Shown here: positions 1-64,000 of the stretch, in pieces
Numbering within the stretch: the first letter of the stretch is position 1
Layout: every line of letters begins with the position of its first letter
DNA from: an uncultured cyanobacterium
GTDB lineage: Bacteria; Cyanobacteriota; Cyanobacteriia; Cyanobacteriales; CAWCAG01
DNA: 64,000 nt
Assembly: GCA_963793425.1 (NCBI GenBank)
Contig: CAWCAG010000009.1
Span: 96,001-160,000 of the forward strand
Direction of reading: 5' to 3'
Translations under genes and position numbers: made by a program
Notes under the pieces: generated by a model
What the model was told of the DNA's origin: nothing
The model's database searches: none
What the model saw: only the letters and a program-made list of their open reading frames with translations

Positions 1-218
1 GTTAAAGACAATACCACATTAGCTTGGTAAGCCCCAGCTTCTTTGAGAGTTTGCAAGTTACTACCTTCGCCGACAATTACTGTGGCTTTTAGTTGTCGAG
101 AGAGGGAGGTTGCTTCTGTGGAGTCGTGATTAATGATGGTCAAGTGATAACCTTTGCTAGCAAAGCGCTTTGCCAAAAAGTAAGCCAGTTTTCCACCACC
201 AATCAAAATAATTCTCAT
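1..218 (-). CDS. trkA: TrkA-family K+ uptake NAD-binding protein (5' part; continues past the window edge)
   Basis: Not in the ORF track. Minus strand from 218 reads MRIILIGGGKLAYFLAKRFASKGYHLTII..., a Rossmann GxGxxA start; its ATG overlaps the TGA of the upstream gene (ATGA). Confidence 0.8.
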   Translation of the reverse strand, partial: MRIILIGGGKLAYFLAKRFASKGYHLTIINHDSTEATSLSRQLKATVIVGEGSNLQTLKEAGAYQANVVLSL

Positions 219-628
219 TTTGTTGTTAGTTCTTGCAAAAAGGCCTCTGCTGATAGCTTGGTAGGGCTAATAGTGGCGATACCAAAATCTTGATAAATAT
301 TTTCTCTGGCGGGGTCAAAAACTCGCGCTAAGACTGTAGAAACGTTAAATACGCTCTTGGCTACTTGGGCTACCATTAAATTAATATTATCCTGGTCTGT
401 GACTGCTAGCAAACAATCTGCTTGGGCTACTTTAGCACGTTGCAAGACTTCTACTTCAGAAGCATCACCAACAATTTGGAAGCCACTAAATTCGCTGGTA
501 AGACCATTAAAAGAGCCTTCTTCCGGGTCGATAACGACTACGCTGTTACCCTTGGCACTTAAGCGAGAAGCTAACAAAGCCCCTAAGCGACCGCAACCGA
601 CTACTACTATATATTGAAATTCTGCCAT
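215..628 (-). CDS. TrkA-N (RCK) domain protein
   Basis: VVVGCGRLG Rossmann motif, GDAS, TDQDNINL, LARVFDP. Confidence 0.85.
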   Translation of the reverse strand: MAEFQYIVVVGCGRLGALLASRLSAKGNSVVVIDPEEGSFNGLTSEFSGFQIVGDASEVEVLQRAKVAQADCLLAVTDQDNINLMVAQVAKSVFNVSTVLARVFDPARENIYQDFGIATISPTKLSAEAFLQELTTK

Positions 629-661
629 CTTTTCAGTTGATTTTGCTTGGTAATTAGGAGG

Positions 662-1321
662 TTACAGTGTTGGTAGATTTTTAGAAGATCCTGTAGCACG
701 AGAAAGATTATCCTTGGCAGGTCGGTAGCTAACATCAAGTTCACTAGCGATGCGATAATTCTTAATTCCCTCCAAGCGATCGCCTGTGGTTTCTTGCAGC
801 ATACCTAGTAAGTTAAAGGCTTCTGGGCGAGAAGGATCTAAACCGATGGCTTTTTTCGCATGGGTAATAGCCCTAGTGAATTCCCGTTTCCTAGCCGCAT
901 TCTCAGCAGCTTTGAAGCAAGATTCATACTCAGAAGTTTGCTTCGTTTCTGAGGTACTCTCTTCCAACATTCTATAAACTAAATCCCGCAATTCCTTCGG
1001 TGTAAAAGGTTTTTGGAGAAAATCTACAGCTCCAATTTTCATGGCTTCTACGGCATTATCTACCGTACCATGGGCAGAAATTAGAGCAATTTTAATTTCG
1101 GGATAAAGTTCCGTTGCTTTTCCTAAAAGTTCCATACCATTCATCCCTGGCATTTGTAAATCTGTGAGGATGAGGTCAAACTTTTCTGCTTGTAATTGAT
1201 ACAAAGCATCTTTCCCATCAAAGGCAGTATGAACTTTATACCCCAAAGGATCTAGGGCTTTAGCAACAGTCATACGAATGTTCTTCTCATCATCAACTAC
1301 TAAAATTTTCGCTTCAGACAT
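662..1321 (-). CDS. Response regulator (receiver domain plus C-terminal TPR)
   Basis: ILVVDDE, DLQMPGMNG, FLQKPF; C-terminal TPR-like AIGLDPSRPEAFNLLG. Confidence 0.9.
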   Translation of the reverse strand: MSEAKILVVDDEKNIRMTVAKALDPLGYKVHTAFDGKDALYQLQAEKFDLILTDLQMPGMNGMELLGKATELYPEIKIALISAHGTVDNAVEAMKIGAVDFLQKPFTPKELRDLVYRMLEESTSETKQTSEYESCFKAAENAARKREFTRAITHAKKAIGLDPSRPEAFNLLGMLQETTGDRLEGIKNYRIASELDVSYRPAKDNLSRATGSSKNLPTL

Positions 1322-1350
1322 AATTTAAAACCTCCTTTATTTACTATTTA

Positions 1351-3186
1351 TTATTTATTACTTTGTTGCCCATTTCTAGCTAAATTGAAAGTAAAAGTAC
1401 TTCCTTCTCCGGGAGTAGAATCAACCCAAATTCTGCCACCATGGGCTTGAACTATTTCTTGACAAATTGCTAACCCTAAACCGCTTCCTCCGACATCTTT
1501 TTCAGTTTCTACTTGCACAAATTTATCAAAAATTTTACTTTGATATTCTAAAGGAATACCTGCACCGTCGTCACTAACACAAAAGTTTACCCAGTTGCCT
1601 TTCAAGTTTCCGGCAATCCTAATCTCTCCTCCTGGAGCTGTGTAGCGTATGGCATTGGCAATTAGGTTAGTTAGTACCCAAACTATTTTATCAGCATCTG
1701 CTTTAACTTGTGGCAGTTGAGAAGAATCTTTTTCTACTAAGGAAATTTGCTTTTCTTGTGCTTGTACCCTTAAGTACGAAATCGCTTTTTCGATGATAGT
1801 CTGTGGCTTTACAGCAGCTAGAGCCATCTCCATACGCCCTGATTCCATCTTGGAGAGATCAAGAAGTTCATTGACCAAATTTCGCAAACGTTCCACATCT
1901 TCCCCTGCCGCTTCTAAAAGTTCCATTTCTGAGGCTGAAAGTTTTTCTGCGGCTGTTTCTAAAAGGAGATTAATACTCATGGCCATGCCTGTTAAAGGAG
2001 TACGTAACTCATGGGAAGCGGTGGCCACAAATTCACTTTTAAGCTGGTCTAATTCCTTGAGTTTGGTAACATTTTGCAACAGAAGAATCACCCCTAATTG
2101 CTTACCTTCAGTTTCTGTTGTTACAGGGGTAATGTAATATTGGTAATACTCAGTTTTACCGTTACGTTCTAAGGGTAATATTGCTTCTTCTTCCTCTGCC
2201 AAAGGGGGAGATTTTCCTGTTTGAGCAGTTTTTTCTATTCTTTGGTAAAACTTTTGGTTATTAAAAACAGTCAGGAAATGATTGCCTGTAGCTAATTGAG
2301 GTTTAGTATTAATAATATTAGCAGCAGTGGGATTTATCGCCATAATCTTAAACTCAGCATCCACCACGACAATGCCATCACTAATACTATAAATAATTGC
2401 TTCATTGCGTTGCTTTTCCGCAATTACTTTGCCAACATTTAACTCATGAAAAGCTTTTAAACTTTGACTCATTGTAGTAATTCCTCTTCCCAAACTACCT
2501 AATTCATCTTGGGAACGAGGAACAATCTCTACTTCATAATCTCCTTCGGCAATACGATCAGTAGCAAGGGTCATTTCTTTTAAAGGTTTGACCAAACGAT
2601 TAGAAAGCAGCAAACTAAAAGTTAAACCCAAACCTGCTGCTGCACCACCAGCGGCTATCATAGACCAAGTAGCTTGCTCAGAAATTTCTTGCGCCCTTTC
2701 TGAAGCAACAACCATAGTTTGTTGATTCAAATCTCGCAATTTAATGCAAGTTTGACGCACTTCTTGAAAAACAGGTAGTATTTCCTCGTAATAATTAGCA
2801 GAGTCAGTTAGTTGTTGGTTTAACTCAGCAACATTAAGATAGTTTTGATAGTGCTTTTCTAAGGCTTCGAGAAGTTCTTTTTCCCCAGCAATAGTTATAT
2901 TATCTTCAGCACGGCTATACCATTGCAAAAATTCAAATTCGTTAGCTAAGAATTGTTGTTGACCCTGAGATTGATTTTCTAATAAAAACAATAAAACAGC
3001 ACTATCTTGGCGCTCAATCGCATCAATCATATTTTCCGCAGCCAGAATGCTACGGTAGTTTTCTTCTAAGATGGCTTCGCTTGCTTTACCTAAACGCCGT
3101 AGGTTAACAACCCCCCAACCACAGACTAAGATAACAAGGGTCAAAACAACGCTATAGCCAATGAGTATTTTACTTCTTAGTTTCAT
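1351..3186 (-). CDS. Membrane sensor histidine kinase (periplasmic helical sensor, HAMP, PAS, HisKA, HATPase)
   Basis: Two TM segments, H-box SHELRTPL, N-box NLIANAIRY, G1 DDGAGI, G2 GSGLGL. Confidence 0.92.
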   Translation of the reverse strand: MKLRSKILIGYSVVLTLVILVCGWGVVNLRRLGKASEAILEENYRSILAAENMIDAIERQDSAVLLFLLENQSQGQQQFLANEFEFLQWYSRAEDNITIAGEKELLEALEKHYQNYLNVAELNQQLTDSANYYEEILPVFQEVRQTCIKLRDLNQQTMVVASERAQEISEQATWSMIAAGGAAAGLGLTFSLLLSNRLVKPLKEMTLATDRIAEGDYEVEIVPRSQDELGSLGRGITTMSQSLKAFHELNVGKVIAEKQRNEAIIYSISDGIVVVDAEFKIMAINPTAANIINTKPQLATGNHFLTVFNNQKFYQRIEKTAQTGKSPPLAEEEEAILPLERNGKTEYYQYYITPVTTETEGKQLGVILLLQNVTKLKELDQLKSEFVATASHELRTPLTGMAMSINLLLETAAEKLSASEMELLEAAGEDVERLRNLVNELLDLSKMESGRMEMALAAVKPQTIIEKAISYLRVQAQEKQISLVEKDSSQLPQVKADADKIVWVLTNLIANAIRYTAPGGEIRIAGNLKGNWVNFCVSDDGAGIPLEYQSKIFDKFVQVETEKDVGGSGLGLAICQEIVQAHGGRIWVDSTPGEGSTFTFNLARNGQQSNK

Positions 3187-3262
3187 CTAAAATCTGGGTA
3201 CAACCTTATTAATTATAATCCCCTAACGCAGTCCCAAAAATCAGCAATATTACTTACGCTTT

Positions 3263-3742
3263 ATGAAAGAAATAGTCGAAAATGTAAAACAAATTATGGC
3301 AGAAAAAAAGCTAACATGGGCTAAGGCAACATGGGCTTATCCTATAGCACTAAAACTGCAAGAATATGACTATAATTTAGCAATTCAATGGGCAATAGAA
3401 TGTCTACAAATATATTCATCCGAGATTAAATCAGATCAACTCTCTAGGCTTGATAAATATGTTCAGCAAGCAATGGATTCACAAAATGCTTTAACTTCTT
3501 CTCAGTGTCGTGAAATCAGTAGAGAAATATGGTATCTACCTGGAAGAGAAGAGATTCAAACTGCTGTATCTCAACTTTGGGGTGCTATTTCAGAGTTCAA
3601 ATGTGGAGAAGAGCAACGTGGAGCCATGTACAGCTCTGCATCTGTTGAATTGGCATTACCTAATGAATCTGATTATGATTTGTTAGAGCAATACTTAGAA
3701 GCTGCCGTAAGAATTTGTGATGAATACCAATCACAAAATTAA
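3263..3742 (+). CDS. Hypothetical all-alpha protein
   Basis: 159-aa ATG ORF filling an intergenic space; no recognised motif. Confidence 0.65.
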   Translation: MKEIVENVKQIMAEKKLTWAKATWAYPIALKLQEYDYNLAIQWAIECLQIYSSEIKSDQLSRLDKYVQQAMDSQNALTSSQCREISREIWYLPGREEIQTAVSQLWGAISEFKCGEEQRGAMYSSASVELALPNESDYDLLEQYLEAAVRICDEYQSQN

Positions 3743-3971
3743 GAGTGCGATCGCCTAAATTAGATTATTTTTTAGAGATCGCTAATAAACATGAGCTTTA
3801 GTTGTACCACTGTAGAGTTGCTTAATATATAAGTCTTGATCATGCTACATATTAATAGAGTCAACTACTTCTTGTGCCTTGTCCTTGAGCAATTGCTATG
3901 TAAACCAAATAATAAGTAATCAAGTTCATTATTTGAATAGGAGCGAAAGGAGTTGAAACCCATGAATCATC

Positions 3972-4009
3972 CTGCGATTACCTTATCTTTCTGCGATTAC
4001 CTTATCTTT
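3972..4009. repeat. Perfect tandem duplication, 2 x 19 bp (CTGCGATTACCTTATCTTT)
   Basis: Copies at 3972-3990 and 3991-4009. Confidence 0.9.
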
Positions 4010-4041
4010 ATTTCTACTTCCCTTAAAAAAGAATACAGTCT

Positions 4042-4072
4042 GCGTAGGCGTAAGCCCGCCTTTAGGCATCGC
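4042..4072. mobile_element. SDR5-like small dispersed repeat inserted in a HIP1 site
   Basis: GCG + TAGGCGTAAGCCCGCCTTTAGGC (23 nt) + ATCGC; removing the insert restores GCGATCGC. Confidence 0.7.
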
Positions 4073-4361
4073 TCCAAAAACTTTCTTAAAAAATTTCCTA
4101 ACAAAGAAGCGCTCAAAGCTCCTTACTTTCGTGGTAAAATAAAATTTATCATAATGGGAATATTAGTACTCAATCTTAAACGCAAATATCCCCATTATGA
4201 CATATACTTTAAAAAAATAATATCATAAAACCGGGGCAAATAAACCTAAAAATTTTCAATTTATCACCGAATTACCATCGATCAAGATTTAGGCTCTCAA
4301 AACTTGAGTAGGTGTAAAAGCAAGAGAATCATCAGATAGTTTTTCGACAAAGCTTTGATAC

Positions 4362-5009
4362 TCACCGAGAATTTAATCCTTGGTGCAAACTTGCTAACAA
4401 TTTGGGTAAATCTCCTTTAATTAAAGCTTCTTGGTCTAACCACAAACCAGAAAAATACTCACTACAAACAATGCCTTCTTCATTGGGTTTAAGTTTAATA
4501 TATTTACCTTCTCTTAACCGAAACCAATCCAATTCTCCGTCATAAACTCGCCAAACTAAATATTCTTGAACTTGATTACGTCGGTAAACTTTTAATTTAT
4601 CGTGTAAGTCAATAGAAGCAGTGCTAGCAGCGATTTCTACAATTAATTCTGGCGCACCTTCTACATAGCCTTCTTCACTAATAGTTGATTGTCCATCTTC
4701 AGTAATTCTTAGCAAAGCATCGGGTTGAGGTTCGTTTTCTGCATCAAGTCGTACCGTACAATTATCTCCTACTTCAACCTTTGGTGTCGCTGAACAATAT
4801 GTAAATAACCAACCCATAATATGAGCATGAGGTTTTCCATGTTGAGTGAATCGTAACGGGGATGCCATATAAACTATTCCTTCAATTAATTCCGCTTTTT
4901 TGACGTGAGGCATTTGTTCATAGCGCTGTTCAAATTCAAGGCGAGTAAGTTGGTCACCACTTTCTAATGGGGGAATGGTTTTTATTGATGTTAAAGTGTT
5001 TTGGGACAT
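4362..5009 (-). CDS. Uma2-family (DUF820) PD-(D/E)XK endonuclease
   Basis: KAELIEGIVYMASP, EPQPDALL, PELIVEIA, DKLKVY, VQEYLVW. Confidence 0.9.
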   Translation of the reverse strand: MSQNTLTSIKTIPPLESGDQLTRLEFEQRYEQMPHVKKAELIEGIVYMASPLRFTQHGKPHAHIMGWLFTYCSATPKVEVGDNCTVRLDAENEPQPDALLRITEDGQSTISEEGYVEGAPELIVEIAASTASIDLHDKLKVYRRNQVQEYLVWRVYDGELDWFRLREGKYIKLKPNEEGIVCSEYFSGLWLDQEALIKGDLPKLLASLHQGLNSR

Positions 5010-5104
5010 AACAAGGAATAAGAGGAGAATTAAAGCGATCGCCTCTCTATTTTAGGTGATAATAAATCTGGTTATTAAAGACCCACCTGCAAAATCCAAA
5101 GTAC

Positions 5105-5139
5105 AAAAATTCCCCCAGATTAAAGCTAATCTGAGGGAA
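5105..5139 (-). terminator. Probable intrinsic terminator of the 1037-aa gene
   Basis: Stem TTCCCCCAGATTA/TAATCTGAGGGAA (one non-WC pair) followed by a T run on the minus strand. Confidence 0.6.
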
Positions 5140-5163
5140 CTGTCTTAGCTTAATAAATTACAA

Positions 5164-8100
5164 CTAATCAAGAACAGCTAAAGCACCTGCACTTGCAGAG
5201 GCGATCGCAGAAACCAAAGCAGTGAAGAAGAGCCACCAAGAGGCTGCTGCGGCTGCTTTGCGGGTTTCATCTGCTTGTCTTTGGGCCTGTAATTTTGCCT
5301 CTTCTATACGAGCAGCCGTCTGTTTTTGCAAACGCTCTGCCCTTTGTAAAACACGGTTACGAGTGCTTTCGATTTGATCGATGGTACGATTGACATCTAC
5401 TTCTGAGATGTCATCACGGGAACTCAACAGGGCAACTAAGGTCTTGCGGTCAAATTGCGAGAGGCGATCTCGCAAGGCATCAAAACCAGCTTCAGGGTCA
5501 TCAAATAAGGTAGTTACATCCCTTTTAATACCTTCGTAGTTAAGTTCAGGACGCTCTAAACTATTAAGGTAGGCGCGAATCCGCTCAAAGATGCTATCAA
5601 CAATGGATTGCAGCTTAGACTGAACCATCTTGAATTGATCAAGGAATTGATCTCGCACCTCAACAATGTTATCGACAATGCGATTAACATCTGCTTCGGA
5701 AATATCCTCCCTTTGAGATAACAACGCAACTATGGTAGAACGATCAAAAGCAGCTAACCGTTGCTGCAAACTTTGCGCTCCTAAACGAGGGTCATTCAAC
5801 AGTAATTGCAAGTCATATTTAATCCCTTCCGGACTAAGTTCCGCTTTGTCAGTAGAACGTAAATATTCTGCAACAGTACCTTGAAAGTCCTGAACTTTAG
5901 CTTGGGCGCGGTTAGCAAGGCGACGTGGTGCTTTAACCATGCTACGCAAAGTTCCCTGTACCTCGTCAATGACTTGGTTAATTTGTGCTTCATCCAGGTC
6001 ATCCCGCTGATTTAATAACTGTACCAAAGTATCACGATCCATAGTAGCTATTCGCCTTTGAATAGCTTTGCCTCCTGCTTGAGGATCGTCAAACAGTTTA
6101 GCTACATCTCGTTTAATACCTTCAGGGTTAAGTTCTGCTTTCCCTGTATTGCGTAGATAATCAGTAATAGCTGAGGTTGCCTTATCGTATTGTTCCTGAG
6201 CTTTGCCAGCTAGTTTTTTGGGACTACGACGAATACGAGTCCAATTTCTTTCTACTTGCTCGATAGTTTGGTGAACTTGCTCTTCGCTAAGGTCGTTGCG
6301 TTGGGTGAGTAACTGTGCTAAGGTATTGCGGTCAAAGCGAGAGGCACGCTGGCGCAGAGCGCTCATCCCTGCTTGCGGATCATTAAGGAGCAGTTTTAGT
6401 TCCTGTTCAATTGCCTGGGGATTTAATTCATTTTTACCCGTGTCCCGCAAATAGGATTGTACCTTACGCCACTGTTCATCAGCTTTAGCTTTTGCTGCCC
6501 CCAAGGTTTCCTGGGATTCCTGAAGAACTCGACCTTTAGCTTCTTCTAAGTGAATGATTATTTGCGCCCTTTCATAGGGTTCTAAGTCAGAACGTTGTTC
6601 TAAGATACGTTCAAAAGTAGGAAGATCAAATTGAGTAAGGCGGCTGTTAAGCTGCTCGTGGTCTGCATCTGAATCTTCTAAGATTGGCTTGAAGTTAAGC
6701 TGGATTTTTTCTGGGGTCAGTTCTTCTTTCGGAGCAGAAAGTAAGTACTGTTCCACTTCTGCTAATAAAACAATTTGCGCTTCTCGCTCCTGGGCTGCCT
6801 GGGCTGTTGCTAAAGCTTCCAAGCGAATGGATTCTAGCAAGTTGGCGATGCTCTTAACTTTGTCTTGGGTATAAAGCCCTTTTTCTTGAAGTAAATCGAC
6901 AAAATCACTTCGGCTAAATTGTTCCAATTCTTCAGCAACAGCTTCTGGATCAGCATCTGGATCGTAAATTACATCCCGAAATTCTCGCTCTACAGCTCCT
7001 GGCTTAAGCTGCCAAGAATAAGCATTAAGTATATAATTCTCAATTTCTGCTTTGACTAAGCTATCTTTTTCTTCACCGCTACTAGATGTAATTGCGCCTT
7101 TTTCCGTCAACTGGTTTTTCGCCCTACGCAATTGACCAGCAATTTTTTCAGCATCAAGGTCAGAAAGATCAGTACGTCCCATCACCATACCCACCAAGCT
7201 ATTCATGCCTGTGGTAAGAGCTTGGGAAATTGGACCTGTAGAGTCATCGCTTTCTTGGGATGTGCGACTCTGGCGCAACTCATCAACTAAATCCCCTAGC
7301 TTATTAGTAAAATCGTCTCCCACTAAGCTAGTAGGAGCAGCAGACTTAACATAATCAACTAATTCACCAAGAGGATCTCTACGTTGAGGTAATTTATCAA
7401 CGGTTTTTCGCCAAACTGATTCTAAGGTAGCTGCAAGCTTCTCTGTCTCTCGCTTAGATAAGTCACTGCGATCGCTAACTAAATCTATAAAGGTTTGTCT
7501 ATCTACGTCCCGAAGGCTATCAGCGTCAGTAATCTCTTGTAATTTAGGGTCATTAAGCAAAGATTCCATTTCTGCCCCAACCTGTTGTAAGTCTAATTGG
7601 GCAGGACGTATGGTTCCTAAATAATCTTCTAGCTTTTCTCGCACCATGTCAGGGTCAACGGCTGAAGCGAGTTCCCGACGTACTGCTGAGGCTGCTGCTT
7701 CGGCTGTAGCTACTACTTTATTGCTTGCAGCGTTCCCGCCTATAGCTGCAGCAGCAGTTCCTACTAAAGCTTGGAAGCCCGATGTAGCAGTGTTAACCAC
7801 AGAACCAACTAGGGAACCGACAGTAGTAGAACTTACCCAGACCAAAAGGCAAAAGTAAGTTGCCCAAATTACTAAACCAAGAATTGCCCCGGTTAAAGGT
7901 ACTTCTAAAAAGCTTAGTTTGACAGCTAGCAGACAAGCAAAAAATAAGGAGATAGTGACGCTAATTAAAGTTGCTAATCCTAAAGCAAAACCAATTTTGC
8001 GGATAGTGCTTCCTAAACTATCTGAGCTACCAGAATCCGAATCCGAATCTGAAGAGCCTCCTGCTAAGGAAATTCCTGTAGCAACGCCAAGGTTGGTTAA

Positions 8101-8277
8101 AAGTAGCTGGAAGGCGAAGGCTAGGACTAAACCAGCGATGAGAGCCATGAAAAACTCAGGGCCACTGAAAATCAAGGAGGCTTCTTCTGCTGTTTCTGGG
8201 TCTGGTTCCACGATTACCTGGCCCAGCCAGAAGACTAAGCTACCAATTTTAGGTAGCAACATTTCACTCTGAAACAT
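5164..8277 (-). CDS. Large membrane-anchored alpha-helical repeat protein (cyanobacterial hypothetical)
   Basis: N-terminal hydrophobic helices, one C-terminal TM, and internal ~98-aa repeats of the form YLxxxxxxELnPegI...DP...DRxTL..LL..R.D. Confidence 0.8.
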   Translation of the reverse strand: MFQSEMLLPKIGSLVFWLGQVIVEPDPETAEEASLIFSGPEFFMALIAGLVLAFAFQLLLTNLGVATGISLAGGSSDSDSDSGSSDSLGSTIRKIGFALGLATLISVTISLFFACLLAVKLSFLEVPLTGAILGLVIWATYFCLLVWVSSTTVGSLVGSVVNTATSGFQALVGTAAAAIGGNAASNKVVATAEAAASAVRRELASAVDPDMVREKLEDYLGTIRPAQLDLQQVGAEMESLLNDPKLQEITDADSLRDVDRQTFIDLVSDRSDLSKRETEKLAATLESVWRKTVDKLPQRRDPLGELVDYVKSAAPTSLVGDDFTNKLGDLVDELRQSRTSQESDDSTGPISQALTTGMNSLVGMVMGRTDLSDLDAEKIAGQLRRAKNQLTEKGAITSSSGEEKDSLVKAEIENYILNAYSWQLKPGAVEREFRDVIYDPDADPEAVAEELEQFSRSDFVDLLQEKGLYTQDKVKSIANLLESIRLEALATAQAAQEREAQIVLLAEVEQYLLSAPKEELTPEKIQLNFKPILEDSDADHEQLNSRLTQFDLPTFERILEQRSDLEPYERAQIIIHLEEAKGRVLQESQETLGAAKAKADEQWRKVQSYLRDTGKNELNPQAIEQELKLLLNDPQAGMSALRQRASRFDRNTLAQLLTQRNDLSEEQVHQTIEQVERNWTRIRRSPKKLAGKAQEQYDKATSAITDYLRNTGKAELNPEGIKRDVAKLFDDPQAGGKAIQRRIATMDRDTLVQLLNQRDDLDEAQINQVIDEVQGTLRSMVKAPRRLANRAQAKVQDFQGTVAEYLRSTDKAELSPEGIKYDLQLLLNDPRLGAQSLQQRLAAFDRSTIVALLSQREDISEADVNRIVDNIVEVRDQFLDQFKMVQSKLQSIVDSIFERIRAYLNSLERPELNYEGIKRDVTTLFDDPEAGFDALRDRLSQFDRKTLVALLSSRDDISEVDVNRTIDQIESTRNRVLQRAERLQKQTAARIEEAKLQAQRQADETRKAAAAASWWLFFTALVSAIASASAGALAVLD

Positions 8278-8898
8278 AAGATATTTCTCAGCTAGATTGT
8301 AGGTTTATTATTTTTAACTGATACAACGCAGCCGTAAATAATTTAGTTGAATTAATAACAGTTATTTGCTGCAAGATTGATGTTACTCCTATTAGGAAAT
8401 AAAATCATCTCTCCCAAGTGATAAAGCCTTGTTGCCAGGTCTATTGCGTAGGTTACAAAATTGTTTTTAGATGAGCTATTGGTATTCAATTTATAGTAGT
8501 GAGATTACTCTGGAAAGGGTTTGATGGTTGATTGGGCAACTCGTAAGAATATGCAGCTTTTTAGGTACATCAGCTTGGAACCAAGTATTTTTAACGAGCT
8601 AATCCCCTATTTATATTCTGCTTGGTTAGTAAATAAGTATGTATTCTTATTTCTTCGGTTAGAAGTTAAATTCATTTTTCTATAACTTAAGGAATACACC
8701 TTAAGTAAGTCTAGCTTACAAATGGAGTATTATTTAGAGATTTTTTAGTGATATATTAAGACCCTAATATTTGCTCATCAAGACTGATTTTGTTTTGTTA
8801 ACTTTTTAGTTGGCTATTTAACAAATACAATTATGATTTGAATTAGGCTAAATATATATTGTTAATAGCTACTAGTATTAAATTATTCTGTAAGTTTA

Positions 8899-9303
8899 GT
8901 GTCATTTATGCCTGAGCAAGAACTGCCTACTCGCGGACAGTTAGAGAGAAGTTTATCCCAGAACATCCAAGGTCTTTATCGTCAACAACTAGGGCATCAA
9001 CCTAGCAGAGTTACCTGCAATCTTATTGGAGAACAACTGACAGTTATTATAGAGGATGCAATTACTCAGCCAGAACTGTTCCTCATGGAAAAGGGAAAAG
9101 AAGAATTAACAGAGGAAGTGCGCTTAAATTTAGAAGACTTTCTTAAAGGTAGTCTCAAGACACTAGTTAAAGATATTATTGGCGTAGAGGTTATAGATTT
9201 GCTCAGTGACACAACTTTGGAAACAGGAAGAAGTGCAGTAATTGCAGTTTTAGCCAGTAAACCAAAGTTACGCAGAAAGTCTTCCGATAGTGAGATAAGC
9301 TGA
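8899..9303 (+). CDS. DUF2294 / MpsC-family protein (alternative ATG start at 8908)
   Basis: TRGQLERSLSQ...LGHQPSRVTC...ITQPE...LLSDTTLETGR. Confidence 0.8.
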   Translation: MSFMPEQELPTRGQLERSLSQNIQGLYRQQLGHQPSRVTCNLIGEQLTVIIEDAITQPELFLMEKGKEELTEEVRLNLEDFLKGSLKTLVKDIIGVEVIDLLSDTTLETGRSAVIAVLASKPKLRRKSSDSEIS

Positions 9304-9401
9304 CTCTGCATTTAAACTAAACCGCTAAACCACTTATTACTAAACTAGGAAACAAGCCCCCAAACCCTCTGCTGTATCAATCTCACTATTGTAAATCTTA
9401 T

Positions 9402-9974
9402 TTATCTTTTAATAGATGATTCTTCACTATCAACGTCGTAGATGCCCCACTCTTCAATGCCCCTATTGTTGAGGAGAATCATTTCTGCACGTCTAACTTC
9501 ATCATTACTACCTTCGATGATGATCAAATAATCACCACTAGCTAGGCGATCGCTATATACTTTCGCGCGATTGCCTGGAATGCCTAAACCGGCCAAAGCA
9601 CCAACTATCCCCCCAGAAATAGCCCCAATGCCGCCGCCAGCTAAGGTAGAAGCAAGTGTAGAGCCGATAGTTCCTGCTGCGGCAATTGCCCCCAAACCAG
9701 GAACAGCAACAGTGGCTACCCCTGCCAACAAGCCTCCTAACATTCCCAAAGCTGTACCTGTGACAGAACCAATAGCTGCTCCTTCACCAGCTTCGTTGCC
9801 AGGGGCTTTGTTTAAATCTTTCCCTTCAATGGAATCTTCTTTATCAGCATTCTTAGCGATTACAGAAACTTTATCCATAGGAAAGCCAGAACTTTTTAGT
9901 TCGTTTATGGCATACTCAATATCTTGTCTTCTTGAAAATACGCCGACGGCACGTTGATAATATCCTAAAGCCAT
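9402..9974 (-). CDS. General stress protein (YflT-like N-terminus plus glycine zipper)
   Basis: RAVGVF...GFPMDKVSVIAK, Gly/Ala-rich core, LAGLGIP...AKVYSDRL. Confidence 0.75.
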   Translation of the reverse strand: MALGYYQRAVGVFSRRQDIEYAINELKSSGFPMDKVSVIAKNADKEDSIEGKDLNKAPGNEAGEGAAIGSVTGTALGMLGGLLAGVATVAVPGLGAIAAAGTIGSTLASTLAGGGIGAISGGIVGALAGLGIPGNRAKVYSDRLASGDYLIIIEGSNDEVRRAEMILLNNRGIEEWGIYDVDSEESSIKR

Positions 9975-10192
9975 AATTTAGTTTTAAATACTTGTTTGCA
10001 TCAATTCAATTGTATAAAAACTTCATTTAGATTCTCCTCATTCAGTAGAAGTAAGTTCTACTACTACTTTTTTAGGAAAAATGTCTACAAACCAAATTAA
10101 TAGCTATACACTTTGATAGATTTTTCTTGTTGCAAATAGGAATATCAAGCTGAAAAATATTATCAAAACTGAAACTGAAAAAGTTTATTTAA

Positions 10193-11245
10193 CTAAGGAA
10201 ATTCCAATATTTCTACTGGTATAACTTGAACCTGTAAATGAATAGGTTGACCCAACTCAGACTCTAAAAAAGCTTTGACTTGCTTTACTTGCTCTTCAGA
10301 AATAGAATTTAAAGGAGCAGCAACTTCTACTTCCACAAAAAGACCTTTTTTTCTAGGAAAAACTTTTAAATAACGAATATTGGTATCAGTAAAAACTCCT
10401 TTCTCTGTAGTAATTAACCTTTCAATATCTCGACGAAAATTCTTTTTAGCGAGAAGATTTTTTAATGATAAACCTAGAGGCAGCATCAATAATGAAAGCA
10501 TTACTAAAGAAACAAATAAACCTCGTCTGGCCCTTTTCAAGCTGCCGTAACGCTGACATAAAAAAACTAATCCGCCCGTAAAAATGATCCCTGTTAGATT
10601 AGTGACAAACAATACTGAAGCTCCCGTACTCAGATCATTTCTGCCTAAAGCTAAACCAATGCCAATTACGCTTAAAGGAGGAACCAACGCCACAGAAATG
10701 GCTACTCCTGGGAGAGCTTCAGCAATACGACGACGAGAGTTAGCAAATGCACCCGCAGCACCCGCAGCCATGGCTATTCCTAAGTCAATTAAGGTAGGAC
10801 TTGACCTTGCTAGAACTTCGGTTCCTACAGACTTTAGCCCTAGAATATACGTAGCTACGAAAGCAGTAATAATAGTTAAAACACAGCCTGTTAAGGTAGT
10901 GAGTAAAGAACGCTTCAACAAACGGCGATTAGCAACTACCATTGCATAAGCACTACCAATTATTGGTCCCATCAAAGGAGCAATAATCATCGCCCCAATG
11001 ATTACTGCTGCACTGTTAGCAAGTAAGCCTAAAGTGGCAATAACTCCAGAAAGCCAAAGCATAAAATAAAAGCCAAAAGAAGGAACTGAACTTTGCCAGA
11101 GGAGCTTATTTAAACTAGCAATTGGTACAGGTCTTTCTACTAACCACTTCCATTCACCACTATGAGCATTCCAATATTTGCCAATGATTTGTTGGGGGTA
11201 AAAAAGTCTTTTTGCTAAAAAAGACTTCATTTTAATCAAGCTCAT
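10193..11245 (-). CDS. DUF389 (TIGR00341-type) membrane protein
   Basis: IATLGLLANSAAVIIGAMIIAPLMGPI and LPGVAISVALVPPLSV. Confidence 0.88.
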   Translation of the reverse strand: MSLIKMKSFLAKRLFYPQQIIGKYWNAHSGEWKWLVERPVPIASLNKLLWQSSVPSFGFYFMLWLSGVIATLGLLANSAAVIIGAMIIAPLMGPIIGSAYAMVVANRRLLKRSLLTTLTGCVLTIITAFVATYILGLKSVGTEVLARSSPTLIDLGIAMAAGAAGAFANSRRRIAEALPGVAISVALVPPLSVIGIGLALGRNDLSTGASVLFVTNLTGIIFTGGLVFLCQRYGSLKRARRGLFVSLVMLSLLMLPLGLSLKNLLAKKNFRRDIERLITTEKGVFTDTNIRYLKVFPRKKGLFVEVEVAAPLNSISEEQVKQVKAFLESELGQPIHLQVQVIPVEILEFP

Positions 11246-11474
11246 AGTAAAGAAACTTTTGGTAGGTGTAGTGCGCGATCGCTAATCTTACCCTCTAAAA
11301 CAGTTTAATGGCAAAAAATAACTCCAAAGAAATACCCCAATGATTTTTACCTTAGAGAGATAACTGTGTATTATTATTTACTTCTGAGCTAAGAAAGGAT
11401 AAGTTTTGCTCAAGTCTTCAAAGTTTATTACCTGGGCTTGAACATAAAACTTATCCCTTTTATTTAAGTTGATT

Positions 11475-11753
11475 CTATGCTCTACGAGTGACTAGACCCC
11501 AGATGAAAATCAATAGCATTGCTCCTAGAACTGCAAAAATAATACTAGGAAGACTAAAAGTACCCGCTGCAGCTGCCGCTGCACCGCTACTACCAAATAA
11601 CATTTTACCTAAATAGCCTCCTACAAGGGCCCCTAAAATCCCTAAGCCCAAAGTTGCGAAGATGCCGCCTCCTTGATTTCCTGGATAAATAAGCTTCGCT
11701 AGCGCTCCAGCAATTAAACCTAAAAGTAACCAAGCAATAATACCTGTCATCAA
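11475..11753 (-). CDS. GlsB/YeaQ/YmgE-family stress response membrane protein
   Basis: IIAWLLLGLIAGALAKLIYPG...LGILGALVGG...AVLGAMLL. Confidence 0.88.
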   Translation of the reverse strand: MMTGIIAWLLLGLIAGALAKLIYPGNQGGGIFATLGLGILGALVGGYLGKMLFGSSGAAAAAAGTFSLPSIIFAVLGAMLLIFIWGLVTRRA

Positions 11754-11997
11754 TTTTCCTCCTGAAAACTAAACTCTATGCTTTACATTCTATGAGGATT
11801 ATTTTTACTTTGAGTAATACAAAATATTAATAAAAGCAAATTATAGTTAGGGAGAAAGTAGAGTATCTTCCTAAAGTTATAGTGAACGACTTGAGGAAAG
11901 TTGTTTTTTGTATGTACGAGGTATGATTGTTGATAAAGCCGGATTTTGGTATTATAATTGCAGACTTTAGTAATGTTAAAAAATAAGGCACTAATTC

Positions 11998-12183
11998 ATG
12001 CATTTACTAATAACAGAAGCAGCTTCCCAAGCAGGAAGTTTCCCTTTAGCTGCAACTATATTATTAGTTGTCGGCTTTATAGCTGCTGTCTCTATCGGCT
12101 CTATCGCTTGGTATAATTCTAAGCGTCCTGTAGGTTGGGAAGATAAAGAACGTCCTGATGTAGTTCCCAAGGTTGAGAAATAA
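11998..12183 (+). CDS. psb35: Photosystem II assembly protein Psb35
   Basis: Single TM followed by IGSIAWYNSKRPVGWEDKERPDVVPKV. Confidence 0.75.
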   Translation: MHLLITEAASQAGSFPLAATILLVVGFIAAVSIGSIAWYNSKRPVGWEDKERPDVVPKVEK

Positions 12184-12301
12184 ATTTCAATCTTGAGCTT
12201 TTATTGATTGCTAAGTTTGTGGCTTAACAGAATCTAAAGTTACAGAGACTTTCAATCTAACTAAATCAAAAAATATTAAACACAATTTTCAGTAAAAGAT
12301 A

Positions 12302-12643
12302 ATGAGCGAACAAAAAGCTTCTGGGGCTAACTACGACCGCAACTTAGTGAACGCGGAAACCGCAGCCCGCCAGGAAAGAGAAGGTAAAGATTTCAAGGAA
12401 ACCCCTGAGAAAGAAGGAGATATAGATACAACAAGTGGCTACACAGTAGATAAAGAAGGATTAGCCAATAATTATGCTGTTGAACCTGAAATATATGCAG
12501 AAACACCAGGGGATATGCAAGAAAAGAACGAAGAAGTAGCTGGAGAGCGCAGCCAAGAACTTAAAGAAGTTAATAAAACCGATGAAGATGGTAAACTCTC
12601 TAAGGATAAAGATGAACGTGGTAAAGGAACTGGCGTTATTTAA
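12302..12643 (+). CDS. Hydrophilic acidic hypothetical protein
   Basis: Highly charged; GYTVDKEGLANNYAVEPEIY segment resembles a cyanobacterial hypothetical family. Confidence 0.75.
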   Translation: MSEQKASGANYDRNLVNAETAARQEREGKDFKETPEKEGDIDTTSGYTVDKEGLANNYAVEPEIYAETPGDMQEKNEEVAGERSQELKEVNKTDEDGKLSKDKDERGKGTGVI

Positions 12644-12704
12644 TTAGACTTCTACTTCTTGAGTTAAGCAATTGAGTTAGTTCTCAAACAAACTAACTTT
12701 GATT

Positions 12705-12741
12705 AAAAAGGAGCTGTAAAAAATCAATACAGCTCCTTTTT
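12705..12741. terminator. Bidirectional intrinsic terminator
   Basis: 14-bp perfect inverted repeat AAAAAGGAGCTGTA/TACAGCTCCTTTTT between convergent genes. Confidence 0.85.
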
Positions 12742-12782
12742 CTGGTTTTTATTATTTGTCAGGGGAGAAGGTTTTTTTGCTC

Positions 12783-15080
12783 CTACGCACCCGACTCTTG
12801 TAATTTTTTGGTCTTTTCCTGGTCTAATTTAAGAATCAAAACACCCAAGGGAGGCAAACACAAATCTAAGGAATAAGAGTGATTATGGAATGACCACTCA
12901 TCAGTCCATTTTCCTCCTAAGTTCCCCATATTACTACCCCCATACTGACGAGCATCGCTATTAAATATTTCACTGTAGAAACCAGCTTCTGGAACCCCAA
13001 CTCGATAATGGCTATGGGGTTGGGGGGTAAAGTTGCAAACCGCTAGCAAAAAATCATCTGATTTCTCGCAACGACGCAAAAAAGAAACTACGCTATGGCT
13101 ATTGTCGCTACAATCAATCCATTCAAACCCTGCTTGTTCAAAGTCTTGGGTGTATAAGGCTGATTCTTTTTGGTAGAGGGCATTGATGTCACTGATGAAT
13201 TGCTTAAACTGCTTGTGAGGAGTATGTTCGAGTAAATGCCATTCTAAATCTGCCCAAACATTCCACTCACTCCATTGCCCAAACTCCATGCTCATAAACA
13301 AAGTTTTCTTGCCGGGATGAGCAAACATATAAGTAAACAAGCAACGGACATTAGCGAACTTTTGCCAAATATCACCAGGCATCTTGCCGATCATATTGCT
13401 TTTACCATGGACAATTTCATCATGGGAAAGAGCTAGCATATAATTCTCGCTATGGTTATACCACATACTAAAGGTGATATTATTTTGGTGAAATTGGCGG
13501 AACCAGGGGTCCATAGCGAAATAATCAAGCATATCGTGCATCCAACCCATATCCCACTTGAGGTTGAAGCCTAAACCTCCCATATAGGTAGGCCGAGAAA
13601 CCATAGGCCAGTCTGTGGATTCTTCAGCGATAGAAAGAATGCCGGGATAATAGCCAAAGATGACGTTATTTACCTGGCGCAAGAAATCAGCCGCTTCGAT
13701 GTTTTCTCGCCCACCATATTGGTTCACCACCCACTCTCCGGGTTCACGGCAATAGTCGAGGTATAGCATTGAAGCTACCGCATCAACTCTAATACCATCA
13801 ATGTGGTACTTATCAAACCAAAACAGAGCATTAGTAACGAGAAAGTTTCGTACCTCATTGCGGGAATAGTTAAAGACTAATGTTCCCCATTCTTTATGTT
13901 CTCCCTTGCGAGGATCAGCGTGTTCATAAAGATGAGTTCCGTCAAAGAAAGCTAAACCATGACCATCTTTAGGAAAATGTCCTGGAACCCAATCTACAAT
14001 AATGCCAATGTTATTTTGGTGGCACTTATCCACAAAATACATGAAGTCTTCTGGAGTGCCGTAGCGGGATGTGGGTGCAAAATAGCCCGTAACTTGATAG
14101 CCCCAAGAGCCATCGAAAGGATGTTCTGCTATGGGTAGTAATTCAATATGGGTGAAGCCTAATTCTTTGACATAGGGAATGAGTTTATCTGCTAGTTCGT
14201 AGTAGGTGAGGAAACGCGCTTCTGGTTTTAGTTCCGAAACCTGTACCTTTTCTCCTTCTCCTTGAAGAGTTTGAACAGGCTCTGCGGAGGAAGTATGCAA
14301 CCATGAACCCAAATGAACTTCATACACAGAGATGGGCTTTTTCAAAGCGCTAGTGTTGCGACGCTGTTCCATCCACTCTGCATCATTCCATTCATAGACT
14401 TCAAGGTCTGTAACGATTGATGCTGTTTTGGGGCGCACCTCTTGTTGGAAGCCGTAAGGATCTGATTTTTCGTAAATATGCCCTTCGTAGTTTTTGATCT
14501 CGTATTTGTAATGTTCTCCGGTGGCTATTTCTGGAATAAATAATTCCCAAATACTTTTGTTGCATTGGCGCATTTGGTGTTGTCGCCCATCCCATTGGTT
14601 GAAATCCCCTAAGATGGAAACGTTACGGGCATTTGGGGCCCAAACGGCAAAATATACACCTTTAATACCATCAACTTCTGTGGAGTGAGCGCCCAATTTC
14701 TCATAGATGCGATGATGGTTCCCTTCGGCGAAGAGGTGGAGGTCAAAGTCTGTTAATTTAGGAGAACGGAAAGCATAGGGATCATAAGTTACTCGTTCCC
14801 GTTCCCCTTCTTTAATCCGCAATTGATAATTATTAAGTTCAGTATCGTCTATCTCGCACTCAAAAAAGTTAGGGTGATAAACCGCTTTCATTTCATATTC
14901 TGTACGTTTATCAGGGCGAATCACCCAAACCGCTTCTGCTTTTGGCAAGTAAGCTCTCACAACCCAACTTTTAATTGTACCGTTTTCCTCTATAGGGTGG
15001 GAACCTAATACTTCAAAGGGGTTATGGTGTTGGTTCCAAACAATTTTGTCAACCTGTTCGGGAGCGATCGTTGTAGACAT
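12783..15080 (-). CDS. glgB: 1,4-alpha-glucan branching enzyme
   Basis: FAVWAPNA, YEVHLGSW, SWGYQ, DWVPGHF, RVDAVASM, AEEST, LSHDE. Confidence 0.97.
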   Translation of the reverse strand: MSTTIAPEQVDKIVWNQHHNPFEVLGSHPIEENGTIKSWVVRAYLPKAEAVWVIRPDKRTEYEMKAVYHPNFFECEIDDTELNNYQLRIKEGERERVTYDPYAFRSPKLTDFDLHLFAEGNHHRIYEKLGAHSTEVDGIKGVYFAVWAPNARNVSILGDFNQWDGRQHQMRQCNKSIWELFIPEIATGEHYKYEIKNYEGHIYEKSDPYGFQQEVRPKTASIVTDLEVYEWNDAEWMEQRRNTSALKKPISVYEVHLGSWLHTSSAEPVQTLQGEGEKVQVSELKPEARFLTYYELADKLIPYVKELGFTHIELLPIAEHPFDGSWGYQVTGYFAPTSRYGTPEDFMYFVDKCHQNNIGIIVDWVPGHFPKDGHGLAFFDGTHLYEHADPRKGEHKEWGTLVFNYSRNEVRNFLVTNALFWFDKYHIDGIRVDAVASMLYLDYCREPGEWVVNQYGGRENIEAADFLRQVNNVIFGYYPGILSIAEESTDWPMVSRPTYMGGLGFNLKWDMGWMHDMLDYFAMDPWFRQFHQNNITFSMWYNHSENYMLALSHDEIVHGKSNMIGKMPGDIWQKFANVRCLFTYMFAHPGKKTLFMSMEFGQWSEWNVWADLEWHLLEHTPHKQFKQFISDINALYQKESALYTQDFEQAGFEWIDCSDNSHSVVSFLRRCEKSDDFLLAVCNFTPQPHSHYRVGVPEAGFYSEIFNSDARQYGGSNMGNLGGKWTDEWSFHNHSYSLDLCLPPLGVLILKLDQEKTKKLQESGA

Positions 15081-15246
15081 TAAACTATCTTATTTATAAG
15101 GTTCGAGTGACCAATAAAACTATTAATAGGTTAACAATATTTAAGAATTGCTACAGATTTTTAGTTCATGGATTTTGGCCTAACATCTTACCCCAGATAG
15201 TTCGCACTTGCTCTACTCTGAAGCTTCATTTTCTCAACTTGTAAGC

Positions 15247-15564
15247 TTATAAAGGCGTTATGGTACGGAGTAACTTCCGTATTTGTAGCAAGAAAATAAG
15301 TTGTCTTGTTTTAGCATTCAGTTCTGGTGCGTAGGGAGACTGAGCTAACTGTGCTTCTAATTCGGCATACTCAGCCGCTGTGAGAATTTTGCCATCAATA
15401 GGCGATCGCGCTTCAGTGATGATTTCTGTCCGCAGCACCTCTTCTGGGATATCTTCAGGGGGAGGTAAAGCTAGGGTTGTTTGTATGCCTACGGGTAATA
15501 TTCCTAGATTTAGGGTAACTATCCTAGCCCAATACTTAGTTTTCATTCTAGATATACTAGGCAA
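15247..15564 (-). CDS. Conserved cyanobacterial hypothetical protein, probably exported (likely ATG start at 15546)
   Basis: Signal-like N-terminus, then ALPPPEDIPEEVLRTEIITEARSPIDG. Confidence 0.7.
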   Translation of the reverse strand: MPSISRMKTKYWARIVTLNLGILPVGIQTTLALPPPEDIPEEVLRTEIITEARSPIDGKILTAAEYAELEAQLAQSPYAPELNAKTRQLIFLLQIRKLLRTITPL

Positions 15565-15663
15565 GTTGATAAAAAATAAGACCTTGGATGTGTTAAAAAC
15601 AATTTGTGACGGGTGAAAACCGCGTCACCGATGTTTCTACTTAGATTTTAGTTTAAGTCCAAC

Positions 15664-15795
15664 TTATTCAGCCGGTGATGGTGCTTCTTCTTCTGTAGGA
15701 GATTCCACAGGTTCTTCACCAGCATCGTTACAAGCAGCAAGAGGTAGAATTGCAGATAGGATTAAAGCTAAACCGACGAGCTTTTTAAAGTTCAT
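15664..15795 (-). CDS. Small lipoprotein, 43 aa (below the ORF-track length cutoff)
   Basis: MNFKKLVGLALILSAILPLAACNDAGEEPVESPTEEEAPSPAE*; basic n-region, hydrophobic core, LAAC lipobox; AAGGA upstream of the ATG. Confidence 0.75.
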   Translation of the reverse strand: MNFKKLVGLALILSAILPLAACNDAGEEPVESPTEEEAPSPAE

Positions 15796-15987
15796 GTTTT
15801 TTCCTTACTATGGAGCTAATATTATAACTAAGCAACTCTAGCATGAAAGTTTTCTTCTTTCCTCTTTCTTGGGAAAGAAGCAAAGTAAGCCGTTTTTATA
15901 CTAGCAACTTTTTTGTTAAGCAATAGTTTGTTAGATGAATTTACCAAGAAAGATTTAACCTGGCCTTTACTAATTCTCTTCTTTTCC

Positions 15988-16878
15988 CTATTTACGAAAT
16001 TTACGAAGGGCATTTTTGACTTTTTTCTGAAGAGAAGGAACTAATTCTTGAGGGTGGCGAGAAAAATAGGTTACCTTAAGTTTGATGAAATCAGCAATAC
16101 TGTCTAGGAGAATATAACTTTCTCTTCGTAAATAAATCCAGATACTTTGATGATAAGGCAGCTTTTTCAAGTAACTATTTTCTAGTTTTTTTCGCCTTTT
16201 TAAGCTTTCACCACCGCGATAGTCGTTTAATGATTTTGTGCCTTCCAGTACTCGATAGTTACCCCAAGTTTCATCAACATATTTTATGTTAGCTACCTGA
16301 ACAGCTTTAAACAAGAAGTCTAAATCCATTATATAATCTTCTTCAAGATCATAATCACCTATTTCTTCATGCAGACATTTGTGATAAAAATAGGCAGCAG
16401 GATTGACAGGATGAGGATTAATCTTAAATCCTTTTAATAAGTCAGTTAAACACAATTTGTCTGGCTTGTTTATATATTTGAGCTTTCCTTTTTCATCCCA
16501 AACGTGGCAATTCCCTACTAGTAAACTTGGTTTTGGTAAATCTGTAAATAATTCCAAAACTCGATTAAGAACGTTTGCTTCGTAGTAATCATCTACATTC
16601 AAAATAGCAATAATATCACCTTTAGCTAGGGTGATACCTTTATTCATTGCATCAGACTGTCCTTGATCTGGAGCGGAAATCAAGCGAATGCGAGAATACT
16701 TTTCTGCATATTTTTTAACGATATCCACCGTACAATCTTGCGAGTTGCCATCCATAATAATATGCTCAATCTGAGAACAGTTTTGGGCAATCACAACTTG
16801 GAGACAGGCTTCAATATACTTTGCGCCATTATAGACAGGAGTGATAACACTAATTCGGTTTTGAGGTTCTAAGTTCAT
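15988..16878 (-). CDS. Glycosyltransferase family 2
   Basis: ISVITPVYN, DGNSQD, GQSDAMNKG, LNVDD. Confidence 0.9.
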   Translation of the reverse strand: MNLEPQNRISVITPVYNGAKYIEACLQVVIAQNCSQIEHIIMDGNSQDCTVDIVKKYAEKYSRIRLISAPDQGQSDAMNKGITLAKGDIIAILNVDDYYEANVLNRVLELFTDLPKPSLLVGNCHVWDEKGKLKYINKPDKLCLTDLLKGFKINPHPVNPAAYFYHKCLHEEIGDYDLEEDYIMDLDFLFKAVQVANIKYVDETWGNYRVLEGTKSLNDYRGGESLKRRKKLENSYLKKLPYHQSIWIYLRRESYILLDSIADFIKLKVTYFSRHPQELVPSLQKKVKNALRKFRK

Positions 16879-17087
16879 TGCACTTTCTAATTTTGAAATT
16901 TATTCTTGCCAATTTAAGAAATTCAGACTAGCGCGAAGAATATATGAATATGATTATCTGAAATTTTTGCGATCAAACGTTTTAAAATACGTATATTGCC
17001 ACACTTTATCTGCCTCTAATTTACAACAAGATTAAATAAGAATGTTACTATTGTCAGTGAAAAATAATTCAGATTTAATGCCTAACT

Positions 17088-18389
17088 ATGAAAGTTCTTT
17101 ATGATACATCATTACTTGGGGCTAGCACTGGGGCCTATGGTTTTAAATCAGGTTTATTCCGAGTAACAGAAACTCTAGCTTCTGAGTTGATGAATTTTCC
17201 CGAATGCGAACTTACTTTTGGTGCAGGTGTATCTTTAGAAATATGGAGTAACTCCCAGAGATATTTAGAGTCTCATTCTCTTTTTAAGGAAGTTCCTTTC
17301 GTTAGTAAAGATTCTATAATAAATGCCAGAAGAAAACTTTATAACTTAACTGAAAAATCTATTAATATTTCTCATAAGTTAGGCTGGCGTAGAACAAAAA
17401 AAATGCGCGAAAGCTTATTAAGTTTATTGGCATATAATTTCCAACCTCTTTCTATTCAAGATTTAAAAAACCAAGATATATATCACTCTCTATATCACGC
17501 TATTCCTCAAAGAGTCAAAACAGTAAGAAGCCTCACTAGTTTTTTGACGGTAAATGACATAATTCCCATTTTGTATCCTCATTTTTTTGGTCTAGATAAA
17601 AATTTTACTAAAGCCAAGAAAACTTATAACCTGAAAGCAAGTTTAGACAGCTTAGACAGAGATGATTGGCTAATTTGTATATCTCACTCGACAAAAAATG
17701 ACCTTTGTAACTACTTAGGCGACAAAATTGATCAGCAAAAAGTTTTTGTTACTCATTTAGCTGCTTCAGATTTATTTTATCCTTGTTTAAATGAGCAAAA
17801 ATTTGCGGCTATAAAACAAAGATATGGAATACCTAATGCACCTTATATCTTGAGTTTGAGTACCTTAGAACCTAGAAAAAATATTGAGCAAACTATTCGC
17901 TGTTTTGCGAAGCTAGTGCAACAGGAAAAAGTTCCAGACTTACATCTTGTTTTAGCCGGTAAAAAGGGCTGGAATTATGATAGTATTTTTAGCGAAATTT
18001 CTGATAACCCTCAAATAAAAGAGCGAGTTATTTGTACAAATTATGTAGCGGATGAAGATTTAGCAGCCCTTTATAGTAATGCTTTGGTATTCGTCTATCC
18101 TTCTTTTTATGAAGGCTTTGGTTTACCACCTTTAGAGGCTATGCAATGTGGCACTCCAGTAATTACTTCTAATACTTCTTCTTTACCAGAAGTTGTTGGT
18201 GAGGCAGGAATTATGGTTGATCCCCAAGATGAAGATGAACTTTGTCAGCAAATGTTGAAAGTTTATAATGATTCTTCATTGAGAAACTCTTTAGCCGTAA
18301 AAGCAAAGGAACGTGCTAAAAAGTTTAGTTGGTCAAAATGCGCCCAGGAAACTATTGAAGCTTATCAATATGCCTTGGCTAATCGCTAG
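17088..18389 (+). CDS. Glycosyltransferase family 4
   Basis: [28 protein letters not shown]. Confidence 0.92.
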
Positions 18390-19204
18390 TTGTCAATATC
18401 AAGCCGTTCTATAATAGTTTTAACTTCTGTTGGAGAAAGGTCATAAACCCTGGCAATTTGCTCTATAGTTAAACCCAGAGATAAGAGTCTAGTTATAGCT
18501 TGTTGACGTTCTTTTTCCGCTCGATCTGCTCGTTGGCGCTCAGACTCTGCTCGTTGACGCTCAGACTCTGCTCGTTGGCGCTCAGACTCTTCAGGAAGAG
18601 GATAAGGATTACCTTGTTCGTCATACCAGTATAACCATTCCCTTGTCCACACTGTATAAGTCCCTCTACTTCTACCAATTCCTAAGCCTATTTCTGGTAG
18701 CCAATAGGGTTCATTATTTGCTTGTAAGATGTATTCTCCCTCTTCCAAACGATACAACTCCAGAGGCTGATGCTTGTCTCTTTGCCAATGATTGGGGTTA
18801 TAAATCAGGTAGTAAACTACTCCTAAGTTGCGATACTTTTCTTTCTTCTGTTCGTACTCATCGTTATATTTCTTAGAAACCACTTCGATAGCAAGCAGAG
18901 GGGGAACCTGATTTTCTTCCCATAACACATAACTCAGTCTTCCTCTTTCTCCTTTGCGTCTAGTTACACCAACACTGAGGAAACCATCAGGTACTAATAC
19001 TGGTTGACGTTGGTTTTCCCAGAGATAGTAGATGCCCATATCTACTCCAAAAAACCAATCTTGACGTTCTCGCCAAATAAAAGCTAGGATAGTTAAAAGT
19101 AAGTTAGGAACTAGATTTTGTAGTTCATTATCCACAGGGGTATCATCAGAGCAAGGTAACTCTTCACTGGTGGGTAAACGCGAAAGCGGTTCAAATTGTA
19201 CCAT
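18386..19204 (-). CDS. Uma2-family endonuclease with C-terminal heptad repeats
   Basis: LPCSDDTPVDNELQ, VPDGFL, AIEVVS; (ESERQRA)x3 tail. Confidence 0.9.
   Translation of the reverse strand: MVQFEPLSRLPTSEELPCSDDTPVDNELQNLVPNLLLTILAFIWRERQDWFFGVDMGIYYLWENQRQPVLVPDGFLSVGVTRRKGERGRLSYVLWEENQVPPLLAIEVVSKKYNDEYEQKKEKYRNLGVVYYLIYNPNHWQRDKHQPLELYRLEEGEYILQANNEPYWLPEIGLGIGRSRGTYTVWTREWLYWYDEQGNPYPLPEESERQRAESERQRAESERQRADRAEKERQQAITRLLSLGLTIEQIARVYDLSPTEVKTIIERLDIDN
18528..18590. repeat. 3 x 21-bp in-frame tandem repeat inside the Uma2 gene
   Basis: GCTCGTTG(G/A)CGCTCAGACTCT at 18528, 18549 and 18570. Confidence 0.9.
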
Positions 19205-19256
19205 CTGTGGTTACTCCTTTGAGTTAGGGAGGTGTTCTAATTTATTAATAGTAAGC

Positions 19257-20471
19257 CTAATATTGTTCACTCACTGCTTGCCAAGAATATTCTGCTTGTA
19301 GCAACTCATATCCCTCTTTAGCTAAATTTCGTCCCAGGTTGGGATTAGACCAAAGTTGACTTACCGCAGCAACAATTTCTTCTACACTATCTCTAATCAG
19401 TAAATGTGTGCCATCTTCAGCTTTAATGCCTTCAGCCCCCTTACTTGTACTAACCACAGGACAGCCAGCAGCGAAAGCTTCCAGGATTTTCAGGCGCGTA
19501 CCTCCTCCTTCTAATAAAGGTACTACCATGACCCTAGCAGCAGCTAAATAGGGACGAATATCTTCCACCTTACCAGTAACAATTATACCTTCTTCTTTCT
19601 TGGCTATCTGTTTCATGTAAGCTGTGGGGTTGCGCCCGACTAAAAGTAAGCGACAATGGGGATAAATTTCTTGCAATCGGGGATAGATTTTTTCTACTAG
19701 CATCCTCATAGCAACAAGGTTAGGTTCGTGGGTATAGGAAGCTGTAAAAATCAGGGTTTGGGAGTTTGGCGACAACTCTGGGGGTATATGACATTGACCA
19801 AGGCGTACTGGGTCGTAGTATTCTGGATTAACACCATTAGAAACAACATGGGTATCAACTTCTTTTGTGGCTAACTTTTGCAGAAGAGAAGCATCTTCCT
19901 CGCTACAAACCCAAACTTGATCTGTTTGCTCAAAGAGATTCTGCTCTATAGTTTCTATATGTTTTAGCCAAGATTGAGAAACCTTTTTGTCCAGACTGGT
20001 TTGCATATCTTGACGCAAAAAAGTTTCGATATTATGAGCATCATAAATCACTTTGCAATCATGACGTTTAAATAAGCTTAAGTAACGGTGGAGCCACAAT
20101 TCTTCTAAGATGACGATTGAAGGTTTAAATTCAGCTAATATTTCCTTGATTTGTTTAACTACAACCTCTCCATATAACTGATTACTCCAGGGATGATGGG
20201 CAGGTTGCAACCACCACAACTTATCTTTGACTTTCCTAAAGAGCGATCGCCGCTTCGCAAGTTCCTCAAAATAATAGTTATGCCAAATCTCCACTCCTTC
20301 AGGAAATTTCCCCTCACCCTTTACTTTCTCAGAAACAATTGAAACAACGGCTACTGACCCCAGGGTTTTCATGATATTAATATTTTGCCAGTTGCGTAAA
20401 GCGACTCCACCCATAGGCGGATAGGGTAAATGCCTGGTTATAAACAGGGTAGAAATTGCTTTTTTATTCAC
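19257..20471 (-). CDS. Glycosyltransferase family 4
   Basis: PYPPMGG, DAHNIE, VPLLEGGGTRLKILEAFAAGCPVVST. Confidence 0.9.
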   Translation of the reverse strand: MNKKAISTLFITRHLPYPPMGGVALRNWQNINIMKTLGSVAVVSIVSEKVKGEGKFPEGVEIWHNYYFEELAKRRSLFRKVKDKLWWLQPAHHPWSNQLYGEVVVKQIKEILAEFKPSIVILEELWLHRYLSLFKRHDCKVIYDAHNIETFLRQDMQTSLDKKVSQSWLKHIETIEQNLFEQTDQVWVCSEEDASLLQKLATKEVDTHVVSNGVNPEYYDPVRLGQCHIPPELSPNSQTLIFTASYTHEPNLVAMRMLVEKIYPRLQEIYPHCRLLLVGRNPTAYMKQIAKKEEGIIVTGKVEDIRPYLAAARVMVVPLLEGGGTRLKILEAFAAGCPVVSTSKGAEGIKAEDGTHLLIRDSVEEIVAAVSQLWSNPNLGRNLAKEGYELLQAEYSWQAVSEQY

Positions 20472-20500
20472 TGAGAATTGCTTCTAATAAAAATAACAAA

Positions 20501-20531
20501 GGGCGGATTAGATTCTCAGCTAAACCCGCCC
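20501..20531 (-). terminator. GC-rich hairpin downstream of ilvB (terminator or REP-like)
   Basis: GGGCGGATTAG...CTAAACCCGCCC imperfect inverted repeat. Confidence 0.5.
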
Positions 20532-20567
20532 ACAAGTTTATATATCCCAATCTTCAGCTAAATACTG

Positions 20568-22481
20568 CTATAGTTTCGCGCCGCAATCAGGGCAGAATTT
20601 ATTGGTAGATGGATTTTTTACACCACAACTACCACAGTGAATTAATTCTGCTGCTTTTTCTAAGGGACTTTTTTCCGGCAATCCTACCATTTGAGCATTG
20701 TTTTTACCAGGGGGAATCATCGGGTAGCAGTTTTCGTCCCTGGTTACTTTGACATCCAGCAATACAGGGCCATCATGTGCCAGCATTGCTGCGATCGCCT
20801 CTTTTAAATGATCCCGTTCTTTTAATACCATACCTTTAACCCCAAAGGCTTTAGCAAGAAGTTCAAAGTCTGGCATTCCTGCTTGCATATTAGAAGAAGA
20901 ATAACGTTCACCAAAGAAATTTTGCTGCCATTGTCTCACCATACCTTGCCAGCCATTGTTGATAATCACTGTTTTAACGTTGATGCCATATTGAGCCAAA
21001 GTAGCCAATTCTTGCAAGTTCATTTGAAAGCTAGCATCACCACTAATACAAATCACTTCTTCTTCCGGCAAGGCAACTTTTGCTCCCATAGCAGCAGGTA
21101 AACCGTAACCCATTGTTCCTAAGCCAGCACTAGAAATCCAGCGTCTGGGGCCATTTTTGAGGAATTGGGCTGACCACATTTGATGTTGTCCAACATCAGT
21201 GGTGTAGTAAGCATCGGGGGCTTGAGTGGCAATTTCGACAATTACTTCTTGGGGAGACAAGCTATGACCACTGCGGGGTACAACTAAAGGGTAATCTCTA
21301 CGCCACCCCTCAATTTTATCTCGCCAGCCCTGAGTCCTTTCGGAGTTAGGAGAGATTTCTAACTCATCAACACGCTTGAGAATTTGTTGAAGGACTTTCC
21401 GCACATCACCAACAATCGGTACTTCCGGGGCGCGGTTTTTACCCACTTCCGCTGGATCAATATCAATATGAATTACTTTAGCCCTAGAAGCAAATTCATC
21501 TAACTTTCCTGTTACCCTGTCGTCAAATCTTGCGCCTACAGCGATTAACAGATCACATTCACTAACGGCAAAGTTAGCATAGGCTGTACCGTGCATCCCT
21601 AGCATACTCACGGCCAGGGGATTGTGTTCATCAAAGGCTCCCAAACCCATTAGAGTAGTGGTGACAGGTATTTGGAAATGTTCTGCTAACTGTTTCAATT
21701 CCCCATGGGCGCTAGCAGAAATTGCTCCTCCCCCGACATAAAGTAAAGGACGGTGAGAACGTTCAATTAATTTAATAGCTTGATTGATTTGCCGAGGATT
21801 ACCTTTAACCGTCGGGCGATAGCCAGATAACTTTACAGTACCTGGGTCTACAGGAACATAATTAAATTCTTCTAGCCCTACATCTTTAGGAACATCAATT
21901 AATACTGGTCCCGGACGACCTGTACTAGCAATATAAAAAGCTTCTGCGACTACCCTCGCCATATCTTGAGGGCGACGTACTACATAGGAATTTTTAACTA
22001 TAGGAAGAGTGATACCAAAAATATCAGTTTCTTGAAAAGCATCTGTACCAATTGCCCCAGTCGCTACTTGTCCTGTAACCACTACCATGGGGATAGAGTC
22101 CATATGGGCAGTAGCTATCCCTGTAACCAGGTTAGTTGCGCCGGGGCCAGAAGTAGCGAAACAAACCCCAACTTTGCCTGTGGCGCGGGCATAACCATCA
22201 GCAGCATGGGATGCTCCTTGTTCATGGCGAACTAAAATATGTTGGAGGTGGCCTTTTTCTTCTGCTCGATATAACTCATCATAAATAGGTAAAATGGCTC
22301 CACCGGGGTAGCCGAAAATGTGTTTGACCCCATGACGAACAAGGCTGTCAATTAAGGCAAATGAACCAGTTGCACGGCTAGGCGCAACTAAAGGAGGTTT
22401 AGCTTGGGAAATAGCAGTTAAAGAAACCACGGTGATACCTTTTCTGGTTAGATAATTGTTTATCTTAAATTTTGTTGCCAA
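20568..22481 (-). CDS. ilvB: Acetolactate synthase large subunit with C-terminal zinc ribbon (true start probably a GTG near 22430)
   Basis: [31 protein letters not shown]...NN TPP motif; C-terminal CxxC...CxxC. Confidence 0.95.
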
Positions 22482-22660
22482 ATATGCAACCTATGGGTCA
22501 AAAATTTGATATTAATTAATGTTTTGATTTTAGGCGACTAGATGTAGAGATGTAAACTCTGCGGTCAATTTGTAATTGACCAGATTACTAGCCAAGGTCT
22601 TAGAACTAAAACATCTAGCTAAAAATAAGGTTTTTCCTCTATCTCCGGGATGATTTGTTT

Positions 22661-23320
22661 TTAAGCGCTTTTTAAGCTTTGTTGTTCTTTCTTTTCTAAA
22701 GGAGGACGTAAACACAAATAAGCTAAAGCCCCGATTAGAGGGAGTAAGCTAACAGCCCAAAAAATCCAGTTACTCTCAATACCACGTCTAGCTAAATCAT
22801 CCTTCAAAAGAGCAGGCAACACCAAACCAAGTAAACAAAAATCTAAACTCATGACGTTGATGAAACGACTGGTTTGCCACTGTTGCAGAAAATCTGACCA
22901 ATCACCTTGAGATAAACCATATATTAGCAAGGTTGCTGCTGCTAAAGTTAAGCCTAATCCTAACCAACGGGAATCTTGTAGTTGTAAAAACCAGTTTTTC
23001 TCTCCCGGAAATTGAGGATTTGCTTGACGCAATGCCAAGTAGGGCAGTATTGCAAATGCACCTACCCCAAAGGAAGCGGTTACAAAAGGCCAAGCAGGTA
23101 TTTTTTGTCCCCTACCATCAATAAATAATATACAACCATAAATCAGGGGCCAAATACCCATGAGGTTAAATAAAGCAATAATCAAAGGATTAATTCGGTC
23201 CCATTCTCCTGTAGAAAGTTTAGTAATTAATTCAAAGGTATCTGCTTGTTGAGGAGGGGCAAAAATAAAGGCATAGATCACAAATCCTAGCCAAAGTAGT
23301 CCGAAGCCAATTTTTTTCAT
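22661..23320 (-). CDS. Conserved multi-pass membrane protein (DUF2834-like)
   Basis: Several TM helices; FNLMGIWP, PYLALR, FINVMSLDF; start taken at MKKIGF rather than the upstream GTG. Confidence 0.7.
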   Translation of the reverse strand: MKKIGFGLLWLGFVIYAFIFAPPQQADTFELITKLSTGEWDRINPLIIALFNLMGIWPLIYGCILFIDGRGQKIPAWPFVTASFGVGAFAILPYLALRQANPQFPGEKNWFLQLQDSRWLGLGLTLAAATLLIYGLSQGDWSDFLQQWQTSRFINVMSLDFCLLGLVLPALLKDDLARRGIESNWIFWAVSLLPLIGALAYLCLRPPLEKKEQQSLKSA

Positions 23321-23462
23321 AGGAAGCAGCGCTAAGTAATGAGCAATGAGTTTAAGCTGTGGAAGAAATAACCACTTCTTCACATTGAGAATTATTTTAT
23401 CGGGGTTTTGGTTTGTGTTGTTTTAAGGATATTGAAAAGAAATCTACATTCAATCATGTTTT

Positions 23463-23546
23463 CTATAATCTTGACCAATCATCTTCCAAAGTCGCAACTC
23501 GCACTTCGAGATGTTGAGAACGATTATCCAGTTGCTGGGAAGTCAT
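23463..23546 (-). pseudogene. Probable N-terminal remnant of a small coiled-coil protein gene
   Basis: MTSQQLDNRSQHLEVRVATLEDDWSRL*; resembles LExRVAxLE starts of small cyanobacterial proteins but stops after 27 aa. Confidence 0.3.
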
Positions 23547-23588
23547 AAAAGCTTAGTAGGTGAATGTTGTAGTCACATTTTAGCAACC

Positions 23589-23915
23589 TTAAGCAAGTTC
23601 AATACTTTTTGCTACTTTCTTTTCTAGAAGTTCAACCAATTCTGGCTGCATATATTTATATTTATCTGCAATACCCAAAACTACGATTCTTTTGTCCTTC
23701 AACAATGTATTGAAACGTTTAGTTATTTTTTCTTTGTGAGTATTTTCCATGACAAAAACTACATCTGCCCATTCAATTAAATCACCACTAATTGGTGTTT
23801 CCGAATCGCTGTTTGTGCCAGCACTTATTGATTCAATTCCTTCATAATTAGAAAAAACTTCTTCTGCTGTGGGACTTCGCCATCTATTTTTGCTACAGAT
23901 AAAGAGTAATTTCAT
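23589..23915 (-). CDS. Low-molecular-weight protein tyrosine phosphatase-like protein
   Basis: P-loop LFICSKNRWRSPTAE (CX5RS), SAGT, WADVVFVME. Confidence 0.88.
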   Translation of the reverse strand: MKLLFICSKNRWRSPTAEEVFSNYEGIESISAGTNSDSETPISGDLIEWADVVFVMENTHKEKITKRFNTLLKDKRIVVLGIADKYKYMQPELVELLEKKVAKSIELA

Positions 23916-23992
23916 TTCTACTTTACTTTGAAATTTAAGTAATTGATGAAATTAAAAGACTGCGATCGCTTGCTTTGAAAGTTTACAAATGT

Positions 23993-24053
23993 GGTGCGTT
24001 CCCAGAAATTTATCGGTGGATGACTAGGAGTTAGATTGGGGAACACACCCTAC
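23993..24053 (-). repeat. GTAG-type REP-like palindrome
   Basis: Minus strand GTAGGGTGTGTTCCC...GGGAACGCACC. Confidence 0.6.
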
Positions 24054-24081
24054 AAGATATGTGATCGCACTATAAAATAAA

Positions 24082-25431
24082 TCAATCATCGCTTTTTTTG
24101 TTGACAATAGGTACAGAAATTCTATCTCTTGCTACACAAACATTATCTTTGATGATATAGCACTCTACAAAATGCTCACCCTTGAAATCAGATGTTTCCT
24201 TAATAGACGCACGTCCATCAAAAATTGTCCCCCTAATACAATTTCTTCTAAATGCCTCATCTCCAACATTACAGACTTTCCATTTTATGGAAAATGGTTC
24301 TGGGCAAGTATTTTTATTAATTGAGAATCGTAGTTTTTTATTGGTTAATAGAGGTAGCTTCAATCGCAGCATATCTCTTAATAATCGGGGCATAAAACCA
24401 TCTTGAGTAACCTTGCAATCAATCCTTAGCTCATATTTATCAAGAATAGAATGTCTATTTTCGATAAATTCTTCTGTTTCCTCATAGGCAATACTATCTT
24501 GATGGGCAGCTAGATTGATTGAGGCTGTAATATCATCAGAATTGCTAAGTAAGAAACGTTTTTTCCCAAAATGACGTTGCCAATACTCACAAGCTTTTGG
24601 TGGCCGAGTATTCTCATTTATCGCTTTCTCAGCAGAATTTATCAACCCTGTTAGTCGATCCAGAAGATAATTTTTATTTGTTTTACCGTAATTATCTAAA
24701 AGGTTTTCACCACGAGGAGTTGTAGGTCTGTAGCAAGCAAAACCCCGATAAAGGACTGAGTGTATGTTTTTGAGAGTTTCATACAGCGCGATGTCATCTC
24801 TATTGTCAAATACTGCATATTGAGCAGCCAGTATGCTAAACACCAAGCCACATGGAAGCTCTTTTTTCCTATAGTCCTTCCATGCTTTCAAGTATCTAAC
24901 AAGACGTTTGAGCTGTCCATTAGAATCAGCTTTATCGTTAAACCAGTCAATGAATTCTCTTGGATCACTCTCGATCCAACCCTTTGTTTTATGAGCAAGA
25001 TAAGGCGAGTCAGATTTCTTTGTGTAATAAAGTGGTAGATCAATATGATATTGACCTGTATAGATTAAGCGAACACATGGATTTTTGTCTATTGGTGTTT
25101 CTTTCGTCTGCCCATCTACAGCATTGTAGATCCAACGATGGAAGGTGCTAACAGATTCACTAGGCTCACTATCAACTTGTAAATATATTCCATCATCAAT
25201 ATCAAACTCACCATCTAGAGGCTCAATAATTGCATTCATCATAAATGAGCCTTGACCATGAAACTTTGGGGTATAACCTTTCTTTTCTTCCCGAAAGTAT
25301 CTGCGAATCCTATCTCTTACAGCATTGCGTGATGTTCGAAGAGTTTTTTTGTGAGATGAACTCAAGGCTATAGTATTGTTGAAATCTAGAAAAGATTGGT
25401 GTAAATCAGCCATATTTCTTAAGTCTGTCAC
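24082..25431 (-). CDS. CBASS cGAS/DncV-like nucleotidyltransferase (CD-NTase) with C-terminal AGS-C domain (alternative ATG at 25413)
   Basis: QGSF...EFDIDDGIY active-site motif, KNPCVRL..YHIDLPLY, SDPREF, LVRYLKAWKD; C-terminal WKVCNVGDEA...RGTI...ETSDFKGEHFVECYIIKD. Confidence 0.9.
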   Translation of the reverse strand: MTDLRNMADLHQSFLDFNNTIALSSSHKKTLRTSRNAVRDRIRRYFREEKKGYTPKFHGQGSFMMNAIIEPLDGEFDIDDGIYLQVDSEPSESVSTFHRWIYNAVDGQTKETPIDKNPCVRLIYTGQYHIDLPLYYTKKSDSPYLAHKTKGWIESDPREFIDWFNDKADSNGQLKRLVRYLKAWKDYRKKELPCGLVFSILAAQYAVFDNRDDIALYETLKNIHSVLYRGFACYRPTTPRGENLLDNYGKTNKNYLLDRLTGLINSAEKAINENTRPPKACEYWQRHFGKKRFLLSNSDDITASINLAAHQDSIAYEETEEFIENRHSILDKYELRIDCKVTQDGFMPRLLRDMLRLKLPLLTNKKLRFSINKNTCPEPFSIKWKVCNVGDEAFRRNCIRGTIFDGRASIKETSDFKGEHFVECYIIKDNVCVARDRISVPIVNKKSDD

Positions 25432-26465
25432 CTTAAAATATAATGCTTCTTTTCTTGGAAAAAGCTAGTTACTTCACTCTTAACTCCCCAAATATCTCCT
25501 TGGTCGCTTCCTTTTTGAGATAAGAGGTTAAGTGCTTCATCAGAGGCGTTATCCATACTAATTATTGACCACTGTTCAGTTGATAGAATAGCGCTAGGTA
25601 TGCGTACATAATCAAATGGGGTATTAGTATGTGAAGATAGAGTTTGAATAAAATACTCTGTAGAGTATGCTTGACCTTCTGAAAAAACAGAAAATATATC
25701 TTTATTCCAATCAACAAATGAACGATTTTGCTTCTTTATGGTCAATCTCCCAGGAGACGATTCGAGAGAAGCAATGGACAATACCTTAAGGTTTTGAAAC
25801 TGCTTATCCTGGCCAACAAAGTACCTGAGAGCCTCAACAACTCCAATTAGGGTAGGATTATTCGCGTAGACACCTCCATCAATGAACTGTCTATTTCTAT
25901 AATTTGAAATTGAAACTATGGGTAAGTAGGTTGGGGCAGCACTTGTTGCTAAAGCTACATCTACATACTTTGTCCTGTTATCTCTTTTAAGATTTCCTTC
26001 TTTATGGTCAAACTTGAAGATAAATGGTCTGCCATCATTGAGTGAAAATGTAGGAATACATAGAAGAGAGTATGATTCTTCTATAAAAGAATCATTAAAA
26101 ACTTTGTTGAGTTCTTTCTTTAGCGCTTCATTTGAGTGTTTACCATTCCAGAAAGTCTGCTTTAGAAAAGCAATAGCTTTTCTTTGTTTAGGAAAGATTG
26201 CGGCTCCACACTCTTGATATAGGTTGCTTATAAGACGCACTGGTAACTTCAAGGAGATTGCCAGTGCGATAAGACCACCTGTGGAAGTTCCACAAATGAG
26301 ATCAAAGTAATCAACTATGGGGCAATCAAATCTTTTCTCAAAGTTCTCTAAAATCCGTGAAGAGTAGAGTCCTTTAATACCACCTCCATCAATAGACAAA
26401 ACTTTGAAGGTTTTAGACTCTGACTCAGAGCAAGCGGTAGATGACCGATCTTTATTATTGTTCAT
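25428..26465 (-). CDS. CBASS patatin-like phospholipase effector (CapV/CapE-like)
   Basis: LSIDGGGIKG, GTSTG nucleophile motif, SAAPTY, DGGVYANNP; its TGA overlaps the GTG of the CD-NTase. Confidence 0.9.
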   Translation of the reverse strand: MNNNKDRSSTACSESESKTFKVLSIDGGGIKGLYSSRILENFEKRFDCPIVDYFDLICGTSTGGLIALAISLKLPVRLISNLYQECGAAIFPKQRKAIAFLKQTFWNGKHSNEALKKELNKVFNDSFIEESYSLLCIPTFSLNDGRPFIFKFDHKEGNLKRDNRTKYVDVALATSAAPTYLPIVSISNYRNRQFIDGGVYANNPTLIGVVEALRYFVGQDKQFQNLKVLSIASLESSPGRLTIKKQNRSFVDWNKDIFSVFSEGQAYSTEYFIQTLSSHTNTPFDYVRIPSAILSTEQWSIISMDNASDEALNLLSQKGSDQGDIWGVKSEVTSFFQEKKHYILR

Positions 26466-26753
26466 CGAGCATCATAGAACAGTATGACTAAAAATTGGAA
26501 CACTCAAGTGCTGTATTTAGTACTCCGACGATTCTAACTAATTTTTGTGGTCTTGCCCTATATGGGGAGGGTGGATAACCGCAAAAGTATCTGGTATAAA
26601 AACCTTCAGCCAAACCTCATCTCACAGGATTATGTTGTCTCAGATCACATAAATATTCTTCTTCTAAGCTGAACATAGAAGAAGTAATTTTTTTTATAAT
26701 AGACTCACAGCCAGTTAGTAGTTTTTTAAGGAAAAGCAAAGACCGGAGCCTAT

Positions 26754-27620
26754 ATGTTTCTCTCCACTAATTTATTCATTGACAACCTAATCCAACAATT
26801 GCTCGTAGGTTATCGCCGTACCTATGGTGGTTGGAAATCTGAGTATGGAGAGATTTTGGCTTGGGCTGCTGGTATGGCTTTGGAAAACATTGCCAACAGT
26901 GATGCCCTCTATCATAATGTCGAACATACTGTTTTTGTTACCCTGGTAGGACAAGAAATTCTGCGCGGTAAGCATATTAAAGAAGGTGGAGTAACTAACG
27001 AGGATTGGTTGCATTTCCTCATCTCCTTACAGTGCCACGATATTGGTTATGTCAGAGGAGTTTGTAGCACTGACCAGCCCAAGGAAAGGTTATATGCTAC
27101 TGGGGTAGGAGATATGAAAGTTTCTGTCCCCCCAGGTTCAACAGATGCAAGTATGGCTCCCTATCATGTAGATCGTGGTAAGCTTTTTGTCCAAGAGCGT
27201 TTTGGACATCATAATCTCATCGATTCCGAAACTCTCAAAAACAATATTGAACTAACTCGTTTCCCTGTTCCTAACGACGATGACCATAATAGTACCAGCA
27301 GTTTCCCTGGGTTAGTCAGGGCGGCAGATTTAATTGGACAATTAAGTGATCCCCGCTACTTACAAAAGATTCCTGCTTTGTATTACGAATTTGAAGAAAT
27401 TGGTACAAACAAAGCGTTAAACTACCGTAACCCCGGAGATTTGCGTTCCAATTATCCTAGTTTTTATTGGCAAGCGGTTTATCCCTATCTGCCCACTGCT
27501 TTAGCTTTCTTAGATTTAACTCAATCTGGTAAACAAATTACTGCTAATCTCTATGCGAATGTCTTTATGATTGAGCATGAGAAAGAAAGAAAGCGTCTTG
27601 CTGGTGTGGTTGCAGCTTAG
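26754..27620 (+). CDS. HD-domain metal-dependent phosphohydrolase (Npun_R2479-like family)
   Basis: SDALYHNVEHT, CHDIGY, PYHVDR, RAADLIGQLSDPRY. Confidence 0.85.
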   Translation: MFLSTNLFIDNLIQQLLVGYRRTYGGWKSEYGEILAWAAGMALENIANSDALYHNVEHTVFVTLVGQEILRGKHIKEGGVTNEDWLHFLISLQCHDIGYVRGVCSTDQPKERLYATGVGDMKVSVPPGSTDASMAPYHVDRGKLFVQERFGHHNLIDSETLKNNIELTRFPVPNDDDHNSTSSFPGLVRAADLIGQLSDPRYLQKIPALYYEFEEIGTNKALNYRNPGDLRSNYPSFYWQAVYPYLPTALAFLDLTQSGKQITANLYANVFMIEHEKERKRLAGVVAA

Positions 27621-27762
27621 TCTGAGCAAAAGTTTATTGGCATGAGCCTTCTCGTCACAATAATTCACTCATTAATTCAAGCAATTAGTATCAAGTTTTA
27701 TGAAAAGAACTTGACTTAAAAGCTACTATATTTATCTGTAGCTTGAGCATAAGTGAATTTCT

Positions 27763-29127
27763 ATGACAAACAATGCAGATAAACAGACTGTTCATAAAGT
27801 TGTTGTTGTTGGTGGTGGTTTTGGAGGACTTTATGCCGCCAAAGCCTTGGGCAACACTGCCAATGTGGAAGTAACCTTAATTGATAAACGGAACTTCCAT
27901 CTTTTTCAGCCTTTACTTTACCAAGTAGCCACAGGTTCCCTTTCTCCAGCAGATATCTCCTCCCCCCTCAGACATGTACTTAGTGATAAAAAAAATACTA
28001 AAGTACTCTTAGATGAAGTCATAGACGTTGATCCTGTTAACCAAATTGTTACTTGCAAAGGGCAAGAACTAAGTTACGATACCTTAGTTGCTGCAACAGG
28101 AGTTAGCCATCATTATTTTGGTAATGAACATTGGCAAGAAACTGCCCCTGGGTTGAAAACTGTGGAAGATGCCCTTTTAATGCGTCGCCGTATTTTTATG
28201 GCTTTTGAGGCAGCAGAAAAAGAAACTGACCCAGAAAAGCGTCGGGCTTGGTTAAACTTCGTGGTAGTAGGAGGTGGCCCCACAGGAGTAGAATTAGCAG
28301 GAGCGATCGCAGAATTAGCTAACTCTACCCTCAAAAAAGATTTCCGTACTATAGATACAACAGAAGCAAGTGTCATTCTCTTAGAAGGGATGGATCGGGT
28401 TTTACCCCCCTATGATCCAGACTTGTCAGCCAAAGCAGAAATAGCCCTTAAAAAGTTGGGAGTGACAGTGAGAACAAATAGTTTAGTCACCCAAATTGAA
28501 GGTAACACCGTTACAGTACGCCAAACCAAAATTAATCAAGTAGAAAAAATTACCTCCCAAACCGTACTTTGGGCTGCTGGGGTGAAAGCTTCAGCTATGG
28601 GCAAAACCTTGGCACACCGAACCGGAGTAGAATTAGATCGGGCGGGTAGAGTGATGGTGAAGCCAGATTTGAGTATCGAAAACTATCCGAACATTTTTGT
28701 GATTGGGGATTTAGCTAACTTCGCCCATCAAGGAGAAAGACCTTTACCAGGAATTGCCCCCGTAGCAATGCAGGAAGGAGACTATATTGCTTCTTTAATT
28801 AAGCGTCAACTTAAAGGGGAAACCTTACCAGCCTTTCAATATATTGATCGTGGCAACTTAGCGGTTATTGGTGAAAATGCTGCGGTGGTAGATTTAGGCT
28901 TCGTTAAGTTTTCCGGCTTCCTCGCTTGGCTAACCTGGGTATTCGTCCACATTTACTACCTCATCGAATTTGATAACAAATTAGTGGTTATGGTGCAATG
29001 GGCATGGAACTATTTAACCCGTGGTAGAGGGGCGCGTTTGATTACGGGAGACGATTCTTTAGGACAACCCCAGATTAATTTAGAGGGGGATAGTTATCTG
29101 CCTCAACCTAGGGAAGCAAAGGTGTGA
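27763..29127 (+). CDS. Type II NADH dehydrogenase (NDH-2)
   Basis: VVVGGGFGG, FQPLLYQVATG, VVGGGPTGVELAG, WAAGV, IGD, APVAMQEG. Confidence 0.93.
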   Translation: MTNNADKQTVHKVVVVGGGFGGLYAAKALGNTANVEVTLIDKRNFHLFQPLLYQVATGSLSPADISSPLRHVLSDKKNTKVLLDEVIDVDPVNQIVTCKGQELSYDTLVAATGVSHHYFGNEHWQETAPGLKTVEDALLMRRRIFMAFEAAEKETDPEKRRAWLNFVVVGGGPTGVELAGAIAELANSTLKKDFRTIDTTEASVILLEGMDRVLPPYDPDLSAKAEIALKKLGVTVRTNSLVTQIEGNTVTVRQTKINQVEKITSQTVLWAAGVKASAMGKTLAHRTGVELDRAGRVMVKPDLSIENYPNIFVIGDLANFAHQGERPLPGIAPVAMQEGDYIASLIKRQLKGETLPAFQYIDRGNLAVIGENAAVVDLGFVKFSGFLAWLTWVFVHIYYLIEFDNKLVVMVQWAWNYLTRGRGARLITGDDSLGQPQINLEGDSYLPQPREAKV

Positions 29128-29285
29128 TACTAAATCCTGCCCTTGTTGCATGATTTATCTGTTGGGGTAGGGGGGTAGGGAGTAGGGTTTGCGAACTTCT
29201 CTCCCTTACCCTTTACTCGTCAATTAAAAGTTGACAGAGTACAAGAGAAGAGATTTTCAACCACTATCCCCTAAATCCCTTATTT

Positions 29286-29294
29286 TGCTATAAT
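29286..29294 (+). promoter_or_regulatory. Extended -10 promoter of tRNA-Cys
   Basis: TGCTATAAT 20 nt upstream of the tRNA 5' end. Confidence 0.6.
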
Positions 29295-29313
29295 TAAAAG
29301 CTGTTAGTAACAG

Positions 29314-29384
29314 GGCGGCATAGCCAAGCGGTAAGGCCGAGGATTGCAAATCCTTTATCCCCAGTTCAAATCTGGGTGCCGCCT
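29314..29384 (+). tRNA. trnC: tRNA-Cys (GCA), CCA not encoded
   Basis: Acceptor stem GGCGGCA/TGCCGCC, anticodon arm AGGA-TTGCAAA-TCCT region, T-loop GTTCAAATC, discriminator U. Confidence 0.97.
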
Positions 29385-29404
29385 TTAGGGAATTACGGTT
29401 TGAC

Positions 29405-29424
29405 AGCCTAACGATGATTAGGCT
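29405..29424. terminator. Hairpin between tRNA-Cys and convergent purM
   Basis: AGCCTAA-N6-TTAGGCT. Confidence 0.45.
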
Positions 29425-29499
29425 ACTTATTAGAGAATTTGATATTCTGGCGGGTATTTTATTTCTGTGCCAGTCCCTTATTCAATAAATTAGATTTTT

Positions 29500-30519
29500 T
29501 CAAATCAACACCTCACCTTTGCCAGAAACTACTTTGCCAATTTGATTGGCTTTTATATTCTGGGAATTAAACCAATCAACAGTAGACTTGGCTTCTGGTT
29601 GAGGAACAATTAAGACAAAACCAATACCCATATTGAAAGTATTAAACATATCAGCAGGACTCACTTGTCCGGTTTCTGCTAGCCAATCAAAAATAGGTAG
29701 AACTTTCCAACTATCCACATCAAGCTGTACAGATTGACCCTCATTTAAACAGCGAGGTAAGTTTTCTGGTAAACCGCCTCCGGTTATGTGAGCCATGCCG
29801 CGAATATTCATACCTGCTTTCAGGGCTGCAACTAACGGCTTGACGTAGATTTGAGTTGGCTTCAGCAGCACTTCTCCTAAACTTTTCCCTCCTAATTCTT
29901 GGGGACAAACATCCCACGTCAAACCTTTTGTTGCCACAATTTTTCTCACTAAACTGAAGCCATTACTATGAACTCCTTGGCTAGCCAAACCAATAACAAC
30001 ATCTCCTCGTTCAATTTGGTCACCCGTTAGAAGTTCTTCTTTTTCCACAATTCCGACACAAAAGCCTGCTAAATCATATTCTCCTAATTGATAAAAACCA
30101 GGCATCTCTGCGGTTTCCCCACCCAACAAAGCACAACCACTTTGTCGGCAACCTTGGGCAATACCCGCCACCACCTCAGTTAACTGTTTTGGTTCCAGCT
30201 TTCCTGTAGCAACATAGTCCAAGAAAAATAACGGCTCTGCCCCAGAAGTTAAAATATCGTTGACACACATAGCTACAAGGTCTATACCTACCGTGTCATG
30301 GCGATTAAGCTCGTGAGCTAATTTCAGCTTTGTTCCGACACCATCTGTTCCTGAAACTAGGACGGGTTGTTTATAGCCTGGGGGAATTTCAAAGCAACCG
30401 CCGAATCCTCCTAATCCCCCCAAAACTCCCTGTCTATAAGTACTTTCAACCAAGCTTTTGATTTGTCCCACAAAAGCTCGCCCTGCTTCAATATCTACAC
30501 CTGCTTGAAGATAATCCAT
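29500..30519 (-). CDS. purM: Phosphoribosylformylglycinamidine cyclo-ligase
   Basis: [43 protein letters not shown]. Confidence 0.97.
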
Positions 30520-30852
30520 GTTCCTTGTTGAGATCAGTTAGGGAACAATTATATGAGTTGTGGGTGAGAGATTATGATTCCTAATCATTAAATTGCCAAG
30601 TTCCAACAGTTAAATTTATCTTTGTGGGGCAATCTTATTAGATTTAGTTAATTTCTTAATGAAGAAAAGTAAAGTTTTGAAGTCTGTAATCTCCCATCAT
30701 AGCTTTATTTCATCTTCATTTACCTCATTTCCAGTAAGTATTAATTCGTAGATTTAGCTGATTCCGAAATAAAAAACTTCGTGTTAGTCTGTTCCAGGTT
30801 GAACAAGTACAAATTAACAAAGTAGTTTTCGAACCCATTTACTGAGGGGAAT

Positions 30853-31482
30853 ATGAACATAAAAACTTGGACTAGCTTTTCGGCTGTATTACTAACAACT
30901 GTTTCTGGCGCGGCAGTACCTGTTTTAGCCGAAACAGTACAAGAAACAACCAGGGCAGTTAATCCAGAAGTATTAGCCCCCGCAGAAGCTGATGAGCTTG
31001 TCTTAGCTGAAATAGTTGAAGAAACAGCTAAGGGCGTAAATTCAGAAGCTGTAGCTTCGGCAGAGTTGCCCCCCACAGAAACTGATGAACTTCTAGAAAT
31101 TGCCCTAGAAGTTGCTCCAGAAGCAGTTTTACCTCCACTTCCTTCCGAGATGCCTGAAATTCCGGAGGTAGACGTAGAAAAAGTTATCTCGCGGGCTACG
31201 GGCATGGCTTCCTGGTATGGTCCCGGATTTCATGGCCGTCGTACAGCTAACGGTGAAAGATTTAATCAAAATGCTATGACTGCGGCCCATCGCAGCTTAC
31301 CTTTTAACACCAGAGTGAGAGTTACTAACAAAAACAACGGTCGTTCTCTTGTTTTACGGATTAATGATCGTGGCCCTTTTATTCGCGGCAGAATTATTGA
31401 TGTTTCCGTTGGTGCAGCTAAGCAGTTAGGTATGTATAGCTCTGGAGTCGCCCCAGTTAAGGTAGAAGTTTTAGACGACTAA
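30853..31482 (+). CDS. rlpA: Septal ring lytic transglycosylase RlpA-family protein
   Basis: GMASWYGPGFHGRRTANGE, TAAHRSLPF, RINDRGPF. Confidence 0.9.
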   Translation: MNIKTWTSFSAVLLTTVSGAAVPVLAETVQETTRAVNPEVLAPAEADELVLAEIVEETAKGVNSEAVASAELPPTETDELLEIALEVAPEAVLPPLPSEMPEIPEVDVEKVISRATGMASWYGPGFHGRRTANGERFNQNAMTAAHRSLPFNTRVRVTNKNNGRSLVLRINDRGPFIRGRIIDVSVGAAKQLGMYSSGVAPVKVEVLDD

Positions 31483-31556
31483 TTTCAATTGCGCTCCTTT
31501 GTCTTGTGGTAATTCCCTCTAATATTTGATTAGGATCAAAAACTGAAGGGAATTAG

Positions 31557-33095
31557 ATGCGGATCTTAAATACAATTGCTGGTTTAAACACCTATAAAAA
31601 AACTCTGCCACCAGGAAAGAAAATTGCTTTAGTTGCGACAATGGGAGCGTTGCATCCTGGCCACACAAGCTTGATTAAATTGGCTAGGGAAGACGGGGAG
31701 TTAGTAATTGTTAGCATTTTTATTAACCCTTTGCAATTTTCACCTACAGAAGATTTGCAACGTTATCCGCAAACTTTTGATGCAGACTGTCAATTATGCG
31801 AACAATTAGGGGTTGATGTAGTTTTTGCTCCCACTCCAACAGCGATGGGTTTGGAGCAGTTAAAAAACCCCAAGTCCCATAGCCAGATGACTATGGTAGT
31901 TCCCCCAGCAGAGATGATTTCTGTTTTGTGTGGCTTATCTAGAGCGAAACATTTTCAAGGGGTAGCTACTATAGTTACTAAGTTACTTAATATCGTAGAG
32001 CCGACAGTGGCCTTTTTTGGTCAAAAAGATGCTCAACAACTGGCGATTATTAAACGCTTAGTTAAAGATTTAAACTTATCTGTAGAAATTAAAAGCTGTC
32101 CTATTATCCGGGAAGAATCAGGACTAGCTTATAGTTCTCGCAATACTTATTTAACTCCTACTCAGCAGCAAAAAGCTGCTATTTTGTACCGTAGTTTAGA
32201 GAAGGCTCAACAAGCTTTTCTACAAGGAGAAAATAGTCGAGATCAATTGCTTTCTTTAGTGACAGAACAAATCAATTCTGTACCTGAAGTAGCCATAGAG
32301 TATGTAGAATTAGTTGATCCCATTACTTTAGAGACTTTAGGAAAGATAGTTGAAACAGGTTTACTAGCTATTGCTGCCAAGGTTGGTAATACTCGTTTAA
32401 TTGATAATATTCAACTACGCCAACCCCAGCCAGTAATCGCCATTGATGGCCCTGCGGGGGCAGGAAAATCAACGGTTGCTCGTTTAGTAGCTAATAAATT
32501 AGGTTTCCTCTTCCTTGATACCGGAGCAATGTATAGAGCAGTAACTTGGTCTGTTTTACAAAGGGGGATCGATGTTAATGATGAAGTTGGAATCGCAGAA
32601 TTAGTTAGTCAATCTGTCATCAAGCTTACTCCTGCCGATAGACCCGAAGATCCCATCAAGGTAGAAATTGATAGCCAGGATGTTACTCATTCAATTCGCC
32701 AGCCTCATATCACAGCAAATGTCTCTACCATCGCTGCTCAACCTGCTGTACGCCAGGAATTGCTTAAGCAACAACAAGAATGGGGAAAACAGGGCAGGAT
32801 CGTTGCTGAAGGAAGAGATATTGGCACTCATGTTTTTCCAAATGCAGAACTAAAAATTTTCCTCACCGCTTCAGTACGCCAAAGGGCGCTACGCCGCCAA
32901 CAAGATTTACAGAACCAAGGACAAACCAATGTTAGCTTAGAAGAACTAGAGCAAGCTATTCAGAAGCGGGATCATCAAGATGCTAACCGTCGAGTTGCTC
33001 CTTTGCGTAAAGCCCCTGGGGCGGTTGAAATCAACACCGATAATTTGAGCATCAGAGAAGTCACCCAAAGCATTATCTCCTTAACTAAATATTAG
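31557..33095 (+). CDS. panC/cmk: Bifunctional pantoate-beta-alanine ligase / cytidylate kinase
   Basis: TMGALHPGH, FGQKDAQQ, SSRN, RLIDN; then IAIDGPAGAGKST, DTGAMYRA, EGRDIG. Confidence 0.95.
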   Translation: MRILNTIAGLNTYKKTLPPGKKIALVATMGALHPGHTSLIKLAREDGELVIVSIFINPLQFSPTEDLQRYPQTFDADCQLCEQLGVDVVFAPTPTAMGLEQLKNPKSHSQMTMVVPPAEMISVLCGLSRAKHFQGVATIVTKLLNIVEPTVAFFGQKDAQQLAIIKRLVKDLNLSVEIKSCPIIREESGLAYSSRNTYLTPTQQQKAAILYRSLEKAQQAFLQGENSRDQLLSLVTEQINSVPEVAIEYVELVDPITLETLGKIVETGLLAIAAKVGNTRLIDNIQLRQPQPVIAIDGPAGAGKSTVARLVANKLGFLFLDTGAMYRAVTWSVLQRGIDVNDEVGIAELVSQSVIKLTPADRPEDPIKVEIDSQDVTHSIRQPHITANVSTIAAQPAVRQELLKQQQEWGKQGRIVAEGRDIGTHVFPNAELKIFLTASVRQRALRRQQDLQNQGQTNVSLEELEQAIQKRDHQDANRRVAPLRKAPGAVEINTDNLSIREVTQSIISLTKY

Positions 33096-33402
33096 AAAAA
33101 TAAAAATATTTGTCCCTTCCCTTTGACAGAGGAGAAACTTGAGTTAGAATTAAACTCGAAACAGCATTTTTGACGATTTTCAGGGCAAATTTATACGTTT
33201 GCCAGAAAAATCCGTTTTTTTCCGGATTTTCTTTTATCTTGGTGCTAATGTGCAATGACATCTTCGGCTTAGAAGGGTACATCTTAAGCTTATTGAAGTA
33301 GGTTATGAATTATTGATGGTTGGTTATCGCAATATGTGAGCAGCAAACATCTACCGCGTAATTTACTACCCTAGAACTGATGAGGAGTGAAAGGAAGTTT
33401 CA

Positions 33403-34356
33403 GTGGTAAGAGTGAATTCAAGGGTTATTAGACGCAGAAAGAAATTTCTCACTATTTTGGCAGTTAGTAGTTTTGCTTTAGGTATTTTTATTCCCCTCCA
33501 GCGGGCTACTCATCAAGGTGAAAGCACAGGCAGTATTTTTACTTCTTTAACTAATATTTTTAGTTCTCGTGAAGCTAAACCTAAAAATGTAGCAGCCCCA
33601 TCAAATCAGCTTTTTGGAGAAATGGCTGAAGGTCTTTATAGTAAACAGGAAGCAGAATATATAAAAAATATTACCTTTACAATTCCTGAGAGATTTAAAG
33701 GTAAAACCATCAACGATGTTCCTGTTCCCCAAGAGCGAAAAGTTGTCGCTTTAACCTTTGATGATGGCCCTTGGGAAGAAACAACCAATGATACTCTTTT
33801 TATTTTAGACAAATATGGTATTAAGGCGACTTTCTTTGTAGTAGGGCAGTACATACAAGCCTATCCAGAAATAATCAAGAAAGTTGTTCGCCATGGCCAT
33901 GCCCTTGGTAATCATACTTGGAGTCATGGTTATCATGGTTTCAGCGAAGCAGCTGCAGCAAAGGAATTAGATAACACTGCTGCTGCAATTGAAAAGTTAA
34001 CTGGTGCAAAAACCTCTCTATTCCGTCCCCCAGGAGGAATTTTAACGAATGGATTAGTGTCCTATGCCCACAAAAAGGGTTATGTTAATGTGATGTGGTC
34101 AGCAGATTCCCATGACTATCGTTCATCTAGCGCTGTAATTACTAAAAAGGTTCTTAGCCAAACTAAGCCTGGTGGGGTGATCTTACTCCATGACGGTGGA
34201 GGGAATCGCCAAAATACAGTCAATGCTTTGCCAAAAATTATTGAGTCACTGATAGAGCAGGGTTACAGTTTTGTGACTCTTCCAGAATTATTGGAAATAT
34301 CAGATCAAGCAAGTAAAGAGGCTGAAAAGCCTAAGCCAAAAGCTGTACAGCAATAG
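33403..34356 (+). CDS. Polysaccharide deacetylase (NodB/CE4), N-terminally anchored
   Basis: LTFDDGP, NHTWSH, FRPPGG, ILLHDGGG. Confidence 0.92.
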   Translation: MVRVNSRVIRRRKKFLTILAVSSFALGIFIPLQRATHQGESTGSIFTSLTNIFSSREAKPKNVAAPSNQLFGEMAEGLYSKQEAEYIKNITFTIPERFKGKTINDVPVPQERKVVALTFDDGPWEETTNDTLFILDKYGIKATFFVVGQYIQAYPEIIKKVVRHGHALGNHTWSHGYHGFSEAAAAKELDNTAAAIEKLTGAKTSLFRPPGGILTNGLVSYAHKKGYVNVMWSADSHDYRSSSAVITKKVLSQTKPGGVILLHDGGGNRQNTVNALPKIIESLIEQGYSFVTLPELLEISDQASKEAEKPKPKAVQQ

Positions 34357-34384
34357 TACAAAATTATCTCACATAAGTGATTAG

Positions 34385-34414
34385 TGTAGAGACAGACTAG
34401 ATGATATCTCTACA
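34385..34414. repeat. Degenerate GTAGAGAC-type palindrome between convergent genes
   Basis: TGTAGAGAC...ATCTCTACA. Confidence 0.55.
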
Positions 34415-34426
34415 TTTTTTAGGAAA

Positions 34427-35290
34427 TTAGCTTAAAAACTCTCTCACTTTATGGAGATAAGTTTCCCTATCTTCTAACATGGGAAAGTGAGCAGTAGCTG
34501 GAATTTCAAAATATTCTATATTCTCACTCAAAGCTGCTGCTTGCCTTCCCATAGCTGCTGGAATAATAATATCCTTTTCCCCAGCCACCAACAAAGTGGG
34601 AACTTGGAGTTGGGAAAATTCCTGGGGCATCACTTCCACAGCTTTTTTGCACACAGAAGTATAAATAGTGTTCAGGGCCGCAGCATAATCAGCCAGTAAA
34701 AAATCTTCTAAAAAGGCTTGACTTATTTTTTTAGGTAAAGAACGGTGTAAAAACCTCGCCATAAAAAGCTTATCTGCCCAAGGAAATTTCAAGAACCAAT
34801 TGTAGCGAAATTTGACCACATAACCGCCAAACTTATGAAAGGCACTAAAAGCTTTTTCGTTATATTCAAAAATACCACTACAGGTAAGAATTGCTTTTTT
34901 AACCCGGTTAGGATAGCGGTTAAGAAATACCGTTGCTATAGATGCTCCCATAGAATGAGCATTGAGATAAACTTCCTTTAAGCCCAAAGCATCTAACAAG
35001 ACTGCTAAATCATCAGCATAGTCTTCCATATCGTAATGTAGTTGGCTGGAATTGGAGTCTAATGCCCCTTGAGGAAGCCTGCTACGCCCAAACCCTCGCA
35101 AATCGTATAACAGACAGTCAAATTGGTCTGCTAGGGCTTCAGCGGTATCCTGCCAATAACGGGCTGAACCTCCCCAACCATGGATAAAGATCATAACTGG
35201 CTTCTGCTTGCCAGTTTTTGGTTGCTTAATCCATTCGTAGTAGTGTTCGACACCCCGAACATTAATGGTTTTTCTTTGCTCTATAATCAT
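34427..35290 (-). CDS. Alpha/beta hydrolase
   Basis: HGWGGS, DLRGFGRS, AHSMGA nucleophile elbow, GEKD, AHFP. Confidence 0.9.
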   Translation of the reverse strand: MIIEQRKTINVRGVEHYYEWIKQPKTGKQKPVMIFIHGWGGSARYWQDTAEALADQFDCLLYDLRGFGRSRLPQGALDSNSSQLHYDMEDYADDLAVLLDALGLKEVYLNAHSMGASIATVFLNRYPNRVKKAILTCSGIFEYNEKAFSAFHKFGGYVVKFRYNWFLKFPWADKLFMARFLHRSLPKKISQAFLEDFLLADYAAALNTIYTSVCKKAVEVMPQEFSQLQVPTLLVAGEKDIIIPAAMGRQAAALSENIEYFEIPATAHFPMLEDRETYLHKVREFLS

Positions 35291-35303
35291 TGCCAGTTAA
35301 ATA

Positions 35304-36644
35304 TTAAGCTGACTCCGGCCTGGCTAGGGAAGATGGATGGATGAGTAGTTCGGCGGTGGAACGTTTTTCTACCATCTCTTTGGTGATTAGGCAACGGCGT
35401 ACATCTTTACGGGAAGGTAACTCGTACATAACTTCCAGCATTAATTCTTCTACAATTCCCCGCAAAGCCCTAGCCCCAGTTTTACGGCGATAAGCTTCTT
35501 GGGCAATCGCCCTTACCGCATCTGGTTTGAATTCTAGTTGTACGTTGTCCATCTTCAACAGCTTTTTATACTGCTTAACCAAAGCATTACGGGGTTCTGT
35601 TAAGATAGCCATTAAAGCTTCTTCATCAAGGGGTTCAAGAACTGCGGCTACTGGTATACGCCCAACAAATTCAGGAATCATGCCAAACTTAACCAGGTCA
35701 TCCGGTTCTAACTCTTTAACCATATCTGCTACTCGTTTTTCCCTCGGCTGACTATCCCCTGGATTAACAAATCCCATTGACTTTTTGCCCACTCTCTGCT
35801 CTACCACTTTATCTAAACCAACAAAAGCTCCACCGCAAATAAACATGATGTTACTAGTATCGATCTGGATACAGTCTTGGTAAGGATGCTTTCTGCCACC
35901 TTGGGGAGGTACATTAGCAATCGTACCTTCGAGCATTTTCAAAAGGGCTTGTTGTACCCCTTCCCCAGAAACGTCCCTGGTGATGGAAGTGTTTTCGCTT
36001 TTGCGGGCAATTTTATCAATTTCGTCAATGTAAATGATGCCCCTTTGAGCTTCTTCTACATCTAAATCAGCTACTTGCAGCAGGCGTAAGAGAATATTTT
36101 CTACATCTTCTCCTACGTAACCTGCTTCTGTTAAGGTGGTAGCATCTGCCACCGCAAAGGGAACATCCAGGAATTTAGCTAAGGTTTGAGCTAATAAGGT
36201 TTTACCGCTACCCGTAGGGCCAATTAACAAAATATTCGACTTTTGCAATTCTACTGGCTCCTCAGTCCCTGTGTTACCATCTTTAGATTGAGCAAAACTC
36301 AGTCGTTTGTAATGATTGTAAACAGCAACAGAAAGCACCTTCTTGGCTTCGATTTGGCCAATAACGTGTTCGTCTAAATAGTTTTTTAGTTCCCTTGGCT
36401 TGGGAATTTGGTTCAGATTCAGGCGTTCTGATTGGGCGCGGCGCTTGGGTTGAGGTTCTTCTGGTCGATTTACAGGTTGAGGAGTAGAAGCAACAGAATC
36501 TAACAACTCCTCATCTAAAATTTCGTTACACAGCTCAACACATTCATCACAAATATAAACCCCAGGCCCAGCAATTAACTTGCGTACTTGCTCCTGGGAT
36601 TTGCCGCAAAAAGAACATTTTAGATGAGAGTCGTACTTAGACAT
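35304..36644 (-). CDS. clpX: ATP-dependent Clp protease ATP-binding subunit ClpX
   Basis: C4 zinc finger [37 protein letters not shown]. Confidence 0.98.
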
Positions 36645-36659
36645 GAGATGCCTCTTAAC

Positions 36660-37364
36660 TTAAATAGGAGTAACGGTAGCTTCTGGTTTTGCTAGTTCTT
36701 GCTTGGAAATAACTTGGTCAATCAGACCGTATTCTTTAGCCTCTTGAGAAGACATAAAAAAGTCTCGCTCTGTATCAGCAGCAATTTTCTCTAGAGGTTG
36801 ATTTGTATGATTAGCAAGCAACTCGTTTAGCTCTTTTTTAACAAAAAGAATTTCTTTGGCTTGGATTTCAATATCAACAGCTTGTCCTTGAGCGCCTCCG
36901 AGGGGCTGGTGAATCATAATCCGAGCATTGGGTAGAGCCATGCGCTTGCCTTTGGTTCCTCCGGAGAGTAAAAATGCTCCCATACTAGCAGCTAAACCAA
37001 AGCATATGGTAGCAACATCAGGGCGAATTTGCTGCATAGTGTCATAAATCGCCATACCAGCATAGACTGAGCCGCCGGGAGAGTTGACATAGATTTGAAT
37101 ATCTTTATCAGGATCTTCGGCATCCAGGAATAGCAGTTGGGCAACAATTGAGTCTGCTACAGAGTCATCTATGGTGCTACCTAAGAAAATAATACGTTCT
37201 CTAAGTAATCGCGAGTAAATATCAAAGGCTCGTTCTCCCATTCCCGATTGTTCTACAACCATCGGGACAACACCAGTCGTAGAGTATATTTCTGGGGAAC
37301 GATGAGCGATGATTGGATAATTAGTGAGGCACGATTGAATCATAGAAATAAAAATTTTTGGCAA
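36660..37364 (-). CDS. clpP: ATP-dependent Clp protease proteolytic subunit (likely ATG start at 37343)
   Basis: [34 protein letters not shown]. Confidence 0.96.
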
Positions 37365-37489
37365 AGCATAGGTTATAAGTGCAGCTAAAGTATATTTTAA
37401 AACCCTAATCGCACTAGCTAAAATTCTCTCCTCTTGGGATCATTATGCCTCAATTTTTCATTAGTGGGGTTGCTTAGATGGTTATGGAG

Positions 37490-37552
37490 GTAGGGGCAAC
37501 CAACCTTTAAAGTCTTTAAAATTGACCTGTGGTACTTCTTAAAGTTGCCCTA
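37490..37552 (+). repeat. GTAG-type REP-like hairpin between tig and clpP
   Basis: GTAGGGGCAAC...GTTGCCCTA. Confidence 0.5.
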
Positions 37553-37562
37553 AGCTTGTTTG

Positions 37563-38984
37563 TCAAACTTCTTCTGCGGCAACCTCCACAGTAGCCGTAG
37601 CAGCCTCAACATCTTGCTGTTGCTCTGTTTCTGTTGGTGTTTCCTCTGTCTTTTCTTCTGTCAGAGAACCTTGAGGAAGCAATTCAACTTCTGATTGTTC
37701 GGTTAACCACTCCAGAGTTTTTTCTTTGATTAAATCTTCTTCCACTACCTGGCGCAAGCGCTCTTTGTCAAAGTCGCGATCGCCTAATTCTGCGATTACT
37801 TCTTGGATTCTTTTTTCAATCTCTGTTGCTTCTGGCTGAAGAGATTCCCGTTTGCCTACTTCTAATAGAGCTAAAGAGCGGGTTAGATTTTCAATGGCTT
37901 CAGGACGGGTGCGCTCTTTCATTTGAGCAACATTTTCCGGAGTAAACATTGTTTGGATATCCATGCCATATTGCTGCATTTGCATAGCTGTTTGGGTAAG
38001 CATGGTTTCTACTTCTTTGTCGATCATCGTTTTTGGCAAGTTTGCTTTTGCTTGCTTAAGCATTTCGGCTACCAAAGCCGCTTCAATGCTCGATTTCGTG
38101 GCTTCTTCAGCTTCCTCTTTATATCGAGCTTCTAAAGATTCCCTTAACTCTGCTATGGTTTCAAATTCGCTAATATCTTCAGCAAATTCATCATCTATTT
38201 CTGGTAACTCCTTTTCTTTGAGTTCTTTGAGGGTAACCCTAAAGTTGGCTGAAGCCCCAGCTAAATCATCTCTAGGATAGTCTTCAGGAAAAGTCACGGG
38301 AATTTCTTTAGTTTCCTCTGGATTCATCCCGATGATTCCAGCAACAATATCTTTAATAAATTTGCCTTCTTCTAGCTCTAGCTCAAAATCCTGGGCTTCT
38401 GCCCCAGAAATGTCTTCCCCTTCTTGCCCTTCTTCAGTCGCGACAAAACTACCTTTATAATCTACGATCGCCACATCCCCTTCTTGGGCTACTCTCCCTT
38501 CTACAGGAATCAAAGTTGCTTGTTCGCTCCGGCGCTCTTCTAAAAACTGCTCTATTTGTTGGGGATCATAGGTTGTTTCTTCTGCTTTAATTTGCCAACC
38601 TTTATATTCTCCTAATTCCACTTCAGGAGATACATCTACGGAGCCAGAGAAGAGCAGAGGTTCTCCTGGCTGATATTTACCAATCAACTCCTCAAAAGAA
38701 GAACGAAGTTGGTAATTGCCTAGAGCATCTATTGATTCACTTTCTACTGCTTCTTTAAAAGAATCCTGAATCAAATCTTCTAAAGCAGCAGCTCTAATTC
38801 TCTGGGGGCCAAGTTGCTGGAGAAGAATCTTCCTAGGAACTTTCCCTGTGCGGAACCCAGGAATCCTCGCAGTGCGAGATAGCTGTTTTACTACCTTCTC
38901 ATAAGCTTTTTTCGTAGCTTCAGGGGGAATCTCTATTTCCAAGCCAATCTGACTATCGGGAAGCTTTTCCTGGGTTATTTTCAT
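37563..38984 (-). CDS. tig: Trigger factor
   Basis: IPGFRTGKVP ribosome-binding motif, FPEDY; tig-clpP-clpX gene order. Confidence 0.96.
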   Translation of the reverse strand: MKITQEKLPDSQIGLEIEIPPEATKKAYEKVVKQLSRTARIPGFRTGKVPRKILLQQLGPQRIRAAALEDLIQDSFKEAVESESIDALGNYQLRSSFEELIGKYQPGEPLLFSGSVDVSPEVELGEYKGWQIKAEETTYDPQQIEQFLEERRSEQATLIPVEGRVAQEGDVAIVDYKGSFVATEEGQEGEDISGAEAQDFELELEEGKFIKDIVAGIIGMNPEETKEIPVTFPEDYPRDDLAGASANFRVTLKELKEKELPEIDDEFAEDISEFETIAELRESLEARYKEEAEEATKSSIEAALVAEMLKQAKANLPKTMIDKEVETMLTQTAMQMQQYGMDIQTMFTPENVAQMKERTRPEAIENLTRSLALLEVGKRESLQPEATEIEKRIQEVIAELGDRDFDKERLRQVVEEDLIKEKTLEWLTEQSEVELLPQGSLTEEKTEETPTETEQQQDVEAATATVEVAAEEV

Positions 38985-39396
38985 CGACGCTCTTATTTAT
39001 TTGATTTTTATGAACAACTAGTTAACTTGAGTTGGGCCTATGGCATATAGTCCTACACCAGCCCTGGTGATATTTTAAGAATTTACAACCTAATTTTCGC
39101 TCCAAGGGAGCAGATTTAGGTGCTATTAGCAATTTTTTGATGTTAACCTATTTGATGATAGTACATTGCTGGTTTCTAACCACCTAAAATCAGTAACTAA
39201 ATTTTTTACCTATTCTTGCTAAGCTAGATAGATAAACGTAATAGCTCCTAAATAGTTTATATAAATTATTCAGTCAGGTTACAATAAGGAACTGCTATTT
39301 ATAACTTAAGATAGAGCAAATTTATTCAGCTTAACTGTTACTAAAGAAAATTCTTATAAATAAAAGAAAATTTAATGAACAACGGAGGAAATCAAT

Positions 39397-40440
39397 TTGT
39401 CTGGTTCAATTAGCGTTGCTATCCTCGGAGCTACAGGAGCAGTAGGCGCTGAGCTAATCCAACTTTTAGAAAGTCGTAGCTTTCCTGTTGCCCATTTAAA
39501 GCTCTTAGCCTCTTCCCGTTCTGCCGGCCGTACCCTCAGTTTTAAAGGTGAAGGTATATCCGTAGAAGCGGTGAAGGAAGATTCTTTTGTTGATGTAGAT
39601 TTAGTGCTGGCATCGGCAGGAGGCTCCATATCCAAAACTTGGGCTAGTAAGGCAGTAGAATCTGGAGCAGTAGTCATTGATAACTCCAGCGCTTTTCGCT
39701 TGGATGCTGATGTTCCTTTAGTAGTCCCAGAAGTTAATCCTGAAGCAGCAGCAAAGCACCAAGGGATCATCGCCAACCCCAACTGCACAACAATTTTGAT
39801 GGCAGTAGCAACCTGGCCCCTCCACAAAGTTCAACCAATCAAAAGGATTATTGCCGCTACCTATCAATCAGCTAGTGGGGCTGGGGCGAGGGCAATGGAG
39901 GAAGTGAAAAAGCAGGCCCAGGCTATTTTAAACGGCGAAACCCCAGAAACCGATGCTTTTCCTTATCCTCTGGCATTCAATCTTTTTCCCCACAATAGCC
40001 CCCTCAATAATCAAGGCTATTGCGAAGAAGAAATGAAAATGGTCAACGAGACAAGGAAAATTTTTAACCAGCCAGATTTGCGGGTTAGTGCTACTTGTGT
40101 TCGTGTTCCTGTCCTGCGGGCCCATTCTGAGGCGATTAACCTAGAGTTCGAGGAGTCTTTTCCTGTAACCAAAGCGAGGGAAATAATTAGGGATGCCCCA
40201 GGGGTAAAACTATTAGGAGATTGGCAGAAAAATTATTTTCCTATGCCTATTGATGCCACAGGACGAGATGAAGTATTAGTAGGAAGAATTCGCCAAGATT
40301 TGTCCCATCCTTGTGGTCTAGAGTTATGGTTAAGCGGAGATCAAATTCGTAAAGGCGCGGCCTTAAATGCCATCCAAATTGCTGAGTTATTAGTAGAGAA
40401 AAATCTCCTCAGAAATAAAGTTACTGCGACTACTGTTTAA
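39397..40440 (+). CDS. asd: Aspartate-semialdehyde dehydrogenase (TTG start)
   Basis: GATGAVG, IDNSSAFR, NPNCTT, TYQSASGAG, RVPVLRAHSE; GGAGG upstream. Confidence 0.96.
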   Translation: MSGSISVAILGATGAVGAELIQLLESRSFPVAHLKLLASSRSAGRTLSFKGEGISVEAVKEDSFVDVDLVLASAGGSISKTWASKAVESGAVVIDNSSAFRLDADVPLVVPEVNPEAAAKHQGIIANPNCTTILMAVATWPLHKVQPIKRIIAATYQSASGAGARAMEEVKKQAQAILNGETPETDAFPYPLAFNLFPHNSPLNNQGYCEEEMKMVNETRKIFNQPDLRVSATCVRVPVLRAHSEAINLEFEESFPVTKAREIIRDAPGVKLLGDWQKNYFPMPIDATGRDEVLVGRIRQDLSHPCGLELWLSGDQIRKGAALNAIQIAELLVEKNLLRNKVTATTV

Positions 40441-40485
40441 ATACTAAGAAGAAGTAAATAAACTGAAATTGGAGAAAATACAAGT

Positions 40486-41370
40486 GTGGTAAATTTGGGA
40501 CGAGTCATTACAGCAATGGCGACACCGTTTAAGGAAGATGGTAGTATCAACTATCCTGTAGCCGAAAAGTTAGCTGATTATTTGGTAGCGAATGGAAGCG
40601 ATGGTATTGTGGTTTGTGGAACCACAGGGGAATCGCCAACCTTAACTAAAGAAGAAAAATATGAATTGTTTCAAGTAATTAAAAACGCCGTAGCCAATAG
40701 AGGGAGAGTGATTGCGGGAACAGGTTCTTATTCAACCCAAGAAGCCATCACCATTACTCAAAAAGCTGCTAAACTAGGAATGGATGGCTCACTGCAAGTA
40801 GTCCCTTACTATAACAAGCCTCCCCAAGTAGGACTATACGAGCATTTTGTCGCGATCGCCCAGGCTTGTAGCGATTTGCCCATAATGCTCTACAATGTAC
40901 CAGGTCGTACTGGTAAAAATCTGCAAACAGAAACTGTTACCAAACTTGCCGAAGTTGATAATATCGTTGCTATCAAAGAAGCTAGCGGTAGTCTTGACCA
41001 AATTAGCGATATTAGGCGCTCTACACCTTCATCTTTTGCCATTTATTCCGGGGAAGATAGTTTAACTTTACCCGCCCTTGCCGTAGGCGCTATGGGAGTT
41101 GTTAGCGTAGCCTCTCACTTAGTAGCACTTCAAATACAAGAAATGATTCAAGCTTTTGAAGTTGGTAAAACAAATGTTGCCCGCGATATTCATTTAAAAC
41201 TGTCTCCTTTGTTTAAAGCTCTTTTTTTAACAACTAACCCAATTCCTGTTAAAGGGGCTTTAAACCTCCAAGGTTGGAATGTCGGCTCTTGTCGCTTACC
41301 TCTGTGCGAAATTTCTCCGGAACTAAAAGTGGAATTAGAGATAGTATTAAAGGAGCTTTCTTTGATGTAG
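40486..41370 (+). CDS. dapA: 4-hydroxy-tetrahydrodipicolinate synthase
   Basis: [34 protein letters not shown]. Confidence 0.97.
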
Positions 41371-41651
41371 TTTTGTGGGGCAGACAAGGTTGTTATGTCA
41401 CCAAGATTGAAAATATCCCCAGAAGAATTTCTAAACTTAGTTATTAATGAGAAATTATTAAAGATCAATAGAGTTAATAGCTATTTTAAAAGAAGTTTTC
41501 CCTCGAAAAGTATTTTCCAACTGAAGGATTTGTTTCCTAGCCAATTAGTTTCATCCCAAACAAACTAATCAGGCTTTGACTTAAGGAAACTACCAAGATT
41601 TTCTCTATTGCTCTTTCAACGAAAACCAATCAATTAACTTAAAGTAAATAC

Positions 41652-43418
41652 ATGACTAAAAACGGCTCAAAATCAAAACCAAATCTAAAAATCATTCCCT
41701 TGGGTGGATTGCATGAAATTGGTAAAAATACCTGCGTTCTTGAATACGAAGATGAAATAATTCTTTTGGATGCTGGGATTGGTTTCCCCAACGATGATAT
41801 GCACGGGATCAATATTGTCTTACCCGACATTACTTATCTTAAGGAAAACCGACACAAAATTAAAGGGATGATCGTCACTCACGGTCATGAAGACCATATT
41901 GGTGGTATTGCTTATCACCTCAAACAGTTTGATATTCCCATCATTCATGGTCCTCGCCTCGCCATGTCTTTGTTGCAGGACAAGTTAGAAGAGGCTGGAG
42001 TCGCAGACCGTACTAAGCTACATAGCGTCATGCCCAGGGAGCAGGTACGCATCGGCAAATCATTCTTAGTAGAATACATCCGCAACACCCACTCCATTGC
42101 TGATAGTTTCAGCGTCGCAATTCATACTCCTATTGGGGTTGTTATCCACACCGGAGACTTCAAAATTGACTATACTCCTGTGGATGGCGAGCATTTCGAC
42201 CTGCAAAAACTAGCAGAGTATGGAGAAAAGGGTGTGCTTTGTCTGTTGAGTGACTCGACAAACGCTGAAGTGCCGGGACATACCCCCTCAGAGCGCTCCG
42301 TTTATCCTAACTTAGACCGGGCTTTTTCCCAAGCTTCGGGACGGTTGATTGTGACCACTTTTTCTTCTTCTGTCCATCGGGTTAACATGATTTTAGAGTT
42401 GGCCCAGAAACATAACCGAGTTGTTTCTGTCTTAGGACGCTCCATGTTGAATGTAATTGCCCATGCCCGCAACCTGGGTTACATTAAATGTCCTGACAAC
42501 ATCTTTGAACCAATCCATGCGACTCGCAAGCTTCCTGACAATAAGGTGATGATTCTCACCACAGGTTCCCAAGGGGAGCCACTGGCGGCTTTAACGAGGA
42601 TTTCTAAGCAAGAACATCGCCAACTAAAAGTCCGCGAAGGAGACACCATTGTCTTATCGGCTAATCCGATTCCTGGTAACACTATTGCTGTAGTTAACAC
42701 CATTGACAGATTGATGATGCAGGGAGCAAAAGTGGTTTATGGAAAGAGTCAAGGTATCCACGTTTCCGGTCACGGCGCTCAAGAAGATCATAAACTGATG
42801 CTGGCTCTGACGAAACCAAAATTCTTTGTTCCTTTCCACGGTGAACATCGGATGCTGGTGAAGCACAGACAGTTGGCACAGAGTATGGGAATCCCAGAAG
42901 AGAATAGCTTAATTATTGACAACGGCGACATCATCAAGCTAACTCAAGATAGCATCGAAGTAGCGGGTAAAGTTACTTCTGGCATCAAACCAGTAGATCG
43001 TTCGGGAGTTGTCCACGACGCAGTGGTCAAAGAGCGACAACAGCTAGCAGAAGATGGGGTAATTACAGTAGCTGCTGCTATCAACTGGGAAGGCAAACTC
43101 ATGGCAGATCCGGAATTACACCTGCGGGGAGTCGCTACGGTTATGGAGCGATCGCTGTTAGAAAAACTCGTGGTGAGAACTATCGAAAAAACTATTGAGA
43201 ATCGCTGGAGTGACTTTACTCAAGGTTCCAGTAGTCCTGAAGAGGTTGATGTGGACTGGACAGGGTTAAGCCGAGAGATTGAAAGCAGTATGCAACGGCT
43301 AGCACGCCGGGAACTCAAAAGCCAACCTTTGGTCGTGTTCTTGCTGCAAACCCCTGAAAAACCGAAGGTGAGAACCTATCGACGCAGACGACGTTCGGCT
43401 GCAACGGTTGCTTCGTAA
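41652..43418 (+). CDS. rnj: Ribonuclease J
   Basis: PLGGLHEIGKN, THGHEDHIGG, TGDFK, TGSQGEP, HVSGH. Confidence 0.96.
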   Translation: MTKNGSKSKPNLKIIPLGGLHEIGKNTCVLEYEDEIILLDAGIGFPNDDMHGINIVLPDITYLKENRHKIKGMIVTHGHEDHIGGIAYHLKQFDIPIIHGPRLAMSLLQDKLEEAGVADRTKLHSVMPREQVRIGKSFLVEYIRNTHSIADSFSVAIHTPIGVVIHTGDFKIDYTPVDGEHFDLQKLAEYGEKGVLCLLSDSTNAEVPGHTPSERSVYPNLDRAFSQASGRLIVTTFSSSVHRVNMILELAQKHNRVVSVLGRSMLNVIAHARNLGYIKCPDNIFEPIHATRKLPDNKVMILTTGSQGEPLAALTRISKQEHRQLKVREGDTIVLSANPIPGNTIAVVNTIDRLMMQGAKVVYGKSQGIHVSGHGAQEDHKLMLALTKPKFFVPFHGEHRMLVKHRQLAQSMGIPEENSLIIDNGDIIKLTQDSIEVAGKVTSGIKPVDRSGVVHDAVVKERQQLAEDGVITVAAAINWEGKLMADPELHLRGVATVMERSLLEKLVVRTIEKTIENRWSDFTQGSSSPEEVDVDWTGLSREIESSMQRLARRELKSQPLVVFLLQTPEKPKVRTYRRRRRSAATVAS

Positions 43419-43467
43419 AATACGAAACATTGACTATTAACCAAAGTTGTCCATGAAAGTTACGCTA

Positions 43468-43576
43468 GTAGGGTGGGCAAAAAAGAATCTGTTTGTTGAT
43501 TAAACTAGTGTGAAAAATTTGCCCACCATTCCCCAGGATTATGGTGGGCTTTGATTGCTCATCTTGCCCACCCTAC
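43468..43576. repeat. REP doublet / MITE-like element with 13-bp terminal inverted repeats
   Basis: GTAGGGTGGGCAA (43468) ... TTGCCCACCCTAC (to 43576), with inner arms TTTGCCCACC and GGTGGGC. Confidence 0.75.
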
Positions 43577-43864
43577 CTTAATTTTAGAGGTTTGGGGATT
43601 TTAGATCAAATGGGGAAAATGATGCTATGAATGAGTATAGAGGATAGCAATTATTTTGTGGCAGGTTAGATTTTTACCGTCCCTTATATAAATTAGGAAA
43701 GCTCCCAGCCCCGCTCCGACAAAATATTTTTTTTAGTTTGAGATTGATTTTTCTCTAATGGAATAATTATAACATATATCGCTAACTATATGTAGTAAAT
43801 ATTGAGGAATTTCAGATTACTTTAGAATAGAAGTATTATCTTTTATTTTCCTATCCTCTGGTAG

Positions 43865-44850
43865 ATGCTAACTAAAATTTGGCAGTGGCTAAAAAAACTC
43901 TTCCGTAGTTTGTTTCCCCAGCAAGTTGCGACACCAGCGACGGAGAAACCTACTCCTCAGTTTAGTGATGCGGATTACGAACAGTTCTTTTTTGCCCTTT
44001 TGGATGGTGTAGTAGATGAAGGTTGGAGTCAGGGTAGTGTCAAGGGTTTTTTCTTTGCTAAAAAGCTTACGGTTGCGGAGTTAGCTTTGTGGTTACGGCG
44101 GTTTGGTGAGAGGTTGCAGGAGGCTGAGGTTGAACAAAAAGAGTTGAGGAAGCGATTGGTTAGGTTTGGGGAGGCGGGTAGGAGGATTGCTTTTTTGCGG
44201 GAGTTGGTGGAGGTTGTGGGGGAGATTGTTGGGGATGGGGAAGAAGTTGCAATTACAGAATTAAATTCTTCTGCAACTGAGGAAACTAGCGTTATTTCAG
44301 AAGTAGAGTATGATTCTCAGGCAGTAGAGTTATTGAATCAAGGGGTTGAGAAATACCAAGCAGGAGATTACCCCGCAGCAATTCAGCTTTGGACTCAAGC
44401 CATCGAAATAAAACCGGATGACTACCAAGCTTACTATAATCGCGGTGTTACCTTGAGGGAATTAGGCAGAAACGAAGAAGCGATCGCTGATCACACCAAA
44501 GCTATATTCCCCACCGCGACTTACATTTGTTGCCTCTCCATGCTTTATTCCCGACAAGCTATACTTTTTCTTATCTTCCTAGCATTAAACAGGGATTAAA
44601 TAAAGAAACGCAGCAAGGAGCAGAGTTAACCAATACGAAGAAACGTTTAGAACATTTAATTGAATCTGTGGGTGTTGGTTTAGGTGGTGCGGCCATTGTT
44701 TCTGCTGCTGTACAAAATCCTGTAGAAGAGATAATTAAAAATCCAGAATACCCCTTAAGAGAAGCAGGTTGGCAGATAGTTTTTATTGTTGTTGTTAGCG
44801 CCTTTTTCGGCTACTTGTTTGGTTTGTTGACGTGGTTATATAAAAAGTAA
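43865..44850 (+). pseudogene. Deleted/chimeric TPR-CHAT gene fused to a membrane-protein C-terminus
   Basis: The TPR array breaks at EEAIADHTKAI; a different frame from 44506 reads IPHRDLHLLPLHALF...SYLPS (CHAT-like), then switches to a two-TM tail. Confidence 0.65.
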
Positions 44851-44908
44851 TCACATAAGTCCAGTTAAATTGCTAAAATACTCTAATATCACAGACTAGT
44901 TATCGTAA

Positions 44909-46034
44909 ATGATAGACATCTCAGAACTTAAACGAGAATTAGAAAGCACTTCTGAGCGCCTGGGTAAGACTCAGGAGTATCTTTGACTTAGCTGCTTTAC
45001 AAGCTAAAATTAAAGACTTGGAACAATTAGCGGCACAACCGGATTTTTGGGATGAACAAACAAAGGCACAAGAAACCTTACAGGAGTTGAATGACCTTAA
45101 ATCTGGTCTGGAACAGTATCAGAAATGGCAAAGTACCTGGGAAGATGCCGAAGCGATCGCAGAATTATTAGAGTTAGAAGCCGATGAAAGTTTGCTCAAA
45201 GAGGCTCTAAACTCCCTGAATAAGATTAACCAAGAATTAGACCGTTGGGAACTGCAACAACTCTTATCGGCCCCCTATGACGCTCAGGGCGCGGTTTTGA
45301 CCATTAATGCTGGGGCTGGGGGAACAGATGCTCAAGATTGGGCTGAGATGTTGTTGCGGATGTATACTCGTTGGGCAGAAAAACAGGGTTACAAAGTTAC
45401 TTTAGCAGAACAGTCTGATGGGGAGGAAGCAGGGATTAAATCAGCTACTTTAGAAATTAGTGGCCGTTACGGCTATGGTTATTTAAAAGCAGAAAAAGGT
45501 ACTCATCGCTTGGTAAGAATTTCTCCTTTTAATGCTAATGGCAAGCGTCAAACTAGCTTTGCTGGGGTAGAAGTGATGCCAAGTTTAGATAATAAGGCCA
45601 TTGAGTTAGAAATCCCGGAAAAAGATTTAGATGTAAATACTTCCCGTGCCGGAGGTAAAGGGGGGCAAAACGTTAACAAAGTAGAAACAGCAGTACGCAT
45701 AACTCACATTCCTACAGGGCTTGCTGTACGCTGTACTCAAGAACGTTCTCAATTACAAAATAAGGAAAAAGCCCTTGCTTTATTGAAAGCTAAGTTATTA
45801 GTTATTGCCCAAGAACAAAGGGCGCAAAAGATTGCTGAAATTCGTGGGGATATAGTAGAAGCAGCTTGGGGAAATCAAATTCGTAATTATGTTTTCCACC
45901 CCTACCAAATGGTAAAAGACCTTCGTACTAGTGTAGAAACTACTGCGATAGATGCGGTTATGGATGGGGATATTGATGCTTTTATTGAAGCTTATTTACG
46001 CAAAGAGAATCAGTTAGGAAACATTGAACATTAA
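44909..46034 (+). CDS. prfB: Peptide chain release factor 2 with programmed +1 frameshift
   Basis: ATG at 44909, 25 codons to CTT-TGA-C (44981-44987), internal AGGAG at 44973; downstream frame has SPF and GGQ. Confidence 0.97.
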
Positions 46035-46084
46035 ACATTAAACATTTGTCTTGGTTGATTTTTGCCTCGTAAACTTATTACTTA

Positions 46085-48661
46085 TTACTTAGTGGTCATC
46101 GTATGAACACCATCCCAATCTTTTGCTGGGGGTTCATTGAGATAGTTGTAGGTTCTTTCTAAATGGATTTGGACTGCTTGATCTTTGGGGTTTAGTTTAT
46201 GTGCTTCTTGAAATAAAGATAATGCTGTTTGGAAGTCGGAGTTTACATAAGCGTTGCGCCCTTGCTTATAAAGATATAAAAACTTGTCTAATTCTTCGCT
46301 GATCGGTTCTTCTTTGATACCAATCAATTCATAAATATTAACTGCTTTATTTTTACCTTTAACGCGGATTTTATCAATTTCTCGTGCTGTAATGCGATCG
46401 CGACATAATTGATAAGTAGATTCGCTCAAAATAATATCACAACCATATTTTTTAGTTAAACTTTCTAAGCGGGAACTTAAATTTACTCCATCCCCAATTA
46501 CGGTGTAATCCATACGTTTCTTTGAGCCAATGTTACCAGAAACCACTTCCCCGGAACTAATACCAATGCCAAAGTTGATGGGAACATCTACTCCTAAAAT
46601 GTTTTGTTTGTTGAATTGGGCTAGGCGTTTACGCATATCTAAAGCAGATTGAACACACATCCAAGCATGGTTTTCTTTCATGGGTAGTGGGGCCCCAAAA
46701 ACAGCCATTAAAGCATCACCAATAAACTTGTCTAATGTGCCTTCAAAGTTGAAAACAGCCTCCACCATGGTTTCAAAGTATTGATTTAACAGGGAGACAA
46801 CCTCTGTGGCTTCCAGGTTTTCGGTAATGGTAGTATAGCCTCGAATATCAGAAAATAAGATGGTTACTTCTTTACGATCTCCTACCATCAAAGCATCATC
46901 CCGCAAGGCCATAACTTGTTCGGCTACCCCAGGGTGCATATAACGGTATAAGGTTGATTTAATCCGCTTTTCACTACTAATATCCTCTAACACCACTAAC
47001 CCACCTCGTACCTCTCCCTGGGGGTTTGTTAAGGGATTAACGGTGAGGTTGACACTTCGTTCAATGGGTTGAACTTGTTTAGCAGATAAATAAGGAATGG
47101 ATTGAGTCTCCCAAGGGGTTTCGTTCCAAGGTAAATAAACATCGGGCATATTTGCTTGGGGAATAGCAAGAAGATGGGTGTCAACTTCTCCTTCTCCCCC
47201 AGTTTCTTTGCGGCTAATACATAAACCCACTTTTAAGCTTTGTTCGGGGACGTAATGCTTTGCAGCCGCTTTCAAGCTATCGGTTAAGCGCAATTCCAGA
47301 TTTTCGATGGGAACAATTTCCCAAACCAAGCGCCCAGTTAATTTATATTCCCATAACTGCCTGGTGCTTTTGGTTTGTAGATGTTCTGTTGGGTAGCCGA
47401 GTAGTTGCAAAGCTGCATCGTTGATGGTAACAATTTTTCCTTGCAAATCTGTAGAGATGACCGCATCAGAAAGACTTTGCAGAATATCTTTTTGGTACTG
47501 TTGTTGAGTGAGGACATTTTCAAACAGTTTGGCATTTTCCAAAGCCATACCTGCTTGAATATTAAATGCTTGCATGAATTTTTCATCGGAACTAGTAAAG
47601 CTACCTTGTTCTTTATTAATTAGCTGCGTAACACCAATTAATTCTCCACCGGAGTTGAAAACTGGCATACAAAGAATATTGCGAGTATAGTAGCCAGTAC
47701 GCTTATCTGTTGCGGGGTCGAAGCGAGGATCTTTATAGGCATCAGGAATATTTAAAGCTTCTCCAGTAGAAGCGACATAACCAGCAATGCCTCTGTTGCT
47801 AGGAATACGAATTTCCACCATTGTTTTACCATCTGCTTTAGCTACTTTGCTCCAAAGTTCGTTAGTTTCTTTGCTTAATAAAAACAGAGTACTCCGATCT
47901 GCTTGCATTAAACGGCGGGCTTGTTCCATCACTGATTGGAGAGTCGCTTCAAGGTCAAGACTTTGACCTAAACAAGAAGTCGCTTGCAATAAAGCAGATG
48001 CCCCACGCTGGTTTCTGGCAGCTAAGTAAAAAGATTGGCAAGTTTCTAAAATAATACCAATAGAAGAAGCTAATTCACAAAATCTCTGTTCGTCTTCTTC
48101 ATCAAAAGGAGAGCCGTTTTTTTTGTTAAGTAACTGTACCACAGCAACAACATTCTCGTCGCTATTTAAGATTGGCATACACAGCAAACTTTTGGTACGA
48201 TAACCGGGGCGTTCATCAATTTCTTGATTAAAAAGATGATGGCTATAAGCATCAACAAGATTGAGACTTTTTCCTGTAGCGGCAACTTGCCCAGCTATGC
48301 CAACATTAAGGGGAATTCTGACTTCTTGGGTTTTCCCCATGTCACTTTGAGTTACTTTTGACCAAAGTTGATTTTTGTCATCATCAACTAAAAAAATTGT
48401 TGTCCTATCTGCTTCTAAGATTTGACCAATTTTGAGGGTAAAAGCATCCATGATCTCCTCTAGCATAGTTTCTAGGGCATCATGATTGATCATTTCAATA
48501 GCCCGGAGAAACTGTTGAAACTCCGCAGTTATGAAGTCTAATAAACAGACAAATTCACCAATAGAAAGGTCTTGAACCCGATCAGCTAAGCCATTAGTTC
48601 GATTTAGCTGAGTTAACTGGGTTAGGGTGGCTAAAATGCTACCGGAGTTGGAAAGACTCAT
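46085..48661 (-). CDS. cyaB: Class III adenylate cyclase, GAF-GAF-PAS-cyclase-TPR (CyaB type)
   Basis: Two GAF domains with NK..F...DE motifs, PAS, FSDIRGYT, DKFIGDA, DYTVIGDGVNLSSRLE. Confidence 0.92.
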   Translation of the reverse strand: MSLSNSGSILATLTQLTQLNRTNGLADRVQDLSIGEFVCLLDFITAEFQQFLRAIEMINHDALETMLEEIMDAFTLKIGQILEADRTTIFLVDDDKNQLWSKVTQSDMGKTQEVRIPLNVGIAGQVAATGKSLNLVDAYSHHLFNQEIDERPGYRTKSLLCMPILNSDENVVAVVQLLNKKNGSPFDEEDEQRFCELASSIGIILETCQSFYLAARNQRGASALLQATSCLGQSLDLEATLQSVMEQARRLMQADRSTLFLLSKETNELWSKVAKADGKTMVEIRIPSNRGIAGYVASTGEALNIPDAYKDPRFDPATDKRTGYYTRNILCMPVFNSGGELIGVTQLINKEQGSFTSSDEKFMQAFNIQAGMALENAKLFENVLTQQQYQKDILQSLSDAVISTDLQGKIVTINDAALQLLGYPTEHLQTKSTRQLWEYKLTGRLVWEIVPIENLELRLTDSLKAAAKHYVPEQSLKVGLCISRKETGGEGEVDTHLLAIPQANMPDVYLPWNETPWETQSIPYLSAKQVQPIERSVNLTVNPLTNPQGEVRGGLVVLEDISSEKRIKSTLYRYMHPGVAEQVMALRDDALMVGDRKEVTILFSDIRGYTTITENLEATEVVSLLNQYFETMVEAVFNFEGTLDKFIGDALMAVFGAPLPMKENHAWMCVQSALDMRKRLAQFNKQNILGVDVPINFGIGISSGEVVSGNIGSKKRMDYTVIGDGVNLSSRLESLTKKYGCDIILSESTYQLCRDRITAREIDKIRVKGKNKAVNIYELIGIKEEPISEELDKFLYLYKQGRNAYVNSDFQTALSLFQEAHKLNPKDQAVQIHLERTYNYLNEPPAKDWDGVHTMTTK

Positions 48662-49127
48662 ATTGGTGACGAATAAAAAGCTTGGTTGATAAAGTAAAAA
48701 TTAATCAAGAAATTTCCAGCAATTAATCTCAGTCAGCAAAATGAGCAGAAAGCAAAATAAAGCTCAGTTATTACTGTTATAGCTTAATTGTTGGTGAATC
48801 CAATCTAGTTCTGTCTTCCGTACTAGGAAAGACTAACTTCTTTTCTGGTAGCAACCTGGTAAGAGAAAAGGCCTGGTTTTAGGGAGCAGATGCTGAGGAT
48901 ATTATGGGAATGATAGTAATCGATGATGCCGGAGATGCAGCTCCCATAATATCAAAAATTCTTTTTTTGGGACTTAACTTTGTTAGTAAACTAACATTAT
49001 CTTCACAAGTCTACAATTTATTCTGTATGAACGGTAACAGTATAAATGCTCAAAAAGTAAGCAGGAGTTTCTCTTTTCTGCTTAACGTTGTCTTTATTTA
49101 CTCTGCTTTTTGCAGCCCCGTTGAAAA

Positions 49128-49790
49128 TTAAAATGCTCGATTAGTTAAATAAGCTATTTCCGCCTCTATATTTTTCCTTGCTTGAGCTTCAAATTTATCA
49201 CACCAATAATCAGTAAAATAAATTCTGTCTCTGTCTAGAAAAATCTGTAAAATTTCCTGTCTCTTCTTTCTATATTCTTCAATTGGAACCCAAGCATATT
49301 CTTGGCGCACTTTTTGTAGATAACTTTGGTAAATAACGGGTGCTGTACCAAAAATAGCTAAATCCGCATCAAGAAGAATATATTGGTCAATGTCACCTGT
49401 TTGGGGCCAATGTTTTTTAGTAATTAAAATCAGTTCCCTAACGGTTTTTATTAAAGATATAGGCAGTTTCAATTTTCCTAAACAAACTTCTGCTTCAGCA
49501 GCACTTTTTTCTTCATTGTTTTGGTTTGTAGAATCATAAACAAAATCATGAAACCAAGCGGCTAAAAGTAAAGCTGTTGTATTTCGGCTCAAAAAACTCA
49601 TCTCTTCTATAACCCTCAAAACCTGCTCAAGATGCTCAAGATTATGATAAAACCGATGAGGAGCAGCATAAGCCCGGAGTAAACCAAGAAAAACTGGCTC
49701 AGTGGCTTCAGGTTTACTTACTAATGGGATTAAAGTCTTCTTCCAGTAATCTTTAAGATTAGCAATAGAGTTAAGATCATTATTCATCAA
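49128..49790 (-). CDS. HD-superfamily metal-dependent phosphohydrolase
   Basis: HRFYHNLEH, AAWFHD, NEEKSA, LDADLAI, VRQEY. Confidence 0.85.
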   Translation of the reverse strand: MMNNDLNSIANLKDYWKKTLIPLVSKPEATEPVFLGLLRAYAAPHRFYHNLEHLEQVLRVIEEMSFLSRNTTALLLAAWFHDFVYDSTNQNNEEKSAAEAEVCLGKLKLPISLIKTVRELILITKKHWPQTGDIDQYILLDADLAIFGTAPVIYQSYLQKVRQEYAWVPIEEYRKKRQEILQIFLDRDRIYFTDYWCDKFEAQARKNIEAEIAYLTNRAF

Positions 49791-49814
49791 GAAAGCATCT
49801 CTGGAAGCTAGGTT

Positions 49815-51626
49815 ATGGGTTCTTTTTTAATAGAAGCGATCGCAACTGTTTTTCTTCATAGGAAAGGAAGATTTTGTCGCAAAAAAATTTCCTTTGGGAT
49901 TGCTTTCTTATGCAGTATTTTACTCGCTTTTACTCCCATCCTAACTACTACGGGACAGTCACCATCTCCTGTATCCGAGTCTCCCCTGCCAGAAGACATC
50001 GGTACAGACCCCCGCATTACCACTTATGAGATGGGCAATATCACTTATGCGCCTGTCTATTTAGATGGATACGAACTATTTTCTGTTGCTTCTGCTGCCG
50101 GGAATGAACAGGGTGAATATGGCAGTTTACCAGCGATTGAGATCCGTGTACAGCGTATTGAAAATGCCTTAAAGTTCATTGTGGAGTCAGGTTTTAATCC
50201 AAAAACCTTACAAGTATATCCAGGAACCCTCAACGGCGAAACTGTGATTCTGGTTTCTGATGGTCAGAAATTAGCAGAAAGAGTAGTAGGAACAATAACG
50301 GAGTTAGATGCCCAACTTTATGGGCAGCCTATTTCAGATTTAGCCAAAGAGAGTAGCACCATTATCCGCAAAGCTTTACTTAAAGCGCAAGCAGAAAGGC
50401 GCTCAGAATTTTGGCAGCGGCAAGCTTTAGTGGCAGGGGGAATCTTTTTAGGTACAACCTCAATTAGTTTAATACTATTTTTGTTCTATAAACGAGTTGT
50501 TAAAGAAGGAAAAAAACTACACCAACAATTCCTCGTTTTAGAACAACTTAGTTCAAGCCCAGACTTACTTCATAGCCCTACTACCAGACTCAGCGAACCT
50601 GCCCCGATCAAGTTTCTTAATCGCAAGTTACAACAGCTTAGCAAAGAGCGACAACTGCAAATTAATTTACTGCTGCGGAGACTCTTATTTTTGGGACAAT
50701 TCCCTTTATGGGGAGGAGGCATTTCTGTGATCTTAACCCTCTTTCCCTACACCAGAAGATGGGGAGTTTGGTTATTAGGTAGGCCCAAATTGCTGTTAAT
50801 TGTTTTATTTGGCATTATCGTCGCTAAGAAAGCTAGTGACTTTGCCATCGACTTCCTCGTCAAATCTTGGATTGAACAAGAATCTTTAAGATCCGCTGCT
50901 TCACAACGCCAAGCCTTAAGAATGCCTACCTACTCTTTGGCACTTAAAGGACTTGCTAGTATCTTTTGGGGATGTTCGGGTATCTTCTTCTCCCTAGACC
51001 TTTTGGGAGTCCCCATTGGTCCTATTTTAGCTGGTGCAGGGATTATTGGTGTAGCCCTTTCCTTCGGTTCCCAAAACCTAGTTCAGGATGTGATTAGGGG
51101 TTGCCTAATCTTATGGGCAGATCAATTTGCAGTAGGGGATTTTATTGAAGTAGAAGAGGTGGGAGGACAGGTGGAACACATGAACCTTTTCCTCACTCAA
51201 CTACGCAGCTTAGATGGAGAATTAATCACTATACCGAATGGTTCCATCGCCATTGTACGCAACCTCTCGAAAAACTGGTCGCGGATGAGTATTGGCATTG
51301 AGGTTGCTTTCGATTCTGATACCGACAAAGTTATTCAGGTAATGAAGGAAGTTGCCGAAAAAATGTACAATGACCCAGAATGGCGAGATTACCTTTTAGA
51401 ACCTCCCCCCATATTAGGCATAGATAACCTTGCTCATACAGGAATTTTAATCAGAGCTTGGGTCAATACTGAACCATTACAACATCTTAGATGTGGTCGT
51501 GAATTCCGTCGCCGTCTCAAGTTAGCTTTTGAACAACAAGGTATTGCCATTGGCATTCCTCAACAATCTTTGTGGCTGAAAGATACTACTAAAGTTGCTG
51601 AGGATGGGAAAAGTAACGGTAGGTAA
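49815..51626 (+). CDS. MscS-family mechanosensitive channel with N-terminal extension
   Basis: AGAGIIGVALSFGSQNLVQD, DQFAVGD, GELITIPNG, NLSKNWSR. Confidence 0.9.
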   Translation: MGSFLIEAIATVFLHRKGRFCRKKISFGIAFLCSILLAFTPILTTTGQSPSPVSESPLPEDIGTDPRITTYEMGNITYAPVYLDGYELFSVASAAGNEQGEYGSLPAIEIRVQRIENALKFIVESGFNPKTLQVYPGTLNGETVILVSDGQKLAERVVGTITELDAQLYGQPISDLAKESSTIIRKALLKAQAERRSEFWQRQALVAGGIFLGTTSISLILFLFYKRVVKEGKKLHQQFLVLEQLSSSPDLLHSPTTRLSEPAPIKFLNRKLQQLSKERQLQINLLLRRLLFLGQFPLWGGGISVILTLFPYTRRWGVWLLGRPKLLLIVLFGIIVAKKASDFAIDFLVKSWIEQESLRSAASQRQALRMPTYSLALKGLASIFWGCSGIFFSLDLLGVPIGPILAGAGIIGVALSFGSQNLVQDVIRGCLILWADQFAVGDFIEVEEVGGQVEHMNLFLTQLRSLDGELITIPNGSIAIVRNLSKNWSRMSIGIEVAFDSDTDKVIQVMKEVAEKMYNDPEWRDYLLEPPPILGIDNLAHTGILIRAWVNTEPLQHLRCGREFRRRLKLAFEQQGIAIGIPQQSLWLKDTTKVAEDGKSNGR

Positions 51627-51726
51627 AAGTTTTTACTCTGCTTTCATCCAACGACAATAAAGATGATGATTTTTATCTCTCATCCACCGTGCCAGCAAAC
51701 GTCCTTCTTGATGTTGCGGTTTGGTA

Positions 51727-52786
51727 TTAATTTTCAGAAACCTCTACCGTATCAACATCCACAGTCAAATTTTCTAGCTTCTCCCTAACTTCTGGGTTAA
51801 GGGATTCTTGAAACCTACCGCCAAGGTACTTAGCTAAAAACCTTTCCATGGCTGCTGCCACCGCTAAACTGTTGGTTTCTCCCGAAAAACCATGACCTTC
51901 ATCTGGGGCAAAAGATACTCCACATCCTGTCCTAAGTCTCGTAGGGCAACCACAATTTGGTCAAATTCTGCTTGCTTAACTCTAGGATCATTCGCCCCTT
52001 GAATTACCATTAAAGGAGCCTTTATTTCAGAAGCAGAGAACAAGGGAGATTGTTGTTTGAGGCGTTCTACTTGTTGAGGATCTCCGGGATCTCCTACTCG
52101 TCTTTTCATTTGGTTAAAGAAACTTTCCCAATAATTTGGTTAGGGGTGTTTTCTGGTACAGCGATGATCCGGGCTTGAACGTTTTCTTCTGGTGTTAAAT
52201 CTCTCACCCCAGATGCTGTTTCTGCTAAAGGAGAGGCTGCATAAATATGAAAGTTTTCATCTCCGCCACTATCTTGGACATAGAGAATATATTCACCATT
52301 CTGACTCCAAAAATAGCCGGGAATAGAACGTTGTGTCTCTTTGGTGACAGGGCGGGCAGAGGCAAAAGGTTCATCAATACCTTTAACCCAAATATTTCTG
52401 ACTCCATCAAGAGGTTTAAGGAAAGAAATATACTTACCATCAGGAGATAGCTGCGGTGCGGAAATTTCTGGGTTGCCAAAAAATAATTCCCGGTCTATTA
52501 ATGGAGGAAGTTGATTAGAAGTCGAAGAAGGGGATTTTCCCTCTATTTCATCAAGCTTTTGTCTGATCTGTTCTAACTTCCGTTGCAATCTTTCTATTTC
52601 CGTTTCTTGAGCAATTTCTTCATTGTTTTGCTGTTCAAATCGCTCAATTTCTCCCTCAAATTGTTCCCTACCTCGTTCAAAAAAATCTGGGCGATCTGGT
52701 CTAGCTTGGGCTGGAGTAACTAAGCTTAAGCTAGTTAAGCAAAATGTTATGGCTAAAAGAGTTTTCAGTTTCATCTTACTTTTCAA
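51727..52786 (-). pseudogene. S9-family (acylaminoacyl/dipeptidyl) peptidase pseudogene: internal deletion plus frameshift
   Basis: N-part LPPLIDRELFFGNPEI..QLSPDG; C-part in other frames [12 protein letters not shown] and APDEGHGF...VSEN*; no GxSxGG region between them. Confidence 0.85.
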
Positions 52787-52900
52787 CCGTTAGCTTAGGA
52801 AACACTAGTTAATAAACAAGAATCGATTCTAGCGTTTTTCTTTGCTGAACAACATAATTAGGGACACAATCTCAACTGGACTATGCCCCTAATGGTTATT

Positions 52901-53431
52901 TTAAGATAAATAACCAGATTCTTTCATCTTAGTAAGAACTTTATCAACACTCTCAGACAACTCTTCTAAGTCGGTACGGCATTCTACTTCAGGATTTTTT
53001 GGTGCTTCATAAGGGTCGTCAATACCCGTAAAACCCTTAATTTCCCCAGCCCTGGCTTTTTTGTAAAGCCCTTTAACATCGCGATCTTCGCAGACATTCA
53101 AGGGGGCATTGACAAAAACTTCAAGAAAATCACCAATTTTCTGCTTCACTTCTTGGCGAATCTCTCTATAGGGAGAAATAGCAGAGACTAAAACAATTAC
53201 TCCATTGCGGGTAAGTAGGTTTGAAACAAAGCCAATTCTACGGATGTTTTCATCTCGATCTTCTTTAGAAAAACCTAACCCTTTGGTTAAATTTTGACGG
53301 ACTATATCTCCGTCCAGTATCTCTAGTTTGCATCCCATAGAACGCAGTTTTTCGGCTAAGGCTTGAGTGATGGTGGTTTTACCTGCACCGCTTAAACCAG
53401 TAAACCATAATGTGACACCACGCTGATTCAT
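52901..53431 (-). CDS. cysC: Adenylyl-sulfate kinase
   Basis: WFTGLSGAGKTT, LDGDIVR, RDVKGLY, FTGIDDPYE. Confidence 0.97.
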   Translation of the reverse strand: MNQRGVTLWFTGLSGAGKTTITQALAEKLRSMGCKLEILDGDIVRQNLTKGLGFSKEDRDENIRRIGFVSNLLTRNGVIVLVSAISPYREIRQEVKQKIGDFLEVFVNAPLNVCEDRDVKGLYKKARAGEIKGFTGIDDPYEAPKNPEVECRTDLEELSESVDKVLTKMKESGYLS

Positions 53432-53661
53432 TTTTCTATTTCGTTCCCAAATATTAAATACTCGTCTTTGCAGTAAAACTGATCCTATATGAAAAGGTCA
53501 ATGGCTGATAGAGATTTTCTCACTATTGACTTAGATTAAGCCTGAATTGAATAATCTTCACAATATCTATAAAAACTCTTCATCGTAACTTTAAAAAATT
53601 TAACTTTAGCAATGATGTAATGAAAACAAGTAACAAGTTATAAGATAATCCAGGCATCAAT

Positions 53662-54459
53662 ATGGCAACTATTAAAAAAATCACCTCTATTCTGACAGGA
53701 ACCCTGATAGTTGCTTCGAGTATACTTGCAACTAATTCAGCTAGGGCAGATACAACAACTATCCTTAACTTTGATACCCAATTTGATGGCACTCCCATAA
53801 CCACAGGAGATGGTACAAAGGTTAATGAAACTCAGCTTTTCCAAGGTTATGGGGTTGAACTGGGGACAAATAATCCTAACAATAGACCTCTTGTCCTTTT
53901 TAATAGTAACTGCGGCCCAGATTTTGGTACTCAATGTACTGGCGGAGATCCAGATTTAGCATCTGGCCCTTCTTTTGGTAGCGAGGCTCAAGGTAATGTT
54001 TTAATTATTCAAGAGAGAAATAATTTAACGATTCCAGATGATGATGCTGATGGGGGTATTTTTGAATTTGATTTTACTGATAAAAGTGGTGTAACTTTCG
54101 ATAAAGTTGGCGTTCTTGATTTAGATGAAGGAGTTAACCCCATCTTCAAATTCTTTCAAGAAAAAGATGGAGTAGAAACAACTACTGTTTTTAATGTTGG
54201 TGATGTTGGTTTAGGAGTTACTCTTTTAAATCCTAGTAACCCCGGCGATAATTCCTTGAGAGAGTACGATTTTTCTGCCTTAACCTTGAGTAATGTTAAA
54301 CGCTTAGAAGTAGAATTAGATGATGTTAGTGGCGCGATCGCTTACCTGCAATATCAACGTTCTCAAGAAGTTCCTGAACCTACAACAATTTTAAGTTTGA
54401 TTGCCGTAGGTGGTTTAGGCCTTTTGACCAAGAAAAAGTCAATGATTAATAAAGCGTAA
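53662..54459 (+). CDS. PEP-CTERM sorting-domain surface protein
   Basis: Signal peptide; C-terminal VPEP, TM and KKK. Confidence 0.9.
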   Translation: MATIKKITSILTGTLIVASSILATNSARADTTTILNFDTQFDGTPITTGDGTKVNETQLFQGYGVELGTNNPNNRPLVLFNSNCGPDFGTQCTGGDPDLASGPSFGSEAQGNVLIIQERNNLTIPDDDADGGIFEFDFTDKSGVTFDKVGVLDLDEGVNPIFKFFQEKDGVETTTVFNVGDVGLGVTLLNPSNPGDNSLREYDFSALTLSNVKRLEVELDDVSGAIAYLQYQRSQEVPEPTTILSLIAVGGLGLLTKKKSMINKA

Positions 54460-54466
54460 TGACAAC

Positions 54467-54508
54467 GACAAGCCGAACAATTATCAATTATCAACTGTTC
54501 AGCTTGTC
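54467..54508. terminator. Hairpin between convergent genes
   Basis: GACAAGCCGAACA/TGTTCAGCTTGTC (one mismatch), with AATTATC heptamers in the loop. Confidence 0.6.
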
Positions 54509-54543
54509 TCCAACTTAACTAAAGAACAATAGCAATACTTAGC

Positions 54544-56136
54544 TTACTCATTTTCTTGAGATAAAGGACAGTTGAATACTTGGCTTTCTGATTGTTGATT
54601 ACCCCTTAAACGGCTTACGGCAACTTGAATTTCACTTAGCTTTTCTTGCAAACTACAATATTGAACTTGAGTCGTACGAAGTTCTCTTGCCGTAACTTCC
54701 TTTTTATTTTCTACTTCACTAAATTCAGTTTGAGAAGTTTCTAATCTCGTTTTCCAAGTGTTTACTTCTCCTTGTAAGGTAGTCAGTCGCAATTCTAAGT
54801 TTTGCTGATTAATACGGGAGATTTCTAGTTGCTGCTGGGAAGTACTAATCTCACTTTGGATTGCCGTTAAACTTTGTTCTAAGGTTGCTTTTTCCTCCTG
54901 GGAACTTTCAATCTCTGTACGGATAGCAACTAAGCGTCCCTCTGCTTGACTAACTTGTTGTTGAGAAGTAGAAATTTCTTCTTTAATAGCAACTAAACGT
55001 TGTTCTAAAGTTCTTCTTTCTTCACGAGAAGCTTCTAAAGTTTGTTCAGCAGTTGTAATCTCTGTACGTACAGTAAGTAGGCGTTGTTGTTCAGCGTTAA
55101 CTTCACTTTGGATGGCTATTAAACTTTGTTCTAAAGTTGTTTTTTCTTCCTGGGAACTTTCAATCTCTGTACGGATAGCAATTAAATTTTGTTCTGCTTC
55201 ATTAAATCGTAAGCGAGAACCTGTTAAACCTCTCCTGACTTCCGCTACTTCATTCTGAACAGAAATCAATTCTTGTTGATAAGTTTGTAATTCTGCTTGA
55301 GATTGGTAAGAGTTCTTAACCACAGTAAGTAAGCCAGCAGTTTCTAAATTATTGGGGGCTAGCTGTGCCGCTTTTTCCCAATAGGTAACGGCTTCTTGGT
55401 ACTTGTTTAACTGGTAATAACATAACCCCTTCATTTTCCAAGCTTCAGCAGAATTAGGATTAATTTCTAAGGCTTGATTAAAATCGGCGATCGCTTCTTC
55501 ATATTGGCTTAAATGGTAGAAACTGATACCGCGTTTCACCAATAAGGAGGCATTAGTAGTTCTTGAAGTTATTAATCGGTTATAAATAGCAATTGCCCCC
55601 TGGTAGTTTTGTAAATCTTCCACCATAACTTGGGCAATTTGATTGGGGATAAGAGTAGTAATCAGTTGTTTTTCTGATGGTGATTCTGGTTCTATTTCTA
55701 ATGCTTTTTCCCACACAGTAACAGCTTCTTCATAGCGTTGAAGTCTATGTAAAACTTGACCTTTATAAAAGAAAGCCAACAGATAATTAGGACGTATTTC
55801 TATGGCTTTGTCGTAGGAAGTTAAAGCTGCTTCGTACTGGTTGAGTTTATGTAGAGTTGCCCCTTGCCAATACCAAGCTAAAAAAGAATTAGGTTCAAGA
55901 TCAATAATTTTCTCAATGATAGGTAATAGTTCACTATATCGGCCCAAACCTGTCAATAAATTTGCTTGTTCCCACAGTTGGTTCAAATTGAGATTTTGGG
56001 CTGTTAAAATTTCAGTTGTTAGTACAACTGATTCTGTTTTTGATTCTTTAGCAAAAGAGGGGAATTGGGGACTGATGAAGGCAGTGGTTAATGCGGTTGC
56101 TGCTATGATTGCTATATTGTGGGAATATTTGAGCAT
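54544..56136 (-). CDS. Exported TPR-repeat protein with long C-terminal coiled coil
   Basis: Signal peptide, about six TPRs (YEAALTSYDKAIEIRP, YEEAIADFNQALEINP), then heptad-rich tail. Confidence 0.85.
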   Translation of the reverse strand: MLKYSHNIAIIAATALTTAFISPQFPSFAKESKTESVVLTTEILTAQNLNLNQLWEQANLLTGLGRYSELLPIIEKIIDLEPNSFLAWYWQGATLHKLNQYEAALTSYDKAIEIRPNYLLAFFYKGQVLHRLQRYEEAVTVWEKALEIEPESPSEKQLITTLIPNQIAQVMVEDLQNYQGAIAIYNRLITSRTTNASLLVKRGISFYHLSQYEEAIADFNQALEINPNSAEAWKMKGLCYYQLNKYQEAVTYWEKAAQLAPNNLETAGLLTVVKNSYQSQAELQTYQQELISVQNEVAEVRRGLTGSRLRFNEAEQNLIAIRTEIESSQEEKTTLEQSLIAIQSEVNAEQQRLLTVRTEITTAEQTLEASREERRTLEQRLVAIKEEISTSQQQVSQAEGRLVAIRTEIESSQEEKATLEQSLTAIQSEISTSQQQLEISRINQQNLELRLTTLQGEVNTWKTRLETSQTEFSEVENKKEVTARELRTTQVQYCSLQEKLSEIQVAVSRLRGNQQSESQVFNCPLSQENE

Positions 56137-56230
56137 TTTTATTGAGACAAAAGTTACTACAGGGATTAACTTTTGAGAGTATCATTCTTAGGCAACAAAG
56201 ACAAAAAGTCAAAAAAGCTTTTGTGATCGC

Positions 56231-57139
56231 TCATTTTAAAATATAATTTGGGCAAATTTCTCTGATTAATCGCCAAAAAAGATAACGAAAATGTAAGGGG
56301 TGAAAATAAATAGTTAAAGAAGACAGGCCCTCTCTTTTTCCTTTACGAAGATAAAATTTAGTTCCTTGAAAGAGATTTTGCCAATATCTACTCCAGGTTT
56401 TCTTTTGAATTCCTCCTAAATCTAAGCGAATATTATGGAGGTTATAGTTACTGCGATTTAAGGGATTAAGGTTCGTTAAACCTTGTTTTTGGGCAAACTC
56501 TTCGTAGGTTATACCTTTTCTTTCTTGAGGGCTAGTTTGGTCTGCAATCCATTCCCATGCTGCCCAAGTCTGCCCTGCAAAATGAAACTCAGGGACATCT
56601 TTTGTTACTTGATTGCTGGTCAAATAGATACCTGTGGGAATTTCTCCCCAAGGGCCATGATGCCAAATAAAATCAGGATCAAAAAAGGCTTTAAAAGCAA
56701 TTTCTTGGCTATCATTAATCCTAACATGAGCAACTCTACCTACCATTCCTTCCCCTGCTATTTCTACTGCTACTTTGAGAGAGCAAGAGAGATTTTGACT
56801 ACTCTTAAAATTATCTTCAATAACTCGCGTCACCCCTATTTTTCGCCCCTTAATTCTGATTTTAACCTTCTGTAAATAAAAAATGAGGCGTTTTTTGTTA
56901 AAATCAGGAGAACGCAAATAGCTGGCTAAGTAATCACAGAAAAGCAAAAAACCCTCTTCTTTGATTCCTGAATTGAGTTTCAGTAAACGAGAAGAGGGAG
57001 ATACAAAATAGAGCTTTTGCTTAGCTTCAATTTGCTTCTGGCAAAGGTAATAAAACTGATGAGGAGAAAGTAATTCTCCCTTAGCTTGGTCAATTATGGA
57101 TTCGAGGGACGGATTTTGAGGAGAATTATCAACTCCCAT
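56231..57139 (-). CDS. Hypothetical protein with protein-kinase-like motifs
   Basis: GEGMVG, IAFK, E166, LNRSN and DLG in kinase order. Confidence 0.6.
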   Translation of the reverse strand: MGVDNSPQNPSLESIIDQAKGELLSPHQFYYLCQKQIEAKQKLYFVSPSSRLLKLNSGIKEEGFLLFCDYLASYLRSPDFNKKRLIFYLQKVKIRIKGRKIGVTRVIEDNFKSSQNLSCSLKVAVEIAGEGMVGRVAHVRINDSQEIAFKAFFDPDFIWHHGPWGEIPTGIYLTSNQVTKDVPEFHFAGQTWAAWEWIADQTSPQERKGITYEEFAQKQGLTNLNPLNRSNYNLHNIRLDLGGIQKKTWSRYWQNLFQGTKFYLRKGKREGLSSLTIYFHPLHFRYLFWRLIREICPNYILK

Positions 57140-57214
57140 AGAAATAAATTAAAATAAGACTAATCAGGTCAAGAGATAGTTAAATCTTAAACCATAAGTA
57201 GCCCCATCTTCTAA

Positions 57215-57493
57215 TCACCTGATGCTAACAGGTTTGGTTAAGTTGGCACAATAGCTATCTGCAACAATTTGAGAACGTACCTGGATAGATTGTTTATCTG
57301 AAGATTTCGGTACAACTCTTTTACCTGGACGAATCATTACTTGCTTACAAACCACTTGTTCGCTACCAATTCTGCGAAAATCCCAAGTGTAGGTAGCTGG
57401 ATCGCTAACAGTCGCATTAACTGGGTTGTTTCTTAAAACGGTTACTAAAACTATTTCTAAACAAATTAAGGCTATTAGTATCTTTTTCCACAT
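57215..57493 (-). CDS. Small exported hypothetical protein
   Basis: Signal-peptide-like N-terminus; two Cys in the mature part. Confidence 0.65.
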   Translation of the reverse strand: MWKKILIALICLEIVLVTVLRNNPVNATVSDPATYTWDFRRIGSEQVVCKQVMIRPGKRVVPKSSDKQSIQVRSQIVADSYCANLTKPVSIR

Positions 57494-57719
57494 ATAATAT
57501 TGACCTCACCAATATTTTCTTGATGACTCTAGTTTTGAATTAAAAGCTCAATTAAACTTGCGCCAACGCTAGAAAACAGAGCAAAGTTAGATTTTCTCTA
57601 CAACCTAGCTTACCCAAAAAGCTTCAATAACTTAAACCTAATCTTATTTTTTTAGGCAATAATCTCTAAGATTGATAAAATTTATCTAGAACCTAAAACC
57701 ATAGAAGCAGTACAAGACG

Positions 57720-58655
57720 ATGCCAAATACACATATTCGCTTTGATTGGGCAATTAAGAAGCTACTGCGTAACAAGGCTAATTATGTAGTCTTGGAAGGG
57801 TTCTTAAGCGAATTATTACATCAAGAACTTACTATTAAAACCCTCCTCGAAAGTGAAGGCAATCAACAAACCCAAGAAGATAAAACTAATCGGGTAGATA
57901 TTCTCGCTGAAACTGGAGAAGGGGAATTAATTCTGGTGGAAGTGCAAAATAACTCTCAACTAGATTATTTTCACCGAATGCTTTACGGGGCTTCTCGGTT
58001 AGTGGTGGAATATTTAGAGAAAGGAAAAGAGTACGGCAAGATTCAGAAAATTTACTCCGTTAATATAGTTTACTTTAACCTTGGGGTTGGAGATGACTAT
58101 ATTTATCATCATCGTGGCAACTTTGTGGGAGTTAATCATGGAGATACTCTGCAACCTCTCAAAAGTCAGGAAGTAAAATTTCATATAGAAGCAGTAGCAG
58201 ATATTTTCCCTGAATATTACCTGTTGAAAGTTAATAACTTTGATGATGTCGCTAAGAATAGTTTGGATGAGTGGATTTACTTTCTTAAAAATAGCAATAT
58301 TAAAGAAGAATTTGCTGCTAAAGGAATGGTAGAAGCGAAAGAAACTCTGCGAGTAAACAATTTATCAGAACCAGAAAGGAGGGCATATTCCCGTTATATG
58401 GAGAACAAAAGTTATGAAGCGAGTATGTTGAGTACTCAGGAGTTTGAGACGCAATGGGAAATTGAAAAAGCAGAAATTAAAGGAAGAGAAGAGGGCATTC
58501 AGGAAGGTATTGAACAAGGAAAGCAAGAAGGCATTGAAGAAGGAAAACAAGAAGAAAAAATTGCCATTGCCCGTTCTTGTAAACAACAAGGTTTAGATGT
58601 AGAAACTATCATGAAAATAACCAAACTCTCCCCAGAAGAGATTGAATCTTTATAA
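57720..58655 (+). CDS. Rpn-family recombination-promoting nuclease / PD-(D/E)XK putative transposase
   Basis: [36 protein letters not shown]-terminal [14 protein letters not shown] repeats and IA...LSPEEIESL. Confidence 0.88.
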
Positions 58656-61277
58656 TTTCTCTCTTAACTGCTGCTTCGCTGCTGCTAAAGCTTCCGGTAA
58701 CTTACTAGCATCTCTTCCCCCTGCCTGGGCTAAATTAGGTTTGCCGCCGCCCCCGCCACCACAGATTTTGGCAATGCTGCCGATAAATTTCCCTGCTTGC
58801 AGTCCTTTTTGGTTAACCCCTTTGCTGAAGGCAGCAACTAAACTTACCTTACCTTCACTGGGAATAGAACCCAAAACCACTGCACTTTCCCCTAGCTTTT
58901 GTTGTAACCTTTCTGCTGCGGTTTTCAAGCTGTTGGGGTCAGCATTTTTAACCGTTGCAACTAAAATTTTAAACTCCCCAATAGATTGGGCTTCCCTTAA
59001 AATCTGGTCGGATTTAGCGATGGTAAGTTCTTGTTTTAAGGCTTCTACTTCCTTTTGAGATGCCTTTAATTCCGTTTGCAAAGTGGTGATGCGATCACCG
59101 ATTTCTTCCGGTTTTATTTTGAAGCGATCACTAAGATCCTTAACCACTTTGTCTCGCAAATTCAAATACGCCAATACTGCCGTACCCACCACAGCTTCAA
59201 TTCTCCTAACTCCAGAGGAAACACTCCCTTCTGAAGCAATTTTAAATAAACCAATTTCTGCTGTATTGTTAACATGAGTACCGCCGCAAAGTTCCATAGA
59301 TACGCCGGGGACATCCATCACCCTAACTTCATCGCCATACTTTTCTCCAAACATCGCGATCGCCCCTTTCGCTTTTGCTTCAGCAATGGGCATCACCTCC
59401 ATTTGTGTATCCTTCCCTTGGGCAATCCAAGTATTAATTTGTGCTTCGACTTGCTGCAACTCTTCTGGTGTTAAGGGACGAGAAAAGTTAAAATCAAAGC
59501 GTAAACGGTCAAAAGAAACTAAAGATCCAGCTTGGGAAATGCGGTCATCAACTAGCTTTTTTAAAGCGGCTTGTAACAAATGGGTAGCAGTATGATGTGC
59601 CTGTACTTGACGACGACAAGTACGGTCAATTTTAGCATTAATAGGCATTCCTAAACTTAGAGTTCCCCGTTCCACGCTTCCAAAGTGAATAAAGGTTTTC
59701 CCTTGCTTCTGCACATCTTCAATGCGAACTACTAAATTATCCCCGGTTAAGAAACCGCGATCACCAATTTGCCCTCCTGATTCGGCGTAGAAAGGGGTTT
59801 GATCAAGAACAATTTGGACTTTTTCCCCTGCTGTTGCCGCTTCAACTCGTTCTCCATCAACTAAAATGGTGGTAACTTGGCTGTTTGCCACGAATTCTGT
59901 ATAACCGACAAACTCCGTCGCCTCCCCCTCTACAAAGGAACCGTTACCCATCAAATCAATGGTTTCATGGGCCGAACGAGAACTATCTTTTTGTTCGGTC
60001 ATGGCTTTCTCAAATCCCTCTAAATCGATGCTAAAACCTTGTTCAGCAGCAATTTCTTGGGTCAACTCCAAGGGGAAACCGTGGGTATCATAAAGGGTAA
60101 AGGCATCTCCCCCAGAAATTTGCTTTTGGGCATTATTAGCTGTTTTGGCAATAATTTCTGCTAACAGCTTTTCCCCTGTAGCTAAGGTTTTGATGAACTT
60201 TGCTTCTTCTGTTTGTAATTCTGCGGTAATTAATTCCTCCCTTTCTCTTACCTGGGGATAAACTTTTTGAGAAAGGGCGATCGCTGTCTCAGCAATTTGG
60301 TTAATAAACTCCCCTTCAATGCCAATTAACCTACCGTGGCGAACCACACGACGAATCAAACGCCGCAAAATGTAACCTCGGCCAACATTGGCAGCGGTTA
60401 TGCCATCAGCAATCATATGTACCACCGCCCGGACATGATCACCAATTACTTTTAGGGATACTTTGGTTTTCTCATCTGCTTTGTGATAGTCAAGCCCCGC
60501 AATTTCAGCAGCAGATTTAATCAAGGGGAAAATCAGATCCGTTTCATAATTATTCGGTACACCTTGCAAAATCTGGGCCATTCTTTCCAAACCCAAACCT
60601 GTATCAATATTCTTTTTCGCTAAGGGGACTAATTTCCCCTCAGCATCACGGTTGTATTGCATAAACACCAGGTTATAAAATTCAATAAACCTGCTGTCAT
60701 CTTCCAAGTCAATTTCCTTGTCCCCTAATTCTGGATGAAAATCATAATAAATTTCTGAACAGGGACCACAAGGCCCTGTAGGGCCAGACTTCCAGAAGTT
60801 ATCCTCTGCTCCCATACGCTGAATACGATGTTCCGGGATGCCAATTTTATCTCGCCAAATAGCAAAAGCTTCCTCATCTTCGCTAAATACGCTAGGAATT
60901 AATCTTTCTGAGGGCAAAGCAAATACTTCAGTAGAAAGTTCCCAAGCCCATCTAATCGCTTGTTCTTTAAAATAATCCCCAAAACTAAAGTTACCCAACA
61001 TCTCAAAAAAGGTATGATGACGGGCAGTACGTCCTACGTTTTCAATATCATTAGTGCGGATACATTTTTGGGAAGTGGTAGCCCGTGAATATTCGGGGGT
61101 TTGCTGTCCTAAAAAGATCGGTTTAAACGGTAACATCCCCGCAATAGTTAAGAGGACAGTAGGATCTTCTGGCACTAAGGAAGCACTAGGCAAAATTTGA
61201 TGTTGCCTTTGCTGATAAAAATCCAAAAACTTTTTTCTAATCTCGTCACCATTAAGATAATTCATTTCATTTAACAT
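58650..61277 (-). CDS. alaS: Alanine--tRNA ligase (likely ATG start at 61265)
   Basis: [51 protein letters not shown]. Confidence 0.98.
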
Positions 61278-61454
61278 TTATCATTTAACATTTATCAGTA
61301 AGTTGGGCATTGCCAACCTTACAACATATATAATGTAGAGATTCTCATTTTACGGCAAAACCTCTCACCTTCAACACTTTTAAAATTGCTATAGATGCCA
61401 GAAATACTATTATTAATCATAAATGATAAATGTTTAATGTTTAATGATAAATGA
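61267..61454. repeat. Heptamer tandem repeats in opposite orientations flanking a divergent promoter, with a degenerate REP
   Basis: (T/A)CATTTA x4 at about 61267-61297; T(A/T)AATG(A/T) x5 at about 61420-61454; GTAAGTTGGGCATTGCCAACCTTAC at 61298-61322. Confidence 0.7.
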
Positions 61455-63369
61455 AACAACCATGGTGGCATTAAAGAAATGGCAGTGGATTTTACTAATC
61501 AGTCCTATCGCTGTGTTGGTAAGCTTCTTACTCATCTCAGCGGGATGGCAAATTCACCAATGGGGTATTAATTGGATTTGGGGGCTATTTATCCTCATCT
61601 TGGCTGGGTGGCGTTGGTTATTGGTTAAATGGACTCGCCCTGCTGCTATGGAAATTGAGACTGCTGTAGCCGAAGCGAAGACAGAATTAGCCACCGCCCA
61701 AGCAGAAACAGCAACCCTGTTGGCTACAGATGATGATGTTAGCAAAACTGTCGAAAGTGCCTTACAAACTACCTTGGAATCTGCCAGGAATGACTTACCC
61801 ATTTGGGAAGATTGGAATACATTTTGGCAACGCTGTCAAGATTTAATTGTGGCTGTTGCCCATGCTTACCATCCGGAAGTTAAATATCCTCTACTCAACA
61901 TCTACATTCCTCAAGCTTATGGATTAATGCGAGGAACAGTAGACGATATGGATCGTTGGATGCAACAACTCTCTCCAGCCTTAAATAAAGTTACTGTCGG
62001 ACAAGGCTTTGAAGCCTATGAAGTTTACCGTAAACTAGAACCATCGGCCCGCAAACTTTGGCGAGTTTTGGGTTTTGCCCAATGGTTTTTAAACCCTGCC
62101 GCAGCTTTAGCAAAACAAGCTAGTCGGGGTTACAATAACCGCGCTACAGAACAGCTTTTAGGGAATTTGGGGCAGATGTTACGGGAAGCAGCCCTACGCA
62201 ACCTCTGCAAGCAATCAGCTTCTCTTTATGGGGGTGATTCCTTACCAGAATCAGCTTTCCATCTTTCTACCCCCAGTTTGCCCAAAGCCCAAACTCAAAC
62301 CCTCCAAAATATTTTAGCCACCGCAGAACCAACAGAAGTTATAGAGCAAAAACCTGTTAACATTTTGCTGGTGGGTAGGACGGGTTCAGGTAAAAGCAGC
62401 CTCATTAATACCCTCTTTCAAGCGGAAAAAGCAGAAGTGGATGTTCTCCCTAGTACCGATAGATTGCAGAGTTACCATTGGCAACTTCCTGAAGGAGAAA
62501 CCCTTACCCTTTGGGATACTCCAGGATATGAACAGGCAAACCATGCTGATTTAAAGGAGTTAGTGTTAGATTATGCCACCAATGCTGATTTTTTACTACT
62601 GGTTACTCCTGCCCTAGATCCTGCCTTACAAATGGATGCAGACTTCTTAGAAGAGGTTGCCGGCGAAGCAACAGACCTCCCCACTATTGTTGTCGTCACT
62701 CAAGTAGATAGGTTGCGCCCCATTCGTGAATGGCAGCCTCCTTATGACTGGCAAAATGGTAACAGTGCCAAAGAAACATCGATCCGAGAAGCAACAAAGT
62801 ACCGGGCTGAACTTTTAGGAGAGTTTGGCAACCTAATTATTCCTACAGTCACTAGGGATGTTGAAACAGGGCGCAATCCTTGGAATGTTGAAGAATTGTC
62901 CCTCGCTTTAGTAGAAGGAATCGCCCCTGCCAAACAACTACGCTTAGCCCGTTTTTTGCGCGATCGCGAAGCCCGTAGCCTTGCCGCAGCGAAAATAATT
63001 GACCGCTACACATTACAAATGGCTACAACTCAAGGACTTACTGCTTTACTAAAAAGTCCTGTTCTACAATTTATCTCTACTGTGTCTACCGGATCACCAA
63101 CTTTAGCCTATGTACTCTCCCAGAAAATTCCGGTGGAACAGTTACCAGTGGTTATTGGCAAGTTGCAAATGGGTTATGAACTACATTCTCTTTTAGATCC
63201 AGATAAATCCTTTGATTTACTTTCCCTTTGGCCTTTGTTGTTAGAAAATTCCTCTACTCCAGATCGCAATGCCTGGGCTTTTGGTCATAGTTTAGTGGAG
63301 TACTGGACTCAAAATCTAACTAAGGAACAATTGTCAGAAAGATTTGACAGCTATTTGCAGAAAATTTAA
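61444..63369 (+). CDS. Membrane-anchored Era/YcjF-like P-loop GTPase
   Basis: Two N-terminal TMs; [17 protein letters not shown]. Confidence 0.85.
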
Positions 63370-63427
63370 CTTTAGCTTATTAAATAATAAGTTAAAGTTT
63401 AACTACATAAATATTAAGTTAAAAATT

Positions 63428-63733
63428 ATGATTCCAGGTGAGATGATTGTTCAAGAAGGAGAAATTGAATTAAATGTAGGTCGTCCTACCTTGAAAATTC
63501 GGGTGGGAAATACAGGCGATCGCCCGATTCAAGTTGGTTCTCATTTTCATTTTTATGAGGTTAATTCTGCCCTCAATTTTGAGAGAGAAACAACTAAAGG
63601 AATGCGTTTAAATATACCCGCTGGTACAGCAGTAAGGTTTGAACCGGGGGATGAAAAAGAAGTAGAATTAGTGGCTTTTGCTGGTAGCCGGGAAGTTTAT
63701 GGTTTGAATGGTTTAGTCAATGGAAAACTTTAG
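63428..63733 (+). CDS. ureB: Urease subunit beta
   Basis: [37 protein letters not shown]. Confidence 0.96.
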
Positions 63734-63850
63734 TAATTCTTGGTTTAGTTATCTATAGCATAGACTTTGGTTTTTGCTAATGGCTAGTGGAAGATATGGA
63801 AATAGACTAAATGTACCTCCGCAGCTTGAGAATTGCCATATAATCAATTA

Positions 63851-64000
63851 TCAATTGATAAACATCATTGCTGCTAGTTGATTTAACTTAGCTACTTGGG
63901 CTACTTTGTTTTGCCATTCTTCTTGGACTCTTTTACGATTAGCTAATTCTTTGAATTCTGGCCAAACCTGAATGCGTATTTCTTCGTCGCTTAAAAAGTC
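63851..64000 (-). CDS. 3' end of an unidentified gene entering from beyond the window
   Basis: Open frame DFLSDEEIRIQVWPEF...MMFIN* ending in TGA at 63851. Confidence 0.45.
   Translation of the reverse strand, partial: DFLSDEEIRIQVWPEFKELANRKRVQEEWQNKVAQVAKLNQLAAMMFIN

Follow-up and report, generated by a model that had tools for sequence, protein, structure and literature searches.

In Vibrio cholerae, the DncV-CapV operon is a Type II CBASS with Cap2 and Cap3, and its cyclase, DncV, belongs to clade A and is not known to carry an AGS-C domain. The operon described here appears to follow the same logic, in which a cGAMP synthase is paired with a cGAMP-activated patatin lipase (PDB 4u0n and others for DncV; 8zr9 for CapV), but it is without accessory genes and its cyclase is much nearer to clade B. 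Richmond-Buccola et al. (10.1101/2023.05.21.541620), who use the type classification of Millman 2020 that is followed here, report that AGS-C is fused to about 40% of the cyclases in Type I CBASS, including nearly all of those in clades B and H. The Type I CD-NTase-AGS-C operons of that paper resemble the present one in having two genes, no accessory genes, and, at the C-terminus of the cyclase, an AGS-C domain that is Ig-like and measures about 18 kDa; they differ in that the tested ones are gammaproteobacterial and none comes from the cyanobacterial subfamily to which this operon belongs. As far as the Type I CBASS account of the same paper goes, no CdnB-CapV pair is named.

A further Type I CBASS cyclase with AGS_C is DancE, from the EaCdnB-Cap15 system of Escherichia albertii, in which AGS_C is reported to be essential for defence (10.64898/2026.10.06.757031). 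That system uses the 2-TM protein Cap15 as its effector instead of a lipase, and its cyclase produces c-di-AMP. DancE is activated by dsDNA, repressed by DnaK, and assembles into tetramers, properties that have been shown for this enzyme only.

The window analysed here is a stretch of 64,000 nucleotides from an uncultured cyanobacterium. On its minus strand lies a two-gene operon that, as judged from the encoded sequences, is an intact Type I CBASS consisting of a CapV-type patatin and a CD-NTase fused to AGS-C (Table 1). The reading of the whole as a functional anti-phage Type I CBASS, acquired horizontally and having AGS-C as an accessory module, is given a probability of about 85%. The layout is of a known kind: the architecture is frequent in print, and NCBI family models name both proteins. 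The operon is called ordinary because it is a well-described two-gene system whose AGS-C tail is already known. A literature search found no experiment on this operon or on the operons of relatives more than 50% identical to it.

Table 1. Features of the operon and its surroundings (positions in the window; cyclase residues numbered from the GTG of the longest reading frame).
Feature	Position	Strand	Basis
Left flank, 108-aa low-molecular-weight-phosphatase-like gene	23589..23915	-	Pfam LMWPc 1.2e-6
Variable segment bearing the CBASS operon, 2645 bp	23938..26582	.	blastn against L019 of the same-genus genome G001
CD-NTase-AGS-C gene, longest ORF, 449 aa from GTG, stop codon included	24082..25431	-	ORF
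AGS-C domain, residues 319-445, Ig-like beta sandwich (modelled)	24097..24477	-	Pfam AGS_C, AF2 model, fold match
Linker, residues 298-318, predicted disordered	24478..24540	-	pLDDT <50, gaps in A1
Cyclase (cGAS/DncV-like nucleotidyltransferase) domain, residues 7-297	24541..25413	-	Pfam, NCBIfam, PDB 7ljo_A
capV-like gene, patatin-family cyclic-dinucleotide-activated phospholipase effector (predicted), 345 aa	25428..26465	-	ORF, motifs, family profiles
Right flank, Npun_R2479-family HD-domain metalloprotein, divergent transcription	26754..27620	+	NCBIfam NF045583 485.7 bits vs 400

The assignment to CBASS is based on two properties. The ORF coordinates place the effector gene beside the cyclase gene in one operon, and a motif check together with an alignment to BfCdnB shows that the active site of the CD-NTase, of the form GS ... 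[DE]x[DE] ... D, is intact. The assignment to Type I, made in a preliminary description of this DNA, holds: there is an effector and a cyclase with no accessory genes nearby. That description had also stated that Cap2/Cap3 and HORMA/TRIP13 genes are absent. In agreement with this, Pfam, NCBIfam, and PADLOC found neither these nor other CBASS accessory proteins among the flanking ORFs, and the PADLOC models for CBASS accessory proteins had no match in the 44 further window ORFs of at least 100 aa. In the genome as a whole (5.28 Mb), there is one match to AGS_C and one to SMODS. Elsewhere in the window, an ORF at 46085-48661 that PADLOC matched to PycC (2.8e-25) was rejected as a Pycsar cyclase, since it proved to be a class III cyclase of GAF-GAF-PAS architecture.

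The motifs that had been described as intact, DGGG, GTSTG, and DGG in the patatin and QGS..DIDDG in the CD-NTase, were located residue by residue in both translations, and the PADLOC and Pfam profiles (SMODS, AGS_C, and Patatin) all matched far above their cut-offs, with scores well outside the range of chance. In the lipase, DGGG occupies residues 26-29 (with the GGG oxyanion loop at 27-29), GTSTG residues 59-63, and DGG residues 196-198. The nucleophile would be Ser61 in GTSTG, its partner being Asp196 in DGG, and comparison with the PDB aligns this dyad with those of solved CBASS patatins. The E-value is 1.5e-25 for Pfam Patatin and 5.2e-108 for the PADLOC phospholipase effector PDLC00758. 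In the cyclase, GQGS lies at residues 59-62, DIDDG at 77-81, and HIDLP at 129-133, which gives G61-S62, D77, D79, and, as the third acidic residue, D131 at the active site; G61 and S62 are invariant across the 33 sequences of alignment A1. The cyclase matches Pfam DncV-like_NTFase (2.4e-21), SMODS (1.1e-16), and PADLOC PDLC00774 (5.4e-123).

The two genes had been described as overlapping. Both ORFs are indeed found at the coordinates given for them, but the overlap is probably an artefact of the choice of start codon. In alignment A1, 29 of the 32 homologs start at or past Met7, the remaining three having extra N-terminal sequence of their own; the homolog P0004, which is 86% identical, begins MADLHQSF; and the PDB and PADLOC alignments of the cyclase start at residue 7. 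From these starts taken together, the true start of the cyclase is probably the ATG at 25413, which would give a protein of 443 aa. With the GTG at 25431 the junction between lipase and cyclase is an overlap of 4 bases, and with the ATG at 25413 it is a gap of 14 bases.

That the operon is a relic which has fallen silent or is decaying, with its expression or activity lost, is very improbable. Both frames are full length and keep all of the catalytic and family-invariant residues, and the structure models are confident (in the full-length model, the block means of pLDDT in the cyclase domain are mostly 86-98), all of which argues against decay. An absence of expression might be read into the lack of a sigma-70-like promoter match upstream of the lipase gene; the scan of 23400-26900 gave 4 sites, compared with 11.8 in shuffled sequences, but it used an E. 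coli-type consensus, which says little for a cyanobacterium. The scan of the same interval revealed no convincing terminator after the cyclase. Decayed relatives do exist, which is a point in favour of a relic: in locus L038 both genes are in two pieces, and in locus L039 a fragment of the cyclase is present without the lipase. An operon that is intact and functional is, nevertheless, the preferred reading.

The question of which nucleotide carries the signal turns on the relatives of both proteins. The closest solved cyclase is BfCdnB (PDB 7LJO; 7ljo_A, E 1.4e-59 over residues 7-301), the next PDB match to a cyclase being at 1e-17 and that to DncV at 8.6e-16. The GS, DxD, and HIDLP motifs of BfCdnB align with those of the cyclase here, whereas its solved chain of 341 residues matches the cyclase part only. 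The cyclase may be called clade-B-like, the one basis for this being BfCdnB as the nearest solved structure. BfCdnB is a clade B04 enzyme that prefers GTP, mainly makes 3'3'-cGAMP, and has Asp238 as a specificity residue (PMC10442399). By analogy with these closest characterised relatives, the main product of the present cyclase would be 3'3'-cGAMP, a proposal for which the odds are put at slightly better than even.

It is quite conceivable that, with the same architecture and the same role in defence, the signal is instead a different cyclic di- or trinucleotide, such as c-di-AMP or cUMP-AMP, to which the lipase is tuned. Membership of a clade does not fix the product because DancE/EaCdnB, a clade-B enzyme with AGS-C, mainly makes c-di-AMP, which is about 75% of its output (10.64898/2026.10.06.757031). 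The residue aligned with Asp238 of BfCdnB is Glu242 in this cyclase, where it lies beside an alignment gap; at least one homolog in A1 has Gln there. A patatin effector activated by cUMP-AMP also exists (PDB 9iom), and it matches the lipase at 6.5e-17. Set against this, the lipases solved so far that are closest to the present one (PDB 9wn0/9kh6/9kh7, at about 3e-43 and with both active-site motifs aligned) are named as cGAMP-activated, with an E-value 26 orders of magnitude better than that of the cUMP-AMP-activated one; CapV itself (PDB 8zr9) matches at 8.1e-31. Both proteins also exceed the NCBIfam equivalog cut-offs for the cGAMP pair, the lipase with 314.3 bits for NF041079 (CBASS_lipase, the cGAMP-activated phospholipase; cut-off 200) and the cyclase with 252 bits for the CBASS cGAMP synthase (cGAS; cut-off 150). 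BfCdnB, by far the nearest solved cyclase, likewise speaks for 3'3'-cGAMP, which is therefore kept here as the candidate signal.

The surroundings of the operon bear on its origin. In G001, the one genome of the same genus with which the slot was compared, the corresponding position is occupied by 3.4 kb of other cargo, namely a C5 cytosine methylase, a putative restriction enzyme of 499 aa, and an ORF of 112 aa (Pfam/PADLOC). In the more distant G002 and G005, a homolog of the HD-domain gene is all that is in common and there is no synteny at the slot. The two flanking genes are of the housekeeping kind and are conserved in G001, where no CBASS is present: the 108-aa gene keeps its position there with 90% identity, and the HD-domain gene is 97% identical. 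Neither occurs in any of the 39 related CBASS loci. The HD-domain gene is therefore outside the system, and the downstream 108-aa gene was ruled out as a third component because it is kept beside other cargo in G001 and is absent from the 39 related loci.

The composition of the segment is slightly unusual, with a GC content of 0.369 compared with 0.399 for the genome (the 11th percentile of tiles) and one HIP1 site inside the segment; this deviation is mild and, taken alone, too weak to show a foreign origin. A search for an integrase, flanking repeats, or an adjacent tRNA that might mark the mechanism of insertion found none at the segment. The repeats within 23850-26760 are short (12-22 nt) and chance-like, and none of them brackets the segment, while Rfam gave no match in 22400-27800 at E-values up to 1. 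The sole tRNA in a scan of 15000-35000 is a tRNA-Cys at 29313-29385, which was dismissed as the attachment site of the segment because it is about 2.7 kb from its edge.

DncV-CapV of V. cholerae was first tied to chemotaxis and antifolate sensitivity, and its role in defence was recognised later, a history that favours the idea that a lipase-cyclase pair such as this one serves host physiology, by membrane remodelling or stress-induced cell death, rather than defence against phages. The inhibition of both DncV and DancE by folates in vitro (10.64898/2026.10.06.757031) points in the same direction. A physiological role is nonetheless highly unlikely here in view of how the pair is distributed. 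Neither of the two genomes of the same family gave a match, and only 3 of 40 relatives did, all of these matches being weak (24-29% identity). A restriction-modification system sits in the same slot of the same-genus genome. Related pairs are scattered over unrelated sites, and one that is 61% identical is on a Gloeocapsa plasmid. Such patchy spread, exchange of cargo within the slot, and scattered or plasmid-borne pairs form the pattern of accessory defence cargo rather than that of a housekeeping function, and a role in anti-phage defence is thus preferred.

The order of domains that had been proposed, with the nucleotidyltransferase ending near WQRHFG and a linker leading to AGS-C, was recovered: WQRHFG lies at residues 284-289, the linker at 298-318, and the match to Pfam AGS_C (PF18134) at 318-442. 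This match has an E-value of 9.2e-43 and a score of 145.8 bits (cut-off 26.7), and it covers profile positions 2-128 of 129 (149.2 bits in a whole-genome profile search), so that the C-terminus does resemble AGS-C, a point on which the preliminary description had staked its reading. The linker varies in both length and sequence among homologs and is rich in gaps in A1; its identity is 5-50% across them, except for 83% in the closest relative, P0004.

The AF2 model of AGS-C has a pLDDT of 83.5, and its best fold match is the AGS-C domain of EcPycC (PDB 9ARD; Foldseek E 2.2e-3). In VIA-align, this match has a Z of 9.4, with an rmsd of 3.0 over 103 residues and 20% identity, the next row being at Z 8.1; generic Ig and FnIII folds trail by a modest margin. 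The result bears out the earlier remark that AGS-C also occurs on Pycsar cyclases; in EcPycC, unlike here, the domain sits on a mononucleotide (Pycsar) cyclase and not on a CD-NTase. A PDB sequence search with AGS-C alone gave no matches at E-values up to 10, which is why the two domains are considered distant.

AGS-C is more conserved than the enzyme to which it is attached. In 14 distant homologs, it is 45-54% identical while the cyclases are only 15-24% identical, and its core is about 50% identical across cyanobacteria, Bacteroidota, Firmicutes, and Campylobacterota. The residues invariant in alignments A1 and A2 are E320, E324, G345, L361, W384, K385, N388, R400, G401, I403, E412, G418, H420, E423, C424, A434, and I442; the invariant polar set in A1, counting C424, comprises E320, E324, K385, N388, R400, E412, H420, E423, and C424. 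Three of these residues, N388, G418, and H420, are shared by all 33 sequences of A1 and resemble N372, G403, and H405 of DancE, a likeness of pattern only and not of direct alignment. In DancE, these three residues of AGS_C are reported to be essential (10.64898/2026.10.06.757031, section 4). The distance from N to G, which is 30 in this protein and greater in homologs without its two-residue gap, is compatible with the spacing in DancE.

A lipase 52-63% identical to the present one lies directly upstream of the cyclase in 19 of the 39 related loci, 13 of which have AGS-C and 6 of which do not. On the cyclase tree (FastTree, with local support values only, and with AGS-C labels taken from Pfam matches), the presence or absence of AGS-C switches at least 4-6 times. 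AGS-C would thus serve regulation or sensing as an accessory module outside the catalytic core; it is called accessory because it is missing from sister operons that have the same lipase and cyclases 54-63% identical. A sensing or regulatory role agrees with what is described in the literature on AGS-C (10.1101/2023.05.21.541620; 10.64898/2026.10.06.757031). The far greater conservation of its core compared with that of the attached cyclase argues for a conserved partner and not for variable phage proteins. One tentative and rather doubtful suggestion would be that AGS-C forms a conserved pocket for a single universal cue, such as a host guard protein, a nucleic acid, or a small molecule, rather than an antibody-like receptor for phage proteins.

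A scheme for the working of the operon might run as follows. The operon would have been gained horizontally into the variable slot and would be transcribed on the minus strand, first the capV-like lipase and then the cyclase. The clade-B-like CD-NTase would, to go by its family, be idle until phage infection. AGS-C, on its flexible linker of about 20 residues, may engage something conserved, whether a host guard factor, a nucleic acid, a small ligand, or the enzyme's own oligomer interface. Once triggered, the cyclase would make a cyclic dinucleotide, with 3'3'-cGAMP as the marginally favoured identity. This nucleotide would bind and activate the patatin phospholipase, as is established for CapV-type effectors, so that the membrane would be degraded and the infection aborted.

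By itself, the operon amounts to one further Type I CBASS annotated in a cyanobacterium, which carries little weight. The slot flanked by the phosphatase-like gene and the HD-domain gene is a candidate small defence hotspot and could be mined in related strains. The cyanobacterial CapV-CdnB subfamily offers a ready comparison set for the role of AGS-C: since sister operons with the same lipase occur with and without the domain, with at least four gains or losses, they form a natural test bed for what AGS-C contributes.

The operon is a solitary two-gene Type I CBASS, since its flanks are ordinary, no accessory genes were found in the window, and in the genome (5.28 Mb in 9 contigs, 98.6% complete) AGS_C and SMODS each match once, at this operon. 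The flanking ORFs, which encode a 108-aa phosphatase-like protein, a membrane protein and an HD protein of the Npun_R2479 family, matched no defence model in Pfam, NCBIfam or PADLOC, and PADLOC found neither a CBASS accessory protein nor a second complete defence system among the 44 other ORFs of the window. The preliminary description had named the correct class, and the absence of Cap2/Cap3 and HORMA/TRIP13 that it reported holds for all of these ORFs.

The lipase matches Pfam Patatin (1.5e-25), the NCBIfam family “CBASS cGAMP-activated phospholipase” (314 bits; cut-off, 200) and the PADLOC phospholipase effector model (5.2e-108). The cyclase matches Pfam AGS_C (residues 318–442, E 9.2e-43; numbering from the GTG at 25431), DncV-like_NTFase (2.4e-21) and SMODS (1.1e-16), the NCBIfam family “CBASS cGAMP synthase” (252 bits; cut-off, 150) and the PADLOC cyclase model (5.4e-123). 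These scores confirm that a patatin effector is paired with a CD-NTase carrying AGS-C. The motifs of the lipase (DGGG at 26, GTSTG at 59, DGG at 196) and of the cyclase (GQGS at 59, DIDDG at 77, HIDLP at 129, WQRHFG at 284), which include every one earlier described as intact, line up with the active sites of the solved enzymes. This architecture has already been described as common, and existing curated models name both proteins. In the available part of their preprint, Richmond-Buccola et al. (bioRxiv 10.1101/2023.05.21.541620) report that AGS-C is fused in ~40% of Type I operons and is nearly universal on clade B and H enzymes.

Other proteins in the window also match defence models. The PADLOC match to a Pycsar cyclase does not denote a Pycsar system: Pfam assigns the protein to the class III adenylate/guanylate cyclases, with GAF-GAF-PAS domains, which makes it an ordinary cyanobacterial signalling protein. 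One of two matches to a PADLOC candidate family belongs to the Uma2 family of putative restriction endonucleases (Pfam 6.4e-30), which is very abundant in cyanobacteria. The matches of a dynamin/GTPase-like protein (Pfam MMR_HSR1, Dynamin_N) to LeoA and LeoBC are weak (4.2e-15).

Features in the window and in L019, the matching region of the same-genus genome G001
Feature	Coordinates	Strand	Details
Patatin phospholipase ORF	25428-26465	-	345 aa; from ORF listing
cGAS/DncV-like nucleotidyltransferase with C-terminal AGS_C	24082-25431	-	449 aa from GTG; adjoins lipase ORF
PADLOC PDC-S03 match (Uma2 family)	4362-5009	-
PADLOC PDC-S03 match	18386-19204	-
Class III cyclase	46085-48661	-	858 aa; PADLOC Pycsar cyclase 2.8e-25
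Dynamin/GTPase-like protein	61444-63369	+	641 aa
tRNA-Cys (GCA)	29313-29385	+	between NDH-2 and purM
C5 cytosine methylase	L019 7721-8794		Pfam 2.6e-68; PADLOC Type II methyltransferase 7.5e-88
499-aa ORF	L019 8791-10290		overlaps methylase gene; weak AlwI-type restriction-enzyme match, 3.5e-4, below cut-off
112-aa ORF	L019 7221-7559		no known family

The probable start of the cyclase gene is the ATG at 25413 (Met7), because several alignments point to this residue: 29 of 32 homologs in the cyclase alignment start at or past it (the remaining three are longer at the N terminus owing to the way their ORFs were extended), P0004, a homolog 86% identical to the cyclase, begins MADLHQSF, and residue 7 is the first to be aligned in the PDB and PADLOC comparisons. 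The overlap of the two genes noted beforehand thus exists for the ORF read from the GTG, but with the ATG start it gives way to a gap of 14 bases.

By a wide margin, the closest solved structure to the cyclase is 7ljo_A (1.4e-59, residues 7–301; next, 1e-17; DncV, 8.6e-16), which would place the enzyme in clade B. This structure is that of BfCdnB, a clade B04 enzyme which, in the accessible portion of PMC10442399, prefers GTP, makes mainly 3′3′-cGAMP and has Asp238 as a specificity residue; the latter aligns to Glu242 here, an equivalence that is not secure because the position adjoins an alignment gap. The lipase is closest to 9wn0, 9kh6 and 9kh7 (~3e-43), one of which is named as cGAMP-activated, followed by V. 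cholerae CapV (8.1e-31), as against only 6.5e-17 for a cUMP-AMP-activated lipase. On the basis of these closest cyclase and lipase structures, the most likely signal would be 3′3′-cGAMP, to which we give slightly better than even odds. A warning that the clade does not fix the product may be seen in DancE, the subject of a preprint (10.64898/2026.10.06.757031), which, as far as the available part of that source goes, is an AGS-C-bearing CBASS cyclase (EaCdnB, with Cap15) that makes mainly c-di-AMP; in vitro, dsDNA activates it and DnaK represses it.

The AlphaFold model of the full-length cyclase, built from a 33-sequence alignment (mean pLDDT 87.8), has two well-folded domains joined by a disordered linker (298–318), in line with the succession of WQRHFG, linker and AGS-C-type domain read from the sequence. 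Modelled alone, AGS-C is a beta sandwich (pLDDT 83.5, 25 sequences). Ahead of generic Ig and FnIII domains (Z of at most 8.1), both Foldseek (E 2.2e-3) and VIA-align (Z 9.4, rmsd 3.0 over 103 residues) rank 9ard first, a structure of the AGS-C domain from EcPycC, a Pycsar cyclase. This agrees with the earlier statement that Pycsar cyclases bear the same domain, which also appears in the available text of Richmond-Buccola et al. (bioRxiv 10.1101/2023.05.21.541620).

The invariant columns of the cyclase alignment (this protein and 32 homologs) are concentrated in AGS-C (E320, E324, G345, L361, W384, K385, N388, R400, G401, I403, E412, G418, H420, E423, C424, A434 and I442), the cyclase domain having only G61, S62 and W152. 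In 14 distant homologs from Bacteroidota, Firmicutes, Campylobacterota and others, which Pfam identifies as SMODS or DncV-like cyclases with AGS_C, the cyclase is 15–24% and AGS-C 45–54% identical to the counterpart here. The higher conservation of AGS-C would fit a domain interacting with something conserved better than one recognising diverse phage proteins. N388, G418 and H420 resemble, by pattern, the residues N372, G403 and H405, mutation of any of which abolishes defence by DancE, where AGS_C is essential (available part of 10.64898/2026.10.06.757031).

Of 40 relatives, only three gave any match, at 24–29% identity, and G001 gave none. The flanks are conserved in G001, at 85–95% in DNA and 86–97% in protein (ilvB, the membrane protein, the phosphatase-like gene, the HD gene and NDH-2), and window positions 23938–26582 are replaced there by 3.4 kb of other content (L019, G001:C2:458000-472000, 7221–10290). 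In this one comparison the slot is occupied by two different defence systems, which points to a small defence hotspot; no synteny of the slot was found in two more distant relatives. The left flank in G001 has three further insertions relative to the window: a 710-aa GAF protein, ~680 bp with a 70-aa ORF, and a GNAT acetyltransferase. The GC content of the segment is 0.369 versus 0.399 for the genome (11th percentile of tiles), and a repeat search, a tRNA scan and the flanking genes yielded no repeats, integrase or adjacent tRNA marking an insertion mechanism. The tRNA-Cys gene lies ~2.7 kb from the segment, with no link seen.

A protein homology search with the cyclase gave 591 matches at E ≤ 1e-10, the best 120 of which are largely cyanobacterial where named, with lengths of ~420–450 aa with AGS_C and ~290–340 aa without. 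A lipase 52–63% identical lies directly upstream of the cyclase in 19 of 39 related loci; in the other 20, the search at E ≤ 1e-5 gave no lipase. The window's flank genes are missing from all 39, and the pairs therefore occupy different sites. AGS-C is present in 13 of the 19 paired loci and absent from six, where no separate AGS-C match turned up in searches of up to 5 kb on either side; one 61%-identical pair without AGS-C is on a plasmid of Gloeocapsa sp. PCC 7428. Decayed copies occur in Hormoscilla: in L038 (4096–5890), lipase and cyclase each match in two pieces, which suggests frameshifts, and L039 (5001–6044) keeps only cyclase residues 89–442, with no lipase match.

On a tree built with FastTree from 124 cyclase domains (76 from AGS-C-bearing proteins, 48 from proteins lacking it; states from Pfam, one protein under 285 aa excluded), the presence of AGS-C changes at least six times, or at least four once P0076 (probably truncated) and L040 (a long-branch row) are dropped, with neither the rooting nor the polarity of these changes fixed. 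Judged by these repeated changes, AGS-C is an exchangeable accessory to the core lipase–cyclase pair. Three cyclases without AGS-C (P0088, P0092 and P0097) are nested among AGS-C-bearing ones and end at or near the junction, P0088 at ...RFPFESE, where the EEFIE motif conserved in AGS-C starts; they look recently truncated rather than descended from an old lineage without the domain. The cyanobacterial sister operons with and without AGS-C would be a reasonable set for probing the role of this domain.
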